Shown piece after piece: positions 1-54,818 of a stretch of 54,818 nt of DNA (position 1 is its first letter; the number at the start of each line of letters is the position of its first letter). A program made the translations under genes and the position numbers. The notes under the pieces are model-generated. The model ran no database searches, was not told the origin of the DNA, and saw nothing but the letters and a program-made list of their open reading frames with translations. The DNA is from a virus (lineage: Duplodnaviria > Caudoviricetes), in the IMG/VR virus record IMGVR_UViG_3300008113_010961, positions 1-54,818 of that record; one strand, given 5' to 3'.

Positions 1-2
1 AT

Positions 3-350
3 GCTTTTGGCGTTCCTTTTCACCCGCATAGACCATGTGCTTTTCATCAAGGAAAGTGCTTGGTCTATTCCTTCAGACCACATGTTTGCAAGAAATTCTT
101 CTGTGCATGGGCACAGGGACTTTTTCCAGACTGGATGCGTCCAGATTTGACTAATGTTCTTATTTCAATAGGTGATTGGAGCAAAGGTCAATACCTTAAA
201 ATAATTTTATGTGACCAACCTATGCCGCAAAATGTGGAAGAAGAGATTAAAAAGTTTATTAATTTGCATAAAACGCCGTGCATGGTTCATGATAATGGGA
301 AAACCGATTTATACGGACAACCAGAATTTATCAAAGAATTTACTCAATAA
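3..350 (+). CDS. YkgJ-like cysteine-cluster protein (5' truncated by window edge)
   Basis: Frame is open from the window start: ...RPCAFHQGKCLVYSFRPHVCKKFFCAW matches the C-x-VY-x2-RP-x2-C-x2-F-x-C pattern of YkgJ/CxxCxxCC proteins. Confidence 0.55.
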   Translation, partial: AFGVPFHPHRPCAFHQGKCLVYSFRPHVCKKFFCAWAQGLFPDWMRPDLTNVLISIGDWSKGQYLKIILCDQPMPQNVEEEIKKFINLHKTPCMVHDNGKTDLYGQPEFIKEFTQ

Positions 351-1042
351 ACCTTGCTGCAAATTCTTATTTCTTCTTGAGTTTTGTCTCTATTTACAAT
401 AGAGCTTCCTTCCGATACATCATATGCGTATAGTCCTAACTGCACTTGCGTATACACATCTGCACGCATGAAAACATCAATGCTTCTTGTGACTCCACTA
501 GAAATAACATTCGCCATCAATCTTCTGGCGATGAATGGATCAACTGAATAAGCATGGGCTTTGTAAAGGCAATTAAGTCCTTCCCATTTTAAATGTACAG
601 GGACTGGCGCAATTTGCAATTTCCCTGCCTGTTGCTCTTCGCATCCCAAATAAACTATGGCATTTAGGCAGGGATGTTCAACAAAAGGCTTCACCATAAC
701 TGCATCATGTTCGAGAACCACAATTGGCTGATCAATTTCTATACATTTTGCCCATAATGATACGTGACCTAAAAATGCCGCAACTTCACCATTTTTCAAT
801 GCAGTGTTTGGACACTTTATCCATTTGAGCCAAGGTTCATTTTCTAAATGTTTTGGAGCAATAATGCCTTCCCCAGTACCATCAAATCCATTCCACAAAA
901 CGTATTTTTGACCGACCTCTTCACATGATTTAACACAACGCTTGGTCATCCTTTCAGACTGTTTGTTGCCCGGCAAAGTAAGAATGTACGCTTGCTCTAC
1001 CTTTATGTTGTAGCCATAAGATAGGCTATCTCGCATGTTCAT
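344..1042 (-). CDS. Glycosyltransferase, family 25-like
   Basis: AYILTL...FDG...GEVAAFLGHVSLW...IVVLEHDA motif series typical of GT25; paralogue of 1039..1722. Confidence 0.65.
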   Translation of the reverse strand: MNMRDSLSYGYNIKVEQAYILTLPGNKQSERMTKRCVKSCEEVGQKYVLWNGFDGTGEGIIAPKHLENEPWLKWIKCPNTALKNGEVAAFLGHVSLWAKCIEIDQPIVVLEHDAVMVKPFVEHPCLNAIVYLGCEEQQAGKLQIAPVPVHLKWEGLNCLYKAHAYSVDPFIARRLMANVISSGVTRSIDVFMRADVYTQVQLGLYAYDVSEGSSIVNRDKTQEEIRICSKVY

Positions 1043-1722
1043 TCTTTTTCCTTTCTAAGCTCTGGAATAGTAGTAGGACCGGGCACATCCATCGCATAAA
1101 TGCCGAAACACAAAAAGCTGCACCGATTTAAACTCATCATGCAATCAGCAGAAGTATGAATACCTCTTTCAATAATGTGGCTAACTAAATTTTTAGCAGC
1201 ACACGGATCAATGCTGTAAGAGTGCGTTCTAAGTAGGTGTCGATAATCTTTATTAAGCTGCGCATGAGGAGGAATTATGCTCCAGAAATTGTTTCTTACC
1301 ATTTCTTGACAGCCGAGATAAACAATGCTGTTTATTGCCATGTGATGTGTGAATTTTTGCAACATCACAGCATCATGCTCTAAAGCTACAATTGGTCTAT
1401 CAAGTTCTATGCACCTACACCATAAGCTAAAGTGACTTAGCAAACAGCAAACTTCTTGAGGTGTTAGTTCATGATTTATTTGCTTCAACCATGGCAACCA
1501 AGTCTTTTCCTGCGCATGAGGAGGGACGACTATCCCCTCCATCATATTTCCTGTACCATCAAATGCGTCCCAATATTGAGCTTTTTGCCCAACTTGTTCG
1601 CAAGAATCCATGCATCGCTTGGCCATCTGCTCACTAAGCTTGTGATTCCTAATCCTGATGATGTAGGTTCCTTCTACTTCAGAATTATGTGACCAAGAAA
1701 GAGTTTTGTTTAATACTTTCAT
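1039..1722 (-). CDS. Glycosyltransferase, family 25-like
   Basis: WDAFDG...EVCCLLSHFSLW...IVALEHDA...THSYSIDP; overlaps the next gene by 4 nt (ATGA coupling). Confidence 0.65.
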   Translation of the reverse strand: MKVLNKTLSWSHNSEVEGTYIIRIRNHKLSEQMAKRCMDSCEQVGQKAQYWDAFDGTGNMMEGIVVPPHAQEKTWLPWLKQINHELTPQEVCCLLSHFSLWCRCIELDRPIVALEHDAVMLQKFTHHMAINSIVYLGCQEMVRNNFWSIIPPHAQLNKDYRHLLRTHSYSIDPCAAKNLVSHIIERGIHTSADCMMSLNRCSFLCFGIYAMDVPGPTTIPELRKEKE

Positions 1723-1723
1723 A

Positions 1724-2518
1724 TTAATATTTTAGGTTAAATTGATTGTAATGAGATTCCAAAAAAGCCCCCAAGACTTCTTTGGCTGGCTTACTTGTTT
1801 TGCCAAGATTTTTTCTTATATCATGCAGGTTTCTCAAGCCCCAAGCTTGGTCTTTTTCTTCTGCACAATAATTGTGAATGTTGTTGAATTGATGCTTGTT
1901 AAATGGTTCCAACTCAAGAAATTCATAAATTTCTTTCAAAATTCTCTTTGGGTCATTTACTAAAGAATCATACTCGACGATGTACAGATTATTTCTGGCA
2001 TTCTTGATGCCATGAACCATGCTGTTATAAGGATCAGATACAAACCCTTCCCATAAAATCTTGGCCCTATTAGCACTATTGACGGCCAATCCTTGTTTGC
2101 GTAATTCTTCGTCAACAAAGTTTACAGGATCGTTATTTTTTTCAATCAACGATATGTAGCTAGTAAGCACATCTGCAACTGGTCTATTTGTGCAAATAAT
2201 TTTTGGGTTAGGTTCAAAAAACATTCGTAAAGGCACTATGTTTTTTGGATAACCTCGGTGTTTATCGATGATGTATTTGGTTTTTATGTCTGCATAAAAA
2301 CCTTCAATCATAGCCTTATAAATATTTTCTGATTTAGTTTTATAGTCAAAAGTGTATGTTTTATTAACCATGTCCAGAGCGCCATTTGTAGCGCAAAGTA
2401 AATCTAGAATAGGACTGGTTGGAGTTACAGTAAAGTCTGGATTCTGTCCCAATAAGCTTCCTAGTAGCGTAGAGCCACTTCTAGGCAATCCCGACAAGAA
2501 AAATACTCTCTTATCCAT
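1724..2518 (-). CDS. Sulfotransferase family protein
   Basis: PAPS 5'-PSB loop GLPRSGSTLL, 3'-PB motif RPVADVLTS, and the YDSLVNDP...IYEFL segment. Confidence 0.85.
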   Translation of the reverse strand: MDKRVFFLSGLPRSGSTLLGSLLGQNPDFTVTPTSPILDLLCATNGALDMVNKTYTFDYKTKSENIYKAMIEGFYADIKTKYIIDKHRGYPKNIVPLRMFFEPNPKIICTNRPVADVLTSYISLIEKNNDPVNFVDEELRKQGLAVNSANRAKILWEGFVSDPYNSMVHGIKNARNNLYIVEYDSLVNDPKRILKEIYEFLELEPFNKHQFNNIHNYCAEEKDQAWGLRNLHDIRKNLGKTSKPAKEVLGAFLESHYNQFNLKY

Positions 2519-3867
2519 TAAATCTTAAGTTCCTTTTCTACTAATTTTCGTAAATCAGGCATTACATCGCTCCATACCTTTGGAGTTTTTTGCCTTAGAA
2601 GCGTCATGCTATTTCCAAACCAAGGCGTCTTGTTAGTTTTGGTATTGAATACGTAATAATCAGAACAGGGTGTTAAAACTATACATTTTTTATCCAAAGC
2701 GCCTGCAATTGTACAACTTACGGTCGGACACGTTATAGTCAGATCAAATGAATTTATGTAGTCAGCCATGTCAGAAAGACTTTCAAGCTTTTCCGACAAA
2801 TCAACAATTTCTGGAAAATCTTTTAATTCGTCCATGCATTCATCTTTTTGAATGCTATAGAATGTAACATCTAAATCCTTTAGAGCATTGTAAACGTCTG
2901 ACAAAGCGAAGTTCCTAAATCTTGGGAAACGATTTCCAGACCAGCGAAGTCCTATTTTCTTTTTGCCCTTGAGCTTTTTCTTATCTGCTTTGAGGTATGG
3001 GCCTTTCCACAAATCTTTCTCTTCTAGTCCTAGCAAAATTGGCAGATACTGTGAATAAGTCCACTGATAATCTTTGTATTCTTCTGGATCAAATTTGGTT
3101 ATCATTTCATAACCATTTTTAGTGTAGAATTCAGGCAGCCCTTTTCGTCCCTCTCTTTCCGCATTTTCATAAAAAATATTGTATACTTTGCAGTTTATTC
3201 CTATGGTTTTTAAATTATTTAAAAACCTTATATTGATTATTTCATCACCCAAACCAGCTTCCAAATATACTATTAAATTCTTACAGTCTGGTGTTCCCTC
3301 CCAAAATTGCAGAGGAAGCTCCATTCTGTTATGATAATTGCGACCATTTTCAACTTTTTGCAACTCGTCTCTTGTTAAAATAACATGCCTAAGGCCATCT
3401 TTAAATTGCCCATTTCTTAGTAAATGATTTGACATCACCGCATTGTATTTGATCTTTTCTAGTTCATTAAAAGTATCTTGATCAACTGATTTCAAAAGCT
3501 TGTATGCTTCGTCTTTTTTGTTAGAATCGTAAAGGCACGTTGCTTTCTCGAATGCCAAAGAAACTTGTGCCTCCTTGATATTTACACTCTCGATAACTTG
3601 AATTGCTTTGTCAAATTCATTTTCTTGCTTGTAAGAACCATATAGATAGAATTTTATATTCTCATCAGCACGTAATTCTTCATTTTCAATAGCTTTTTCA
3701 CCATGTTCAATCGACTTTGAAAAGTTGTTCTCGAAATAAAAGAGCATGCAAAGCATGGCATGCTCTTGAGGAGTGAATGCTGTTTTTGACAAAACATTAA
3801 GTATTTCGGCTACTAAATCATTTTCGCCAAACTGTTTTAAGGTTCGCAGAACATTAAATACATCCAT
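2518..3867 (-). CDS. TPR-repeat glycosyltransferase (GT-B, GT9-like C-terminal domain)
   Basis: Helical TPR-like N-terminus, then WEG...EAGLGDEI, IGLRWSG, FYSIQK, DLTITCPT; paralogue of 3867..5372. Confidence 0.7.
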   Translation of the reverse strand: MDVFNVLRTLKQFGENDLVAEILNVLSKTAFTPQEHAMLCMLFYFENNFSKSIEHGEKAIENEELRADENIKFYLYGSYKQENEFDKAIQVIESVNIKEAQVSLAFEKATCLYDSNKKDEAYKLLKSVDQDTFNELEKIKYNAVMSNHLLRNGQFKDGLRHVILTRDELQKVENGRNYHNRMELPLQFWEGTPDCKNLIVYLEAGLGDEIINIRFLNNLKTIGINCKVYNIFYENAEREGRKGLPEFYTKNGYEMITKFDPEEYKDYQWTYSQYLPILLGLEEKDLWKGPYLKADKKKLKGKKKIGLRWSGNRFPRFRNFALSDVYNALKDLDVTFYSIQKDECMDELKDFPEIVDLSEKLESLSDMADYINSFDLTITCPTVSCTIAGALDKKCIVLTPCSDYYVFNTKTNKTPWFGNSMTLLRQKTPKVWSDVMPDLRKLVEKELKI

Positions 3868-5372
3868 TACTTTACAATCCCTCTATTCTTCAGGACTTCT
3901 GTGAGTTCAGACATAGCTTCATCCCAAATCCTAGGATTTTTCTGCTTAACAAGTGTGACATTATCCCCATACCAATGGCTCTTGTTGCCTACTTGACACC
4001 AAAGATAATATGCACTGATTGGTACCATGACAATTACGTCTTTACCTTGCGAAGCGGCCATGTGAGCAATGCTGGTGCAAGATGTAATAACCAAGTCCAG
4101 ATTACTGATGAGTGCAAAAGTATCTTCCAAAGTTTCAAGCTTGTCCTCAACATTTATAATTTTTGGGAAATCAGGCAATTCTTCTATGCCATCATGCTTT
4201 TGTAGACTGTAGAAATCCGCATCCACATCCTTCAATACGTCATACATTTGCTTGAGAGGGTAGCTTCTATGCAAGTCATGCTCATAATGCTTGCTGCCTC
4301 TCCAGCGAATGCCAATCTTCAACTTATTGCCTTTAAGCTTCCACTTCTTCTTAAACTTGGGGCATGCATGCAAGTATGGTCCGTACCATAGGTCTTTGTA
4401 TTCGCAGTTAAGGTAAATTGGCAAACGCATGGACAGTGTCCAATGCACATCCTCTAATTTAAGCTTCTTAACTTCTGCCAAGTCTTCAATGACCGGAACA
4501 CCATTCTTCTTAAGAATTTGCGTTAGGCCAACCCTGTCATTCTTATCCCTGTCGGACTGTGTGGCAGTATACCAATAAGCATTTATTCCTCTGTCCTTTA
4601 GGTGCTTCATGAATCTGCTATTGATAATCTCATCACCAATACCAGCTTCACCGTACACAATAAGATTTTTGCAATCGGGCGAGCCTTCCCAGAAAGTAAA
4701 GCCAAGCTTCTTATTCCTTTCCTGTAGAGCTTCAGCCTGCCACAACTTCATCTTGGCACCTTCCAACATGAAGTTTCTCAGACCTTCTTGCAAACGATCT
4801 TCATAAAGGTAGTACGTACCTAAATTAAACCTGATCTTAATTTTTGTCTCGTCATCTAGTTCATCTGCATGATTAAATAATGCGTCTTCAAGAATGTTCT
4901 TAGCTTCAGGTTTTCTTTCTAGCAAATACAAGCTATAAGCCTTGTCTAAGGCCAAACTAACTCCTACAGAGTTTCTTTCCTGAATTTTGATGTAGGTCAT
5001 AGCCTTTTCAGGATAATTGCAGCGATTATAAATGTTAATCAAATTACTTCTAAGTACGTTAGTAAATTCTTCAGCTGGAGATATGGCAATAGCCTTCTCT
5101 GCATTACGCATAGCGCCATGCCAATTCTTCAGCTTGAAATAGCACTTACTAATATTTTCAAGTTGAAAAAATGTTCTACTGTTCTTTTCAAAAGCTGCAA
5201 CTACCTTATCTGCTAGTTCTGGCTCGCCTAGCTTTTCAAGAGTCACAATAAACGGTTCTAGATCATTAATTCCAACATTTTCTTGACCAGCCTGCTGTTG
5301 TCCCTGCGGATTTTGCGAAGGCAACTGCGGGAACGGAGGAGGAGTTCTTGGAAAATTATTTACGTCACTCAT
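3867..5372 (-). CDS. TPR-repeat glycosyltransferase (GT-B, GT9-like C-terminal domain)
   Basis: TPR repeats, then GEAGIGDEI, IGIRWRGS, FYSLQK, LDLVITSCTSIAHMAA, WYGDNVTL. Confidence 0.75.
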   Translation of the reverse strand: MSDVNNFPRTPPPFPQLPSQNPQGQQQAGQENVGINDLEPFIVTLEKLGEPELADKVVAAFEKNSRTFFQLENISKCYFKLKNWHGAMRNAEKAIAISPAEEFTNVLRSNLINIYNRCNYPEKAMTYIKIQERNSVGVSLALDKAYSLYLLERKPEAKNILEDALFNHADELDDETKIKIRFNLGTYYLYEDRLQEGLRNFMLEGAKMKLWQAEALQERNKKLGFTFWEGSPDCKNLIVYGEAGIGDEIINSRFMKHLKDRGINAYWYTATQSDRDKNDRVGLTQILKKNGVPVIEDLAEVKKLKLEDVHWTLSMRLPIYLNCEYKDLWYGPYLHACPKFKKKWKLKGNKLKIGIRWRGSKHYEHDLHRSYPLKQMYDVLKDVDADFYSLQKHDGIEELPDFPKIINVEDKLETLEDTFALISNLDLVITSCTSIAHMAASQGKDVIVMVPISAYYLWCQVGNKSHWYGDNVTLVKQKNPRIWDEAMSELTEVLKNRGIVK

Positions 5373-5914
5373 TTCATCACCACCAATTTCACTTCGGTTA
5401 CACGATAAACATTATTAAATCTTTTTGCTATTTCTGCTAAATCTTGAAATTTTGAATTTCTAACCAAATCAATATAATCATCATCAACTAACAAGTTGTG
5501 TGACATTACTTCAAAGTCAACATCAATCTTGTCGGCAATACCATTAGTTTTACCAGCAAAATCCTTATACCAAGCGCAATACTTCTTGCTTAATTGCCTC
5601 AGAAGATTGAGTGTAATTGGTCTTTTGCAATCAAGATCTGATAGATACTCTTCGTGTCTAGGATGGACACTACGAATTTCTACCGTTGCTCCACTCTCAC
5701 AAACCCTGTAGATTTCCTTGAGTAAATTCAAAAATCCATCGCCAATGTATTCTAAAACATAATTGGCAACTACTTCATCTACAGTATTGTCTTTGAGTGG
5801 CAATTTGCCTGATTCAAGATCTAAAACCTTATCGGGATTGACATTCTTATCAATGTCTATGTTTAAAAAACCATCGAGTTTTTTAAGACCGCAGCCAAGA
5901 TTGAGTTTTTGCAT
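5369..5914 (-). CDS. Class I SAM-dependent methyltransferase
   Basis: KLNLGCG SAM-binding motif, NIDID...PD, VLEY, LKEIYRV. Confidence 0.75.
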   Translation of the reverse strand: MQKLNLGCGLKKLDGFLNIDIDKNVNPDKVLDLESGKLPLKDNTVDEVVANYVLEYIGDGFLNLLKEIYRVCESGATVEIRSVHPRHEEYLSDLDCKRPITLNLLRQLSKKYCAWYKDFAGKTNGIADKIDVDFEVMSHNLLVDDDYIDLVRNSKFQDLAEIAKRFNNVYRVTEVKLVVMK

Positions 5915-5944
5915 ACATAATTATATCCATATCGGAGAAATCAA

Positions 5945-6064
5945 ATGCAAAAAAATAGTGAATATTTTGAAGGATATAAAACAGGATACAGAGAAGGAGT
6001 GCTGGTTATGTTTTTGCCAGCACTATTCGTATTTGTAAGTATGTTATTGTTTATATACTTATAA
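5945..6064 (+). CDS. Small membrane protein, 39 aa (below the ORF-track cutoff)
   Basis: GGAGA RBS at 5934-5938; MQKNSEYFEGYKTGYREGVLVMFLPALFVFVSMLLFIYL has one C-terminal hydrophobic helix and fills the intergenic gap. Confidence 0.5.
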   Translation: MQKNSEYFEGYKTGYREGVLVMFLPALFVFVSMLLFIYL

Positions 6065-6066
6065 GC

Positions 6067-6945
6067 CTATCCGAGAGTTATGGGGAGTACATCACCATAC
6101 CTAGTAATTAGATCCTCTAGCCACTTTTTCTTGTCCTCATTCCCTTCTTGAAGAAGTGTGTCACCATCAAGTTGTACACCGCCATTAGGACCGGGAGGAT
6201 TCTTAATTTTGCTGCGAATGCGACCAAGCATAATTTTTGCAAATGCTAAAGCACCATCCTGCATAGCCTGTTGGACTCTTGTATAGTCATTATTCTTTTG
6301 GATATACTGAACAATAACGTGGTGAACTTTATGAGGTCTAGGGTATAGTTTAATGTGATCATACCCACCATACCACTCCCAACCACCGATATTACTTGCT
6401 ATGCGGCTATATTGATACTCATAAGAACTATATAAAGACCATTCACCGGCTCTACCCCAGATAGGAGTTGTTGGGTCTATCATACCACCTTGTATACTTG
6501 CATATGCGCCGCCGGGATAAAAATATTCAATAGGTATAGCTCCACCTAGGTCACTACTACTAAATGCAAATGTTGGCGTAGTTTTGTAGTATACATTCCT
6601 AATCCAGCCGACTTCTGGTGGCATTTTGTAAATAGATTGACCGGGATTAGTCTTGAAAACATAGTAACGGAAGAACTCCATAGGAGCCCATTCTTCATAA
6701 ATCTGAAATGCTAAATCAACAGCTGCATCTAGCTGTTGATCATCTAATTCGATTGATACAACAGGTGCGCCAAGCATCAATAGAATGTAATCTTTTAATT
6801 GTTGAGTTATTTTAGCTCTACCCGGTCTTGGCCCTAGTAAAGCTACATCTAAAGGGTCTGAAACTCCTAAATTGCTTGCCTGTCCACAATTTATTGAATT
6901 TGTGGTTGGCATGCTGAGGTATAGCTCGCTTGAATAATCGTTCAT
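6067..6945 (-). CDS. Neck/head-completion protein (T4 gp13-like)
   Basis: LKDYILLMLGAPVVSIELDDQQL N-terminal and ALAFAKIMLGRIRSK...PGPNGGVQLDGDTLLQEG C-terminal signatures; start moved to ATG 6945 because the TTG-type extension overlaps the divergent gene. Confidence 0.8.
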   Translation of the reverse strand: MNDYSSELYLSMPTTNSINCGQASNLGVSDPLDVALLGPRPGRAKITQQLKDYILLMLGAPVVSIELDDQQLDAAVDLAFQIYEEWAPMEFFRYYVFKTNPGQSIYKMPPEVGWIRNVYYKTTPTFAFSSSDLGGAIPIEYFYPGGAYASIQGGMIDPTTPIWGRAGEWSLYSSYEYQYSRIASNIGGWEWYGGYDHIKLYPRPHKVHHVIVQYIQKNNDYTRVQQAMQDGALAFAKIMLGRIRSKIKNPPGPNGGVQLDGDTLLQEGNEDKKKWLEDLITRYGDVLPITLG

Positions 6946-6972
6946 ACTAATATATATTGATGAGGTAGCAAA

Positions 6973-9900
6973 ATGTCTGATAAGCAAGCCATGATCCGTA
7001 TTTATGAGCAGTTTGCCACAAAACTAAGCTCTGAAATAATCAACGAGGGTATAGAAAATTCTGTACCTAAAATACCTAAATTGTTAAATAATACCGATAT
7101 AGATTTTTTGATGAAGCAGTTTGACAGGCGAGATTGGGCGCAGGCTATGGCTAAGCGCTACGTTATGCTTTTTCACTATCTTGTAACCCTAGATCACTTA
7201 CGCAAAGAGGTTGTTAAATACTATAAAGAACGAGAAGAGCTAAATGCTCAAAATTACTACAGTCAGCCTCAGTTTGCTCGATTGTCAAAGTGGGCCAAGG
7301 ACAGAAAAGTTAAAGATATGGCAAATTCAACTGCCAAGGCTAGGGCAACTCAACTTTTTCCAGCAGGAGAAACAATAAATCCGAAAATTATAAATAGACC
7401 AGAATTTAGATCGGCTGATAAGCAGGAATTATCAAAAATAATAAACAAAATTAACAATTATTACATGGCTGATAATAAGATTGAATTTGCAAACTTTGTC
7501 ACAGGATCAGAGTCAAATCCTAGAAGCTACAAAGCTTATCCCCACCTCAAAGATTTGGCCAAAAGTTTAGAGGGTGAATTTGGCAAACCTGACGGTTTTG
7601 ATTTGCATAATCCAAGAAGAATTGCCAGAAGCAAAGATGATAAACCTATTGAGCCAAAATACATTACAGATGGTTTTATTTTCCCGACAAAGAAAGAAAT
7701 TGAAGATGCCATCAGAAATAAATTAAAAGACATAAGTAGGGGTATTAGTGTTCCAACAGATACGGATGATGAGGCAAGACTCGTAGGACACTTCCCCAAA
7801 AGAGAAAAACTTGTATCTGATGAAGGCACATCACCACTGGAAAAACAATTAATCAATATATACTTGCGTAAAGCTGAAGAAAATTTGAAAGCAAAAAAAA
7901 AGAGCAATCCTCATTTCAATTACAAAAGAAGTGATGTCAGAAAAGAAGCAGCACGCCTAGCTAGATTAAAAATAAAAAATTATACCTACGGCCAGTTCGC
8001 TGACTTTTTGAAAAACCAAAAAGGAATTAGCCAAGCAGATGTTGCTGGCATCGGAGATGTTTTTCCCAATACCACAATTGAGGGCATCGGAGACAAGGAC
8101 TTTATCAAACAAATAAATCGTAAAACTGACATTCCACATCAAAAAATGCAAATTACACGCCTGCAAAACGGTAAGGAAAAAATTGACACTGTGGAAAATC
8201 CTGTTTTAAACAAAACGATAATGTACAAGGATGTAAAGCTAAGATATCCACATGATACTGATGATCCAGATTTGACAGTTGACACCACGCAAACAGATTT
8301 GGTTGGCAGGGGTTTAGGCGAGAAAACTTTTGATCCTATTTTATTTGATAGACTTTTTTCTAGGTGGAAGGCTTTGAAAGATGGAAAAATTGATCCTAAC
8401 AAAGCTAGACAATTAGAACTAATTCTTAATAAACATGGTTTAAGTTCAACTAGTCCTTTAAAAAGTGTTGTGGAAGCAGCAAAGCGTTTTTATTACCAGC
8501 AAGCGGATCCTTCGGCTTACAAACAGGGAAGTGACGTTTCTTCGACATTTAGTCATCACCCCTTGAGAATGTCAGCAGAGTCAAAAAATCTAAACAGGTT
8601 TCACAACCAAGCAGATTTTGATGCAAAAATGGATATTTTATTTAAAAAAGGCTGTAAATATAAGGCATCTGGACAAACAATACCTTTGCATGTAGTGATA
8701 AAAAAAGCCGTGAATAGGTTTGTTACACCGAAGAAGGATATGCCATTAGGACAAGCTTTGCCAAGATTGCTGATGGGCAGATCAAAAAACACGCTTAATT
8801 CGCTAGCACAAGAACGTGTGTTGGGCGATTTGGGAAATGATAGATTATACATGAATGTTGGTAGTGCCAGAGCACCTGATTATTATGGTGATGCAAATAC
8901 AATTAGAAATATTGTAAACAAAGAAATGAAACGCTATTTCGATCAAAATCTTTTGGCTGGCGCAGCTAGAGGCAGAGGCGATTTCATCCAGATATTAGAT
9001 AGAGAGTCGGAGGATCTAAATTGCCGGCAGGGAGCAAGAAGTTTTACTTCCGGTCAATGCTTGTTTGGCAATGATATAAAAGCAAATATTGAAAAGGCGT
9101 CAGATGGTTATGATTCCGCAACTAGTGGAGTAATGCCTAGTGCTGCAGGCGGCATTATTGAACAAAGACAAAAAATTTATAGAGCAATACAAGGCACGTA
9201 TGAAATGATGCAAGCTTTGTATGCCATGAAGAAAACAAGATTCGCTTTGGAAAGTCATCATGATGAAATGATAAGCAAAAACAATCAAATGCAGACTTTA
9301 AACGCCAAACCAACAAAAACACAAAAAGATTTGGATTCAATTAAAAAATTGCAAAAAGAAATTGCAGGTCTGAAATCAAAAGAGAGAGAAAAAGCAATTT
9401 ATGACATAACAAAATTCTTTTCTGATAATATCTCACTAACACCAGAACAATTTCTAAATGCATTTTATAAAGAGTATCAAGATGATTTGAATTTTGTCAG
9501 AGCCAGCGGGAAAAATGTTAATCTTAATATGCCTCAGGAGTTAGCTGGCACTAACAAGGCCGATCCATACAGCTTGGCTTCTGTTGAGCAATATAAAAAA
9601 CGACTTAAAGATAAAAAGATTAGTGCCGCACAAACAAAAAATATTGACACCAAATTTATGTCAGCTATAGAAAAAAATGACATAGCGCAACTTGCACACA
9701 ATTATATTGAGCAAGTAAAACAATTTCCAACAAATATGGAGAAACTTTACACTTCATTAATAAACCAGATTCCAAATCCTCTCGATAAGCAACAATTCGA
9801 AATGCTTGTGCGGGGAGTAAACCAACAAGTTCAGGAAAAACTAAACAAATACGCAAATGAAGATGAAGTTATTGAAGATCTATATTCGCTTTGGAATTTA

Positions 9901-10338
9901 ACAGGCAACCATCGAAGAAAAATTGGTCCGGATATATTAAAAGGTTTTCAAGAAAACGGTAAATATATATCCAGACCACTTTTGCTTAATATGGCTAGTG
10001 TTATGATGAGTGATTATGGTCATGACATCGAAAAGGAAAACAAACTTTTCCCCGATGATGATCCAGTGCCAGAGCATATTACGAAAGAACCATTTTTCAT
10101 AGATTGGAAAAAACGCAGAAAAGAATCCGAACCTTATAGAAAACAGGCTATGACCTTGGTCTTTAAAGAAATAGAACGAAGAAATATGTTCCTAAGATTG
10201 GCTGCTGGCGTACGTAATCCAGAAAAGTTCGAAAAGAACTTAGAATTAATTAACGCCGAGTCAAGACCGCCTAAAAAGAAAGCCGGCAGACCTCGCAAAA
10301 ACCCAATAATACCACCTACACAGCCACCTAAAAAATGA
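6973..10338 (+). CDS. Large basic hypothetical protein, 1121 aa (possible virion internal protein)
   Basis: Long ORF with GAGG RBS; no recognisable domain; N-terminus IYEQFATKLSSEIINE loosely resembles a capsid-targeting leader. Confidence 0.7.
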   Translation: MSDKQAMIRIYEQFATKLSSEIINEGIENSVPKIPKLLNNTDIDFLMKQFDRRDWAQAMAKRYVMLFHYLVTLDHLRKEVVKYYKEREELNAQNYYSQPQFARLSKWAKDRKVKDMANSTAKARATQLFPAGETINPKIINRPEFRSADKQELSKIINKINNYYMADNKIEFANFVTGSESNPRSYKAYPHLKDLAKSLEGEFGKPDGFDLHNPRRIARSKDDKPIEPKYITDGFIFPTKKEIEDAIRNKLKDISRGISVPTDTDDEARLVGHFPKREKLVSDEGTSPLEKQLINIYLRKAEENLKAKKKSNPHFNYKRSDVRKEAARLARLKIKNYTYGQFADFLKNQKGISQADVAGIGDVFPNTTIEGIGDKDFIKQINRKTDIPHQKMQITRLQNGKEKIDTVENPVLNKTIMYKDVKLRYPHDTDDPDLTVDTTQTDLVGRGLGEKTFDPILFDRLFSRWKALKDGKIDPNKARQLELILNKHGLSSTSPLKSVVEAAKRFYYQQADPSAYKQGSDVSSTFSHHPLRMSAESKNLNRFHNQADFDAKMDILFKKGCKYKASGQTIPLHVVIKKAVNRFVTPKKDMPLGQALPRLLMGRSKNTLNSLAQERVLGDLGNDRLYMNVGSARAPDYYGDANTIRNIVNKEMKRYFDQNLLAGAARGRGDFIQILDRESEDLNCRQGARSFTSGQCLFGNDIKANIEKASDGYDSATSGVMPSAAGGIIEQRQKIYRAIQGTYEMMQALYAMKKTRFALESHHDEMISKNNQMQTLNAKPTKTQKDLDSIKKLQKEIAGLKSKEREKAIYDITKFFSDNISLTPEQFLNAFYKEYQDDLNFVRASGKNVNLNMPQELAGTNKADPYSLASVEQYKKRLKDKKISAAQTKNIDTKFMSAIEKNDIAQLAHNYIEQVKQFPTNMEKLYTSLINQIPNPLDKQQFEMLVRGVNQQVQEKLNKYANEDEVIEDLYSLWNLTGNHRRKIGPDILKGFQENGKYISRPLLLNMASVMMSDYGHDIEKENKLFPDDDPVPEHITKEPFFIDWKKRRKESEPYRKQAMTLVFKEIERRNMFLRLAAGVRNPEKFEKNLELINAESRPPKKKAGRPRKNPIIPPTQPPKK

Positions 10339-10604
10339 GCCAAGTACCAAACAACGACGCAGGTTACGTAAATTTTCTTAAAACTCATGGATTGCTCTCT
10401 CATATTGCTCAATGGAATATTGATGGCAAGGAGGCTTACTATCCCATAATATACAAAATATGTTCAGTTATAAATAGCAATCAGGAATTAGAATTAGCCG
10501 CATCGTTTTTAAATAAAATTTATGAAAGTGGTTATTACAAATCAGTACAAGATCACCAAGCCGCTCTCGAAAAACTTGGACTTAGCACAAAAATTTCTAT
10601 CTAA
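10335..10604 (+). CDS. Hypothetical protein
   Basis: ATGA-coupled to the upstream ORF; 89 aa. Confidence 0.6.
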   Translation: MSQVPNNDAGYVNFLKTHGLLSHIAQWNIDGKEAYYPIIYKICSVINSNQELELAASFLNKIYESGYYKSVQDHQAALEKLGLSTKISI

Positions 10605-11265
10605 AACTTGGCTGTGTTGAAGTTGGAACACAGGAAAAGAATGATCCTTCAGGCGCAGATCGTATAGAACTAATTTTCCACCATCTTCTGCCATCATTTT
10701 TAGGATAAACAATGGAGTTTTTAGTTAAAAAATCAAGATGTGACCAGAATATTAATTCCATATCACTTTCTTGAATGATAATATTTTCAAATACAAATGT
10801 TCTTGTAAAGTTAACTTTTACAGTTTTATCGTCGTATAAAGGATCTATTATTTCTTTAGTTTCTGCAAGCATGCAGTGCATAACGTCTTTTCTGTAGTTT
10901 TTAAGTTTTTCGTTTATACTAGATGGCCGCAATACATCTGGATCTTCCTTCTTAGGCTCTGGACTTGGTTCTGGTTTTTTGAAATCTGGAATTACAAATT
11001 CCTGTATCTTGTTATTTTGTACGACTTTAGGAGGTTCCGATGGCGGAATCTTAGGCAGTTCCACCTTTTCTTCTTTTTTTATGGTTGTAGAAACTCCAAA
11101 ATCAATTTTTTTGGAAACAGGTTTTACGGTTTCTTTATTGTTTACCGTATCTGCATCAAAATTCATGTTATGTACAGTAAACTTATCCCAGACCTCTTGA
11201 GTCATCATTATAGGGTTCGGAGATCGGACTTTATATACCGTACCATCTTTATTTTTAATTACCAT
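10597..11265 (-). CDS. Hypothetical protein
   Basis: 222-aa ORF with a Pro/Lys-rich linker; TATAAATA immediately upstream. Confidence 0.65.
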   Translation of the reverse strand: MVIKNKDGTVYKVRSPNPIMMTQEVWDKFTVHNMNFDADTVNNKETVKPVSKKIDFGVSTTIKKEEKVELPKIPPSEPPKVVQNNKIQEFVIPDFKKPEPSPEPKKEDPDVLRPSSINEKLKNYRKDVMHCMLAETKEIIDPLYDDKTVKVNFTRTFVFENIIIQESDMELIFWSHLDFLTKNSIVYPKNDGRRWWKISSIRSAPEGSFFSCVPTSTQPSFR

Positions 11266-11267
11266 GC

Positions 11268-11275
11268 TATTTATA
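11268..11275 (-). promoter_or_regulatory. T4-like late promoter box TATAAATA
   Basis: Exact TATAAATA on the minus strand within a TATATA-rich divergent gap. Confidence 0.45.
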
Positions 11276-11302
11276 TATATAGTATAGAATTGCGGAGGCA
11301 GA

Positions 11303-11719
11303 ATGGCTTTAGTAGTACCAAATGTTGGAGAAGTGCAACTTCTACAAAAAATGCTTAATCAAAACCAGACAGCAACCATGTTGTTGGGTCTGTACCAGAA
11401 CAATCTTACCCCCAATGCTTTGACAACAAATAGCGACATAGTTCCAGTAAGTGCAGTTGGTTATGCGCAAGCTACTATCACTAATGCTAACTGGTCGGTT
11501 GCCACTCCAATAGGATCAACTTACGCCGAAGCTGGTTATGCAGAACAAACCTTTACTTTGGGCGTAAATCCAACCACTATTGATGTTTATGGATATTACG
11601 TTACTGATTCTTCAGGTAACTTATTATGGCTAGAACGTTTCACTAATGCACCTTTTGTTGTACCTATGGCCGGTGGAACTATTAGCGTTACACTAACTAT
11701 TAACTTGGAAAATGTATAA
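11303..11719 (+). CDS. Virion structural protein (tail/fibre-associated beta domain)
   Basis: GGAGG RBS; LGLY...GYA...W...QTFT...VYGYYVTD...LLWLERF pattern seen in phage tail-associated proteins. Confidence 0.55.
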   Translation: MALVVPNVGEVQLLQKMLNQNQTATMLLGLYQNNLTPNALTTNSDIVPVSAVGYAQATITNANWSVATPIGSTYAEAGYAEQTFTLGVNPTTIDVYGYYVTDSSGNLLWLERFTNAPFVVPMAGGTISVTLTINLENV

Positions 11720-13076
11720 GTTTATTGGGTTAAGCAATTTTGCTGAATGGTTTTTTGCGGAAAGCTTGGCAACCCAAGCAGAAAATTTTCGTAGATTTAG
11801 AGATGTTTTTATAAATCCATATATTGATGATATTTTAGCTCATGCAAATTCAAACCCTGCATTTGCAACTCCTGCTCAAAAAATTCAATTGCAAAATTTG
11901 AAAACTGATGACGAGTTATTCAATGCACTGCCGACTTATGTAAAAAAAAGATTCGATCAAGAAGAACTAAGGGATGATGAAAAAGTCAGACAAAACATAG
12001 CAAGAGAGAAAGCAAAGAATGACCCAAACTCTTTTGCTAATTTAGATGAACTAATTCAGAATGCAAGTGAAGCAAAATTACGTAAGGGAAGTGCCAAACT
12101 TGGACTTACTAACATAATTCAGTTTATAAACCATGTTGTTACCATGAAAGCCAAGTATGCTACTGCACAGGCTGAAAGAGAATTTTTAACAGGTGGTGCT
12201 CTTGGCGGAGAAGAAGGCGCATCATCTGCACCTGACGTTGAAGTTGATGATCAAGAAATAAGAGACAGAGCCGAAGAGAAAGCTGATATCACCGAGAAAA
12301 CAAATAAGATTTATCAGTGCGTAAGATTTTTTATTGAAAAGAAAGCTGCTAAACAAGCAAATAGACTTCTCGGTTCGCAAAATGAAATAAATAGCCAACT
12401 TAGTAATGAAGGTGAAGTATTAGATTTGGCACTTCTTACAGATGTCAAAACACTTAGCATCTTGAATTTAGCTGCTAATTTCATAAAATCTAAAGAAAAA
12501 ACAGTGGATGAAGATGGCACTCCACATGTAAGAAATATGTTCCCAGACAGGGATTTGATGGAATTACTATCTGCAAAAACCAAGTATTTAAAGAAAATTG
12601 TTGACAATGAAAACTTCAAACCTTGGGTTCTACGACAACTGCAAAAAGACGATCCGGCTGCTAAGGCATTGATGAAATCTACTTTAGGAATCGCATTTAT
12701 TTATGCGTTGCTAAATAAGCAAGAAAAAGGTGGCAGTCTGAAAGATGTGAGCAACGTATTCAATACTATAGCTTCAGTTAGCGCAGATGAAACATTAGCA
12801 TCTTTCTTAAATGCTATAAAGGAAAAGTTCATAGAGGGAAAAGTAAGGTTTATAAGGAATTCTAAACTAGGAAGCATGATAAATACTGAAGTTTCTGGGG
12901 GCGGTGACGATGCGATCAAGAATTACATGTTTGATCACAAATTCCCGAATCCAACGAAAGGTGAAGCGGATGCTACCGATTTCTTTAATTTCCTAACACA
13001 AATAAAAGGCAATAGAGAAATAGATTGGCAGGATAGTTGTGAAGAGATTTTGGCCGCTTTAGGGGGTTCCAAATAA
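11712..13076 (+). CDS. Hypothetical protein (possible internal head protein)
   Basis: 454-aa ORF; N-terminal NFAEWFFAE leader. Confidence 0.65.
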   Translation: MYKFIGLSNFAEWFFAESLATQAENFRRFRDVFINPYIDDILAHANSNPAFATPAQKIQLQNLKTDDELFNALPTYVKKRFDQEELRDDEKVRQNIAREKAKNDPNSFANLDELIQNASEAKLRKGSAKLGLTNIIQFINHVVTMKAKYATAQAEREFLTGGALGGEEGASSAPDVEVDDQEIRDRAEEKADITEKTNKIYQCVRFFIEKKAAKQANRLLGSQNEINSQLSNEGEVLDLALLTDVKTLSILNLAANFIKSKEKTVDEDGTPHVRNMFPDRDLMELLSAKTKYLKKIVDNENFKPWVLRQLQKDDPAAKALMKSTLGIAFIYALLNKQEKGGSLKDVSNVFNTIASVSADETLASFLNAIKEKFIEGKVRFIRNSKLGSMINTEVSGGGDDAIKNYMFDHKFPNPTKGEADATDFFNFLTQIKGNREIDWQDSCEEILAALGGSK

Positions 13077-13077
13077 T

Positions 13078-13614
13078 ATGACTATCTATAACTGCGATGG
13101 CCGTCCTTATCGTCCTACAGGAAGTGTGCAGCAATTTAGCGACCAGCTTCCTGAACACCAATTGTTTAATCAATGGGATGAAGAGGCAATTAAATGGGGT
13201 GGTTCACCAATATTTTATTACGAATTGTTCGTAAATATGAATAATATTGATCCTTTATATTTGGAGACGAGAACTAAAATTTATAGCCCTCAGCCTGTAC
13301 AACTTTGGTGCTATTATGAACCAGTTCCAAGCCAAAACTTTCAAACACCATTCGGCATAGATAGTCCTGATGATATGTTGTTTGAATTTAATTATAAAGC
13401 GACACTAGATAAATTAGGACATGTCCCGAAAATTGGCAGTCGATTTTTTACGCCTTTTTTAAAAGAAAACTGGGTAATTATTGAACGCAAAACGGGAGAA
13501 ATGAAGATGTATGGTGTCGTTAGGCTGCAATGTTTATGTCAACGATTCCAAGAGGATTCGGTTAGCGGTACTTCTGTTAACGAATCACAAAATGTAAACT
13601 ACAAGATTGTTTAA
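13078..13614 (+). CDS. Head-closure/neck protein (T4 gp14-like)
   Basis: EEAIKWGGSPIFYY...IDPLYLE...FGIDSPDDMLF...PKIGS pattern and position in the neck/tail cluster. Confidence 0.6.
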   Translation: MTIYNCDGRPYRPTGSVQQFSDQLPEHQLFNQWDEEAIKWGGSPIFYYELFVNMNNIDPLYLETRTKIYSPQPVQLWCYYEPVPSQNFQTPFGIDSPDDMLFEFNYKATLDKLGHVPKIGSRFFTPFLKENWVIIERKTGEMKMYGVVRLQCLCQRFQEDSVSGTSVNESQNVNYKIV

Positions 13615-13624
13615 AGGAGAAGTC

Positions 13625-14329
13625 ATGAAAAGTTTTTTTGAATTTTATGAGAAGTTGAAACTTAAGAAGCTACATGAACAAGACGCTATGGTTGCACCGA
13701 ATATGGGTATGGGCGCTGCTCCTCCCGGTGGCGGCATGCCTCCCGGCGGTGGCATGGGTGGTGGCATGGGTGGCGGTATGGCTCCTGCCGGCGGCGGAAT
13801 GGACGGTATGGGCGCACCTATGGGTCAGGATGGTGGCGATAATAACCTCGACACAGAAATAAGCGATGAGGGAGGTGGTGATGAATCACGCAGCCAAACT
13901 GCTCCTCCTGAGGGGGAAAACACTCCTGAAGAGTTATATCCTATGGTTGACAATATTGTTAAGTTTGTAAAAGAATTCAGTATTGGCGATGACGATGATA
14001 AGAAATCCACTCGTGAAGAATTAATGTCTCAGTTAGATGCAGTAAAAAATAATATTGCTAAATTAACAGGTGTTCAGCCCTCTTCTGACAATTCAGAGGA
14101 TGAAGAAAGTGATGACAGCGTAGGGTCTAAAGATATTCCAGTTTCTGGTGATGAGATTCCTCCCGGCAAGACCACAGCTTATGGTGGTGAATTCGGAGAT
14201 TCCGCTGGCAATCAGTTCCCTAGCAATGGCAGCGGTAGCGGTGACATGGGCGGAAATATGGCTGGCGGATCAAACCCAGCCACCACCGGCGCTGGCGCAC
14301 TAGGTTTTGGCGGCGGTTTTTCTGGCTAA
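13625..14329 (+). CDS. Gly/Met-rich acidic low-complexity protein (candidate internal/core protein)
   Basis: AAGGAGA RBS before ATG 13625; MKSFFEFYEKLKLKKLHE leader, GGGM repeats, acidic tail. Confidence 0.7.
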   Translation: MKSFFEFYEKLKLKKLHEQDAMVAPNMGMGAAPPGGGMPPGGGMGGGMGGGMAPAGGGMDGMGAPMGQDGGDNNLDTEISDEGGGDESRSQTAPPEGENTPEELYPMVDNIVKFVKEFSIGDDDDKKSTREELMSQLDAVKNNIAKLTGVQPSSDNSEDEESDDSVGSKDIPVSGDEIPPGKTTAYGGEFGDSAGNQFPSNGSGSGDMGGNMAGGSNPATTGAGALGFGGGFSG

Positions 14330-14350
14330 TTTTATTTGATTGACTCTCCT

Positions 14351-14379
14351 AGGGGGCTTCCAATGAAGCCCCCTTTTTT
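14351..14379 (+). terminator. Rho-independent terminator
   Basis: AGGGGGCTTC-caat-GAAGCCCCCT stem followed by a T-run, between convergent genes. Confidence 0.8.
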
Positions 14380-15181
14380 ATTTGAATAACTTGCATTTTA
14401 ACTTAATGTAATTTTCAACTTTCATGTTTAGCTTGTTTACTAATACTTTAAGTTGTATTAGACCATATAATTGAACATACTTTGATAGTTTTTTATATAA
14501 ATTGTCAAAATAATTGTTTTGATTATCCTTATGTCCCTTGGCTATTATGTCTCTTCTTAGTGCAAATGTAGATGCTTGCCATCTTCTGTAATTTTTTTCT
14601 TCACTGTTCATTTCTTCTATGGTAATTTCTTTATCCAACACAGGAAAAACTTGGCAAATTTTATCGCCCTTCTTAAAAGTTAATTTCTGTCCTTCTTGCG
14701 GAGCTTTGAATACTATAAAAAACAAGCTACTCCACCAGTTTGTTTCAAGATGCCCTGAGATTACACATGGTACATTATCTTCTGAATAAAACCTTGGATG
14801 ATTTTCAATTCGCAGAACATAGTTCTTTTCAACCATAATATCAAGGCATGTATTCATACTGAAATGCGATTCACCTAAGCATCCTACAGGAACTCCTATT
14901 TTTTGAACTATTTCTGCATCTTTATTCCAATCCTCTGCTGTAATTTCAATTTTGCCATTTATTTTAGTGACGGTTATTTCTGTGTTAAATGGATAAAAAA
15001 TTTCTAAACCATATGTGTTTGCATCAACAAATGGCTTACACATGTATGGTTGTATTTTCCGTTCAGTTTTATGCTCAGAAGGTGAACCGGCCCATACTTC
15101 TAATTCCAAATGTATTAGTTTTGGAGGTAATTCGTTAGTTAATTGTCTGTATTTTAAATGCATTTTTAACTCCACAAACAT
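14378..15181 (-). CDS. DUF6065-like hypothetical protein
   Basis: CKPFVDANTYGLEI...SGHLETNWW...FKKGDKICQVFP pattern. Confidence 0.5.
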   Translation of the reverse strand: MFVELKMHLKYRQLTNELPPKLIHLELEVWAGSPSEHKTERKIQPYMCKPFVDANTYGLEIFYPFNTEITVTKINGKIEITAEDWNKDAEIVQKIGVPVGCLGESHFSMNTCLDIMVEKNYVLRIENHPRFYSEDNVPCVISGHLETNWWSSLFFIVFKAPQEGQKLTFKKGDKICQVFPVLDKEITIEEMNSEEKNYRRWQASTFALRRDIIAKGHKDNQNNYFDNLYKKLSKYVQLYGLIQLKVLVNKLNMKVENYIKLKCKLFK

Positions 15182-15196
15182 AACTATTTTAGTATT

Positions 15197-16195
15197 ATGT
15201 TACCAATAGGACCAAATCCCAATCCGTATGATAAAACATTAAACCCTTGTCCTGATCAAGGGCCAATGTGGAGATCAGAGAATATAGACCCGCCACCGGG
15301 TTTTTGTGATCAACCTCCGGATAACCAAAACAATCAATTAAACAATCTTCCATCGCCATCTGACTGGTTTGATGATTTCCTAGACAAAAAATACATGTTG
15401 GGATCTCAGAACAACTCAGATCCTATGCAAACCGGTCAGATTGTAAACAATCTTAATCCTCCAAACAGAAATGTTGTTTACCGTTATGCAAGATCTATTA
15501 GATCTTGTGATGAAGCGATAATGGACTTATTTAGGAATATTGTTGTAATTGATGACGATGGAAAAAGTCATCAGGTGCCGATAATTTGGGGCACACAAGA
15601 ACGTGCGGTAGCCGCAGTTGTCCAGCAGAATGTAAGAAAAGATTTAACATTAGTTGTTGACAGAATTAGACTGCCGATGCTTGCTATAAGCAGCACTGAA
15701 TACAGTATAGATCCAGCGAGATACACTTACCACAAAGCCATAAATTTTTTAAGTGACAATAAAGGATTGCCAACTTTTACTGAGTCGGAGAGATACGAAA
15801 GAGACACAGTATTTGGTTTGGCTAGAGGCATTCCCGTAAACATTGGTTACACAATGTATGCTTGGACATTGCAGCTAGAGGACATGAATCAAATATTAGA
15901 ACAAATCGTAACTAAATTCTCACCTGTTGCATATATAAAAGTCAGAGGAGTACTCTGGGAAGTTTGTGTTAAGCTTGATAGTATAGCTAACAATTTAGAG
16001 ACTGAGCCCGGAGATGCTGCTTTAAGAGTTATCAAATTTCAATTTGGTATCACTGCTGAAACTTATGTTAATCAACCGATTACTAGGAACAAAGCGGTGC
16101 TCAACACTAAAGTTGATTTTGTTAATGCTCTTAATGAAGCGGAAATCTCCGAAGTGATTAAGCGCTTGGAAGAATCGGTAGAAGGGGTACAATGA
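15197..16195 (+). CDS. Tail terminator / sheath stabiliser (T4 gp15-like)
   Basis: LFRNIVV...VPIIWG...RLPMLAIS...PVNIGYTMYAW...DMNQILEQIVTKF signature; lies just before the sheath gene. Confidence 0.75.
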   Translation: MLPIGPNPNPYDKTLNPCPDQGPMWRSENIDPPPGFCDQPPDNQNNQLNNLPSPSDWFDDFLDKKYMLGSQNNSDPMQTGQIVNNLNPPNRNVVYRYARSIRSCDEAIMDLFRNIVVIDDDGKSHQVPIIWGTQERAVAAVVQQNVRKDLTLVVDRIRLPMLAISSTEYSIDPARYTYHKAINFLSDNKGLPTFTESERYERDTVFGLARGIPVNIGYTMYAWTLQLEDMNQILEQIVTKFSPVAYIKVRGVLWEVCVKLDSIANNLETEPGDAALRVIKFQFGITAETYVNQPITRNKAVLNTKVDFVNALNEAEISEVIKRLEESVEGVQ

Positions 16196-16395
16196 TTGAA
16201 ATAACCAATATGCAAAAGTCGCCTATTCAGTTGGTGATTAAGTCTAGGAGAGCGTTACACTCTTATGACACGGTTGATATTCCCGGACTAGGCAACGGGC
16301 AAAATAAAATATTGATAGAAGATCATTTGCATACACCATATATAGATAGGGCAGAGAAGTCTGGTTATATCAAACAGAGAATTTTGAAAGACTAA
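16192..16395 (+). CDS. Small hypothetical protein between tail terminator and sheath
   Basis: ATGA-coupled 67-aa ORF. Confidence 0.55.
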   Translation: MIEITNMQKSPIQLVIKSRRALHSYDTVDIPGLGNGQNKILIEDHLHTPYIDRAEKSGYIKQRILKD

Positions 16396-16413
16396 AAGAC
16401 ATAGGAGTAAATT

Positions 16414-18966
16414 ATGGCACTATTACAAGCATTTCCGCCTTCAAACACAATAAGTCCCTCAGTAAGATTCACTGAGCAAGACTTGACCCTCTTAACCACC
16501 ACTCCTGCAACTAATGCAATTGGTTTGGTTGGATATGCCAGCAAGGGTCCCATTAATACACCCACCTTGGTAACGTCAACCTACGAGCTTCATACTCTGT
16601 TCGGTTATCCACATCCTTCGATGGGATACGCTCCATATCTAATGTATGCAGCGCAAAATGCCTTGGCATTCACTAATGCCGTTTGGATTGTTCGTGTAGC
16701 CGACACTGACCCAATTTCTCAGTGGTATGCCACTACAGCTAGCGTGCAAGTGCCTGCAGCCGGTGGTCTATTGAAGGTACATGGTGCCTTCTTCGACGTT
16801 GGCGACCAGATTACATTCACCTCCAGAGCTGGCGGCGAAGACTACAGTTTCCGTTGGGCTTTAAATACAGTTCTTAGCAGCAAAGCAGTAACACTTCCTG
16901 CAGGCGCATACACTGTTGAAGAAGTTGTCGATCACTTGAATCTTCAACTAAATCCAACCGTTGATGGTGTTGAATTCTTTGTTTACGAGAACCCATCTGA
17001 TGCAACTCAGGTAGCATTAGGATTCCAAACTGTTTGGGCTTACGGCGATCAATCAAGCTTAGAATTAGTAAGCGTATACAACAACCTTATCGGTGCCACA
17101 CCAAATTCTACTGGTACTTCTCCAGCATTTACGAATGTTAATAACATCCTAGGACTTGGCAATATGATGACCGTTCCTTCTAAGAGCGGTGCGTATACAC
17201 ACTATCCAATTGATGCATCTCATGCTACAGCAGGTGTTTGGATTTTCCCAGTTGGAACCTACACTTTGCAGGTAGTTACAGATGGCTCTGGATTAGTAAG
17301 TGTTGATAACGTTATTCGTACATATGACTTCTCTGCAACCTTGAGCGGCCAAACATACAATACAACTGCCGATTTGGTAACAGCATTGAACACAGCTGTA
17401 GTAACCCTAAATCCAACCGTAAACGGTGTGGTTGTAGAAGACCTACCTGTCTGCTTCCAATTCGAAGCTGATGGTGACGCAGTTGCTGTTAGCACTGATA
17501 CAACAAACACAGACAACGCTGGTGTTCTTTGTGGTCGTTACGCCAAGATTAACGCCAGAGGTGGTACCTTGGCTGCTATCTTGGGCATGAGCGCTCAGGG
17601 AGCTATCGGCGATACTCCTACAGGAGTTGCCGATAATGAGGATTCAGACGCTAATGATGGTTTGTGGATTGGTAGCAATACTTTGGTACCAACTGATACT
17701 GGTTACTACACCTTCCAGTTGTTCGCAGACAGTCCCGGTATTGAAGGAAACCAGACATTTGTTACATTCAAGAAATATCCTGAAGGAAATACATTCAGCA
17801 TGGATGTTTTCCTTAAAAATCCTGTGAATGGAGCAACTTTGCAGGTTGAAAGCTGGGGCAATCTATCAAAGGATCCCAATTCTGCTTTCTACATCCAGAG
17901 CTATATTAACAGTTTTAGCAATTACATTCGTGTAGTTGATAACACCGAAACTACAGCACCCCCTCCCTCAAGCGTAATGTTGACTCAGGTTGCTGAGAAT
18001 GATCTTCGCTTGAGCGGCGGTTCCGATGGCTATCCTACAGGAACATCCTCTGCTGCGCTAGCTTTACGTGACGCTTTGTTAATTGGTAGTCCAGTAAACA
18101 TGAGTGGACTTTTCGCATTCAGCGATCCTGAACAGGTTAATATCGACCTATGTGCAGTTCCCGGAGCAACTACAACTTTGGTTATCTTGGCACTTATTAA
18201 TATGTGCGAAGAGTATCGTCAGGACTGCATGGCTATTATTGATCCGCCATCTGGCTTATCTCCCACAGAAGTTATTCAGTGGCAGAATGGACAGAGCCAA
18301 GTTAACGCAGTAAGGTTTGACAGTGACTTTGCAGCTCTCTACTGGCCATGGATTTACATTTATGATAGCTACAACAACATCAATGTATGGTGTCCTCCAA
18401 GTGTTGGCACAGTTGCTGCTATTGTAAATAGCGACAATATTAGCGCTCCTTGGTTTGCTCCTGCTGGCATCCAGAGAGGTGTAGTACCTAACGTTCTTGA
18501 CGTTGCATATGTACCTACCCTAAAAGAAAAAGACAATATGTATGGCAATAGCAACGCCATCAATCCAATCGTTCGTTATGCTGGTTCTGTTGACTATGTA
18601 ATTTGGGGTCAGAAAACTCTCCAGAGAGCACCAACAGCTCTTGACCGCATCAACGTTCGTAGAATGATGTTCTACGTGGAAAAGCAAATTCGCAGCCTTT
18701 CCCGTCAGCTATTATTCCAACCACACACCGAAGCTCTGAGAAACCAGTTTATTCTTTTAGCTAATGGTGTGTTAAACAACGTTCAGAATCAGCAGGGTAT
18801 TGCTGCCTACAAGGTTGTTTGCGATGCAAATCTTAATCCGCCTGACGTAATTGACAGAAATGAACTGAGGGCGCAAATCGGTATAGTACCGACCCGAGCA
18901 GTGGAATTCATCTTTATTGAATTCACCCTGTACAGAACTGGTGCATTGGATACGGTTACGGCTTAG
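16414..18966 (+). CDS. Contractile tail sheath protein (T4 gp18-like)
   Basis: SPSVRFTEQD, GYASKGPINTPTLV, LSGGSDG, ALYWPW, WFAPAG..RG, IWGQKT, RINVRR, P.RAVEFI; AGGAG RBS. Confidence 0.95.
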   Translation: MALLQAFPPSNTISPSVRFTEQDLTLLTTTPATNAIGLVGYASKGPINTPTLVTSTYELHTLFGYPHPSMGYAPYLMYAAQNALAFTNAVWIVRVADTDPISQWYATTASVQVPAAGGLLKVHGAFFDVGDQITFTSRAGGEDYSFRWALNTVLSSKAVTLPAGAYTVEEVVDHLNLQLNPTVDGVEFFVYENPSDATQVALGFQTVWAYGDQSSLELVSVYNNLIGATPNSTGTSPAFTNVNNILGLGNMMTVPSKSGAYTHYPIDASHATAGVWIFPVGTYTLQVVTDGSGLVSVDNVIRTYDFSATLSGQTYNTTADLVTALNTAVVTLNPTVNGVVVEDLPVCFQFEADGDAVAVSTDTTNTDNAGVLCGRYAKINARGGTLAAILGMSAQGAIGDTPTGVADNEDSDANDGLWIGSNTLVPTDTGYYTFQLFADSPGIEGNQTFVTFKKYPEGNTFSMDVFLKNPVNGATLQVESWGNLSKDPNSAFYIQSYINSFSNYIRVVDNTETTAPPPSSVMLTQVAENDLRLSGGSDGYPTGTSSAALALRDALLIGSPVNMSGLFAFSDPEQVNIDLCAVPGATTTLVILALINMCEEYRQDCMAIIDPPSGLSPTEVIQWQNGQSQVNAVRFDSDFAALYWPWIYIYDSYNNINVWCPPSVGTVAAIVNSDNISAPWFAPAGIQRGVVPNVLDVAYVPTLKEKDNMYGNSNAINPIVRYAGSVDYVIWGQKTLQRAPTALDRINVRRMMFYVEKQIRSLSRQLLFQPHTEALRNQFILLANGVLNNVQNQQGIAAYKVVCDANLNPPDVIDRNELRAQIGIVPTRAVEFIFIEFTLYRTGALDTVTA

Positions 18967-18989
18967 TAGTTTTACAAGGAGATACAAAT

Positions 18990-19625
18990 ATGGCACAACC
19001 AATTAAAATGGGCATCGGCCCAATCGGTACGACAAACGACATCATCTTCAAAAGGAAGTTTAGATGGACCTTTGAAGTAAACCAAGTTTGCGGTGGTGGA
19101 AACCAGTTCGGAAACATCCCTGCTGCCTTCGTAAAAGTTGCTTCTAGGCCAAACGTTTCTTTTGATGAAACTGAAATTAACTTCTTGCAGGGCAAAATGT
19201 ATATTCCCGGCAAAGCAACTTTCGAGACTGTCACAGTAACTTACTATGACATCACTCCTGTTCGTAGCGATACAATCTTGAATCTCTACAACTGGATTGG
19301 TTCTGTTTACAATTTCCTTGGTCAGCCAAATGCTGCAAATAACTTTGCCGGCAGCTGGGAGAACCCCACCATGTCCTCCTTCGGTAATGGTGTTGGCGGC
19401 TACGGTGGCACAGGCGTCCTCACCATGTATGATGGCGGCGGAGCACCTTTGGAGCAGTGGACACTATACACATGCTGGCCACAGTCTGTTAACTTTGGTG
19501 ACCTAGACTATGCAACATCTGATGAATGTAACATCGAATTAACCCTTCGTTATACATTTGCTAAGTGGTCAAACCTTTGCGGTTACGAGCAGCCCAATCC
19601 TTGCTACGCTGGTTGCCGCTTCTAA
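18990..19625 (+). CDS. Tail tube protein (T4 gp19-like)
   Basis: KRKFRW, RPNVSF, PGKATFETVTVTYYD, W.LY.CWPQSVNFGDLDY...IELTLRY; AAGGAG RBS. Confidence 0.9.
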   Translation: MAQPIKMGIGPIGTTNDIIFKRKFRWTFEVNQVCGGGNQFGNIPAAFVKVASRPNVSFDETEINFLQGKMYIPGKATFETVTVTYYDITPVRSDTILNLYNWIGSVYNFLGQPNAANNFAGSWENPTMSSFGNGVGGYGGTGVLTMYDGGGAPLEQWTLYTCWPQSVNFGDLDYATSDECNIELTLRYTFAKWSNLCGYEQPNPCYAGCRF

Positions 19626-19643
19626 TAAACTCAAAACCAAAAT

Positions 19644-19687
19644 AAATAATCCCCGTTCTTATAAACAAAGAGCGGGGATTATTTTTT
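19644..19687 (+). terminator. Rho-independent terminator after tail tube 1
   Basis: AAATAATCCCCGTTCTT / AAGAGCGGGGATTATTT stem followed by a T-run. Confidence 0.8.
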
Positions 19688-19716
19688 ATACTACTATATA
19701 CTTGAGGAGTAATTTT

Positions 19717-20277
19717 ATGCCAGTAGAAATGGGTATATGGAGTCTTGATAACTTTGTAATGAAAAGGCAGTTTCGCTGGCTTTTCAGTATTGAAAACATT
19801 GTTGGTAAACCAGAAGCAAACTCAGTGAATGTTAAGCCTCCACTGAAATCACAAAGACCAACAATATCCTTCAAAGACTTATCTTTTGAACACCAGAGTG
19901 AAACAATATACATGCCGGGCAAAGCTGAATGGAAGCCAATAAACCTAACCCTTTATGATATCGCTGCTTATTCTTTGTTCAACGGTGCATGTCGCAAGAT
20001 CGACAATAACGTGTGGCGCTGGATTAATATGTTTTACAGAGCATACGACTCCAATTATGGGTTTGCCACAAATCCAAACCCACAAGTGTCTTTTAAGAAA
20101 CCAGCATTCATTACCATGTTGTCAGGAACCGGCACCGTATTAGAACAATGGCGTCTAGACAACGCTTGGTGTCAGGAAGTCAATTTCGGCGAATTAGACA
20201 TGGCAAGTAGTGAAGTAATGACTGTAGATATTACTCTTCGCTATGATAGAGCTTATATTTTAAGTCCTTATTTCTAA
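19717..20277 (+). CDS. Second tail tube-like protein (gp19 paralogue)
   Basis: KRQFRW, RPTISF, PGKAEWKPINLTLYD, VNFGELDM...ITLRYD; true start at ATG 19717 after a GAGGAG RBS (the ORF-track start lies upstream of the terminator). Confidence 0.85.
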   Translation: MPVEMGIWSLDNFVMKRQFRWLFSIENIVGKPEANSVNVKPPLKSQRPTISFKDLSFEHQSETIYMPGKAEWKPINLTLYDIAAYSLFNGACRKIDNNVWRWINMFYRAYDSNYGFATNPNPQVSFKKPAFITMLSGTGTVLEQWRLDNAWCQEVNFGELDMASSEVMTVDITLRYDRAYILSPYF

Positions 20278-20510
20278 TCTTGCATTTGGTCGAATTTTAT
20301 CATATGCCTGCACTTGCTTAAAAATTCGTCCAATTGTTTTGGCTTCAATCCCAAAACCCTACAAGCACCGCTTTTATTGAGTCTGCCTTTTTTAGTGTAT
20401 ACTTTGCTTTCATTCAATAAAAGTGCTTCTATTTGTTTGCCTAGTCCGCTCTTTTCAAGAATGTCTAGTATCTCTTGTCTTTCTATAAGATCTACAAAAT
20501 TATTTTTCAT
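20274..20510 (-). CDS. Small HTH-like DNA-binding protein
   Basis: NKSGACRVLGLKPKQL resembles a helix-turn-helix; co-oriented directly downstream of the sigma gene. Confidence 0.5.
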   Translation of the reverse strand: MKNNFVDLIERQEILDILEKSGLGKQIEALLLNESKVYTKKGRLNKSGACRVLGLKPKQLDEFLSKCRHMIKFDQMQD

Positions 20511-20526
20511 ATAGAATTATACTCAT

Positions 20527-21048
20527 CTAGTGATTTTTCTTTTTCTCTTTTTTCCTACCAGTCATAACTGGATTACCATTCTTGATAGCAAATATTTTAC
20601 TATACTTCTTTTTAAGCTCATTATAGTTTTTAGCTGTACGCCATAGTTGTCTAAAGTGATTAAGTATGCAAGTTGTCATGTAATTGAAAGCTTTACCCTT
20701 GCTTGGGTCAAATTTTTCTACTCTTTCAAAGCAAATGAGGACACCTTCTTGTATTGCATCATCCTCATCGATGTTGCTAAATTTTGCATACCTTACTATA
20801 TTTTTAGACAAGGTATAAAATGCATCTGCTAGAATTTTTTGTGCAGAAGTTAAATCTGTGCTGGCCTGAGACAACTCAGATTGTTCTAGTATTAGTGGTA
20901 TAATCATACAGCTTTTGTTTTGTATTTTTATTAGTTGAGTATTAAAATCTTCTAGTAGGATTTTGAACTTATTTTGTTGTTTTTTGGCTGTTTGGAATCG
21001 TATGATTATTGATTCGAAACTTTTGTTGTTTAAATATTCTGATGACAT
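20527..21048 (-). CDS. Late-transcription sigma factor (T4 gp55-like)
   Basis: YLNNK N-terminus, FSNIDEDDAIQEG...KFDPSKGKAFNYMTTCILNHF sigma region 2, no region 4, as in T4 gp55. Confidence 0.75.
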   Translation of the reverse strand: MSSEYLNNKSFESIIIRFQTAKKQQNKFKILLEDFNTQLIKIQNKSCMIIPLILEQSELSQASTDLTSAQKILADAFYTLSKNIVRYAKFSNIDEDDAIQEGVLICFERVEKFDPSKGKAFNYMTTCILNHFRQLWRTAKNYNELKKKYSKIFAIKNGNPVMTGRKKEKKKNH

Positions 21049-21079
21049 ATACTTATAATATTAAGTAATATATTATTTT

Positions 21080-21808
21080 ATGCAAACTTTTTTAGCAATT
21101 CCTTCTGAGTCTTCTAAAGACATTCGTTTGCAAAACGAAAAATTTTGCGCCAATTTTATTGAATACGGTAAAAAAGATGACTTGGATCGATCCAAGAAAC
21201 TAATTATTTTAGAAAAAAATGAGTACATATTATCCTGTAAAGATATAGAAAATTGTAATTTAGCTTGTATTATGGATGGTAGCTGGATGACGAAGGAGCC
21301 ACGATTTCTTAACTTCCCGAAAAAAACCGAAGAAGTTTTGCCGGTAATAATCAAAAGCGAGAAAATAGAACAGCCTATTATTCAAGATAAAAGCTTAAGA
21401 AATCTTTATAAACAGAAGAACTTTGCAGAATTTGCTAATTTAGCAGAAAAGTTTATTTTTGAACACGGACATAAAAATGACTTATTTATACTTTACTATC
21501 TCAGTATAATTTATTATTACAAGCTGGATAAGCTTAGGGATGCACAAGATAAACTAGCTTTGTTGCTTGGAGAAAATGATAATTTAGCAGAGGCTTGGTG
21601 TTTACTTGGGGATTATTTTTTAAGTTCGAGACAGCTTAATGATGCAAAAAAAGCTTTTGAATTGGCCATAGAGAAAGGTCGCAACAGGAACATTTACGAT
21701 GATCTTCCAATATGGCCAATTAAATATGATACCTATCCAAACAAAAGATTACTAGAAATAAGATGTTTACTTGACTCTACAAAAGTTCTATCAGTAAACA
21801 ATTTCTAG
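21080..21808 (+). CDS. TPR-containing hypothetical protein
   Basis: AEAWCLLGDYF...AKKAFELAI TPR motif. Confidence 0.6.
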   Translation: MQTFLAIPSESSKDIRLQNEKFCANFIEYGKKDDLDRSKKLIILEKNEYILSCKDIENCNLACIMDGSWMTKEPRFLNFPKKTEEVLPVIIKSEKIEQPIIQDKSLRNLYKQKNFAEFANLAEKFIFEHGHKNDLFILYYLSIIYYYKLDKLRDAQDKLALLLGENDNLAEAWCLLGDYFLSSRQLNDAKKAFELAIEKGRNRNIYDDLPIWPIKYDTYPNKRLLEIRCLLDSTKVLSVNNF

Positions 21809-22192
21809 TTCATTAATCAAAACTGTTACCTGATCTTCCCATCTTGCCAAAGTCACTTGTTTCCTGCCAGCAGGTAACTTTTTCATAGTTTCCTCAAGTT
21901 CACCTATTGAACAGTTAATTACCTTGAAACTATTTTGGGCAAGTCTTCTGGTCTGCTCTTTAACTTGTTCATCTGGATTTACGTAGGACTTATCAGGATA
22001 ATACGCAGTAATTTGCTCTTTTGCTTCTGACAAAATTTGTTGATAAATTTTGAGATTGCAAGAGCAATTAGGATTGGACAAGAATTTCTGCACGGGCTCT
22101 TGCAATGAGGCTGGAAGAGTGCTACGAAACTTCTCGTCTTTTAGGGCATTCTTTACATCAAGAACTGATATCGGGCCTGCTGACATTTTCAA
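21791..22192 (-). CDS. Hypothetical protein (CxC motif)
   Basis: 133-aa ORF containing NPNCSCN. Confidence 0.6.
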   Translation of the reverse strand: MKMSAGPISVLDVKNALKDEKFRSTLPASLQEPVQKFLSNPNCSCNLKIYQQILSEAKEQITAYYPDKSYVNPDEQVKEQTRRLAQNSFKVINCSIGELEETMKKLPAGRKQVTLARWEDQVTVLINELEIVY

Positions 22193-22400
22193 TCTCCTTC
22201 ATTGTATGACCACATACGACGCACTTATAAATCTTTTTTTGCGGTATCATTTTAGATTCCGTCTTTTGTTCAAATGGCTTAGCATGATCAAAAAAAGGCG
22301 GTTTCTTTTGCAAAACGCTTCTTTCATACTGAACTAACATTTCAGCAGGCAAGAAGTATTTTTTTGTGCAATTCTGACACCAAAAAGCTTTGTTTTCCAT
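22158..22400 (-). CDS. Zinc-ribbon protein
   Basis: CQNC ... CVVCG pairs. Confidence 0.6.
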   Translation of the reverse strand: MENKAFWCQNCTKKYFLPAEMLVQYERSVLQKKPPFFDHAKPFEQKTESKMIPQKKIYKCVVCGHTMKEIENVSRPDISS

Positions 22401-22401
22401 G

Positions 22402-22740
22402 TTACTGATTTATACTAGTTTTGGATTCAATAAAAAGCATAAGCGTTGCCCAAAATACTGCCAATAATGATACTGAGCAACCTGTTGCAAAATTCTTTCC
22501 AAAATTATACAAGCTAAGTGACCAATCACCGCTTGCATCCACTGGGTTAAGGAAGAAAAGACTTACAAAAAGTCCACTCCAGAAGCCACAGCACTGATGG
22601 CAATCAAGCATTGTCATAAAAAATTTGGGCATAAACTTCTTTAAGAAATCTTTAATAGGTAGAAAAATAGTGCCCTCAACAATAATTGTTGTCATGCCTA
22701 CCCCACCCAACAACATTAATAGCAACAAACTTAACGCCAT
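22402..22740 (-). CDS. DUF1360-like membrane protein
   Basis: Hydrophobic helices with IF.PI and CHQCCGFWSG motifs. Confidence 0.6.
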   Translation of the reverse strand: MALSLLLLMLLGGVGMTTIIVEGTIFLPIKDFLKKFMPKFFMTMLDCHQCCGFWSGLFVSLFFLNPVDASGDWSLSLYNFGKNFATGCSVSLLAVFWATLMLFIESKTSINQ

Positions 22741-23099
22741 AGTAACACCCTTATTTCCTTTCCTTTTCTGTATAAAACAGTCTCTGTATAATTAGAGACA
22801 TCTTCTATTAAAAATTCAAGTTTATCTATATCTGTTTTAAAAAATTTAGTATGATTATATGCTAAACTTGGCACAGATACTTCAACGTTCAATTCATCTC
22901 TTATTATTTTTAGATCATCTTCTGTGACCAAACTTGAAAAGTCTAACAAACATCTGGTTGCCAAAGATTTAAGACTGGGAGAAGATTGAGCTATTCTCCA
23001 ACCGTCAAATAAAAATTTGTATTTAGGCAGCTTGCTTTGTATAATTTTATTAGAGAATACAAAATCTTCTAGTTCTTTTATAGAAAGATTTTTTTTCAT
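22731..23099 (-). CDS. Hypothetical protein
   Basis: 122-aa ORF at the head of a minus-strand operon. Confidence 0.6.
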   Translation of the reverse strand: MKKNLSIKELEDFVFSNKIIQSKLPKYKFLFDGWRIAQSSPSLKSLATRCLLDFSSLVTEDDLKIIRDELNVEVSVPSLAYNHTKFFKTDIDKLEFLIEDVSNYTETVLYRKGKEIRVLLWR

Positions 23100-23134
23100 A
23101 CTATATTATATGAAACTATCAAGGAGAATTTATA

Positions 23135-24154
23135 ATGGCTGAAGCTTTTCCACCGAATTTCCCGAATCCTAATCAAGAAGGCGGAACGCCTCCAGCAGGT
23201 GTTCAGATTACTGGCAATGTTCCACCAGAACTCTTAGCCAAGATCAGACAACAAGATACGCAGGGACCAGCTCCTGCATCGATGCCAGCACAAGCTGTCG
23301 TTCCTCCTCAGGCTTTTAGCAATTCCGGAGCAAGTCAGTTCAAGCAGGGTAATGCAACTTTAGATGCTATCTTGAATAAGCTTCGTCAGCAAAGTAATGT
23401 TTATGAAGAAGTTGTATTGCCAAGTTTGGGACGCTTTTACAACGGTACCGATGGCCCTGTGGATGGGAAACTCCACATTCGCCCAATGTGTGGCGAGGAG
23501 GAACAAATCCTAGCTACCCCTCGTTTTGTGAGAAAGGGGCAGGCTATTGACATGATTTTTAGCCGCTGTATCCAAGAGCCTTTCAAGGCTGCCGATCTAC
23601 TTTCAGCTGATCGTACATTCCTGTTGATTTATCTTCGTGGTATTTCTTACGGCAGCGAATACGAAGTAGAAGTAAAAGACCCTGAGTCAGATCGCAAGTT
23701 TTCAACTGTTATCGATTTGGACGGTTTGGTTAAGAATTTGTGCCCAGCCGATTTCGGACCAGTTCTGTCAGATACGTTACCAAAGAGCGGTCTTTCTTTC
23801 ACCTACAGATTGTCAAGAGGTAAAGATGAGACGGAGCTACAGGAATATCGTGAACGCCGTCTAAAGCAGTTTGGTGACAATGCTGCCGATGATACGCTTC
23901 TTTTCCGTAGCACTCAATTGGTAGAGTCAATTTCAGATATCGTTGATAAGACTGAAATTCAGATCATTCTCCGTAATTTGCCAATTCAAGACCTGTCTTA
24001 CTTGCGTCAAGTTGTCAATGAGCCACCATTTGGCGTAGATACGAAGGTGCCAATCGTATCACCCTTGACCAGCGAGGAATTTGAGGTGGATCTCCCTTTG
24101 GAATCGGCCTTTTTCTTCCCCCGCCGCAAGAAGAAGGCTCCGAACCTAGTATAA
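23135..24154 (+). CDS. Baseplate hub / tail assembly chaperone (T4 gp26-like)
   Basis: VVLPSLGRFY, IRPM..EEEQILAT, DRTFLLIYLRGISYG, C-terminal SAFFFP; AAGGAG RBS. Confidence 0.75.
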   Translation: MAEAFPPNFPNPNQEGGTPPAGVQITGNVPPELLAKIRQQDTQGPAPASMPAQAVVPPQAFSNSGASQFKQGNATLDAILNKLRQQSNVYEEVVLPSLGRFYNGTDGPVDGKLHIRPMCGEEEQILATPRFVRKGQAIDMIFSRCIQEPFKAADLLSADRTFLLIYLRGISYGSEYEVEVKDPESDRKFSTVIDLDGLVKNLCPADFGPVLSDTLPKSGLSFTYRLSRGKDETELQEYRERRLKQFGDNAADDTLLFRSTQLVESISDIVDKTEIQIILRNLPIQDLSYLRQVVNEPPFGVDTKVPIVSPLTSEEFEVDLPLESAFFFPRRKKKAPNLV

Positions 24155-24171
24155 TTCTTTGGAAAAATCTC

Positions 24172-24339
24172 ATGGATGAGATTTTCTTTTTTATGTACCA
24201 TATGCACCAGACCAAGGAACAGGTCATGTCTCTGCCTATTGTTGAAAGACGCTACATCATAGATAAATTTGTCCAGCAAAAGAATTTAGAGAAAGAAGAG
24301 ATAGATAAAGCTAAGCGACAGGCAAATAGGAGAAAGTAA
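24172..24339 (+). CDS. Baseplate hub assembly catalyst (T4 gp51-like), 55 aa; possibly the -1 frameshift extension of the upstream gene
   Basis: MDEIFFFMYHMHQTKEQVMSLPIVERRYIIDKFVQQKNLEKEEI; below the ORF-track cutoff; this frame is open back to 24085. Confidence 0.65.
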   Translation: MDEIFFFMYHMHQTKEQVMSLPIVERRYIIDKFVQQKNLEKEEIDKAKRQANRRK

Positions 24340-24341
24340 AA

Positions 24342-25091
24342 GTGCAGCAAATCAAAGAACGTTACCAAAACCCAACCGTAGACGAAGAAGTTCGTCTACG
24401 TATGTATTTCTACAATAGCAACTTATTTTCAAACGTTTACCAAATTAAAGAAGTAAACATATTTTACATTCCACAAGGATTTTCAGCGCAAGATATCGGC
24501 GCAAGAGAACTTGTACAAACAATTCCCGGCAGCCAAGTTGTCAATGAAGCAATTGGCAAATATTACGTAGACATCTACACAACTGACGGTACTTACGTTG
24601 TTGGTAATTACACCGATGTTTGGACTGTAAATTTTGTTAATGATAATGAAGGTTTGTCTGAAATTGCAAACCTTTTTACCATTTATCCAACACTTTGGTA
24701 CTCAACTCCGGTTCCTGTAGTTTATGACTTTAACTTCATTTTTAGACCAAGCCAAATCAGAATCGGAAGCCGTCAATATTTGATTATTCAAATCACTCCT
24801 AATGTTCCAAAAGGAACAGACCTGCAACGCTATTATGAAAACTTGGCCATCTTAGGTAATGTAATGGTCTCCATAGAAAAAAGATGCGCTCCTTGCTTGC
24901 CACAAGAACAAGACCTCAGGTTAATTGTTGACAAAGAACCTGTTGAAATCAGAGAAAAAATGTTTGGTTATTATCATTTGGATACAGACAAATGCGGATT
25001 TGAAGTTGGAATTTACGATATTTGGTTCCAATTAGACATGGGCGATAACAGTTACATTTCCCCTCGTATGCAATTGCAAATTTACCCTTGA
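24342..25091 (+). CDS. Beta-rich putative baseplate/virion structural protein
   Basis: Two tandem Ig-like beta-sandwich repeats (GKYYVD...GNYTDVW and GYYHLDT...GIYDIWF); GTG start after AGGAG. Confidence 0.55.
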   Translation: MQQIKERYQNPTVDEEVRLRMYFYNSNLFSNVYQIKEVNIFYIPQGFSAQDIGARELVQTIPGSQVVNEAIGKYYVDIYTTDGTYVVGNYTDVWTVNFVNDNEGLSEIANLFTIYPTLWYSTPVPVVYDFNFIFRPSQIRIGSRQYLIIQITPNVPKGTDLQRYYENLAILGNVMVSIEKRCAPCLPQEQDLRLIVDKEPVEIREKMFGYYHLDTDKCGFEVGIYDIWFQLDMGDNSYISPRMQLQIYP

Positions 25092-25142
25092 TTTTAAGCA
25101 CAATTTCTCTTACCTTTCTGCTACCCAACGCAAGGAGAAGAG

Positions 25143-26570
25143 ATGTCCACAGACAAGAAATTAGACTTTTGGTTCAAGCATGGGCGCAATGTTTTATTTG
25201 TTGGTAAACATGGCTGTGGAAAAACTGCGAGTATTAAATGCTGTTTCGAAAGAAATGGCTTAATTCATAACAAAACATATTTGTACTTTAGCGCCAGCAC
25301 TTTAGATCCTTGGGTGGATCTTGTGGGCGTTCCAGAGAAAGTAGAAAAGGACGGCAAAGTTTTCCTTGAACTAGTTCGTCCTAAAGCTTTGGCTTCAGGA
25401 GAAGTAGAAGCTATCTTCTTTGATGAATTTAACAGAGCACCTAAAAAGGTCAGAAATGCCGTCATGGAATTGATGCAGTTCAAAAGCATCAACGGCATGG
25501 TATTTCCTAATTTGAAATGTGTTTGGGCAGCAATTAATCCAGAAGAAGAAGATACCTATGATGTTGAAAAAATTGATCCGGCGCAAAAGGACAGATTTCA
25601 CATTATTCAAAACATTCCATACAAGCCTAATAAGGAATGGTTTATCACTAGGTACGGTGAAGACACAGCTATTTCTGCCATAGAATGGTGGAATGATTTG
25701 CCAGATGAAGAAAAAAACAAGATCAGTCCTAGAAGATTGGAATATGCACTCAACGAATTTGAGATTGGTGGTTCATTGCAAGATGTTTTGCCATCGACAT
25801 CTAATGTTAACAAGTTGGTGCAGGCTCTCAAAAATGGCCCTGTAGAAGCTAAACTTACATTTCTTTACGAACAAAAAGACAATGTAAAGACTAAACAATT
25901 TTTGGCGAATGATAACAACTTTTCAGCTTCAGTAAAACACATTGTTGGCAATGAGGACTATTTATCTTATTTTGTTCCTCTTATGCCTAAAGAGCGTATA
26001 GTCGCTCTTATGTCAGAGTATTCACAGGTATGCAGAAGTGTTTGCCATATTGCGCAATCTAACAAAGAAATGTGGAATTTATTACGTGAAATCGTAATGG
26101 CAGGACAAGATGAAAAGCTTGTCAAGTTGTTGCATCGTTACGTTGCTGATGATGATAACTTGCCTATTAAAGATACAACCAGCGAAGAACCTGAAAAGCC
26201 TCAGTTCTTAGCTTCTCCTCACAAAATTTCCTATGCAAATTTTATTGGAATGACTTGCATTCCTTCAGCCAGCGTAGACAATTACTTTCATCAAATAAAA
26301 CAAAGCTTATCAAAATATATGACAGAAGACGATGCCTTGAATTGTCTGTTGGCTTTGGGTGAAATTACCAAAGACAGTTGGGCCACCTGTTTTATGCGTC
26401 CTGAATTCAAAGGCATATTGGGAGTAATTAATCACTGTCTGCAAGTTTTAAAAGACACCAATAAGTATACCAACGTACTCGAAGCTCTTATAACGGAACA
26501 CAGAGTTATTAGCAAATTGTTTATAAAGTTGCAACAAGCAAATATGTTCAAAAACGTTTTGAGGGTATAG
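25143..26570 (+). CDS. AAA+ ATPase (MoxR/AAA_5-like)
   Basis: Walker A GKHGCGKT, Walker B IFFDEFNRA, sensor AAINP, DPAQKDRF. Confidence 0.85.
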   Translation: MSTDKKLDFWFKHGRNVLFVGKHGCGKTASIKCCFERNGLIHNKTYLYFSASTLDPWVDLVGVPEKVEKDGKVFLELVRPKALASGEVEAIFFDEFNRAPKKVRNAVMELMQFKSINGMVFPNLKCVWAAINPEEEDTYDVEKIDPAQKDRFHIIQNIPYKPNKEWFITRYGEDTAISAIEWWNDLPDEEKNKISPRRLEYALNEFEIGGSLQDVLPSTSNVNKLVQALKNGPVEAKLTFLYEQKDNVKTKQFLANDNNFSASVKHIVGNEDYLSYFVPLMPKERIVALMSEYSQVCRSVCHIAQSNKEMWNLLREIVMAGQDEKLVKLLHRYVADDDNLPIKDTTSEEPEKPQFLASPHKISYANFIGMTCIPSASVDNYFHQIKQSLSKYMTEDDALNCLLALGEITKDSWATCFMRPEFKGILGVINHCLQVLKDTNKYTNVLEALITEHRVISKLFIKLQQANMFKNVLRV

Positions 26571-26572
26571 CC

Positions 26573-27826
26573 ATGGAAAGAATGAAAGATGCGGAGTGGC
26601 AAGATATATGCCAGAATCTATTAGACCATCATTCTCTTTTCTACAAACTAGGAGAAATGGGAAGACCATTTTTTACAGATTCCATTCCAACTGCATGTGT
26701 CACATTTGATAAGTCAGGTAAGTTCTTGAATTTTCTATTTAATCCAGAATTTTGGGAGAAGTCCACGGATTACGAAAAAAGATTCGTTATCTGCCATGAA
26801 GCATTACATCTGATTTTGTCACATGGGAAAAGATTTGCAGATTCCAAAGACTCCGTGGCAGCTAACTACGCTATGGATGTTGTTGTAAACCATAGCTTGG
26901 TTAATAGATTCGGCTTTGTTAGGGAAGAAATATCAGGATGGGAAGACTATTGCTGGGTCGATACATTATTTAAGGGTAAAAAAGTAAATAATTTAGATAT
27001 ACCAGAAGATGAGACAGCTGAATACTACCTTAACCTTCTCAAAAGATTTTACCCAAATGAGAAAAATATAAAGCAATTTTCATTGGTAGATTCACACAAT
27101 TTCACCGATGATGAAATGAAAGAAATATTTGAAGCTTTGAGTGACTATCTTAGTGACGAGGAAAAAGAATCATTACGTAAGTTTTGTGATAAACAAAACC
27201 CCAACTCCAAAGCTGGCAAAAGCCAAGGCAGCGGTCTTTATTTTGTTCCAAAAGCCAAAGTGGTTGAAGTTAGAAAATGGGAATCTGTTATTCAGAAATG
27301 GACAAAATTACAACTTCTAGATTCAGAAAAAGTAAATGATCAGTGGGCCAGAAAGCATCGTAGATTTTCTATGATCAAATCTGATATGTTTCTGCCAAGT
27401 GAACTTGATGTCGAAGAAATGTCTTTAGAAAAGAACAAATTAAATGTATACTTTTTTTGTGATACAAGTGGCAGCTGTTGGCATCTAAAAGATAGGTTTT
27501 TTAAAGCTGCTGAATCTTTGCCAAAAAAGTTTTTTGATGTACAACTCTATTGCTTTGATACCGTGGTATATGAAACTGACTTGAAACAGAGAAAAATGTA
27601 CGGAGGCGGAGGAACATCATTTGATATAATCGAAACATTTATCCTTAAAGACTGCAGAGACAAAGGAATTCCCTATCCTGATTCTGTATGGGTTATCACA
27701 GATGGACATGGAGATGCAATAAACCCTGCACAGCCACAAAATTGGCATTGGTTTATATCTGAACATGGGACAACAAGATTTGTGCCCACGAAGAGCAAAT
27801 TTTATGATTTGTCAGATTTCTGTTGA
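26573..27826 (+). CDS. Metallopeptidase + VWA domain protein (DUF2201-like)
   Basis: PTACV, HEALH zincin motif, NYAMD..VN, MIDAS DTSGS, GGGGTSF, VITDG. Confidence 0.8.
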   Translation: MERMKDAEWQDICQNLLDHHSLFYKLGEMGRPFFTDSIPTACVTFDKSGKFLNFLFNPEFWEKSTDYEKRFVICHEALHLILSHGKRFADSKDSVAANYAMDVVVNHSLVNRFGFVREEISGWEDYCWVDTLFKGKKVNNLDIPEDETAEYYLNLLKRFYPNEKNIKQFSLVDSHNFTDDEMKEIFEALSDYLSDEEKESLRKFCDKQNPNSKAGKSQGSGLYFVPKAKVVEVRKWESVIQKWTKLQLLDSEKVNDQWARKHRRFSMIKSDMFLPSELDVEEMSLEKNKLNVYFFCDTSGSCWHLKDRFFKAAESLPKKFFDVQLYCFDTVVYETDLKQRKMYGGGGTSFDIIETFILKDCRDKGIPYPDSVWVITDGHGDAINPAQPQNWHWFISEHGTTRFVPTKSKFYDLSDFC

Positions 27827-28356
27827 TCTTCAAAGAAGTACTTGTCCGGTAACTTGAGGAATTCTCTGAGAGGTATACAGGTGTAATCCCTGTATTGCAG
27901 ACTGTAATTATACTGACCTTCAAGTATTGTGGTTTTGCAAAACACTAACCACGGCTTTCTGTCCCTTTTATAAAATAACAACGGTGGTCTTCCACATCTT
28001 TTACTGTCATCCTCTACTTGCTTAATAAATTCATCTAAGTCTGCTATGCTGCCGTCTATAGCCGAACTTAATTCAATTTTGTTGTAGCCTCCTTTGCTTT
28101 CACATACAAAACGGAAATTTTCCGGACAAACCAAATCGCCAGTAAAAGAATCTATGGCATGTTTGGGCATGTCTTTGATGCTGCCCCAACGGTTACCACT
28201 TCCAACTGATCTGCTAAAACCTTTACCAAATCTATCGTTGAGAAACGCAACAAGTTCTCTTTCTACTCTCTTGCCTTTTCTGCAACCGTTTGTACGCTTA
28301 GTCTTAGGCTTAAATTTCTCTATGTGAAAGGTATCTTCTATCTCATCAAAATTCAT
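27802..28356 (-). CDS. Holliday junction resolvase (PD-(D/E)XK, Hjc-like)
   Basis: KGKRVERE, GDL, ESK, PLLFYKRDRKPW. Confidence 0.7.
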   Translation of the reverse strand: MNFDEIEDTFHIEKFKPKTKRTNGCRKGKRVERELVAFLNDRFGKGFSRSVGSGNRWGSIKDMPKHAIDSFTGDLVCPENFRFVCESKGGYNKIELSSAIDGSIADLDEFIKQVEDDSKRCGRPPLLFYKRDRKPWLVFCKTTILEGQYNYSLQYRDYTCIPLREFLKLPDKYFFEDQQKSDKS

Positions 28357-29396
28357 CAGTCCCCCAAGGTTCTATTTAATAGGTCACACCTTTTATTCAT
28401 CTCTTTGAGGAAGTTGAAAACACTATTTATTTTTTGTTTATCACCTTGTTTATTCTCAAGTTTTTGAATCTTGTCATTAATAGAGTTACATGTTTGTTTC
28501 AATTTTTCAGACATTCCTAAAATAACATCCAAAATGTCTTCATTTTTCTGTACGCTTACGAGATTTTTCCACAGACTTTTATCATTTTTTATTGGATGAT
28601 ATTCCGTTTCGAAATTCTCCATGTTTTGCCAATCAACACTGAAGGAATATTCGCTTAAATCTAATTTAGAATTTTCATCCAACATTAACTCAATATAATT
28701 GTTATGTGGAATTTCATATAATTTGTAATTTCTTATTCTAGTTTTTATCAAATCTAAACTTTCAAAAAATATTGCAGGTGTGCTGCAAAAGAATATTTGA
28801 CCAAGTTCTTCTAGCAAATTAACCAACACAAGAGGCCTGTGCTCATTTCTAAACAAGTGAAGCTTTCTGGATTTCTCTTCTGCTTCGGCGTAAGCAACAG
28901 CATAGTGGCTATCCCTGCTGTTATACAAGAAGCTTTTTGCTTTGTTTATAAATGATTCTTCTTGCTCTAGGATTCTTAAGAATATTTCTGAGTCACATTC
29001 TGTTTCTACTTCATAATAGGTCTTTAAATAATCATATTCTTTACGACTTATAACCCCGTTATGTATCACTGCTTTCTTATTACACTTGCTAACGAATGGA
29101 TGATTGTTTTCATTGTATGCCGGAATGCCAACTCCCACTGAAGCAGCTCTGCAATGAAATAGCCCTAAATTGGTAGGCTTTTTCCAAATGCTTTTGTATT
29201 CATCTAATTGAATAAACTCAGTTGCAGGTACTGGTTTCTTGTAATAAGATATTGTTTTCTCAGGATAACTTGTAACGCAATAAAACCCAGAGGCATCCAA
29301 ACCTCTGGACTGCGTCTTAACAAATAAAGCAGTGCTTAAGTCTTCAGTCAATTCATTGTTTTTGCTACTGCCAATAAAACCAAATAATCCACACAT
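28356..29396 (-). CDS. Class II (Ntn) glutamine amidotransferase-like protein
   Basis: MCGLFG N-terminal Cys, RGLDASG, HCRAAS, NNHPF, HNG, CDSE. Confidence 0.8.
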   Translation of the reverse strand: MCGLFGFIGSSKNNELTEDLSTALFVKTQSRGLDASGFYCVTSYPEKTISYYKKPVPATEFIQLDEYKSIWKKPTNLGLFHCRAASVGVGIPAYNENNHPFVSKCNKKAVIHNGVISRKEYDYLKTYYEVETECDSEIFLRILEQEESFINKAKSFLYNSRDSHYAVAYAEAEEKSRKLHLFRNEHRPLVLVNLLEELGQIFFCSTPAIFFESLDLIKTRIRNYKLYEIPHNNYIELMLDENSKLDLSEYSFSVDWQNMENFETEYHPIKNDKSLWKNLVSVQKNEDILDVILGMSEKLKQTCNSINDKIQKLENKQGDKQKINSVFNFLKEMNKRCDLLNRTLGD

Positions 29397-29398
29397 GG

Positions 29399-29938
29399 TT
29401 ATGAGTTTGGCCTCGATTGATCTGTTGGTCCACCAAGAGGTGGAATGGTGCTTAAATCCGTCATTCCATTAGTCATGGCTGTTTGGTTATCAAAATTGGT
29501 ACCGCCAACTTTGCTCATATCATTTTGATCTGATCCCAATTCTTCGGCTCCCTGCTTATCTGAAACAGCAAGATTATTGATAGGTCCTTTAATTTTATCA
29601 AGAATTTTTTGATTTATTAAATCTAAACATCCCTTGATAATAGAAGCTATATCTTGATTTTTAGCATCTTTGTCACCATCTGCTAATAACTTCATATTAT
29701 AAGCAACTGTTTGTAATGGTACCAAAAATGTTTGCTGTTGTTTTAGCCAATGTCCATGTAACATAGTTTGAATTATACTAAATACATCTTCGCAATCGCC
29801 TTTTAGCTCAACTAATCCACTAGTAGCTAAATTTAGCATAGATTGAAGGCGCTCCGCAATATCGGATGCGGCTTGCTTTAAAACTCTGTTATCTTCTAAA
29901 AGAACAAAGCTTTTGAAGGATATTATTTCATCAAACAT
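29399..29938 (-). CDS. Hypothetical protein (candidate internal head protein)
   Basis: SFKSFVLLE leader; TAAATA 4 nt upstream of the ATG. Confidence 0.65.
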   Translation of the reverse strand: MFDEIISFKSFVLLEDNRVLKQAASDIAERLQSMLNLATSGLVELKGDCEDVFSIIQTMLHGHWLKQQQTFLVPLQTVAYNMKLLADGDKDAKNQDIASIIKGCLDLINQKILDKIKGPINNLAVSDKQGAEELGSDQNDMSKVGGTNFDNQTAMTNGMTDLSTIPPLGGPTDQSRPNS

Positions 29939-29964
29939 ACTTTATTTAGGTTCCTTACATATAA

Positions 29965-30492
29965 TTATACCTGCTCCAATGCCATTTTTTTTGCAATTTC
30001 AAAAGGCACAGGGGTGTAATTGTGGTGTTCGACACAACAATTAAAGTAGGCAGGATCAATATTTTTGTCATCTAACATGACTTTGCGATAGTGTATATGT
30101 CCATGCATGTTTATCAAACCATCGCCTAAGCAACTAGGATGGACAGGGTAATGAGATAAAATAAAGCTTCTGTCCAATCTATGCGTTCCACGTACATCTT
30201 TGAAATATGGTAAGTAGTCTGATATTTTGAATATATCATGATTGCCTCTAATAAGAACCTTCTTGCCATTTAATTGTTCAAGTATATTTATATCTTTTCT
30301 GGCTATACTAACATCACCAAGATGATAAACTTGGTCATTTTTATTTACAACTTTATTCCAGTTTTCTATCATAGTTTGATCCATGGCTTCTACGGAGGGA
30401 AACTCACGTATCAAACTACCATCATCCTTAACAAAAGTTAAGAATTTAGCGTGTCCAAAATGTGTATCAGAAATAAGAAAAAGGTTCGCCAT
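29965..30492 (-). CDS. Calcineurin-like metallophosphoesterase
   Basis: SDTHFGH, HLGD, GNHD, SHYP, HGHIH motifs. Confidence 0.85.
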   Translation of the reverse strand: MANLFLISDTHFGHAKFLTFVKDDGSLIREFPSVEAMDQTMIENWNKVVNKNDQVYHLGDVSIARKDINILEQLNGKKVLIRGNHDIFKISDYLPYFKDVRGTHRLDRSFILSHYPVHPSCLGDGLINMHGHIHYRKVMLDDKNIDPAYFNCCVEHHNYTPVPFEIAKKMALEQV

Positions 30493-30498
30493 AAATTA

Positions 30499-30527
30499 AT
30501 TATGACGAACCTTCATTTGATTTGCAA
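30499..30527 (-). promoter_or_regulatory. Sigma70-type promoter (probably leaderless mRNA)
   Basis: TTGCAA-17 bp-CATAAT; the -10 box ends 6 nt before ATG 30492. Confidence 0.55.
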
Positions 30528-30533
30528 GTTAAA

Positions 30534-32987
30534 TTAACCGCATTTACTCCAGCCACAGTCCCTGCAAACGATACAACCATCATCCCTTTGGATGTTGCTG
30601 TTCTTGCATTCTGGGCACTCTTCTCCAGTTACCTTGGTTCCATCCTTGATATACTTTTTGAGAGTTCTAGCCAATACTTTACTTAGACTGGCCAAGTCAC
30701 CCTTGGTTTTTTCAAGTTGATGTACCACAAATTCAATGCTGGTTCCATGTCTTAAAGCAGTGCTAACCATCCTGCACAAGGCATCGCCATTTTCATGGTT
30801 GTTGATGTTGGTAAGAGGATAGCTTTCGTCACCAGCTATAAAGTGATAATTGCTTCTTGACTTCTTTTTAAGAGAGCCTTTTGTGATAGACTTCTTGATG
30901 ATAGGCTGATCATTTTGCTGATTGTATCCAGCAAAGACCTCATATGGGTCCCCACCTAAAAGGCCTACTACAACGTAGTATGGGTCACTCTTAATGATGG
31001 GGAAATGAACTTCTGCCTCAATAGCTTGTGGCCTTTTTGGAGCATCATTTTTGACTATCTTGTCTACAGACTGCTTGTCTTCTTTTTTGGGCTTCTCAAT
31101 TAGCACACCTGTGCGACAATTTTTCCTATATACAGTCATACCTTTGCAACCGAACTTCCAAGCAGCTTCATAAATTGCAGCAACTTGTTCTTCAGTTACA
31201 TCTTCAGGCAGATTAACTGTCTTAGAAATCGCATGGTCAACAAACTTCTGCGCCTCTGCTTGAAGCTTTACAGCTGCAACCCAATCGATATCTTCCGCAC
31301 AGTGTTTGTACCAAGGGGACTCTTCAAGATTTGTATTCCCTGTAACTTTTCTCCACTGGGCTACCTTGGGGTGAATTACCTCGAACTCCTGCCAGCAGTC
31401 GCCATTTTGATCTTTGAAATCAATCCTTACATTCTTGTCGGTTGGATTTACCTTCTTACGACGAGTGTAGGGATTTAACATAAACAAAGGCTCAATTCCA
31501 CTTGTGGTCTGAGTCATAATAGACACAGAGCCAGTAGGAGCGATTGTTAAGTTGGCAATGTTTCTTCTGCCGTGAACGCTGATGTCATTGTAAAGAGATG
31601 GATCACACTCCTTGATCATCTTCAGGAATTGCGTATCTTTTTCCTTCTCCCAATTCCAAACTTTGAATGGCCCAAGCTCTTTTGCCATTTCCATGCTGCT
31701 TCTAAAGCTGGAAAGGCATAAGGTCTTCATAATCTTGCCGGTAGTGGCTATGCTTTCTTCGCTGCCATAACCAATACCTAAAGCAGCCAAAGTGTCGCCT
31801 AAAGCTGTAATTCCTGTTCCTGTTCTGCGACCTTTTTCACACTTGTCATAGACCATCTTCCAAAGATCAAGCTCTCTTTGGCGAATTGCTTTATCTTCTG
31901 GATCTTTCTTTACCTTGTCTATAATTGCCTGAACCTTCTCAAGCTCCATGTCAATCATGTCATCCATCATTCTCTGGATGATTTCGCCATGTTTGCTGAA
32001 AAGTTCGTAGTCAAAATAAGCATCCTTGGTAAAGGGATTGACTACATAGCTAAACAGATTCAATACCATTAAGCGGCAACTATCGTAGGCACACAATGGT
32101 AATTCACTGCAAGGATTGGTGCTAATGGTTTTAAAGCCTTCGTCTGCATAGCAGTCAACGGCATTATAATTTGTTACTTTATCCCAGAACAACAGACCCG
32201 GTTCTGCTCGCAACCAAGCATTATGGATAATCTTCTTCCATAAATCCTTAGCTTTTATAACCTTGTCATTTTCACTTGGCGGAGCATCGACAGGGAATCT
32301 CAGTCGGAAATCCTCATCCTTTTCTACTGCTTTGAGGAATTCATCGCTGAGCAACACACTGACATTTGCACCAGTTACTTTGGTGTCATCATTTTTTACT
32401 GTTATAAAACTCTCAACATCTTTATGAGCTACATTGATTGAAAGCATCAATGCACCTCTGCGACCGCTTTGTCCAACTTCTCGAATGGTGTTAGAGTACC
32501 TTTCCATCCAGCTTGTAATGCCAGTTGAGCTTCTAGCAGCATTCTTTACTGGAGCTTGTGCTGGTCTAAGCTTGCTGATATCGACTCCGACACCACCTCT
32601 TCTCTTGCTGATCTGCGCAAGAGTTTCGTCTACCTTCATAATGCCGCCATAAGAATCTTCTGGGCTTTCTACAACATAGCAATTGCTCAGACTGATAATT
32701 TGGTGATTGTTGCCAATACCAAACATCGGGCTGCCTTGGGGCACAACATACTTGAAATGCTCTAACAAGCCGTAAAACTGATCTTCGTTAAGCGGATTTT
32801 TGAATTTTTTGCTTTCAATTCTTGCAAATTCTTTTGCCAAACGCCTGTGCATTTGGTCAGGAGTTGCCTCCAAAAGCTTGCCATTGTTGTCTTTCAGGGC
32901 GTACTTATCAAGGAAAACCTTGGCCGCTAACTCATCACCTTCAAAATAAGCAACACTGCTCTCAAAAGCATTCTCATAACTATACAT
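30534..32987 (-). CDS. nrdJ: Ribonucleotide reductase, class II (adenosylcobalamin-dependent)
   Basis: SLSNC, RRGA, ANVSV, EPGLLF, TNPCSE, IAPTGS, AISKTVNLP, GCKGMTVYR; C-terminal TSCPD-like region and CPEC/CRDCG ribbon; no NrdB gene adjacent. Confidence 0.85.
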   Translation of the reverse strand: MYSYENAFESSVAYFEGDELAAKVFLDKYALKDNNGKLLEATPDQMHRRLAKEFARIESKKFKNPLNEDQFYGLLEHFKYVVPQGSPMFGIGNNHQIISLSNCYVVESPEDSYGGIMKVDETLAQISKRRGGVGVDISKLRPAQAPVKNAARSSTGITSWMERYSNTIREVGQSGRRGALMLSINVAHKDVESFITVKNDDTKVTGANVSVLLSDEFLKAVEKDEDFRLRFPVDAPPSENDKVIKAKDLWKKIIHNAWLRAEPGLLFWDKVTNYNAVDCYADEGFKTISTNPCSELPLCAYDSCRLMVLNLFSYVVNPFTKDAYFDYELFSKHGEIIQRMMDDMIDMELEKVQAIIDKVKKDPEDKAIRQRELDLWKMVYDKCEKGRRTGTGITALGDTLAALGIGYGSEESIATTGKIMKTLCLSSFRSSMEMAKELGPFKVWNWEKEKDTQFLKMIKECDPSLYNDISVHGRRNIANLTIAPTGSVSIMTQTTSGIEPLFMLNPYTRRKKVNPTDKNVRIDFKDQNGDCWQEFEVIHPKVAQWRKVTGNTNLEESPWYKHCAEDIDWVAAVKLQAEAQKFVDHAISKTVNLPEDVTEEQVAAIYEAAWKFGCKGMTVYRKNCRTGVLIEKPKKEDKQSVDKIVKNDAPKRPQAIEAEVHFPIIKSDPYYVVVGLLGGDPYEVFAGYNQQNDQPIIKKSITKGSLKKKSRSNYHFIAGDESYPLTNINNHENGDALCRMVSTALRHGTSIEFVVHQLEKTKGDLASLSKVLARTLKKYIKDGTKVTGEECPECKNSNIQRDDGCIVCRDCGWSKCG

Positions 32988-33064
32988 TTTTACTCGCTTT
33001 CTTTATGTTTTGAAACTAAAAAAATATGTAAGCGGCTCTTAGAAATTTTAGGTCAAATGCAAAA

Positions 33065-35077
33065 TTAAACCAAAAAACTTGTCCCGTTTTTCATCACTAA
33101 GTTCAAGTCCTGACAGCCATTTAGTAATTCTAATAAATTTGCATCATGACTGGTTACAAATACCTGTTTTTCTCTGGCAAGCTCACAAATCATGTTATAA
33201 ATGCCTTCAACACCAACAGGATCTATGTTGCTGCTTACTTCATCTAAGAACACCAAACTTGGTGACCTTCCAGTGTTTAGAGTCATGACATGAGCAAAAG
33301 CTTGACTCAAAGCTAGGTTAATTCTTCTTCTTTGTCCGTTGCTAAGAATAGGATAACCCAAAGGTTTCTTATCAGGAAACTTTGTAATAGTTTCATTCAA
33401 TTCATTGTCAAAATTAACTTCCAATTTACCATCAATCAAAAATTGCAACCAATAGTTCAAGTTACCGTTTAATGCTGGTATTATCTCATCAACAATGTAT
33501 TTCCTAATGCCATTGTCACCAAAAGCAGTTGACCAGAATGCGTAGTAATCGGTTTCTGCAACAAGTGATTCTAACTGGTCATTCTTTTGCTTAATTTGAC
33601 TTGACAGTTCTGCTAGCTTGCCTTCACTTGAAGATATAAGACCGTCATATGGACACACGGTCTCTATTTCCTCTAATAGCTTTTTCATACTGTTTTTGCA
33701 TATTTTAATTTTTTCTTCTAAGCCGCCCTTCTTTGCTGAATTATCAGGTACTTTTATTTGCTGCAAGCTTGTCAATTTATTTCTTTTAATACGAAGATCG
33801 TTTTCAACAGTTTGTAATCCAGTCTTGTTAGACTGCATGTCTGTCTGAACTTTTAACAGATTTGCTTCGATTGTTTGAATTTCAGAATCTATTTGCTTGA
33901 TGTTTGCATCGGCATTCGCATACTTTACTTTTATTTCAGCTATTTCTGCCTCATGCTCTGCCTTAATTTTTTCGTAGTTTTCTGGCTTAACTTCACCAAA
34001 ACAATGTGAGCATACTACGCCGGCTTCCAGCTTGTCTATTTTTACAATAACTTCCTTGAGCTTTGTGGCATTAGCTATGCATTCTTTTTTCTCCAAACTA
34101 TGTGGCTGCTTCAATTCGTTTTGAGTGTTTTTAGCATTTAAGAGATTATTTACCTGCGTTTGCAGTTCATTTGTTTTGTTAACGAATTCATCTCGTTTGC
34201 CTTCAAGAACTTTTAACTGTTCTGTTATAACAGCAGCTTCTTTCTGTGCTGACTCATAGGCAAGAACATCTTCTTGCTTGTCGAGTTCTGCCAATTCTTT
34301 TTCAGCAATTTCGATTTCTTTACCTAAATTTTTGATTTCCTGTACTTTGGTTGTCTTCCAAATCTTTTTCTTTTCCGCATACATCTGCAAATTTTTGTTC
34401 TCATCAGAAACTGATTTTTCAACATAGATTATTTCTGTTTGTAAATTCTTTATTGATCCAGCGTGTTCCTTTTGCAGTGATTTTGCTGCTTCCAAATAGC
34501 TGCGATACTTCTCCAAGCTAAGCAAATTTTCAACTATGCTGCGTTTTTCCGCTGCATCGCATTCCAGAAAGGATGTGCTGTTATCGTCTGTGAAAACAAA
34601 TATGTTTATAAATGTTTGGTAATTAAGACCTATAATATCCTCAATTAACTTTTGTGTGGCTGGCATACCGCCAAGTGTTAATTCTTCAGCGTGGTCAAAA
34701 TCACCAGAATCAGATTTCCACAGTCTTAAAGTATCTGGTTTTCTCTTTCTTTCTATTTTGTAATTGTCCCAATAAATTTCAATCGCCAAACCTTTGGTGG
34801 TCTTGTTATGAACCACATCTTTGTGGCTGATTTTCTTGGGGCTTTTGATTGTTTTGCCAAATAGTCCATAAACAATTATTTCTGGAATACTGCTTTTGCC
34901 GCTTCCATTTGAGGAAAGCTTTTCTTCTTCGCCTTTGCGTAAGCTGTCTAGGTTCTTGCCTTTGACAAGAACAATGTTGCCATAACTGGCCAAGTGTAAG
35001 TCTATGCCATCTTCGCCAAAACACATAAAGTTTTTGGCGACTACTCGTTTGAAATTAATTTTTTGCATCGTCTGCAA
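33065..35077 (-). CDS. sbcC: SbcC/Rad50-like recombination ATPase (T4 gp46-like)
   Basis: Walker A NGSGKS, coiled coils with CSHC zinc hook, LSNGQ signature, FLDE Walker B, SH switch. Confidence 0.9.
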   Translation of the reverse strand: MQTMQKINFKRVVAKNFMCFGEDGIDLHLASYGNIVLVKGKNLDSLRKGEEEKLSSNGSGKSSIPEIIVYGLFGKTIKSPKKISHKDVVHNKTTKGLAIEIYWDNYKIERKRKPDTLRLWKSDSGDFDHAEELTLGGMPATQKLIEDIIGLNYQTFINIFVFTDDNSTSFLECDAAEKRSIVENLLSLEKYRSYLEAAKSLQKEHAGSIKNLQTEIIYVEKSVSDENKNLQMYAEKKKIWKTTKVQEIKNLGKEIEIAEKELAELDKQEDVLAYESAQKEAAVITEQLKVLEGKRDEFVNKTNELQTQVNNLLNAKNTQNELKQPHSLEKKECIANATKLKEVIVKIDKLEAGVVCSHCFGEVKPENYEKIKAEHEAEIAEIKVKYANADANIKQIDSEIQTIEANLLKVQTDMQSNKTGLQTVENDLRIKRNKLTSLQQIKVPDNSAKKGGLEEKIKICKNSMKKLLEEIETVCPYDGLISSSEGKLAELSSQIKQKNDQLESLVAETDYYAFWSTAFGDNGIRKYIVDEIIPALNGNLNYWLQFLIDGKLEVNFDNELNETITKFPDKKPLGYPILSNGQRRRINLALSQAFAHVMTLNTGRSPSLVFLDEVSSNIDPVGVEGIYNMICELAREKQVFVTSHDANLLELLNGCQDLNLVMKNGTSFLV

Positions 35078-36128
35078 CCTTTATGATCTTATCACAAATT
35101 GTCATTAACTTCTGCTTGTCTAATTTCAAATCAACTATGTGATCAACATACTTTTCAAGTAAAGTGTTTTGATTTGCCATCAAGGTTTTTACATCTGCGA
35201 TTGCATGTTCGTCTTGCTTAACAACCTGTTTTTTAACTTGTACAGAAGATGCCTTAAGATCTTCCACAACCTTAGACATATTCTTTTTATGAGACAAGCT
35301 GTCGGTGTTTTCCGTTATAAGACAAACAAATCCATTAGCTAATTCTTCACTTGTGTAATTGTCAATTTCATCATCTTTGATGTAGAAGTGTTTCGGGCTA
35401 AATGTGTTTTCTATGTACTCAAGCTTGTTGGTATCAGAATCCAACAAAATAATGTGTTTCTTTTCGTGTGCTTCGCCAAATGATAATTGCAAAGGGCTAC
35501 CTATGTATTCAACAGTAGGCGACAACTTCTGCGCACTGTGATAGTGCCCAAAAAAAGCTCTTTTGTAATGATTGAATAAATCTCTTCCAACTATTGTCAT
35601 GTCACCATCATGTTCAATGACTACATCTGCAATACTACCGGCAGAATTTAATCTGGCTCCGTCCACTGCAATGTGTGCAAGTAAATAGGAATCTTTGATT
35701 CGATCTGCAAGTTTTGTAAGTTCTGCGACAGGGTCGTGTGTGTAAGGCATGAAATGCCAATTTACACCACAAATGGCTTGGGTTGATGTCTGATCAATTA
35801 CTTCATAATTTTTGAGTGCTTTGAATGGCCTAACACTGCTTACTGATAAATCTGTAGCAAACCAAAGATCATGATTGCCAAGAAGTAGGAATGTTTTAAA
35901 GCATTCATTTTGGTATTTTTCAAGAACATTGAAAACTTTGTTGTATGTTAGTGAATCAATCTTTTGTCTATCATGAAGCAAATCGCCGCCAAATAAAACG
36001 GCATCTACTTTCCTAGCTTTTGCTGTTTCAAACACCCATTCAAGAGCTTCAATGCAGTGTTGAAGTCTTTCTTGGCTTTTTTTGTGCGGATGTACATGAA
36101 CATCCGAAAAAAGTAGGAATTTTGGCAT
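35055..36128 (-). CDS. sbcD: SbcD/Mre11-like nuclease (T4 gp47-like)
   Basis: SDVH, GGDLLH, GNHD, GHYH, YIGSPLQLSFGE; adjacent to sbcC. Confidence 0.9.
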   Translation of the reverse strand: MPKFLLFSDVHVHPHKKSQERLQHCIEALEWVFETAKARKVDAVLFGGDLLHDRQKIDSLTYNKVFNVLEKYQNECFKTFLLLGNHDLWFATDLSVSSVRPFKALKNYEVIDQTSTQAICGVNWHFMPYTHDPVAELTKLADRIKDSYLLAHIAVDGARLNSAGSIADVVIEHDGDMTIVGRDLFNHYKRAFFGHYHSAQKLSPTVEYIGSPLQLSFGEAHEKKHIILLDSDTNKLEYIENTFSPKHFYIKDDEIDNYTSEELANGFVCLITENTDSLSHKKNMSKVVEDLKASSVQVKKQVVKQDEHAIADVKTLMANQNTLLEKYVDHIVDLKLDKQKLMTICDKIIKVADDAKN

Positions 36129-36134
36129 AACCTA

Positions 36135-36163
36135 ATTCTACTTTTTTTCTGTTAATTTAGCAA
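36135..36163 (-). promoter_or_regulatory. Sigma70-type promoter of sbcD (probably leaderless mRNA)
   Basis: TTGCTA-17 bp-TAGAAT; the -10 box ends 6 nt before ATG 36128. Confidence 0.55.
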
Positions 36164-36164
36164 G

Positions 36165-36536
36165 TTATTTTGCTTTTTCTTTTTTCTGTTGATCGAAGAA
36201 TTTATCCATCCTGTACCAAACATCTGTATTTTTGAGATCGATGTTGGTTGGCTGTTGTGGTGGGCCTCCCATGCCACCACCCAAACCTCCGCCCATATCA
36301 GGTGCTCCGCCTCCAAGTGGTGGCGCTCCTCCTCCCATTCCTCCTCCGGGTGGCGCTGCTCCTAATCCTCCTGCATCCCCACCAATTCCACCTGCTGGCA
36401 ATGGTGGTGCGCCTCCCATTCCACCTGCATCTCCTCCTGTTGGAGGTGCCGGTGCTGCTCCTGCTGCTCCCCCTGCTGGGGCTGCGTCGGCCTCTGTAAT
36501 TAGGCTTCTTACAAAATTCTTAAATGTAATCATCAT
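36165..36536 (-). CDS. Gly/Pro/Met-rich low-complexity protein (candidate internal head protein)
   Basis: TFKNFVRSLITE leader then GGAPP/GGGM repeats; TATAAATA upstream. Confidence 0.7.
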   Translation of the reverse strand: MMITFKNFVRSLITEADAAPAGGAAGAAPAPPTGGDAGGMGGAPPLPAGGIGGDAGGLGAAPPGGGMGGGAPPLGGGAPDMGGGLGGGMGGPPQQPTNIDLKNTDVWYRMDKFFDQQKKEKAK

Positions 36537-36538
36537 AT

Positions 36539-36561
36539 TATTTATATCTAATTGATAAATA
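36539..36561. promoter_or_regulatory. Back-to-back T4-like late promoter boxes
   Basis: TATAAATA on minus (36539-36546) and GATAAATA on plus (36554-36561) in a 31-bp divergent gap. Confidence 0.55.
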
Positions 36562-36567
36562 TTTTAT

Positions 36568-37023
36568 ATGAAAACGTTCAGAACATGGCTGGAGGAAGTT
36601 TCTCCAACTGCTGAAGATGATCCCACATTGGCCGCAAGCCCTTCTCCTGAAGAGGCTATGGCCGCTCCTCAGCAAAAAATGACAACCAAACAATATCTTG
36701 AAAAGTATAAAATTAAGCCTTGGAAGGCTAGCAAAGAACAGATTTTAAGCTTCTGGAGAACTCTTTCTCCCGGCGCACCTATCGCTATAAAACCAATTCC
36801 TTATGACCATGAAGGGTCAACTATTCAGGAAGATACAGTGCGTATTACTGGCTCAAAGGAATTCATAGCCAGCGTTTTGACCAGATTGAAAGACTTTTTA
36901 AATTACGAAAACAAAGACACCAAAATTATGGCTGCCTATCGTCAAAGTCCTAGAAGTTTTCTACCGGGTAATAAAAATAGCTACATTTTCTATTTGCAAG
37001 TGATGGAACGTGGTAAGGATTGA
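36568..37023 (+). CDS. Hypothetical protein (candidate internal head protein)
   Basis: MKTFRTWLEE leader closely resembles the T4 capsid-targeting sequence MKTYQEFIAE. Confidence 0.7.
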   Translation: MKTFRTWLEEVSPTAEDDPTLAASPSPEEAMAAPQQKMTTKQYLEKYKIKPWKASKEQILSFWRTLSPGAPIAIKPIPYDHEGSTIQEDTVRITGSKEFIASVLTRLKDFLNYENKDTKIMAAYRQSPRSFLPGNKNSYIFYLQVMERGKD

Positions 37024-37178
37024 TATTCCGAATGATAAAATGTAAGCTCTTGCGTTTCTCTTATTTTGTCATCAATTCTTTCGGCAAGATCCTCCTGCTT
37101 CTTAGTCATGCCCGTAAATCTCTTTTCAATCTTATCAATAAGATCCCGATAAATCGACATATCTTCAAAGCTGTGCAT
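36990..37178 (-). CDS. Small hypothetical protein
   Basis: GGAGG RBS before ATG 37178 (MHSFEDMSIYRDL...); coiled-coil-like. Confidence 0.4.
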   Translation of the reverse strand: MHSFEDMSIYRDLIDKIEKRFTGMTKKQEDLAERIDDKIRETQELTFYHSEYQSLPRSITCK

Positions 37179-37297
37179 CTTGACCTCCGTAAAAGTCACA
37201 TATAGTATAAATGACTCATGGGTCAAATAATTAATACATTTGTGTGGAAGATTTTTTAGCAAAAAGCCTAGAATTAATTATAGACAGAGGAACAACA

Positions 37298-38710
37298 ATG
37301 GCAAAAATAATTTTAAAAAACGATATTAGCCAAATTGTAACCACTAATGAAACTTTGGCTAAGTTTCTTTACGACAACTTGCGTTTTCGTGACCGCAATT
37401 ATTTTCATAATCGTGCCTATCGTCAGCGTATCTGGGATGGTTTTACAAACTTCTTTAACAAAAATAATGGCAAATTTCTAACTGGCCTGTTGCCAGAAAT
37501 ACTTATGGCTTGCAAAGCACACAAAGAAGAAGTTCAAATCTTAGATCAAAGAACAAAGGTTGACTTTGCGGTAAATGAAATAAATTCCACATTCTTGCAT
37601 TCTTGCACACCGGCTGGATCGCCTGTCATTACTCTTGAAGACTACCAAGTCGATTTGGTTAATTCTGCTATAAAAAATAAACGTGGAGTTATATTTGCTC
37701 CAACCAGCGCTGGCAAATCGTTGACCATGCTTTCAATTTTGAAATGCTTACCTGCCGGTACTAAAACTCTGGTTTTGCAAAACCGTAAAACCTTGGCTAT
37801 TCAGAACTATGAAGAATACACGAAATGGGGTCTGCATAACGTTGGAAGGATTTGGGGTGGAGTTGACGAACCAAATGACATCACAGTCAGTACTGTGCAA
37901 TCTATATCCAAAGCCGCTGATCTCTTGCCAGAGGTTGAAGTTCTTTTAGTCGATGAAATTCACGACATGATGAGTACCGCCCCCAAAGCCGTTTACCGCA
38001 TGTTAAAGAAATGCAGTGTTAGAATAGCAGTTAGTGCTACACCATTTAAATTTGGTGATAGCGACAAAATTCAAAAGTTTTATGTTAAAGGTTTTTTTGG
38101 CCCTCCTTTTAAAATTAAATCAACTGAGACTGGAATTGTTACAACACAGGAATTGCAAAACAGAGGAAGACTCTCAAAAAGCCGTTGCATATTCCACAAA
38201 ATTAACAGTCCTGACCTCGAATATGAATTGTATCAAGATGCCGTAAACCTTGGTATCGTTGAAAACAACACTTTGCATGAAAAGGTTGTTGAATTAGCTA
38301 CTGCCCAATCTGGCAGAACATTGATTCTTGTGGATCGTCTGGCACATGGCGATACACTGCAAAGTCTAATTCCAAATGCTCTCTGGGTTCAAGGCAAAGA
38401 CAATGATGAAACTCGCAAACAAGTAATTGAGCAACTACAAAAATCAGAAAATTGTATTGCAATTGCTACTCAAGGTATATTTAATACCGGAATTAACGTA
38501 TTTGTTCACACGTTAATTAATGCTGCGGGCGGCCAAGCTGATCATCAAATTATCCAAAGAATGGGTAGAGGTTTAAGAACTGCAAAGGACAAAGAAGAGT
38601 TGCTTTATATTGATTTCATATTTGAAACCAATCCTTATTTGCACAAACACAGTATGAAAAGAGTAAAGATTTTGCAGAAACAAGGGCATTCAATTGAAAT
38701 ATTAGATTAA
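37298..38710 (+). CDS. uvsW: Superfamily 2 DNA helicase (T4 UvsW-like)
   Basis: WDG N-terminal motif, DYQ, APTSAGKS, DEIH, SAT, TGIN, QRMGRGLR; GAGG RBS before ATG 37298. Confidence 0.85.
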   Translation: MAKIILKNDISQIVTTNETLAKFLYDNLRFRDRNYFHNRAYRQRIWDGFTNFFNKNNGKFLTGLLPEILMACKAHKEEVQILDQRTKVDFAVNEINSTFLHSCTPAGSPVITLEDYQVDLVNSAIKNKRGVIFAPTSAGKSLTMLSILKCLPAGTKTLVLQNRKTLAIQNYEEYTKWGLHNVGRIWGGVDEPNDITVSTVQSISKAADLLPEVEVLLVDEIHDMMSTAPKAVYRMLKKCSVRIAVSATPFKFGDSDKIQKFYVKGFFGPPFKIKSTETGIVTTQELQNRGRLSKSRCIFHKINSPDLEYELYQDAVNLGIVENNTLHEKVVELATAQSGRTLILVDRLAHGDTLQSLIPNALWVQGKDNDETRKQVIEQLQKSENCIAIATQGIFNTGINVFVHTLINAAGGQADHQIIQRMGRGLRTAKDKEELLYIDFIFETNPYLHKHSMKRVKILQKQGHSIEILD

Positions 38711-39039
38711 GGATTGCCAGTCATGATGTCCACAATGTCTCCAATTGTGCCATCAATTTCATCTACAGAGTCCAATTGCTTCCTTCTTGGATCGTTTTCT
38801 GGCAATTCCTTGTAAAACTGCAGATTTTTAATGGTGTTTTTTACACCCATTTGCATTGAAGTGCCTTTAGGACCGGGAACTTCTTGGGTTTCAAGATTCC
38901 TTAAAGGCTGCTTTCTCAGTTCGCCACGGTTGCCTATTCCGCCTAAATCAAATGCACTACGAAGAATATCAAGATAATTATTTTCTTGATTCTGTATGGC
39001 TTCTTGGAGCCAGCTCGAAAATTCTAGTTTAACTGCCAT
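38707..39039 (-). CDS. Hypothetical protein (candidate internal head protein)
   Basis: EFSSWLQE leader; TAAATA 5 nt upstream of the ATG. Confidence 0.6.
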   Translation of the reverse strand: MAVKLEFSSWLQEAIQNQENNYLDILRSAFDLGGIGNRGELRKQPLRNLETQEVPGPKGTSMQMGVKNTIKNLQFYKELPENDPRRKQLDSVDEIDGTIGDIVDIMTGNP

Positions 39040-39071
39040 AAATATATTTACAATGATGCTAGGTATTTTTA

Positions 39072-39887
39072 ATGAACTATAAAATGCTTTTTAAAGAATG
39101 GCTTGGAAAAAGTCCAGAAGTTAAGTATGGATTTAGGCCAAATGTCACTGCTATTCAAACTCCATTCTATGAGCTTGAACCCATCGAAGTATTTGACGTT
39201 GAAAAATGCCTTAATGCTTTGGCTGATACTGGAAGATTGGATGGCAAAGAAGCAAATGATATATGGAAGACTCAATTGTCATACGGACATGGACTAGGAA
39301 AGATTACAGTAACCAGCTCTCCATACGGATCTTATAAATTTGTAATACGAAGATATGTTCCAGATGCAGTAGGTAATCTAATTCCTTTGTGCAGACTTGT
39401 AATACCGCTAACAAATGATTACAACCACAGGGGTCCAAATGATCCCGGTGAGGAAATTCTTGCAGTCAAAATTTATGATAAACTAAAACAAATCATGTCT
39501 GAGCCTTATCCGGCTCCAAACAAGAATTATCAGAATAAATTTGCAAAATTAGTTTACAACTTCAGCAAGGCAGTCAAACTAAAACACCCAGCTATTATGG
39601 TTTATCAAGGTACTGTAAAGCTAGATGATAACAACTATATCATTAGTTTTACATTTAAAGGTTATGGAAATGGTGTTCCTAATTCACTGAAAGCCGAAGA
39701 ATTCCTTATCAACTGGCAATATCTTCCAGAAGTAGGGCTCTTACGATGCTGGGGATATGATGTTGTATCGCCTGTTAAACAAAGAGAGTGGCAGCCAGCA
39801 CCAAGCGAATGGGATGAATATTTTTCTCCAAACCAGCCAGAAAAACAAATCATGAGCTGTGTTATGGAAGCATTCATGACATATTAG
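39072..39887 (+). CDS. Hypothetical protein
   Basis: 271-aa ORF; LFKEWL leader. Confidence 0.7.
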   Translation: MNYKMLFKEWLGKSPEVKYGFRPNVTAIQTPFYELEPIEVFDVEKCLNALADTGRLDGKEANDIWKTQLSYGHGLGKITVTSSPYGSYKFVIRRYVPDAVGNLIPLCRLVIPLTNDYNHRGPNDPGEEILAVKIYDKLKQIMSEPYPAPNKNYQNKFAKLVYNFSKAVKLKHPAIMVYQGTVKLDDNNYIISFTFKGYGNGVPNSLKAEEFLINWQYLPEVGLLRCWGYDVVSPVKQREWQPAPSEWDEYFSPNQPEKQIMSCVMEAFMTY

Positions 39888-40563
39888 TCTCAAATGCAAA
39901 TAAATCTTGATAAATCTTTTTAGCATTATCCACGTTAAATTTATCAAAACTTACCGCATCCGTTCTTTCATACAGATCTTTTTTAATTTCTTCTGGCAAT
40001 TTTTTAACCCATTCCGACAAGTAAAAGTAAATTGGCTTTATTTTTTTTAAAATAGCAGCAGTTCTAACCTTGCTACTTTTTGAATTGAATGTCTCAAATG
40101 TTAAATTAGCACCGCAAATATTTTGTATTTCCTTTAAACTAACTATCAAATCATATTCCATGTCTGAATCTTGCATGGAATAAGTTTGTTTTGTTAACTT
40201 ATTGGCTTCTGCTACTAATTTCTTCCAATAGAACCAACGTCTTTCTGCTGGCTCTCCTGTTAAAATAACAGGCTCAACTAACACAGGTAAACCTTGTTGT
40301 TGTATCTTTTTAAACAGTGTTAATTGTGCTTTGATGAAATATTCGTATTCCTCTATGGTTTTGAATTGTCTTTCTTTAATTAACTTGAGAATTGTTCTAA
40401 AGAGAACACTTTTGCGTAAATTTTTTAATTGCGGTATTTTTGAATGCATGTATGTAGGGAAAAGCGTTCTTGAGTGTTTAATCCAGACGCAACATATTCT
40501 GTATGCCGTATCCTCTGGGCCTTCAAAATTAAATTTCATGCTTAGTTCTGGATCGTAATTCAT
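39874..40563 (-). CDS. Hypothetical helical protein
   Basis: Likely start ATG 40563 (MNYDPEL...); the upstream extension in the ORF track runs into the structured non-coding element. Confidence 0.65.
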   Translation of the reverse strand: MNYDPELSMKFNFEGPEDTAYRICCVWIKHSRTLFPTYMHSKIPQLKNLRKSVLFRTILKLIKERQFKTIEEYEYFIKAQLTLFKKIQQQGLPVLVEPVILTGEPAERRWFYWKKLVAEANKLTKQTYSMQDSDMEYDLIVSLKEIQNICGANLTFETFNSKSSKVRTAAILKKIKPIYFYLSEWVKKLPEEIKKDLYERTDAVSFDKFNVDNAKKIYQDLFAFETNMS

Positions 40564-40620
40564 AAGTTTAATCCTAGTCAGTTTATTTATGTTTGACAAT
40601 GGCGGAAGCACTAAAATATT

Positions 40621-41065
40621 GCATGCATGAGTAAGGCGAATTAACGGCCTGAAAGTACATCGAGTTTCCTTCATAAAACTTGTGTTTTAACTGAACACCT
40701 GTGGAAATAAGGAAATGGAAAAACCATGCTGGGTCTTAATGATCAAGAATTCTTAACCTAGTCGGTTATTTATTCAGATCACTTAGGATGAACCCCTAGG
40801 GTACCCACGAGATCCTTAGTACTGGCAACAACAACAAGGTGTGCCTTATTCCAATCCAATTTAGGCGGGTAGTTCCATACAAGAATGAGTATTACTCAAG
40901 GTGGTATGGACAGGAATTAAGGTTAAGAGTTGTAAACAGTTAAGTAAGTCATTCGAGTATCTTAAAGACCCTTTAAACACAGTAGATAACACTTAAATTA
41001 TCTATTGTTTTTTAAAACGGCTCTTTAAGAACCCGCCCCTCGGTCTGTAGTGGTGATTAAAGAAT
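40621..41065 (+). ncRNA. Candidate large structured non-coding RNA (unidentified class)
   Basis: Essentially ORF-free gap with many complementary segments: 40748-59/40920-31, 40960-41030 long hairpin, 40781-89/40812-20, 40874-80/40904-10, 40665-71/40709-15, pseudoknot 40864-70/41031-37; G-U pairs favour the plus strand. Confidence 0.5.
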
Positions 41066-41076
41066 TCTCATATCTC

Positions 41077-41104
41077 TTGCAATTTGTTATATTTGTGGTA
41101 GAAT
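41077..41104 (+). promoter_or_regulatory. Sigma70-type promoter with extended -10
   Basis: TTGCAA-16 bp-TAGAAT with TG one base upstream of the -10 box. Confidence 0.5.
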
Positions 41105-41129
41105 GTTAGAATTAATGCAAGGAGATTAC

Positions 41130-42434
41130 ATGCAATTGCAAGACATAACAACTAAGTTGTTTGATTTCTTCAAGCAAACAAAAGTTATCTTCGTTACATG
41201 GGATCCAAAATCCTTTGATTCTACCACTCTAGCTAAGTTACAGGTGCGCATAAAATTTGAAAATTCAAAAGGCCTCTCTGTTACATTTCCGCTGAACGCC
41301 AGCAATTGTTTGCTATTTACAAATATTCTTGAAAAAATGGATCAGGCAAAGCGAACTGTATTTGTCGGTCATGATTTCAAAATACTTTTTACTTTTTTCC
41401 GTAGGCTTAACAACAAACTTTTGGACATAGCTAACGTATTTGATTTAGAATGGTTTGAATCCTACTACAGCAAAGAAAGCTCTGTTGGCAACCTTGCACT
41501 TCAGGCCAAACACCTCAAAGAATGGCTTGGTAATGAAGAAGCACTCAAGACTTATTCCAACGTATTTTCAAAATTAATTGTTAAGACTTTGCCAGCAATA
41601 GAAAGCAATGGTCTGATTAACAACAACCTTGGGCTTATGGTTTTCCCGAACTTCGTTGTAGAAGGTCAGACTAACGGCAGATTATCTTGCATTTGTGAAT
41701 ACAAACGTTGTTACAACCCTCACAGCTTGTCTGATGATGAAAAGGCTGATCTGCATTTAACTAAGGAATCCGAAATGTTTGTTTGGTTTGATTACAACAA
41801 TATGGAAGTTAGTGTTCTGGCGGAATTGGCTGAAGATGACCAATTGAAAGAAATAATTACTAATCATCCGAAGCTAGTTTATGAAAAAATATTTGAAGCT
41901 GTCACAGGGACAACAAACACAGAAGCAAGAAAAATTGCCAAACAAATGTTCTTGCCATGCATCTATGGTCAAGGTGCTTCAGGCTTGGCCAAAAGCCTTG
42001 ATATAAGTCTGGACCAAGCAGCAATCTATTTGCACAACATGAGAAATAAGTTTTCAAAAAGTTTTGCATTTGTTGAGAATGCTCAAAAATTGGCAGAGGA
42101 AAACCAAGCAGTTTCTGACAGGTTTGGAAGGATCCGTAGGTTCCCTTCTGGCGACTCGTTTAAGGCTCGAAATTTCGCAATACAGGCACCTTCTGCCCTT
42201 CTTTGCCTCGAAGCCCTTGTGAACCTGCAAGAGGTCGCAGAATCGCTTTTTAAGGTCATGTTTACGGTACATGACGGGTATTGTATTTCTGGTGATAAGA
42301 GGAATTTGGAAGAGGCTTACAGAAAGGCAAAGACCGTTCTGGAAAAGCCCTCACGGTTTCTATCAGTAAAGTTGAACGTTTCAGCAAAACTAGGGAGAAA
42401 CTTAGCGAAAATGACATCCATAGGAAAAAGGTAG
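41130..42434 (+). CDS. polA: Family A DNA polymerase, reduced (no thumb, degenerate 3'-5' exonuclease)
   Basis: TNGRLS, motif A DYNNMEVSVLA, motif B RKIAKQMFLPCIYG, NFAIQ, motif C VHD; AAGGAG RBS before ATG 41130 (alternative start 41103). Confidence 0.8.
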   Translation: MQLQDITTKLFDFFKQTKVIFVTWDPKSFDSTTLAKLQVRIKFENSKGLSVTFPLNASNCLLFTNILEKMDQAKRTVFVGHDFKILFTFFRRLNNKLLDIANVFDLEWFESYYSKESSVGNLALQAKHLKEWLGNEEALKTYSNVFSKLIVKTLPAIESNGLINNNLGLMVFPNFVVEGQTNGRLSCICEYKRCYNPHSLSDDEKADLHLTKESEMFVWFDYNNMEVSVLAELAEDDQLKEIITNHPKLVYEKIFEAVTGTTNTEARKIAKQMFLPCIYGQGASGLAKSLDISLDQAAIYLHNMRNKFSKSFAFVENAQKLAEENQAVSDRFGRIRRFPSGDSFKARNFAIQAPSALLCLEALVNLQEVAESLFKVMFTVHDGYCISGDKRNLEEAYRKAKTVLEKPSRFLSVKLNVSAKLGRNLAKMTSIGKR

Positions 42435-42437
42435 ATT

Positions 42438-42998
42438 ATGTTATCAGTTTTTAAAAACTTTCCAGTAAGCAATGATGAGTATATCAAGCTAGATAAAAAA
42501 TTCGGACAGCTTTGTTATTATGCTTCTTGGCAACTTATCAGGAAAAACAGTGCTAATAATCACCAGTTTGATCTTGAGGATGTTTCACAAGAACTAATGG
42601 TTGCCGTGTTGAGGGCTGCTAGTTACTACAAAAGACAGGTGTATATTGACAGCAGTTTAACAGCGTTGCAGTCTGCAAAGTTAGATAAAACAAGCAAGTT
42701 TATTTTGAAGGAATTAGAAAACCTTTGGAAAAATAGAACTAGGCATGGTGCTAGCAGGCAGAAGTTTGGAGATTATCAGGAACAAATTCTAAAAGACTTT
42801 TGTAAAAAATTTCTCCCTGCTAATTTAATTCCGCCCGTTGATCGGCCATTAATTATGGAAACCAAATTTTTAACTTATTGCAAACAAATTTTATGGAATG
42901 CAACAAAGCATTTGGGTCGTAAAATTAGTAGAGAAAAGCCACTAAGAGCAGGTCAGGTTAGCTTGAGCGACCACGATTACTTAAGCTCGATTGAGTAG
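42438..42998 (+). CDS. Sigma-factor region 2-like protein
   Basis: DLEDVSQELMVAVLRAASYY and FLTYCKQILWN resemble sigma region 2 motifs separated by an insertion. Confidence 0.5.
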   Translation: MLSVFKNFPVSNDEYIKLDKKFGQLCYYASWQLIRKNSANNHQFDLEDVSQELMVAVLRAASYYKRQVYIDSSLTALQSAKLDKTSKFILKELENLWKNRTRHGASRQKFGDYQEQILKDFCKKFLPANLIPPVDRPLIMETKFLTYCKQILWNATKHLGRKISREKPLRAGQVSLSDHDYLSSIE

Positions 42999-43000
42999 AT

Positions 43001-43073
43001 TGGAGAGTTAAGGAGTTGAACCTTATGTACAGCTTTATAAGAACTGCCCTCAAAACCGTCGAGGACACTCTCC
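43001..43073 (-). tRNA. tRNA-Ile(UAU)
   Basis: Cloverleaf: acceptor GGAGAGT/ACTCTCC, D-stem CCTC/GAGG, anticodon stem CAGTT/AGCTG with loop CT-TAT-AA, T-arm TAAGG-TTCAACT-CCTTA, discriminator A; CCA not encoded. Confidence 0.85.
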
Positions 43074-43076
43074 ATT

Positions 43077-43150
43077 TGGGCTTCCTCGGACTTGAACCGA
43101 GAACCGAACGATTATGAGTCGTTTGCTCTAACCGATTGAGCTAGAAGCCC
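43077..43150 (-). tRNA. tRNA with CAU anticodon, most likely tRNA-Ile2 (lysidine type)
   Basis: Acceptor GGGCTTC/GAAGCCC, D-arm GCTC/GAGC, anticodon arm AACGA-CTCATAA-TCGTT resembling bacterial Ile2 (ileX), TTCAAGT loop; lacks initiator-Met features. Confidence 0.9.
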
Positions 43151-43158
43151 TCGTAAAA

Positions 43159-43187
43159 ATAGTAACAAAAGTAAAATTGAAAAGCAA
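43159..43187 (-). promoter_or_regulatory. Sigma70-type promoter of the tRNA pair
   Basis: TTGCTT-17 bp-TACTAT with extended -10 TG, 8 nt upstream of the tRNA 5' end. Confidence 0.65.
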
Positions 43188-43315
43188 GAGGATTTTATCA
43201 TGCTATTCCGTTCATATTGTGTTTCATATTCAAGGGTATTTGCCTTGCAAATTTACAGTACACCGATTACAACATTGGGATTCAGTTTTTGCAATTGTTG
43301 GACTGGGAGAAAGAT

Positions 43316-44074
43316 GTGGAGCAGCCCATTAAGTTCAAGAAGGGTGATATAAGGGAAGACGGTAGGTTATTTTGGAAATACGATGGAAAAGTGTGCTTGG
43401 GTCGTCCTATTTGGTTAACACCAGAATCATTTGCAAAGATGGAGAATAGTGTAAAGTCCAGAAATAAGAGACATTTAGAAAGATACAAAGAGGAGCAGAG
43501 CAAACTGCCTCCAGAGGAAAGAAACTATAGAGGAAAATTTATACCTGAAACCGGACTGTATTTTGCTTATGTTAGCACAAGTGGTAAAGCGGTTTATAAA
43601 ACTGCTGAAGAATACAAAGCTTGGATATTCAAACTTAGAAAAACCTGCCGCAATTATCATAGTCGTTGCAAGAAATTACCACCACCATCTTGTGTAGTTG
43701 GTGATCGTCATCCGACTAATCCTAATTTGTATGTGCGAAGAATTTATGGTCATAAAGTTTTTTATGGCACATATGAAGAGGCGCAAAGATGCATCAAGGC
43801 CGCACAAGAAAGAAACATCAAGCATAAGCTCAAAAATAGAATTAAAATCAAGGAAAGGTGTAATGAACTCAGGAATGAAAGGTTAAAGCATACGATTGAC
43901 AATCCTGAATTACGTAGGAAGAGAGGGGATATAGATCCTGTTCTAGGCAGAGTATTTTGGGAATATTCTCATTGCGGATTTGAAAGGTGGGTTAGCAAAG
44001 AAAAATATGACGAGAAGATTGCTAAGAGGAGGATAGCTCATTTGAAAAGGACTGAGAAAAAAAATAAAAGTTGA
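43316..44074 (+). CDS. Basic hypothetical protein with repeated (K/R)GD...(F/Y)W-x-Y modules
   Basis: GGAGA RBS before GTG 43316; repeats KKGDIREDGRLFWKY, RGKFIPETGLYFAY, VGDRHPTNPNLYV, KRGDIDPVLGRVFWEY. Confidence 0.65.
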   Translation: MEQPIKFKKGDIREDGRLFWKYDGKVCLGRPIWLTPESFAKMENSVKSRNKRHLERYKEEQSKLPPEERNYRGKFIPETGLYFAYVSTSGKAVYKTAEEYKAWIFKLRKTCRNYHSRCKKLPPPSCVVGDRHPTNPNLYVRRIYGHKVFYGTYEEAQRCIKAAQERNIKHKLKNRIKIKERCNELRNERLKHTIDNPELRRKRGDIDPVLGRVFWEYSHCGFERWVSKEKYDEKIAKRRIAHLKRTEKKNKS

Positions 44075-44128
44075 AAATGTTTATTTCTTCGCAATGCATA
44101 TAATTTTATAATTATTGCGAGGAATAAA

Positions 44129-44650
44129 ATGATAGAGTTACCCTTGGATCAGGAAATTTTAAATGCAGCAAAAGAGAAAGCTATAGCACAAGGAAGTAAC
44201 CGAACTTCTTTTATGCGTGGCAAGGGAAATTATGTTGGTTATGTAGGTGAGTATGCTGTAAAGAAAGCATTGGGTATTCCATTTGAGCCGTCAACAAGGG
44301 ACTACGATTTTATTTTGAACGATAAGCGGTATGACGTTAAGTCTAAGAAGACGAGCGTTATTCCGAAGATGACTTATGATGCGAGCATCTGCAAATTTAG
44401 CAAAGCGCAAGAATGTGACTTTTACATTTTTTGCAGGGTTTATTTTCCAATCAAAGACGCTGGTCCCGAAAAAGTATTTGTAATGTCGTATTATCCTAAG
44501 AGTGATTACATGGCGGAGGCCAAGTTTCTACAGAAGGGGGAATACGATCCCTCTAACAGGTATTCGGTTATGGAAGACTGTTACAACTTGAGGTATGACC
44601 AGTTGAAATGTGCTAAGGAAATATTTGGAGAAGTATGTTGTTTAGGCTAA
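44129..44650 (+). CDS. PD-(D/E)XK nuclease-like protein
   Basis: GYVGEYAV...DYDF...YDVKSK...CDFYIF; GAGG RBS. Confidence 0.6.
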   Translation: MIELPLDQEILNAAKEKAIAQGSNRTSFMRGKGNYVGYVGEYAVKKALGIPFEPSTRDYDFILNDKRYDVKSKKTSVIPKMTYDASICKFSKAQECDFYIFCRVYFPIKDAGPEKVFVMSYYPKSDYMAEAKFLQKGEYDPSNRYSVMEDCYNLRYDQLKCAKEIFGEVCCLG

Positions 44651-44856
44651 AACCTGAAATGTATATAGTAAGGGGCGAGACATTGGAAAGTGCCCCCAAG
44701 TATGGCAGATCATTTTCTTGTCATTGGATGAGAAGTTGGTATTGGAGTTGGACCAAGATATTTAATTACAATGACAATTTTTGTTATTGTTGGGGCAGCA
44801 AAACGATGTCGCAGTACACTTGGTATGGTATAAGGCATGATAAGAGTAAGGTGTGA
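44635..44856 (+). CDS. Small hypothetical protein
   Basis: 73-aa ORF with GGAG upstream, overlapping both neighbours. Confidence 0.4.
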   Translation: MLFRLKPEMYIVRGETLESAPKYGRSFSCHWMRSWYWSWTKIFNYNDNFCYCWGSKTMSQYTWYGIRHDKSKV

Positions 44857-45082
44857 TGCTAATTTAACAGGCGTACCATTAGACAGGGCGACTCCGTTTT
44901 TTCTTTACAAAAACAGTTTAAATTATTCTCAATCATTACAAAATAGTAAGATTTTTGGTGATAGCTCTGATAGTAATTTTAAAGGCTTTTCTTGTTCACA
45001 TTCTTGGAAACAAATTTCATTTAGACATATTGGCAGTATATTTGGTAGGCAGCCTGAAAGTAGTATTAAATTAATAGTCTAA
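44837..45082 (+). CDS. Small hypothetical protein
   Basis: 81-aa ORF with ATG start in the plus-strand run. Confidence 0.4.
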   Translation: MIRVRCDANLTGVPLDRATPFFLYKNSLNYSQSLQNSKIFGDSSDSNFKGFSCSHSWKQISFRHIGSIFGRQPESSIKLIV

Positions 45083-45134
45083 TAATTCATATATTTTAAT
45101 ATATAACTCTATAGTCCCATACTATGGAGTTGGC

Positions 45135-46016
45135 ATGCCTAGTTGTATTTCTGTTTTTAGCAATGTGGATTTTATATACACAACTTTACCTCCATCTCAA
45201 GATGGGTTTAGTATAGCCATTGCACAGGCAACACCTACTCCAACTCCAGCGCCGACTACGCCGCCGACACCTACACCAAGTCCTTCGCCGAGCGAATCGC
45301 CAGCGCCTACAGCGTCACCAACAGCCACACCAGCATCAACTCCAAATCCGTCAGCTAGTGCAACGCCTGTTCCTACTGAGTCGCCAACGGCTACGCCTGC
45401 ACCTACAAATTCACCTACAGAAACACCTTCGCCATCACCGAGTGCGACACCAGCACCAACGCCGTCTCCGACATCGGCGGCGTTGTGTATTACTGTTGAC
45501 GGATCTACCAACAACTTTAGTACTGCACAATTATCAAGTCCTAATAATGGATTCAGTTTCTTCAATAATGTGATTGTTAATCCAACGCCTACTGTAACTC
45601 CAGTGCCGCCAACACCATCGCCTACACCGGCGGCTGGATTTAGCACTGATGCTTGTGCTCCAAGCAGCCCAACAGGTTATGGGTCAGGATTTACAATGTC
45701 GGTAACTTTCCAATCGGCAAATGCTGGAGACCCAACAAGCTTTGTTTGGTTCCAAATGGATACAACAGGAAGGATACTGCATATAGATAATGCTGTAGAT
45801 GTTGGGTTAGATAGTGCTGGATTGCAGAGAGCCGCTTACACAGGAAATGATGCAGGATGCCCGGGAGCAACTAATCCCATAGGTGTGCAGAATTTAAAAT
45901 ATAGCGACATGACAGGTGCTGGTAAGAACTTGGCCGGTGTAACTTTGGTTGGATTAGCTTACACTAGTTCTACTGTTGGTGGTGGCCCCGGGCCTTATAC
46001 TGTTTGGTTTGAATAA
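45135..46016 (+). CDS. Pro/Thr/Ser-rich putative virion surface protein
   Basis: GGAG RBS; PTPTP/SPTP stalks separating small beta-rich domains. Confidence 0.7.
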   Translation: MPSCISVFSNVDFIYTTLPPSQDGFSIAIAQATPTPTPAPTTPPTPTPSPSPSESPAPTASPTATPASTPNPSASATPVPTESPTATPAPTNSPTETPSPSPSATPAPTPSPTSAALCITVDGSTNNFSTAQLSSPNNGFSFFNNVIVNPTPTVTPVPPTPSPTPAAGFSTDACAPSSPTGYGSGFTMSVTFQSANAGDPTSFVWFQMDTTGRILHIDNAVDVGLDSAGLQRAAYTGNDAGCPGATNPIGVQNLKYSDMTGAGKNLAGVTLVGLAYTSSTVGGGPGPYTVWFE

Positions 46017-46030
46017 AATAAAGAGGAAAA

Positions 46031-46702
46031 ATGGCAACAGATCAAGTAAAGTTCAATATGGTATGTGACGGATGTGTTGAAATAGCAGTCAATGTGGCTG
46101 CTGGTTCTCCTACCGTCACGGTTGTTGATACTAATGGTACTTTGGGTACTGTTACTGCTGGAAATAGCCAGACTTTCAATGATTATCTTGTAAACGGCAA
46201 TTCAGCTACTGTTTCAATACCAGACGGAAGTACTGTAGCATCGGGTAAAATAACAGGAACAATAAAGTATACAGTTTGTCCCACACCGACTCCTGCACCA
46301 CCAACGCCAAGTCCTACGATAGCGCCTACACCATCGCCAACGCCCGGAGGCGGACCATTAATTAGTGGTGGCGGAAGTTGTTTCGTCCCAGAGCCGTGGC
46401 CTTCCTCCTATGGTTCTGGCAATCAATATACTGTCACGTTTACTGGTGATAGTAATATCCAGTCGTTCCAGCTGCCGAGTGATTCTTATTGGTTATTCGC
46501 AAATAATCCTAATTGCATAGTGTTTATAAATGGTTGCGATCAGTTTGTATCGGATTTCATGGCAAGCGGATTGGGCAATGTATCTGGTGCTGTGAATGGA
46601 GCGTTCTATCTTGGTAACACTCCCGCTTTGACAACATTGGCTTTGAATGTTTCTGGCGCACCAAGCTATCCGCAATCAATACAAATGTGGGCAAATACAT
46701 AA
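46031..46702 (+). CDS. Pro/Thr-linker putative virion surface protein
   Basis: GAGG RBS; beta domain + PTPTP linker + C-terminal domain; N-terminal domain resembles that of 46711. Confidence 0.7.
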   Translation: MATDQVKFNMVCDGCVEIAVNVAAGSPTVTVVDTNGTLGTVTAGNSQTFNDYLVNGNSATVSIPDGSTVASGKITGTIKYTVCPTPTPAPPTPSPTIAPTPSPTPGGGPLISGGGSCFVPEPWPSSYGSGNQYTVTFTGDSNIQSFQLPSDSYWLFANNPNCIVFINGCDQFVSDFMASGLGNVSGAVNGAFYLGNTPALTTLALNVSGAPSYPQSIQMWANT

Positions 46703-46710
46703 GGTAAACT

Positions 46711-49245
46711 ATGAGCAATACAACTACTAACGTCCCTGAGTTTTTTGCATTATCAACACAGCCCCAGATTGTATTCAATGTGGATTGTGCTGTTGGTACT
46801 GCTAAGGCTGTTATTACTGTTGCTGGTGGTTCTGCTTCTTCGGCGTATGTACTTAAGAACGGCGTATCTCAAGGAACAGTTTTTGCAGGTAGTCCTCCTC
46901 AAACAATAAGTTTTGCTGTAGTAAGTGGTGATAAGGTAACAATCGAGACGGACGCTGGTGTTTATGTATCGCCAAATGATGTTACGGGAACAGTAGAATT
47001 CATTGCTCCAGCAACTCCTACACCGACAGAAAGCCCAACACCTACCGCCACTGAATCTCCTACTCCAAGTCCCTCACCAAGTCAGAGTCCATCTCCAACT
47101 CCTTCGCCTAGTCCCAGTGAGTCACCGATACCGACTGGAACACCATTCCCAACAGGAATGGCAACACCAACAGAAACACCAAGTCCTACAGTTAGTCCTA
47201 ATCCAACTGCTACACCAACGCCTAGTCCATCGGGAAGCCCATCACCAACGCCAAGTCCTTCACCTAGTGAATCTCCTAGTCCGACACCTAGTGAATCACC
47301 AAGCCCAACGCCTTCACCTAGTCCCAGTGAGTCACCGATACCGACTGGAACACCGTTCCCAACAGGAATGGCAACACCAACAGAGACGCCAAGCCCTACA
47401 GTTAGTCCTAGTCCAACTGCTACACCAACGCCAAGTCCTTCACCTAGTGAATCTCCTAGCCCGACACCTAGTGAATCACCAAGCCCAACGCCTTCTCCTA
47501 GTCCTAGTGAATCACCTATACCAACTGGAACACCTTTTCCTACTGGAATGGCAACACCAACAGAAACACCAAGTCCTACAGTTAGTCCTAATCCAACACC
47601 TACTCCTACACCTAGTAGTAGTACTAGTCCTACTCCAAGTCCTAGTCCATCAAATAGTCCGTCACCTACACCGAGTGCATCGCCGTCACCCAGTCCTAGT
47701 AGCACACCAGCTCCTACAGGGACACCTTTCCCTACTGGAATGGCAACACCAACAGAAACACCAAGTCCTACAGTCAGTCCCAATCCAACTGCTACACCAA
47801 CGCCGAGTCCATCAGAAAGTCCGACGCCGTCACCAACACCATCGGATTCACCGAGTCCGACTCCAAGTGAGAGTCCAACACCGACACCTAGCGAGAGCCC
47901 GACACCAACTCCATCAGAAAGTCCTACTCCCTCTCCCTCTGAGAGTCCAACACCGACACCTAGCGAGAGCCCAAGTCCTACTCCGAGTCCAAGTCCATCG
48001 GAAAGTCCGTCGCCTACTCCTAGCGACAGTCCAAGTCCTACACCGTCACCAACCCCCAGTGACAGTCCTAGTCCAACGCCAAGTCCGACACCGAGCGAAT
48101 CGCCAAGTCCAACTCCTTCTCCGAGTCCTTCACCGGGAATACTTCCAATAAGTCCTCCGACTTTAGGCGATACGACTGTTAACATTTCCTTTAATCAATT
48201 GTTGACAACAAGTGGCGGGACATCTCCTTACACATTCAGCATCAATAGTGGATCTTTGCCTGCTGGTGTAACTTTGGATTCAAGTGGTTTGCTAAGTGGA
48301 ACACCAAATGTAGATGGAACATTCAGTTTCAATGTTCATGTCGTTGATTCCGGCGCACCAACAGCAACAGGAGATCAGCCCTACACATGGACAATTAATC
48401 CGCCTGTTAGCGTAGAGCCACCAACACTAAATGCAATGGTGCAAGGCATCACATTTATGGGTGGGTGCTACTCAGTAGGCGGAACTCCTGCTTACACGTA
48501 TTCTGTTGTTGGCGGAGCTTTACCTGCTGGATTAACTCTAGATGTTGGCGGAACGATTAATGGAGCGCCTACAGTAGTTGGCCCTTACTCCGTAACCATT
48601 CAGTCAACGGATTCAGTGGGAGCTACAGGAACTAGAACTTACACAGGAGAAGTAGTTCCAGAAGACATTGAAGTCCAAGCATCAACTGATTTTGCTGTAG
48701 CTGCTATAGCCATGCCTTATCAAGGTTGGGCTTTTGGAAATATGGGCACAGGCATGGGCAGCCCCAGCATTAGATTTGTTCAAATAAGTGGTTCTACACA
48801 AAGTGTAAGAATTACTTTAAGGAATAACTCTACCCAGACATTCTTGGTAAATGTAAATAGCATAAATTATGCGGTTTACGCCTCTGAGAATTTCGACAAG
48901 ACATTTGCTGTACCACAGAATGGAATCATGACAGTTGGCGCATTGACAGGAGGATTCTTCCCTGCAAGTTCTGTTACAGGAGCGGTTTATGTAAATGCAC
49001 CTGCAGATTGTGCTTACAGGCTAAAACTGACACCAACCGTAAGAGCAGTAGAAGGCGACGAAGGCAGTTTGGATACTTCTGTAATCAATGGCAGAAGCAT
49101 GCAAAGAACTGGCTATTTGACCATTACAGAAAATGTAACTCAGGTAAAAGTAATGGAATTACCAGATGGTAGCTGCATAAATACACAAATACAGCAATTG
49201 CCTGATGTAATTCCTTTGATTACTGATGGTTATCCCCAAGGTTAA
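46711..49245 (+). CDS. Mucin-like PST-repeat protein with two Ig-like (He_PIG-type) domains
   Basis: About 375 aa of Pro/Ser/Thr repeats; [32 protein letters not shown] and [21 protein letters not shown] Ig repeats; C-terminus shared with 49256. Confidence 0.8.
47003..48135 (+). repeat. Intragenic SP/TP tandem repeats including 4 copies of [23 protein letters not shown]
   Basis: GGAATGGCAACACCAACAGA recurs at 47155, 47365, 47545 and 47737 (spacings 210, 180, 192 bp). Confidence 0.85.
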
Positions 49246-49255
49246 GGTGTAAACT

Positions 49256-52200
49256 ATGGCAATTAGAGTCTATGCTTGCGGTTATAACAGTTTCGGTAAT
49301 TTAGGAAACAATTCTACTGTTCAAACATCAAGCCCGATCATAATGAGCACCACGGGTTGGTATCAGATGCCAGTTGGTAGCAGTACTATGGCTGCTATAG
49401 GTATAGACAGAAATGTTTATACGTGGGGATCTGGAAATAGTGGCGCTTTGGGAAATGATACTACAAATATAAGTGTTAGTAGCCCAATACAGATTACTTC
49501 TGATGGTACTTGGAGTATGGTTGGTGGTGGGTATTTCTTTGTTGCATTAAAAAATGATGGCACAATTTGGTCATGGGGGAATGGATCTCAAGGAGGAATT
49601 GGAAATAGTCTTAAAATAAACATTTCTTCGATGATTCAAATAGGGACGGAAAATAATTGGACTTTTGTAACTGCAAACCAACAGGCAGGTTGTGCTTTTG
49701 GAATTAAAACCGATGGTAGTTTGTGGTCATGGGGTAGCAATCTAAGTGGCCAACAGGGGCGAAATACTACCGTTTCTGTATCTAGTCCAGTGCAAGTAGG
49801 AACTGCATCTAACTGGTCACAAATTGCTTGCGGTCAGAGCAGCTTTGCAATTAAGACAGATGGCACATTGTGGGCTACTGGAGACGGAACTTCTGGAAAC
49901 AATGGACTAAACAGAGTAACTGCTGTTAGTAGTTGGACTCAAGTAGGCGCAGGCACTGATTGGGCATATTGCTGCAGTCAGAGTAACAACATGGCTTTGA
50001 AGAAGAATGGGACCCTTTGGGTTTGGGGTTTGAATAGTGTAGGAAATTTAGGAGATGGGACAGTAATAAACAAGAGTAGCCCCATTCAAATCGCTGGTAG
50101 CTGGACGATGGCTACCGCACAAGGTGACGGTTATAAAGGCGTAAAGACAGATGGGACTTTATGGAGTTGGGGAGCATCCACATATGGTCAAATAGCTGAC
50201 GGTTTTGCAATAAACAGAAGCAGTCCTGTTCAAATTTTGATTGGCTCTGGTCCTTTTACTAATCTTGGATATAATAATCAGCAATTATGGGTTCAGGCTG
50301 ATGGCCCTACTCCAACGCCTACCAACACGCCTTCTCCAACACCTTCGCCGTCTCCTTCGGGAAGTCCATCACCAACTCCATCTCCCACAACAAATAACTA
50401 CAATCTTTATGGATGGGGTCAAAATGGTACCACAGGACTTGTAGGAAATAATTCTACAGTAAATGTTAACAGTCCTGTTTTGGTTATGTCTAGCATAGAT
50501 CCATTTGTTCCAACAACTGGTAAAAGTTCTGCACTATTAAAATATGGACAATTGTATACTTGGGGCAGAAGTGCAAGCGGGGAATCAGGAAGAAATACCA
50601 CAGTAGCAGCTCTAAGTCCTGTGCTAGTAGGGTTAGAAAATAACTGGGTTTTTGTTTGCACGGGTTATAACTGCGGCGGCATAAAATCTGACGGTAGCCT
50701 ATGGATGTGGGGCACAGGCGCAAATGGTTGTATAGGAGATGGAGTGGTAGTCAGCAGGAGCAGTCCGGTTCAGATTGCAGGAAGCTGGTCAGTAGTTCGC
50801 ACTACTTCTTTCTCTAGTCCATTTAATACAGTTGCGATTAGAACTGATGGGACCTTGTGGGCGTGGGGCGATAACTCAATTGGTCAATTAGGCCAAAATG
50901 ATCTTATAAGCAGAAGTTCTCCAGTACAAATAGGTAATGCAAATAATTATATTGATTGTGCTTACCTTTCTGTAGGATTAGCTCCTCCTTTCCAAACATC
51001 ACTAATTATTGCTTTAAGAGCTGATGGCACTTTATGGGCTGTTGGGAATGGCGCATATGAAGGAAGAACTGGAACGGGTGTCCTTACAAATTACTCAAGT
51101 ATTACGCAAATTGGAACTTCAACAGATTGGGCTTCATTTTCTGGAACTACTAACTGTGTTGGTGCAATTAAAAAGGACGGCACCCTATGGATGTGGGGCA
51201 CTGGCGGTAATGGCGCATTAGGTCTTGGAAACACAATATCACGATCCAGTCCCACACAAATGGGAACTGGAAATGATTGGGCTGAGGTGCAATGCAATTA
51301 CTATTACGGAATGGCAAGAAAAACAAATGGTACAATTTGGTCTTGGGGTATTGGTGGAACAGGAAATCTAGGTAATGGAACTGTAAGTAGAAGTTCCCCC
51401 TTGCAGATAGGACCAAGCACAAACGCTTGGTATGCCTTAGGTGGTGGAGAATATACTTCTTTTGGAATTAGATTGCCAGATCCAACTCCGACTCCAACTT
51501 TAACACCGTTGCCAACTCCTCCTGTGCAAGGAGATATTTTCGGCTGGGGTATTGGAACCACAGGGCAATTAGCCCAAGTGACAAAAGCTGTTAACTCATC
51601 TTCTCCTGTGATAATGCCTAATTATTCTTGGGCACAAGTTGCAGGTATATACAGCAATTTTGCTTGCGTAACCGCTGATGGGAACCTTGTTCTGTGGGGT
51701 GCTAATGGCAATGGCCAATTTGGTATTGGCAACGTTTCTAGTTATTCTAGTCCAGTAATTAATCCAGCAACAGGAGTTTGGGCATCTGTATCTGGTGGTG
51801 TTGTTGTTGGAGCAATTAAAAAAGATGGCACATTATGGATGGCAGGGCAAGGAAATAATGGTGCTTTAGGCACAAATACTGCGGTTGGCAGATCATCATT
51901 TGTACAGGTAGGTGCCGCAACTGATTGGACAAAAATAAGTTGTTCTGCATATGGTAATGGGTCAGTTTTTGGATGGCGTGGCAATAATACTTTTGCGTGG
52001 GGGGAAAACACTGTTGGACAATTAGGAATAGGTACCATAGTGAATGTTTCCACTCCAGTGCTTATAGACGCAACAGGTAGTTGGCAGGATATATTAACTG
52101 GAAACAGCTATAGTATAGGACTTAAGAAAGATGGTACGCTTTGGGCAACTGGAATGGGGTCAAATGGCAGGACGGGACTTAATTCCACCACAAATAGAAG

Positions 52201-53734
52201 TTCGTGGACACAAATTGGCACATCCAATGATTGGGGTTACGTAGCGGTTGGAAACTTAAATGTAGGCGCTGTGAAAAAAGATGGCACTGCATGGATATGG
52301 GGGGCCGGAACTAACGGAGCAAACGCTAATAATTCTATTACAGACGTTTCTTCTCCCCTTCAAATAGGTTCTGCAACTAACTGGAGGTTTATAGGGGTTG
52401 CTACTAGTGCAGCAGGAGCTGTAAAATCCGATGGTACGCTCTGGATGTGGGGTGTAAATACTTTTGGTAATCTTGGAAATAATACCACTGTAAATTACAG
52501 TAGTCCTGTGCAAACAGTATATGCAGACACTAGTTGGGTTAATATTATAGGTGGATTAAATGGTTTTATCGGTTATAGAATAGCACCGAGTCCAACAGCA
52601 ACTACAACACCTACTGTGACTGCGAGTCCAACTCCAACGCCAAGCGAGAGTCCTAGTCCAACTCCATCACCAAGTCCGAGCAATAGCCCTAGTCCATCTC
52701 CGAGTCCATCGCATAGTCCGTCACCGACACCAAGTCCGAGTCCATCGCATAGTCCGTCACCGACACCAAGTCCGACAAACAGTCCGAGCCCGACTCCTAG
52801 TCCTAGCCCTTCACCAAGTCCGACAACAACGGCCACGCCATTTCCGTCACAAAGTCCCTTCCCGACTTTAACACCGCAACCAACTCAATCTCCTCAGCCA
52901 ACTTTCACTCCACAACCGACTTTGAGTCCTGTTCCGACCGTAACGCCATTCCCGACTACAACTCAGGATCCAACTCCTACGGGTAGTCCAACACCTTTAC
53001 CTACTGACACGCCACAGCCAACAGTAACGCCAGTGCCAACTGTAACGCCTTTCCCAACTTTAACGCCGTTGCCAACGTTTACGCCGGTACCGACATACAC
53101 ACCACAGCCAACTCCCGTGTATCCAGCAACTAACAATTACATTTTGGTTCCTTATCAGAACAATATGAATGTTACTAATATTGTGCCTTCACAGGAAGGA
53201 TACGCATTCAATAATGGTGGAGGTTCAGGAATTAATTTACTGTTGCAGTTCATGCAGAACGATCCTACGCCGCAACAAGTATACATCGAATTAACAAATA
53301 ATAGTTCTGTTGACATGGTGATTACTGTAGGTAATTTGGTTTACGTTATTGAACCCGGTCAATACTTCAATACAGTTGCTTTGATGCCGTTTGGCCAGAA
53401 AGTTACTGTGCAAAGTTCAGAGTCTTCAACATTTACACCAAGTTCAGTGTATGGACAGATTTTTGTTCTGCCTACTCCTACGCCAACGCCAGCAGAAATA
53501 TTGAAGCTACAAAGAAATATTATAGCTGTGGAAGGCGATGCAGGAAGTGTTGATACAGGATTAATCAATGGCACCAGCATTCAAAGAACTGGTTACATTA
53601 CGATTACAGAAAATGTAACGCAGGTAAAAGTCATGGAAATACCTGACGGTGGATTAATAGACAAGACTATACAGCAGATCCCAGAAGTTATACCTTTGGT
53701 TTGTTCTGGATATCTATGGGTAGGGGATGTTTAA
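49256..53734 (+). CDS. RCC1/BLIP-II-like repeat protein (three beta-propellers) with PST stalks; putative tail fibre/adhesin
   Basis: Many K.DGTLW.WG.N..GQLG......SSPVQI repeats in three blocks separated by PTPTP linkers; long PST stalk; C-terminal module shared with 46711. Confidence 0.85.
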   Translation: MAIRVYACGYNSFGNLGNNSTVQTSSPIIMSTTGWYQMPVGSSTMAAIGIDRNVYTWGSGNSGALGNDTTNISVSSPIQITSDGTWSMVGGGYFFVALKNDGTIWSWGNGSQGGIGNSLKINISSMIQIGTENNWTFVTANQQAGCAFGIKTDGSLWSWGSNLSGQQGRNTTVSVSSPVQVGTASNWSQIACGQSSFAIKTDGTLWATGDGTSGNNGLNRVTAVSSWTQVGAGTDWAYCCSQSNNMALKKNGTLWVWGLNSVGNLGDGTVINKSSPIQIAGSWTMATAQGDGYKGVKTDGTLWSWGASTYGQIADGFAINRSSPVQILIGSGPFTNLGYNNQQLWVQADGPTPTPTNTPSPTPSPSPSGSPSPTPSPTTNNYNLYGWGQNGTTGLVGNNSTVNVNSPVLVMSSIDPFVPTTGKSSALLKYGQLYTWGRSASGESGRNTTVAALSPVLVGLENNWVFVCTGYNCGGIKSDGSLWMWGTGANGCIGDGVVVSRSSPVQIAGSWSVVRTTSFSSPFNTVAIRTDGTLWAWGDNSIGQLGQNDLISRSSPVQIGNANNYIDCAYLSVGLAPPFQTSLIIALRADGTLWAVGNGAYEGRTGTGVLTNYSSITQIGTSTDWASFSGTTNCVGAIKKDGTLWMWGTGGNGALGLGNTISRSSPTQMGTGNDWAEVQCNYYYGMARKTNGTIWSWGIGGTGNLGNGTVSRSSPLQIGPSTNAWYALGGGEYTSFGIRLPDPTPTPTLTPLPTPPVQGDIFGWGIGTTGQLAQVTKAVNSSSPVIMPNYSWAQVAGIYSNFACVTADGNLVLWGANGNGQFGIGNVSSYSSPVINPATGVWASVSGGVVVGAIKKDGTLWMAGQGNNGALGTNTAVGRSSFVQVGAATDWTKISCSAYGNGSVFGWRGNNTFAWGENTVGQLGIGTIVNVSTPVLIDATGSWQDILTGNSYSIGLKKDGTLWATGMGSNGRTGLNSTTNRSSWTQIGTSNDWGYVAVGNLNVGAVKKDGTAWIWGAGTNGANANNSITDVSSPLQIGSATNWRFIGVATSAAGAVKSDGTLWMWGVNTFGNLGNNTTVNYSSPVQTVYADTSWVNIIGGLNGFIGYRIAPSPTATTTPTVTASPTPTPSESPSPTPSPSPSNSPSPSPSPSHSPSPTPSPSPSHSPSPTPSPTNSPSPTPSPSPSPSPTTTATPFPSQSPFPTLTPQPTQSPQPTFTPQPTLSPVPTVTPFPTTTQDPTPTGSPTPLPTDTPQPTVTPVPTVTPFPTLTPLPTFTPVPTYTPQPTPVYPATNNYILVPYQNNMNVTNIVPSQEGYAFNNGGGSGINLLLQFMQNDPTPQQVYIELTNNSSVDMVITVGNLVYVIEPGQYFNTVALMPFGQKVTVQSSESSTFTPSSVYGQIFVLPTPTPTPAEILKLQRNIIAVEGDAGSVDTGLINGTSIQRTGYITITENVTQVKVMEIPDGGLIDKTIQQIPEVIPLVCSGYLWVGDV

Positions 53735-54447
53735 AACGTGCCTGTCCAATGATGCATTTCAAATTCTTCGTACATGAGTTTTTTTTCTAATTCATAATCA
53801 ACATTTTCAAACTCTGGTGTTGCTTTAAACACCAGAGTATCTTTCCATGGGACTTCTCTGTATGTTTTAGCAAATCCGGTTTTTTCAATTTGTTCTCGGA
53901 GTTTTTGCATGGTTTCTTCGCCGGGACTTGATTCAATTATTTGTCCAGTCAAATTTTTAGTGACTGCGTTCATGTAAGTCTGAGGACCCAAACCGTAAAT
54001 ATGGTTCCACCCCATGCGTCTTCTGTGCATGTTTAAATTAGCAGCGTCTAAAAACATAGGATTATTTGGAGCGCACAGCATTAAATCCTGTGAAAAATCA
54101 TGGTCAAGATGAGTAGGCAACACACAACGAATGCCATTTGTGACTATTTGTGATAAAGGAATATTGTAAAATCTATCTAAATCTATGTAAAGGCCTCCCT
54201 CAAGGTACATTTTTAGCAGCCGCCATAAGTCTAATTTTTCTACTATAGTTTTTGGTTTTATCAATTCGTAATCAACTTGGCTAATATTCTCTTTGAGATA
54301 GGCATCTACTTTTTCATCGTTGCTAAAATAAACTTTCCAATCTGCATTCAATTTGATTAGATTTTGCAATCCTTTTTGGATCATAAAAGATTTCCCAGAA
54401 AATATTTTTTCTGTTTTCCAAGAAATATGTACAATTTTTGGTATCAT
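53731..54447 (-). CDS. DXD glycosyltransferase (GT32/OCH1-like)
   Basis: MIPKIVHISW, DLWRLLKMYLEGGLYIDLD, LGP, HHWTGTF. Confidence 0.8.
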   Translation of the reverse strand: MIPKIVHISWKTEKIFSGKSFMIQKGLQNLIKLNADWKVYFSNDEKVDAYLKENISQVDYELIKPKTIVEKLDLWRLLKMYLEGGLYIDLDRFYNIPLSQIVTNGIRCVLPTHLDHDFSQDLMLCAPNNPMFLDAANLNMHRRRMGWNHIYGLGPQTYMNAVTKNLTGQIIESSPGEETMQKLREQIEKTGFAKTYREVPWKDTLVFKATPEFENVDYELEKKLMYEEFEMHHWTGTF

Positions 54448-54578
54448 AAAATTAATACAGTAAGCATATATACTTATTGGTGTATAGATAGCACAATTGT
54501 AGGCTGAGCCTAGAGAATGATTATAAAGTTCGAATGATAGAATGTTTGAATGCTATAATTATTTTTTAGGAGAAATAT

Positions 54579-54818
54579 ATGCCTATAACACCGACACCGT
54601 TTCCAACATCGACGGCTGCACCAACTCCAACACCATTTCCAACATTGACACAGATGCCAACAGGCACCGCAATGCCAGTCCCTACTGATACACCGATGCC
54701 AACCCTAACACCGTTTCCAACAGCAACTGGTGGTCCGGTTCCTACCGACACTCCGTTGCCTACTTTGGCACCGAATCCCTCTGGAACTGCTATGCCAGTT
54801 CCTACGGACCCTCCTCTA
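54579..54818 (+). CDS. Pro/Thr-rich protein (3' truncated by window edge)
   Basis: AGGAGA RBS; [38 protein letters not shown]... stays open to the window end. Confidence 0.7.

Follow-up and report, generated by a model that had tools for sequence, protein, structure and literature searches.

The locus analyzed here raises the question of what a structured RNA does immediately upstream of a small family-A DNA polymerase gene (PolA): does it regulate the gene, supply part of the enzyme, or act on its own? The window, by which we mean the whole stretch of 54,818 nt that was analyzed, covers ~10% of a genome and comes from a lineage of huge freshwater phages with related records of up to 572 kb. 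A first-pass annotation had described a structured RNA, a reduced PolA, a sigma-like protein, and a divergent orphan gene, and all of these parts were found where it had placed them. The features of the locus are as follows.

39874–40563, minus strand: divergent conserved gene, 229 aa from its conserved start; the open frame continues to 40674
40593–40620, plus strand: sigma-70-type promoter-like site before the RNA (TTGACA, 16 nt, AATATT; 10/12 matches)
40627–41050, plus strand: structured non-coding RNA of ~425 nt (covariation, G-U excess, fold z; ends placed by conservation)
40628–40655, plus strand: conserved 5′ hairpin of the RNA (helix columns 125–128/138–141)
40702–40880, plus strand: RNA core (A-rich/ACC strand, ACGRGA-loop hairpin, AGGU..GCC hairpin)
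40864–40870, plus strand: 5′ strand of the inner long-range helix (partner strand 41031–41037)
40981–41013, plus strand: candidate terminator-like hairpin followed by a six-T run inside the RNA, read from sequence
41031–41043, plus strand: conserved C-rich 3′ motif, comprising the 3′ strands of both long-range helices (nhmmer)
41077–41104, plus strand: second promoter-like site, in the gap between RNA and PolA (9/12 matches with TG; chance level)
41130–42434, plus strand: thumbless family-A DNA polymerase, 434 aa (Pfam PF00476, AF2 model, motifs)
42438–42998, plus strand: helical partner protein, 186 aa, with weak sigma-domain-2 likeness (tblastn, AF2, structural matches)
43000–43150, minus strand: tRNA-Ile(TAT) and tRNA-Met genes bounding the cassette (ARAGORN; Rfam tRNA match at 70 bits)

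A structured RNA on the polymerase strand

The element between the divergent gene and PolA aligned across loci whose PolA proteins are 41–76% identical. For eight related sequences, RNAalifold gave 38 pairs, and in 17 of these both partners had changed. Paired cells amounted to 87.8% compared to 76.9% in shuffled alignments (0/500), the structure being taken from that same alignment, and the 17 compensatory pairs compared to 9.1 in shuffles (0/500); in slid controls, paired cells reached at most 47.7%. Because G-U cells exceeded A-C cells in the eight-sequence alignment (34 vs 9), the folded strand is the plus strand, the same as that of PolA, and the covariation and strand-specific G-U excess together bear out the earlier description of a structured element upstream of the polymerase gene and co-oriented with it. 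With refined ends at 40627–41050, the single-sequence fold had a z of −3.13, and 1 of 100 shuffles folded as well; first-cut ends at 40675–41102 gave a z of only −1.0. The helix of the 5′ hairpin was 100% paired, with two of its four pairs compensatory, and helices 8 and 9, at the inner long-range helix, were 91–96% paired, with compensatory change in 3/7 pairs. The inner long-range helix was present in the minimum-energy fold of all eight sequences folded singly. Overall, the RNA spans 360–460 nt and contains at least nine helices.

Sequence blocks of the RNA were still recognizable where PolA is only 26–32% identical, and the core blocks recurred in 17 aligned loci; core model R1 scored 80.4 bits on the window, which is itself a training row. 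The segment 40627–41050 on the plus strand is thus a real structured RNA. That the conserved stretch instead codes for protein, or acts at the DNA level, for example as a group of binding sites, is scarcely credible: the divergent gene has a long ORF that formally extends over the element's first 48 nt, and a 43-aa minus-strand ORF lies at 40861–40992, but indels of arbitrary length separate the conserved blocks, 17/38 pairs show compensatory change, the G-U excess is strand-specific, and the start codon of homologues excludes the overlap. The divergent gene is itself real and conserved, and in 70/84 loci its tblastn matches lie upstream of PolA on the other strand, but it probably starts at ATG 40563 rather than at 40674; alignment with locus L004 shows a conserved MNYDP/MKYDP start. 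Its product had no match in Pfam, PHROG, or Atlas.

At gathering score, the Rfam 15 covariance models matched only tRNA in the window, and a search of 40450–41200 with 4227 Rfam models at E up to 10 returned four chance-level matches (10–20 bits vs cut-offs of 35–88). ARAGORN found no tmRNA. GOLLD, ROOL, RNase P, tmRNA, group I/II introns, and riboswitches were rejected as identities because no Rfam covariance model for them matched. The RNA appears to be a new, undescribed family that is recognized by no Rfam model.

The thumbless polymerase and its helical partner

The reduced PolA of the first-pass annotation does lack the thumb, but its gene is shorter than the ORF at 41103–42434: homologue lengths and an AAGGAG before the ATG at 41130 place it at 41130–42434 (434 aa). 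Length is 416–484 aa in 76/77 homologue clusters and is similar whatever the RNA status. The protein matched PF00476 at 94.8 bits (cut-off 34.3) over profile positions 148–379 of 381, and a profile-to-PDB search matched Bst and Taq Pol I at E of about 5e-27. Motifs A (D..E), B (R...K...F...YG), and C (HD) are intact, with motif C reading HDG rather than HDE; D221, E226, K271, G280, H381, and D382 do not vary among 33 sequences, in which conservation of R267 and F274 is 90% or higher. The AF2 model (pLDDT 93.3) aligned with KlenTaq at Z 32.5 and an rmsd of 2.8 Å over 387 residues, and ~390 residues of KlenTaq's 536-residue span (297–832) have a counterpart in PolA. The profile-to-PDB alignments begin at about residue 299 of the Bst chain and about residue 268 of KlenTaq, the model has only helix 136–157 to separate its N-domain from the first strands of the palm, and a full-length relative carries ~190 extra residues ahead of the shared part. 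The thumb subdomain is absent and a single helix stands in its place, with palm and fingers kept. The N-terminal domain is exonuclease-like. An active 3′–5′ exonuclease has four conserved acidic residues; in PolA there is no invariant column before residue 155, and conservation of 90% or more is reached there by D30 and D105 only.

PF07733 (DnaE-type) was matched in 4/5 large genomes and in 2/4 RNA-bearing fragments, always split over two frames, and family-B polymerase was absent from 5/5 large genomes. Because most large genomes carry this split DnaE-type polymerase and no family-B enzyme, PolA probably has an accessory role, with low processivity, alongside a replicase of the DnaE type. A literature search on thumbless polymerases found no paper, and the available part of a 2023 PolA reclassification lists 'broken thumb' clusters and exonuclease-truncated CCPols, with no thumbless class among them. 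The thumbless family-A subfamily thus appears undescribed.

The ORF that begins 3 nt after PolA had been called sigma-region-2-like, and its spacing and conservation held up, but the sigma likeness is weak. It scored 16.5 bits against PF04542 (sigma-70 region 2), below the cut-off of 24, and only 7/45 members matched this family at E up to 0.1; sigma-70 region 4 was not among the 25 families listed of the 26 matched by the 45 members at E up to 0.1. The best PHROG, phrog_351 ('RNA polymerase sigma factor'), was matched by 4/45 members (E 0.0077). The AF2 model (pLDDT 86.6) is all-helical and gave no Foldseek match at E ≤ 0.001; ~21 of the top 50 VIA matches were to sigma domain 2, at Z 5.5–7.3 over 68–100 residues, the range of unspecific helical matches. 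In tblastn searches, the protein was found in 81/82 distinct records, directly after PolA in 77, with a mean column identity of 63% and conservation above that of PolA. The constant companion of the thumbless PolA is this 186-aa protein, not the RNA, and as a sigma-2-like protein accompanying such a polymerase it appears undescribed. The late sigma factor gp55 of phage T4 is also a small phage protein (~185 aa) whose gene sits with those for replication and recombination, and it has just a sigma-domain-2-like part, as the partner may; the two were linked by no match in PHROG or Pfam. No RNA-binding domain was recognized.

Staphylococcal SCC CCPol-MP consists of a truncated family-A polymerase and a small partner with priming activity. 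The phage cassette resembles it in setting a shortened PolA next to a small partner protein, which in CCPol-MP is obligatory (PMC10201439). In CCPol, most of the exonuclease domain is missing and the partner folds as a beta-barrel, whereas the cassette PolA lacks the thumb, keeps an exonuclease-like domain, and has an all-helical partner.

Distribution of the RNA among polymerase loci

The RNA core was detected in 35/80 assessable records, always on the plus strand upstream of PolA. Wherever a confirmed RNA match was followed by enough sequence, PolA and the partner came next (7/7, 6/6, and 4/4), and no confirmed match was a copy away from PolA; the structured RNA, the reduced PolA, and the sigma-like gene therefore do form a co-oriented, conserved cassette, as had been proposed. 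Matches in the final-iteration profile search begin 371–547 nt before the PolA start. The 3′ motif gave 30 nhmmer matches at E < 1, all 30 on the plus strand and 87–175 nt before the PolA start, and no nhmmer match elsewhere at E < 4. Strings like this motif were also seen by eye in loci L018, L023, L020, L050, L052, L063, L073, and L081. Within the near clade, gene order is likewise conserved for the helicase gene, a 271-aa gene, and the divergent gene; in distant clades, the orientation of the RNA and its narrow spacing to PolA were kept though other neighbors had changed.

Across 69 distinct PolA rows, the RNA was present in 31, the 3′ motif alone in 2, and neither in 35, with 1 row lacking upstream data, and presence and absence clustered into four to five changes. 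No RNA was found in any row of a well-supported clade of 18, and five genomes of 381–572 kb (three rated 100% complete), searched whole, each had one thumbless PolA and no RNA match. Absence in half of the loci may partly reflect diverged copies that escaped detection. The expectation that thumbless PolA homologues always carry the RNA upstream thus failed, and the idea that the RNA substitutes for the thumb is weighed against, within detection limits, by the occurrence of PolA without it. Because the polymerase is also found without the RNA, the RNA is more likely to regulate or to be a separate RNA than to supply what the enzyme lacks.

Possible roles of the RNA

The reading that we tentatively favor, and hold with less than even confidence, is that RNA, small PolA, and 186-aa protein make up a vertically inherited three-part cassette of huge freshwater phages in which the RNA forms a folded 5′ leader on the operon of an accessory polymerase (PolA plus partner). 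It is suggested by core matches that always lie on the plus strand upstream of PolA at a narrow spacing, by a promoter-like site before the RNA with no conserved terminator found after its 3′ strands, and by a pattern of RNA loss typical of regulatory elements. In 8/8 near-clade loci, a sigma-70-like site (8–11/12 matches) ends 10–18 nt before the conserved 5′ motif; no such site was found before the RNA in nine distant-clade loci. Upstream read-through into the RNA is not expected because the neighboring gene is divergent. The promoter earlier assigned to PolA itself at 41077–41104 does exist as a site, but the region holds fewer promoter-like sites than shuffles (11 vs 15.5 ± 3.6), so the site is not evidence of a promoter; a similar one occurs in L004 only. 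RNA, PolA, and partner would then be transcribed together from the sole conserved upstream promoter on the plus strand, and the leader would control in cis how much of both proteins is made, or when, possibly leaving a stable RNA fragment. A lake metatranscriptome contained one 160-nt contig, 100% identical to 40647–40806 inside the RNA, and nothing else from 39800–43200; this contig hints at expression, but it is single, strandless, of low depth, and possibly carried-over DNA.

Several observations count against a leader. To our knowledge, an RNA of 360–460 nt with at least nine helices exceeds known cis-regulators in size, and block conservation at 26–32% PolA identity is more usual in ribozymes or RNP scaffolds. 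The second promoter-like site in the window allows separate transcription of PolA, and the hairpin and T-run at 40981–41013, found in eight near-clade sequences with no comparable U-run seen in distant loci, could stop transcripts before the 3′ strands. No ligand, protein binding, or alternative expression-platform fold was identified. The translational operator of T4 gene 43, the leader of an autoregulated polymerase, is likewise an RNA element before a phage DNA polymerase gene that could control expression, but it consists of one short hairpin located at the ribosome-binding site, whereas the cassette RNA is ~425 nt long and ends ~90 nt before the start codon.

We consider it unlikely that the RNA is an independent ornate RNA unrelated to PolA, with adjacency merely inherited as gene order. 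GOLLD and ROOL are large orphan phage-associated 'ornate' RNAs of unknown function. The cassette RNA resembles them in its several hundred nucleotides, many helices, conserved junctions, lake phage DNA, and proximity to tRNA genes; it differs in matching neither in Rfam and in having a fixed downstream partner gene. Its size, helix number, conserved junctions, and own promoter-like site would fit such an RNA, whole clades have lost the RNA yet kept PolA, and the conserved near-clade order of helicase, 271-aa, and divergent genes means that synteny could explain adjacency there. Synteny explains less well why orientation and narrow PolA spacing persist in distant clades with changed neighbors and why no copy occurs apart from PolA.

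It is similarly unlikely that the RNA is a stable trans-acting molecule forming an RNP with the thumbless PolA and/or the 186-aa protein, as scaffold, DNA-holder, primer, or template. Genes for guide, template, and scaffold RNAs often neighbor the gene of the protein concerned, and the strict adjacency, with PolA and partner after every assessable confirmed RNA match, the very high conservation of loops and junctions across deep divergence, the near-clade promoter-like site, the RNA-only metatranscriptome signal, and a PolA without its DNA-gripping thumb are all consistent with an RNP. Set against this are PolA and partner without detectable RNA in 35/69 rows, including the 18-row clade, the five large genomes with PolA and no RNA match, a PolA length that is alike whatever the RNA status, and the absence of a recognized RNA-binding domain. 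The narrower version, in which the RNA is a dedicated cofactor of PolA and/or the partner in an RNP polymerase and in other clades was lost, was replaced, or diverged too far to be recognized, is very unlikely. Retrons and DRTs also have a structured ncRNA directly upstream of a polymerase gene; here, however, the enzyme is a family-A DNA polymerase with a conserved steric-gate glutamate, E226, and the ten neighboring proteins scanned had no Pfam match to reverse-transcriptase families.

A transcription-primed origin, in which the transcript or its R-loop primes the adjacent polymerase, is highly improbable. ColE1 RNA II and T4 R-loop origins are transcription-primed and, like this locus, have a folded RNA several hundred nucleotides long ahead of the point where a family-A polymerase would start. 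The promoter-like site faces the PolA gene, and the UvsW and SbcCD genes reported near the locus were found close by as an SF2 helicase (UvsW-like), an SbcC-like, and an SbcD-like gene. The GC-skew check that had been proposed placed the cumulative minimum at about 37–40 kb, but this is where gene direction switches, which confounds the skew change with the direction of transcription. A further local minimum falls at 6–7 kb, and the window is only ~10% of the genome; GC skew is the sole origin signal. In addition, G-U-rich covariation indicates selection on an RNA fold and not merely on a DNA site, relatives carry a DnaE-type replicase, and the transcript is C-rich along its conserved 3′ tract, whereas G-rich RNA would be expected from ColE1 RNA II or T4 origins; this polarity is unfavorable to a stable R-loop.

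Should the RNA prove to regulate the operon, it would rank among the largest known cis-acting leaders; should it bind the enzyme, the two would make up a polymerase RNP of a new kind. In either case, the cassette is compact enough to be expressed and tested, and it could reveal how DNA synthesis proceeds in a polymerase that lacks its DNA-gripping subdomain, as well as what large phage RNAs do.

Layout of the polymerase locus

The window is a piece of a huge freshwater phage genome: within the GenBank phage collection, its small thumbless family-A DNA polymerase (PolA) is most similar to that of an uncultured, unannotated phage of 595 kb; related contigs in IMG/VR are up to 572 kb long; and the runs in which near-identical DNA was found, from 14 studies, are for the most part labelled as freshwater and lake metagenomes. 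At 54,818 bases its completeness is ~10% (CheckV), and it encodes a tail-sheath gene, ribonucleotide reductase, SbcC-like and SbcD-like proteins, and an SF2 helicase. A nucleotide search of the 3.1-kb region around PolA against the phage collection gave no match. The features of this region are as follows.

39874-40674, minus strand: divergent ORF as listed
40627-41050, plus strand: structured RNA, ~425 nt
41103-42434, plus strand: PolA ORF as an open frame
41130-42434, plus strand: PolA gene as taken here, 434 aa
42438-42998, plus strand: partner ORF (186-aa helical protein), 3 nt after the PolA stop
43000-43150, minus strand: a back-to-back pair of tRNA-Ile(TAT) and tRNA-Met genes, immediately past the partner gene on the opposite strand

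We took PolA to start at 41130 because its homologue clusters measure 416-484 aa in 76 of 77 cases and an AAGGAG at 41119-41124 lies ahead of that ATG. For the divergent gene, the alignment with the related locus L004 retains a start at 40563, and positions 40600-40674 are conserved at the nucleotide rather than the codon level. With these two starts, the non-coding gap is ~566 nt, not 428 nt. The divergent gene had no usable match in the ESM Atlas.

We also observed several features flanking the locus. A 271-aa gene (39072-39887, plus strand) is kept near PolA in many loci, with 85-100% identity in the closest relatives and 20-45% elsewhere, and a 110-aa gene (38707-39039, minus strand) is kept in the closest relatives only; both are without a family match. 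Between SbcD and the helicase block, a 123-aa ORF (36165-36536, minus strand) consists mostly of Gly/Pro/Ala repeats and has a mirror ORF on the opposite strand. Three consecutive genes with long Pro/Thr/Ser linker repeats occupy 45135-49245 (plus strand), and at 47-48 kb GC content rises to 0.53 and GC skew is strongly negative. The cumulative GC-skew minimum at 37000-40000 coincides with the switch in gene direction from mostly minus to mostly plus; there is another local minimum at 6-7 kb.

A structured RNA upstream of PolA

The gap upstream of PolA aligns blockwise (nhmmer, MAFFT) with loci whose PolA is 76% (L004) or 41-45% (L007-L010, L012-L014) identical to that of the window. For eight sequences, RNAalifold returned 38 pairs in 9 helices, with compensatory change in 17 pairs and two nested long-range helices closing most of the molecule. 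Paired cells made up 87.8% compared to 76.9% in shuffled controls (0 of 500 shuffles reached this value), 17 pairs compared to 9.1 were changed on both sides (0 of 500), and the covariation score was 0.423 compared to 0.214, figures that are somewhat inflated because the structure was derived from the same alignment and the sequences are related to each other. Sliding the partners by 1-3 columns reduced pairing to 47.7% or less. Predicted pairs included 34 G-U cells and 9 A-C cells, indicating that the fold belongs to the plus strand. The inner closing helix formed in all eight sequences folded singly. When conservation was used to place its ends (40627-41050), the window's RNA folded with a z-score of -3.13, compared to -1.0 (plus strand) and -2.15 (minus strand) for 40675-41102, a cut near that of the first-pass annotation. 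Thus, the structured RNA is real, and the annotation's placement of a structured element upstream of PolA on the same strand is borne out by the compensatory pairs (17 of 38), the G-U excess, and model matches that all fall on the plus strand.

Rfam gave no match at the gathering score and nothing at E up to 10. A group I intron, RNase P RNA, and tmRNA were rejected as identities, as no model matched and a promoter, not an exon, precedes the element. Among distant loci, minimum-energy folds gave inconsistent long-range partners. Perfect 7-nt partners of the 3′ strand lie at 175-250 nt in L016, L053, L065, L068, and L080, and a search for such complementary partners did not discriminate from shuffled controls. 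RNAalifold returned no pairs from a 17-sequence MAFFT alignment, and the model built on those sequences (R3) therefore scores sequence only.

All eight loci of the near clade have a sigma-70-like promoter, matching at 8-11 of 12 positions, whose end lies 10-18 nt ahead of a conserved 5′ hairpin; no such site preceded the RNA in the nine distant loci that we looked at. A CTTGT...GAAACTTT-like string, ~20-40 nt before the RNA 5′ motif, appears to be common to distant-clade L053, L064, L068, L082, and others, suggesting a promoter of a different class or a different group of hosts. In near-clade RNAs, a hairpin with a run of six to eight T behind it lies ahead of the 3′ strands of the closing helices. 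This U-run is absent from distant members, and no conserved terminator was found 3′ of the RNA. The promoter-like site at 41077-41104, which the first-pass annotation took as an apparent promoter of PolA, is no better than chance. A 160-nt lake-metatranscriptome contig identical to 40647-40806, the sole piece on 39800-43200, is a weak hint of RNA expression, as it is single, low in depth, and strandless and may reflect DNA carry-over; missing cover elsewhere, or in a second RNA run that gave nothing, does not equal absence. A GATT(GT)AAAG..GAATT-like motif occurs 5-20 nt after the RNA 3′ strands in near and distant loci (window 41050-41075; L064, L065, L080, L082, L083) and may belong to the tail of the RNA or be a promoter or binding site specific to the phage.

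The polymerase and its partner

The Pfam match of PolA is limited to profile positions 148-379 of 381. In a 33-member PolA profile, alignment begins at position 164 with residue 299 of the Bst large-fragment chain and at position 172 with residue 268 of the KlenTaq chain, points that we take, from the domain limits, to lie immediately past the thumb. The AlphaFold model (pLDDT 93.3) consists of an alpha/beta N-domain (1-133) and one helix (136-157), followed by palm and fingers. Its superposition on KlenTaq 297-832 (Z 32.5, rmsd 2.8 Å) covers 387-390 residues, leaving ~146 KlenTaq residues without a counterpart, and a full-length relative carries ~190 extra residues ahead of the shared part. 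Motifs A, B, and C are invariant, with motif C reading HDG, not HDE. No column before residue 155 is invariant, making a working proofreading site doubtful. A split DnaE-type polymerase (PF07733; G002-G007, for example G003:C1:214221-230531), with two frames of ~455-475 aa and 830-980 aa lying 5-16 kb apart, is present in four of five large relatives' genomes and two of four RNA-bearing fragments; no family-B polymerase was found in relatives, suggesting that PolA is probably an accessory enzyme. The passages covered of a 2023 PolA reclassification (PMC10201439) describe clusters with a 'broken thumb' as well as CCPols that have a truncated exonuclease and a small partner (MP), and these passages contain no thumbless class.

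Of the 82 records, 81 contain the partner by tblastn; it immediately follows PolA in 77, is displaced by ~1-4 kb in L041, L042, L061, and L071, and is absent within 4 kb of PolA in L081. Partner identity is 41-83% at loci where PolA identity is 26-76%, and mean column identity is 63% (45 sequences). The partner model is all-helical (pLDDT 86.6). The first-pass annotation had described a sigma-like ORF 3 nt after PolA. Its placement holds, and its sigma likeness goes no further than sub-threshold sequence-profile matches to sigma region 2 and ~21 sigma-domain-2 chains among the top 50 structural matches, in a search against representatives, at a low Z of 5.5-7.3. Foldseek found nothing in the PDB at E<=0.001, and the best profile match to PDB sequences (E 0.28, a TFIIA fragment) was taken as chance. 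We describe the partner as sigma-2-like and do not call it a sigma factor. Complex prediction for PolA and the partner scored 0.01, which counts neither for nor against binding.

Distribution of the RNA and its possible role

The polymerase-side set comprised 80 IMG/VR loci, one GenBank locus, and the window (82 distinct records). Covariance models R1 (8 near sequences), R2 (adding L015, L017, and L062), and R3 (sequence-only, 17 sequences) were run on the 80 records having upstream sequence and matched the core of the RNA in 35, many of them training rows or their near-copies; non-training rows matched were L057 and L060 (R2) and L008, L010, L017, L062, L070, and L075 (R3). Every match was on the plus strand upstream of PolA, with none elsewhere at E<0.01. 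For the short 3′ motif, which comprises the C-rich strands of the closing helices, there were 30 matches at E<1, all 87-175 nt before the PolA start, and nothing below E=4 elsewhere in ~750 kb. It added L016, L019, and L021; similar strings seen by eye in some further loci were left out of the counts. Iterating nhmmer gave no gain beyond 29 loci (core) or 27-30 loci (3′ motif), and most distant copies escaped strict regular expressions written for the 3′ motif and the loop-plus-hairpin core.

Searching from the RNA side, we scanned IMG/VR and a metagenome collection with two DNA patterns. The confirmed IMG/VR matches (7 and 6) were all in PolA contigs, including two outside the polymerase set (L117, L120) with PolA and the partner 530-575 nt downstream. 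Six of 12 metagenome matches fit the profile strongly, and PolA and the partner followed the RNA in all four with enough downstream DNA.

We placed 69 distinct PolA proteins on a quick maximum-likelihood tree; 31 rows carried the RNA, 2 the 3′ motif only, and 35 neither, with no upstream data for 1. RNA status required 4-5 changes on the tree compared to ~23 when labels were shuffled. The window's clade (12 rows) is RNA-positive wherever data exist. An 18-row clade with 99% support lacks the RNA throughout. In each of five large genomes (381-572 kb; completeness rated 100% for three), PF00476 matched exactly once, in an open frame of 408-447 aa, and searching these genomes whole with R3 gave no match at E up to 1, although diverged copies could escape this sequence profile. 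Thus, the expectation that thumbless PolA always carries an upstream RNA fails, given the 35 of 80 records, the 18-row clade, and the five large genomes.

In a clade that lacks the RNA, a conserved gene of ~390 aa (391 aa) runs up to or into the PolA start. A protein gene abuts PolA in L002, L051, and L067/L069, so that the RNA would not fit between them.

L002:4826-5989: abutting ~390-aa gene
L051:2829-4004: abutting ~390-aa gene
L067:2316-3569: abutting ~390-aa gene

This gene has no Pfam match, and its profile similarity to PolA is not significant. Its C-terminus contains 'IHDS' and R...K...F..FG strings reminiscent of polymerase motifs C and B. In a clade scored RNA-negative (L037, L039, L044), conserved non-coding sequence of its own, with hairpins, lies upstream of PolA and could be a diverged or different RNA.

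As the most economical mechanism, we tentatively favor a leader function: the RNA would form the structured leader of the operon, its transcription would start at the single conserved promoter on its strand, and it would control expression in cis. The size and sequence conservation of the RNA keep alive two other readings, one in which it functions within a ribonucleoprotein, which we consider unlikely, and one in which it is an independent ornate RNA, which we likewise judge improbable. A role as primer or origin is poorly supported and very unlikely. The constant pair is PolA and its partner, and the RNA is a frequent, ancient, and dispensable third element whose place and direction are fixed.

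Follow-up and report, generated by a model that had tools for sequence, protein, structure and literature searches.

A large, conserved pseudoknotted RNA gene upstream of the DNA polymerase gene in uncultured freshwater phages

We found that the intergenic region upstream of a family A DNA polymerase gene (PolA) in uncultured freshwater phages carries a structured RNA gene of about 420 nt, with an intricate fold that has been kept through long evolution and that matches no known RNA family, so that it is probably a new class of functional RNA. In the window, an IMG/VR virus record of 54,818 nt rated about 10% complete, the element spans about 40623-41044 on the plus strand, and its presence there is nearly certain. 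The folded RNA comprises 11 helices and three long-range pairings, of which six helices and all three long-range pairings are supported by statistical tests and five helices by position and by eye only. The function of the RNA is unknown.

The element lies among replication genes. To its left are a ribonucleotide reductase gene (30534-32987), an SbcC-like and an SbcD-like gene (33065-36128), an SF2 helicase gene (37244-38710) and three small genes of no known family; to its right are the gene for the 434-aa PolA (41130-42434, plus strand; PF00476, E = 6.5e-27) and that for a 186-aa protein with a faint sigma-70 region 2 hit. The minus-strand gene immediately to the left (39874-40563) encodes a 229-aa all-helical protein of unknown family, and its start (ATG 40563) is conserved in relatives. 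The gap between this start and that of PolA (ATG 41130) is therefore 566 bp, the largest between ORFs of at least 100 aa in the window (the next is 44651-45134, 484 bp). Folding energy alone is weak evidence for a structured RNA: the plus strand gives -121.5 kcal/mol (z = -2.35, with 3 of 100 shuffles as good), and the minus strand gives z = -3.40 (0 of 100 shuffles).

The strong evidence is comparative. A protein search with PolA returned 80 relatives, 36 of them full-length at 40% identity or more, and an alignment of these retrieved 64 metagenome loci, 80 viral loci and 1 genome locus. We searched these loci by nhmmer, first with the element and then with growing alignments, and the element was found upstream of PolA on the same strand in 23 of 23 loci in which PolA aligns full-length at 39% identity or more and at least 400 nt of flank is kept. 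These represent 19 distinct sequences including the window, two of which lack the 5′ part because their contigs end. The HMM hit nothing in the other PolA loci, and the window has one copy. A search of viral contigs with the pattern AAACAGTTAAGTNAGT gave 119 stretches, mostly by chance, and the HMM matched none of them apart from copies of the two relatives already known, although every member was found through PolA and members elsewhere could not have been seen. A covariance model (R1) scores all 19 members at 57-95 bits, whereas the best scores among 55 unrelated loci are 19.6 and 18.5 bits. Conservation follows the pattern of a structured RNA, with short invariant blocks (AAACC, AGGUnnGCC, GUUA, a U run, CC...C) alternating with hairpins that vary in length and sequence.

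To test the helices inferred from the alignments, we measured pairing and covariation on the plain MAFFT alignment of 16 full-length sequences (A3). For P2, P4, P6, P8, PK-b and PK-c, 88.5% of 495 cells were paired against 75.2% in shuffles, 21 of 33 pairs had changes on both sides, and the covariation score was 0.368 against 0.149, a value reached by 0 of 500 shuffles (slid controls: 0.035-0.115). An unbiased scan of all column pairs recovered P6, PK-c and P2, and also revealed PK-a and P7, in place of which a local hairpin after GGUUAAGA had first been considered. P1, PK-a and P7 together were 88.3% paired against 63.6%, with a score of 0.686 against 0.221 (0 of 500 shuffles). Because MAFFT shifts the register in some rows, we added an alignment-free test, in which the two strands of the same sequence formed better duplexes than strands taken from different members for six helices, in all but 0 to 3 of 5000 permutations. 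RNAalifold, given only A3, returned P1, P2, P6 and PK-c.

At the 5′ end, P1 (40623-27 ATGCA/40656-60 TACAT, with one mismatch in the window; 4 of 5 pairs covary, cognate test 1 of 5000) encloses a conserved internal loop (AGUA 40630-33/GAA 40651-53) and the hairpin P2 (40634-37/40647-50, loop 40638-46), which is 100% paired with 2 of 4 pairs covarying. P3 (40664-71/40709-16, inner 40682-86/40694-98) is a variable hairpin, and by eye a hairpin of variable length and sequence sits at this place in all 17 sequences that keep the 5′ part. It is followed by the conserved junction AAAAACC (40719-40725), in which A103 and C105 are invariant in A3. P4 (40727-32/40822-27; 5 of 6 pairs covary, cognate test 0 of 5000) closes a three-way junction with P5 (40734-44/40777-88, lengthened in the window) and P6 (40796-40801/40814-19; 89.6% paired, 5 of 6 pairs covary). 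P5 is supported by eye from GGCGG/CTGCC, AGCGG/CTGCT and GACGG/CTGTC in compact relatives.

P7 (40831-35 ACAAC/40929-33 GTTGT; 98.4% paired, 4 of 4 pairs covary) encloses the conserved junctions AAGGUGU (40836-42) and UAAGA (40924-28) and helix P8 (40843-52/40913-23), whose cognate duplex has -12.4 kcal/mol against -6.5 kcal/mol for non-cognate strands (0 of 5000). AGGU, GCC and GUUA are invariant. P9 (40874-40910) is a variable hairpin that carries insertions of up to about 90 nt in four loci (L002, L124, L196 and L268). Further downstream are P10 (40960-68/41022-30) and P11 (40972-89/40998-41015), a long A/U-rich hairpin with a U-rich 3′ arm in which the U run is invariant; a P10 equivalent directly 5′ of the PK-c 3′ strand varies, by eye, as TAAGG/CCTTA, TTCAAG/CTTGAA and TCAAGGG/CCCTTGA.

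Three long-range pairings tie these domains together. PK-a joins the P2 loop (TTAAC 40641-40645) to a strand 300 nt downstream, 3′ of P7 (GTTAA 40939-40943), and crosses P2 and P1; it is 98.8% paired with 3 of 5 pairs covarying (TTAAC/GTTAA, TTGAC/GTCAA, TTGGC/GCCAA, TTGTC/GACAA and GTGTC/GACAC). PK-b joins CGAG in the P6 loop (40808-40811) to CTCG (41039-41042) and crosses P6 and P4; it is 87.5% paired, its middle pair switches among A-U (5), G-C (9) and G-U (2), and the cognate test gave 3 of 5000. An alternative partner for the 3′ CYCG proposed by RNAalifold, the GGG after P4, shows no covariation (G-U 7, G-C 6, A-C 3). PK-c joins GGCGGGT inside P8 (40864-40870) to ACCCGCC (41031-41037) and crosses P8 and P7 (90.2% paired, 5 of 7 pairs covary). 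The 3′ strands of PK-c and PK-b (41031-41044) are the likely 3′ border of the folded RNA.

A preliminary description of this region had listed eight pairings, including a pseudoknot, and had proposed either an unclassified large phage ncRNA or a structured ssDNA origin. The listed complementary segments are all present in the sequence, and five of the eight pairings are supported: AGGC/GCCT (P2), TTTCCTT/AAGGAAA (P3), TCCATAC/GTATGGA (P9), the ~70-nt hairpin (P10/P11) and GGCGGGT/ACCCGCC (PK-c). Three are not supported. The 12-bp stem (40748-59/40920-31) has its 5′ arm in a P5 insertion absent from most relatives, and its 3′ arm is taken by the conserved P8 and P7; ACTTAGGAT/ATCCTTAGT competes with the conserved P5 and P6; and the proposed closing stem (40734-45/41051-63) uses the 5′ arm of P5. 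The pseudoknot claim was right, but PK-c crosses P8 and P7 rather than the 12-bp stem, and P1, P4, P6, P7, P8 and two further pseudoknots had been missed. The ncRNA interpretation fits all the evidence.

The 33 tested pair columns hold 43 G-U against 10 A-C cells, including a G-U closing P8 in 16 of 16 sequences, which fits a plus-strand RNA. A comparison of duplex energies between the two strands was, however, ambiguous, with P1, P2, P4 and P8 favouring plus but PK-b and PK-c scoring better on minus. The RNA is probably made by the host RNA polymerase from its own sigma-70-type promoter, a start that is inferred: a promoter-like site (TTGACA, 16 nt, AATATT; 10 of 12 consensus matches) lies at 40593-40620, and a TAnAAT-like hexamer (TAAAAT 40612-40617 in the window) occupies the same alignment column in nearly all full-length relatives, 5-11 nt before P1. 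PolA has a separate promoter-like site at 41077-41104 (TTGCAA, 16 nt, TAGAAT with TG), and by eye a similar site sits at the same place in relatives. No consistent terminator follows the RNA, so read-through into PolA is possible.

Sixteen public sequencing runs, mostly labelled freshwater or lake, contain at least half of the sampled words of 40400-41300, and two metatranscriptome runs contain a small share. When two DNA runs and the two RNA runs were compared with 39800-42500, the DNA runs covered the whole stretch, but the RNA runs, from two studies, each gave a single contig, at 40647-40806 (no differences) and 40895-41039 (two differences). Both lie inside the element and neither on a flanking gene. 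This is only a weak hint of a stable RNA, since these low-depth contigs show neither strand, ends nor level and could be DNA carry-over.

The element matches no Rfam 15 family (4227 models). The whole window at gathering scores gave only a tRNA (43077-43150), and 40500-41200 at E up to 10 gave four chance-level hits, the best with 19.6 bits against a threshold of 70. In 11 homologous loci at E up to 10, no family hit the element apart from a hairpin-only miRNA match on both strands of one locus (L131). ARAGORN found no tmRNA, only tRNA-Ile and tRNA-Met at 43000-43150. The element lies between divergent genes, so it is not an intron, and the group I intron model RF00028 did not hit the element, although it gave weak hits elsewhere in two homologous loci (L125 and L126); the helix order also does not fit P3-P7 with P4-P6 between them. 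RNase P RNA and group I introns are similar in size and complexity, with several long-range pseudoknots and a conserved core beside variable peripheral hairpins, but no RNase P model hit the element at E up to 10, and by eye we saw no complement to the GAAAGU stretch near the ACAG motif, nor a P4-type pairing flanked by what appear to be the conserved RNase P motifs. A blastn search of GenBank phages with the element gave no match, and the best tblastn match to PolA in the same collection has 27.5% identity, so the lineage is uncultured. We found no description of this RNA in two literature searches and in word searches of two papers (PMC10690425 and bioRxiv 10.64898/2026.09.22.753630), although it may be among the more than 10,000 candidate viral RNAs from IMG/VR listed in the supplements of the former.

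The general kind, a large ornate phage ncRNA of unknown function, has precedents in GOLLD and ROOL (PMC12286853), so what is new is the family and the fold, not yet a mechanism. As those RNAs appear to be, the element is phage-borne, several hundred nucleotides long and rich in helices and pseudoknots with invariant junction bases. It matches neither Rfam model at E up to 10, is smaller (about 390-480 nt) than they appear to be, and lies in the replication module next to PolA rather than, as they seem to, beside tRNA genes. The ncRNAs of DRT2, DRT10, UG27 and retrons (bioRxiv 10.64898/2026.09.22.753630; PMC12632851) are likewise structured, a few hundred nucleotides long and fixed directly upstream of a polymerase gene on the same strand, but the polymerase here is a family A DNA polymerase (PF00476) and not a reverse transcriptase, no template repeat is evident, and there is no Rfam hit. 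The phi29 pRNA, a phage RNA that seems to work in trans as part of a protein machine, appears to be shorter (120-174 nt), with a different fold and context, and here too the element has no Rfam hit.

We hypothesize, as somewhat more likely than not, that the RNA accumulates as a stable species of its own and acts in trans through its tertiary structure, as the RNA part of an RNP, a ribozyme or a self-assembling RNA, in service of the replication module (helical protein, RNA, mini-PolA) in which it is fixed. Our reasons are the degree of tertiary constraint, the separate PolA promoter-like site and the RNA-run contigs. Natural RNAs of this size that combine several covarying pseudoknots with invariant junction bases are rare, and nearly all of those that are understood seem to be ribozymes, cores of ribonucleoprotein machines or RNA-only assemblies. 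The link to replication rests on conserved gene order only. A more far-reaching possibility, which we regard as unlikely, is that the RNA is an obligatory working part of the replication machinery, either as a subunit needed by the reduced PolA or the helical protein (a DNA-polymerase RNP), or as a new natural ribozyme class that processes itself or a replication substrate.

An origin-linked primer or activator RNA, forming an R-loop or processed at its 3′ end and extended by the adjacent polymerase, perhaps in the manner of ColE1 RNA II with Pol I or mitochondrial LSP transcripts with Pol gamma, is an unlikely alternative that is nevertheless not excluded. The element sits at the divergent switch point of the replication module, cumulative G-C is in a flat trough at 38-42 kb with a local minimum at 40284, no terminator follows the RNA, and a U run follows PK-b in about 8 of 19 members. 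The helical protein also has very weak fold hits to AAA+ lid domains and to a phage helicase loader, but these are below the tools' own reliability limits. In contrast, three covarying pseudoknots and invariant junction bases are far more than known primer RNAs need, a repeat search found no iterons or repeated boxes but only two-copy direct repeats of the kind expected by chance, and the global G-C minimum is at 48243, with the trough coinciding with the change of gene strand; GC skew is ambiguous as an origin marker.

Less likely still is a cis-acting leader of the PolA mRNA, that is, a very large riboswitch-like or protein-binding regulator controlling PolA through read-through from the upstream promoter. 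The element is always directly upstream of PolA on the same strand in the 19 clear members, no terminator lies between, and a 14-nt inverted repeat (41071-84/41134-47) brackets the PolA ribosome site. However, the promoter-like site with an extended -10 lies between the RNA and PolA, we found no expression platform overlapping the conserved fold (without mapped transcripts), neither RNA-run contig fell on PolA (weak evidence), and about 420 nt appears to be larger than known leader aptamers. A DNA-level element (an ssDNA origin or cruciform) or chance complementarity is very unlikely, for although both strands fold better than shuffles and the minus strand has the stronger z, G-U cells exceed A-C cells, pairings over 100-400 nt are kept through compensatory change, and conserved single-stranded junctions stand beside variable hairpins.

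The 229-aa helical protein is conserved in all members and always divergent from the RNA. Its AF2 model has a pLDDT of 87.5, but no reliable fold match was obtained: there was no Pfam or PHROG hit, the ESM Atlas gave nothing, Foldseek against the PDB found no match at E = 0.001 or better, and BFVD gave a best E of 7e-3 to an unnamed protein and "DNA helicase loader" at E = 0.49. One member is carried by a MAG labelled Acidimicrobiaceae, but this is a chimeric bin that gives no host, since the contig has 33-37% GC against 71.8% for another contig of the bin and only 1 of 15 genomes of that family has the RNA.

The three-part module may reach further than the 19 members. A motif search hit three remote loci upstream of PolA (L161, L226 and L229) and L264/L267, but also three unrelated loci. 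In L161 and L226 the helical protein is clearly homologous (hhalign probability 98.8 and 98.6, respectively), and those gaps carry the AGGUnnGCC...GGUUA signature with fitting P7 and P8 arms, although P7-type flank pairing also occurred in the unrelated hits and does not discriminate. R1 places the remote cases at noise level (L161: 22.3 bits, E = 0.053; L229: 18.9 bits), a strict descriptor found 10 of 18 known members, 1 of 50 remote gaps and 0 of 50 reverse strands, and nhmmer on the gaps alone found none. We therefore treat L161, L226, L229 and L264/L267 as candidates only. In L226 a 165-aa ORF lies between the element and PolA, which, if L226 is a true member, argues against an obligatory leader role. 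A profile of the helical protein finds a homologue divergently upstream of PolA in 86 of 145 PolA loci, some on contigs of 200-570 kb, giving 68 distinct gaps in which the space between the two genes is never under 417 nt, with a median of 669.

A homologue of the 229-aa helical protein lies divergently upstream of the mini-PolA in 86 of 145 PolA loci (L124-L268), also on contigs of 200-570 kb, and the space between the two genes is never shorter than 417 nt. The intergenic element may be far more widespread than sequence search can show. A MAG labelled uncultured Acidimicrobiaceae (G001) contains a 271-kb contig of 33-37% GC (C1, loci L268-L273) with both PolA and the RNA, and another contig of 71.8% GC (C2, locus L274); the low-GC contig is probably a large phage binned by mistake.

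In an alignment of 37 PolA sequences, the N-terminal part of the 434-aa PolA (residues 1-210, window 41130-41760) has invariant D30, T32, D105 and E110; it matches no Pfam exonuclease model. The stretch reads DSTT where PolA exonuclease motif I would be expected to have DxE, so the proofreading domain may be degenerate. A 14-nt inverted repeat (41071-41084 / 41134-41147, 93% complementary) pairs the -35 region of the PolA promoter-like site with the first codons of PolA, and would bracket the ribosome site only in read-through transcripts. The 186-aa protein directly after PolA (42438-42998, plus strand) has a faint Sigma70_r2 hit (E = 0.0075, below the cut-off), and an ORF of the same size follows PolA in four of the other loci (L002, L226, L229, and L264); it may be a phage sigma-like factor.

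Two adjacent tRNA genes, tRNA-Ile (anticodon tat) and tRNA-Met (cat), are located at 43000-43150 on the minus strand, about 2 kb downstream of the RNA and on the opposite strand, and the locus L002 has two tRNA hits at the matching place (5340-5492, minus strand). Weak group I intron matches were observed downstream of PolA in two relatives (L125: 3594-3780, minus strand, 35.5 bits, E = 2e-5; L126: 3510-3696, minus strand, 34.1 bits, E = 6e-5), both under the gathering score of 50. In L125 the match lies beside a tRNA-like hit at 3459-3532, and may represent an intron in or near a tRNA gene.

Further along the window, GC rises to 52.7% with a GC skew of -0.41 at 47000-48000, inside the 844-aa ORF at 46711-49245 (Ig-like He_PIG domain), and long ORFs are open in other frames (47003-48151, plus strand; 47082-48185, minus strand). 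This compositionally odd stretch sets the global cumulative-skew minimum. A 1492-aa protein encoded at 49256-53734 (plus strand) is made largely of RCC1-like repeats (PF25390, E = 1.7e-114), which is unusual for a phage.
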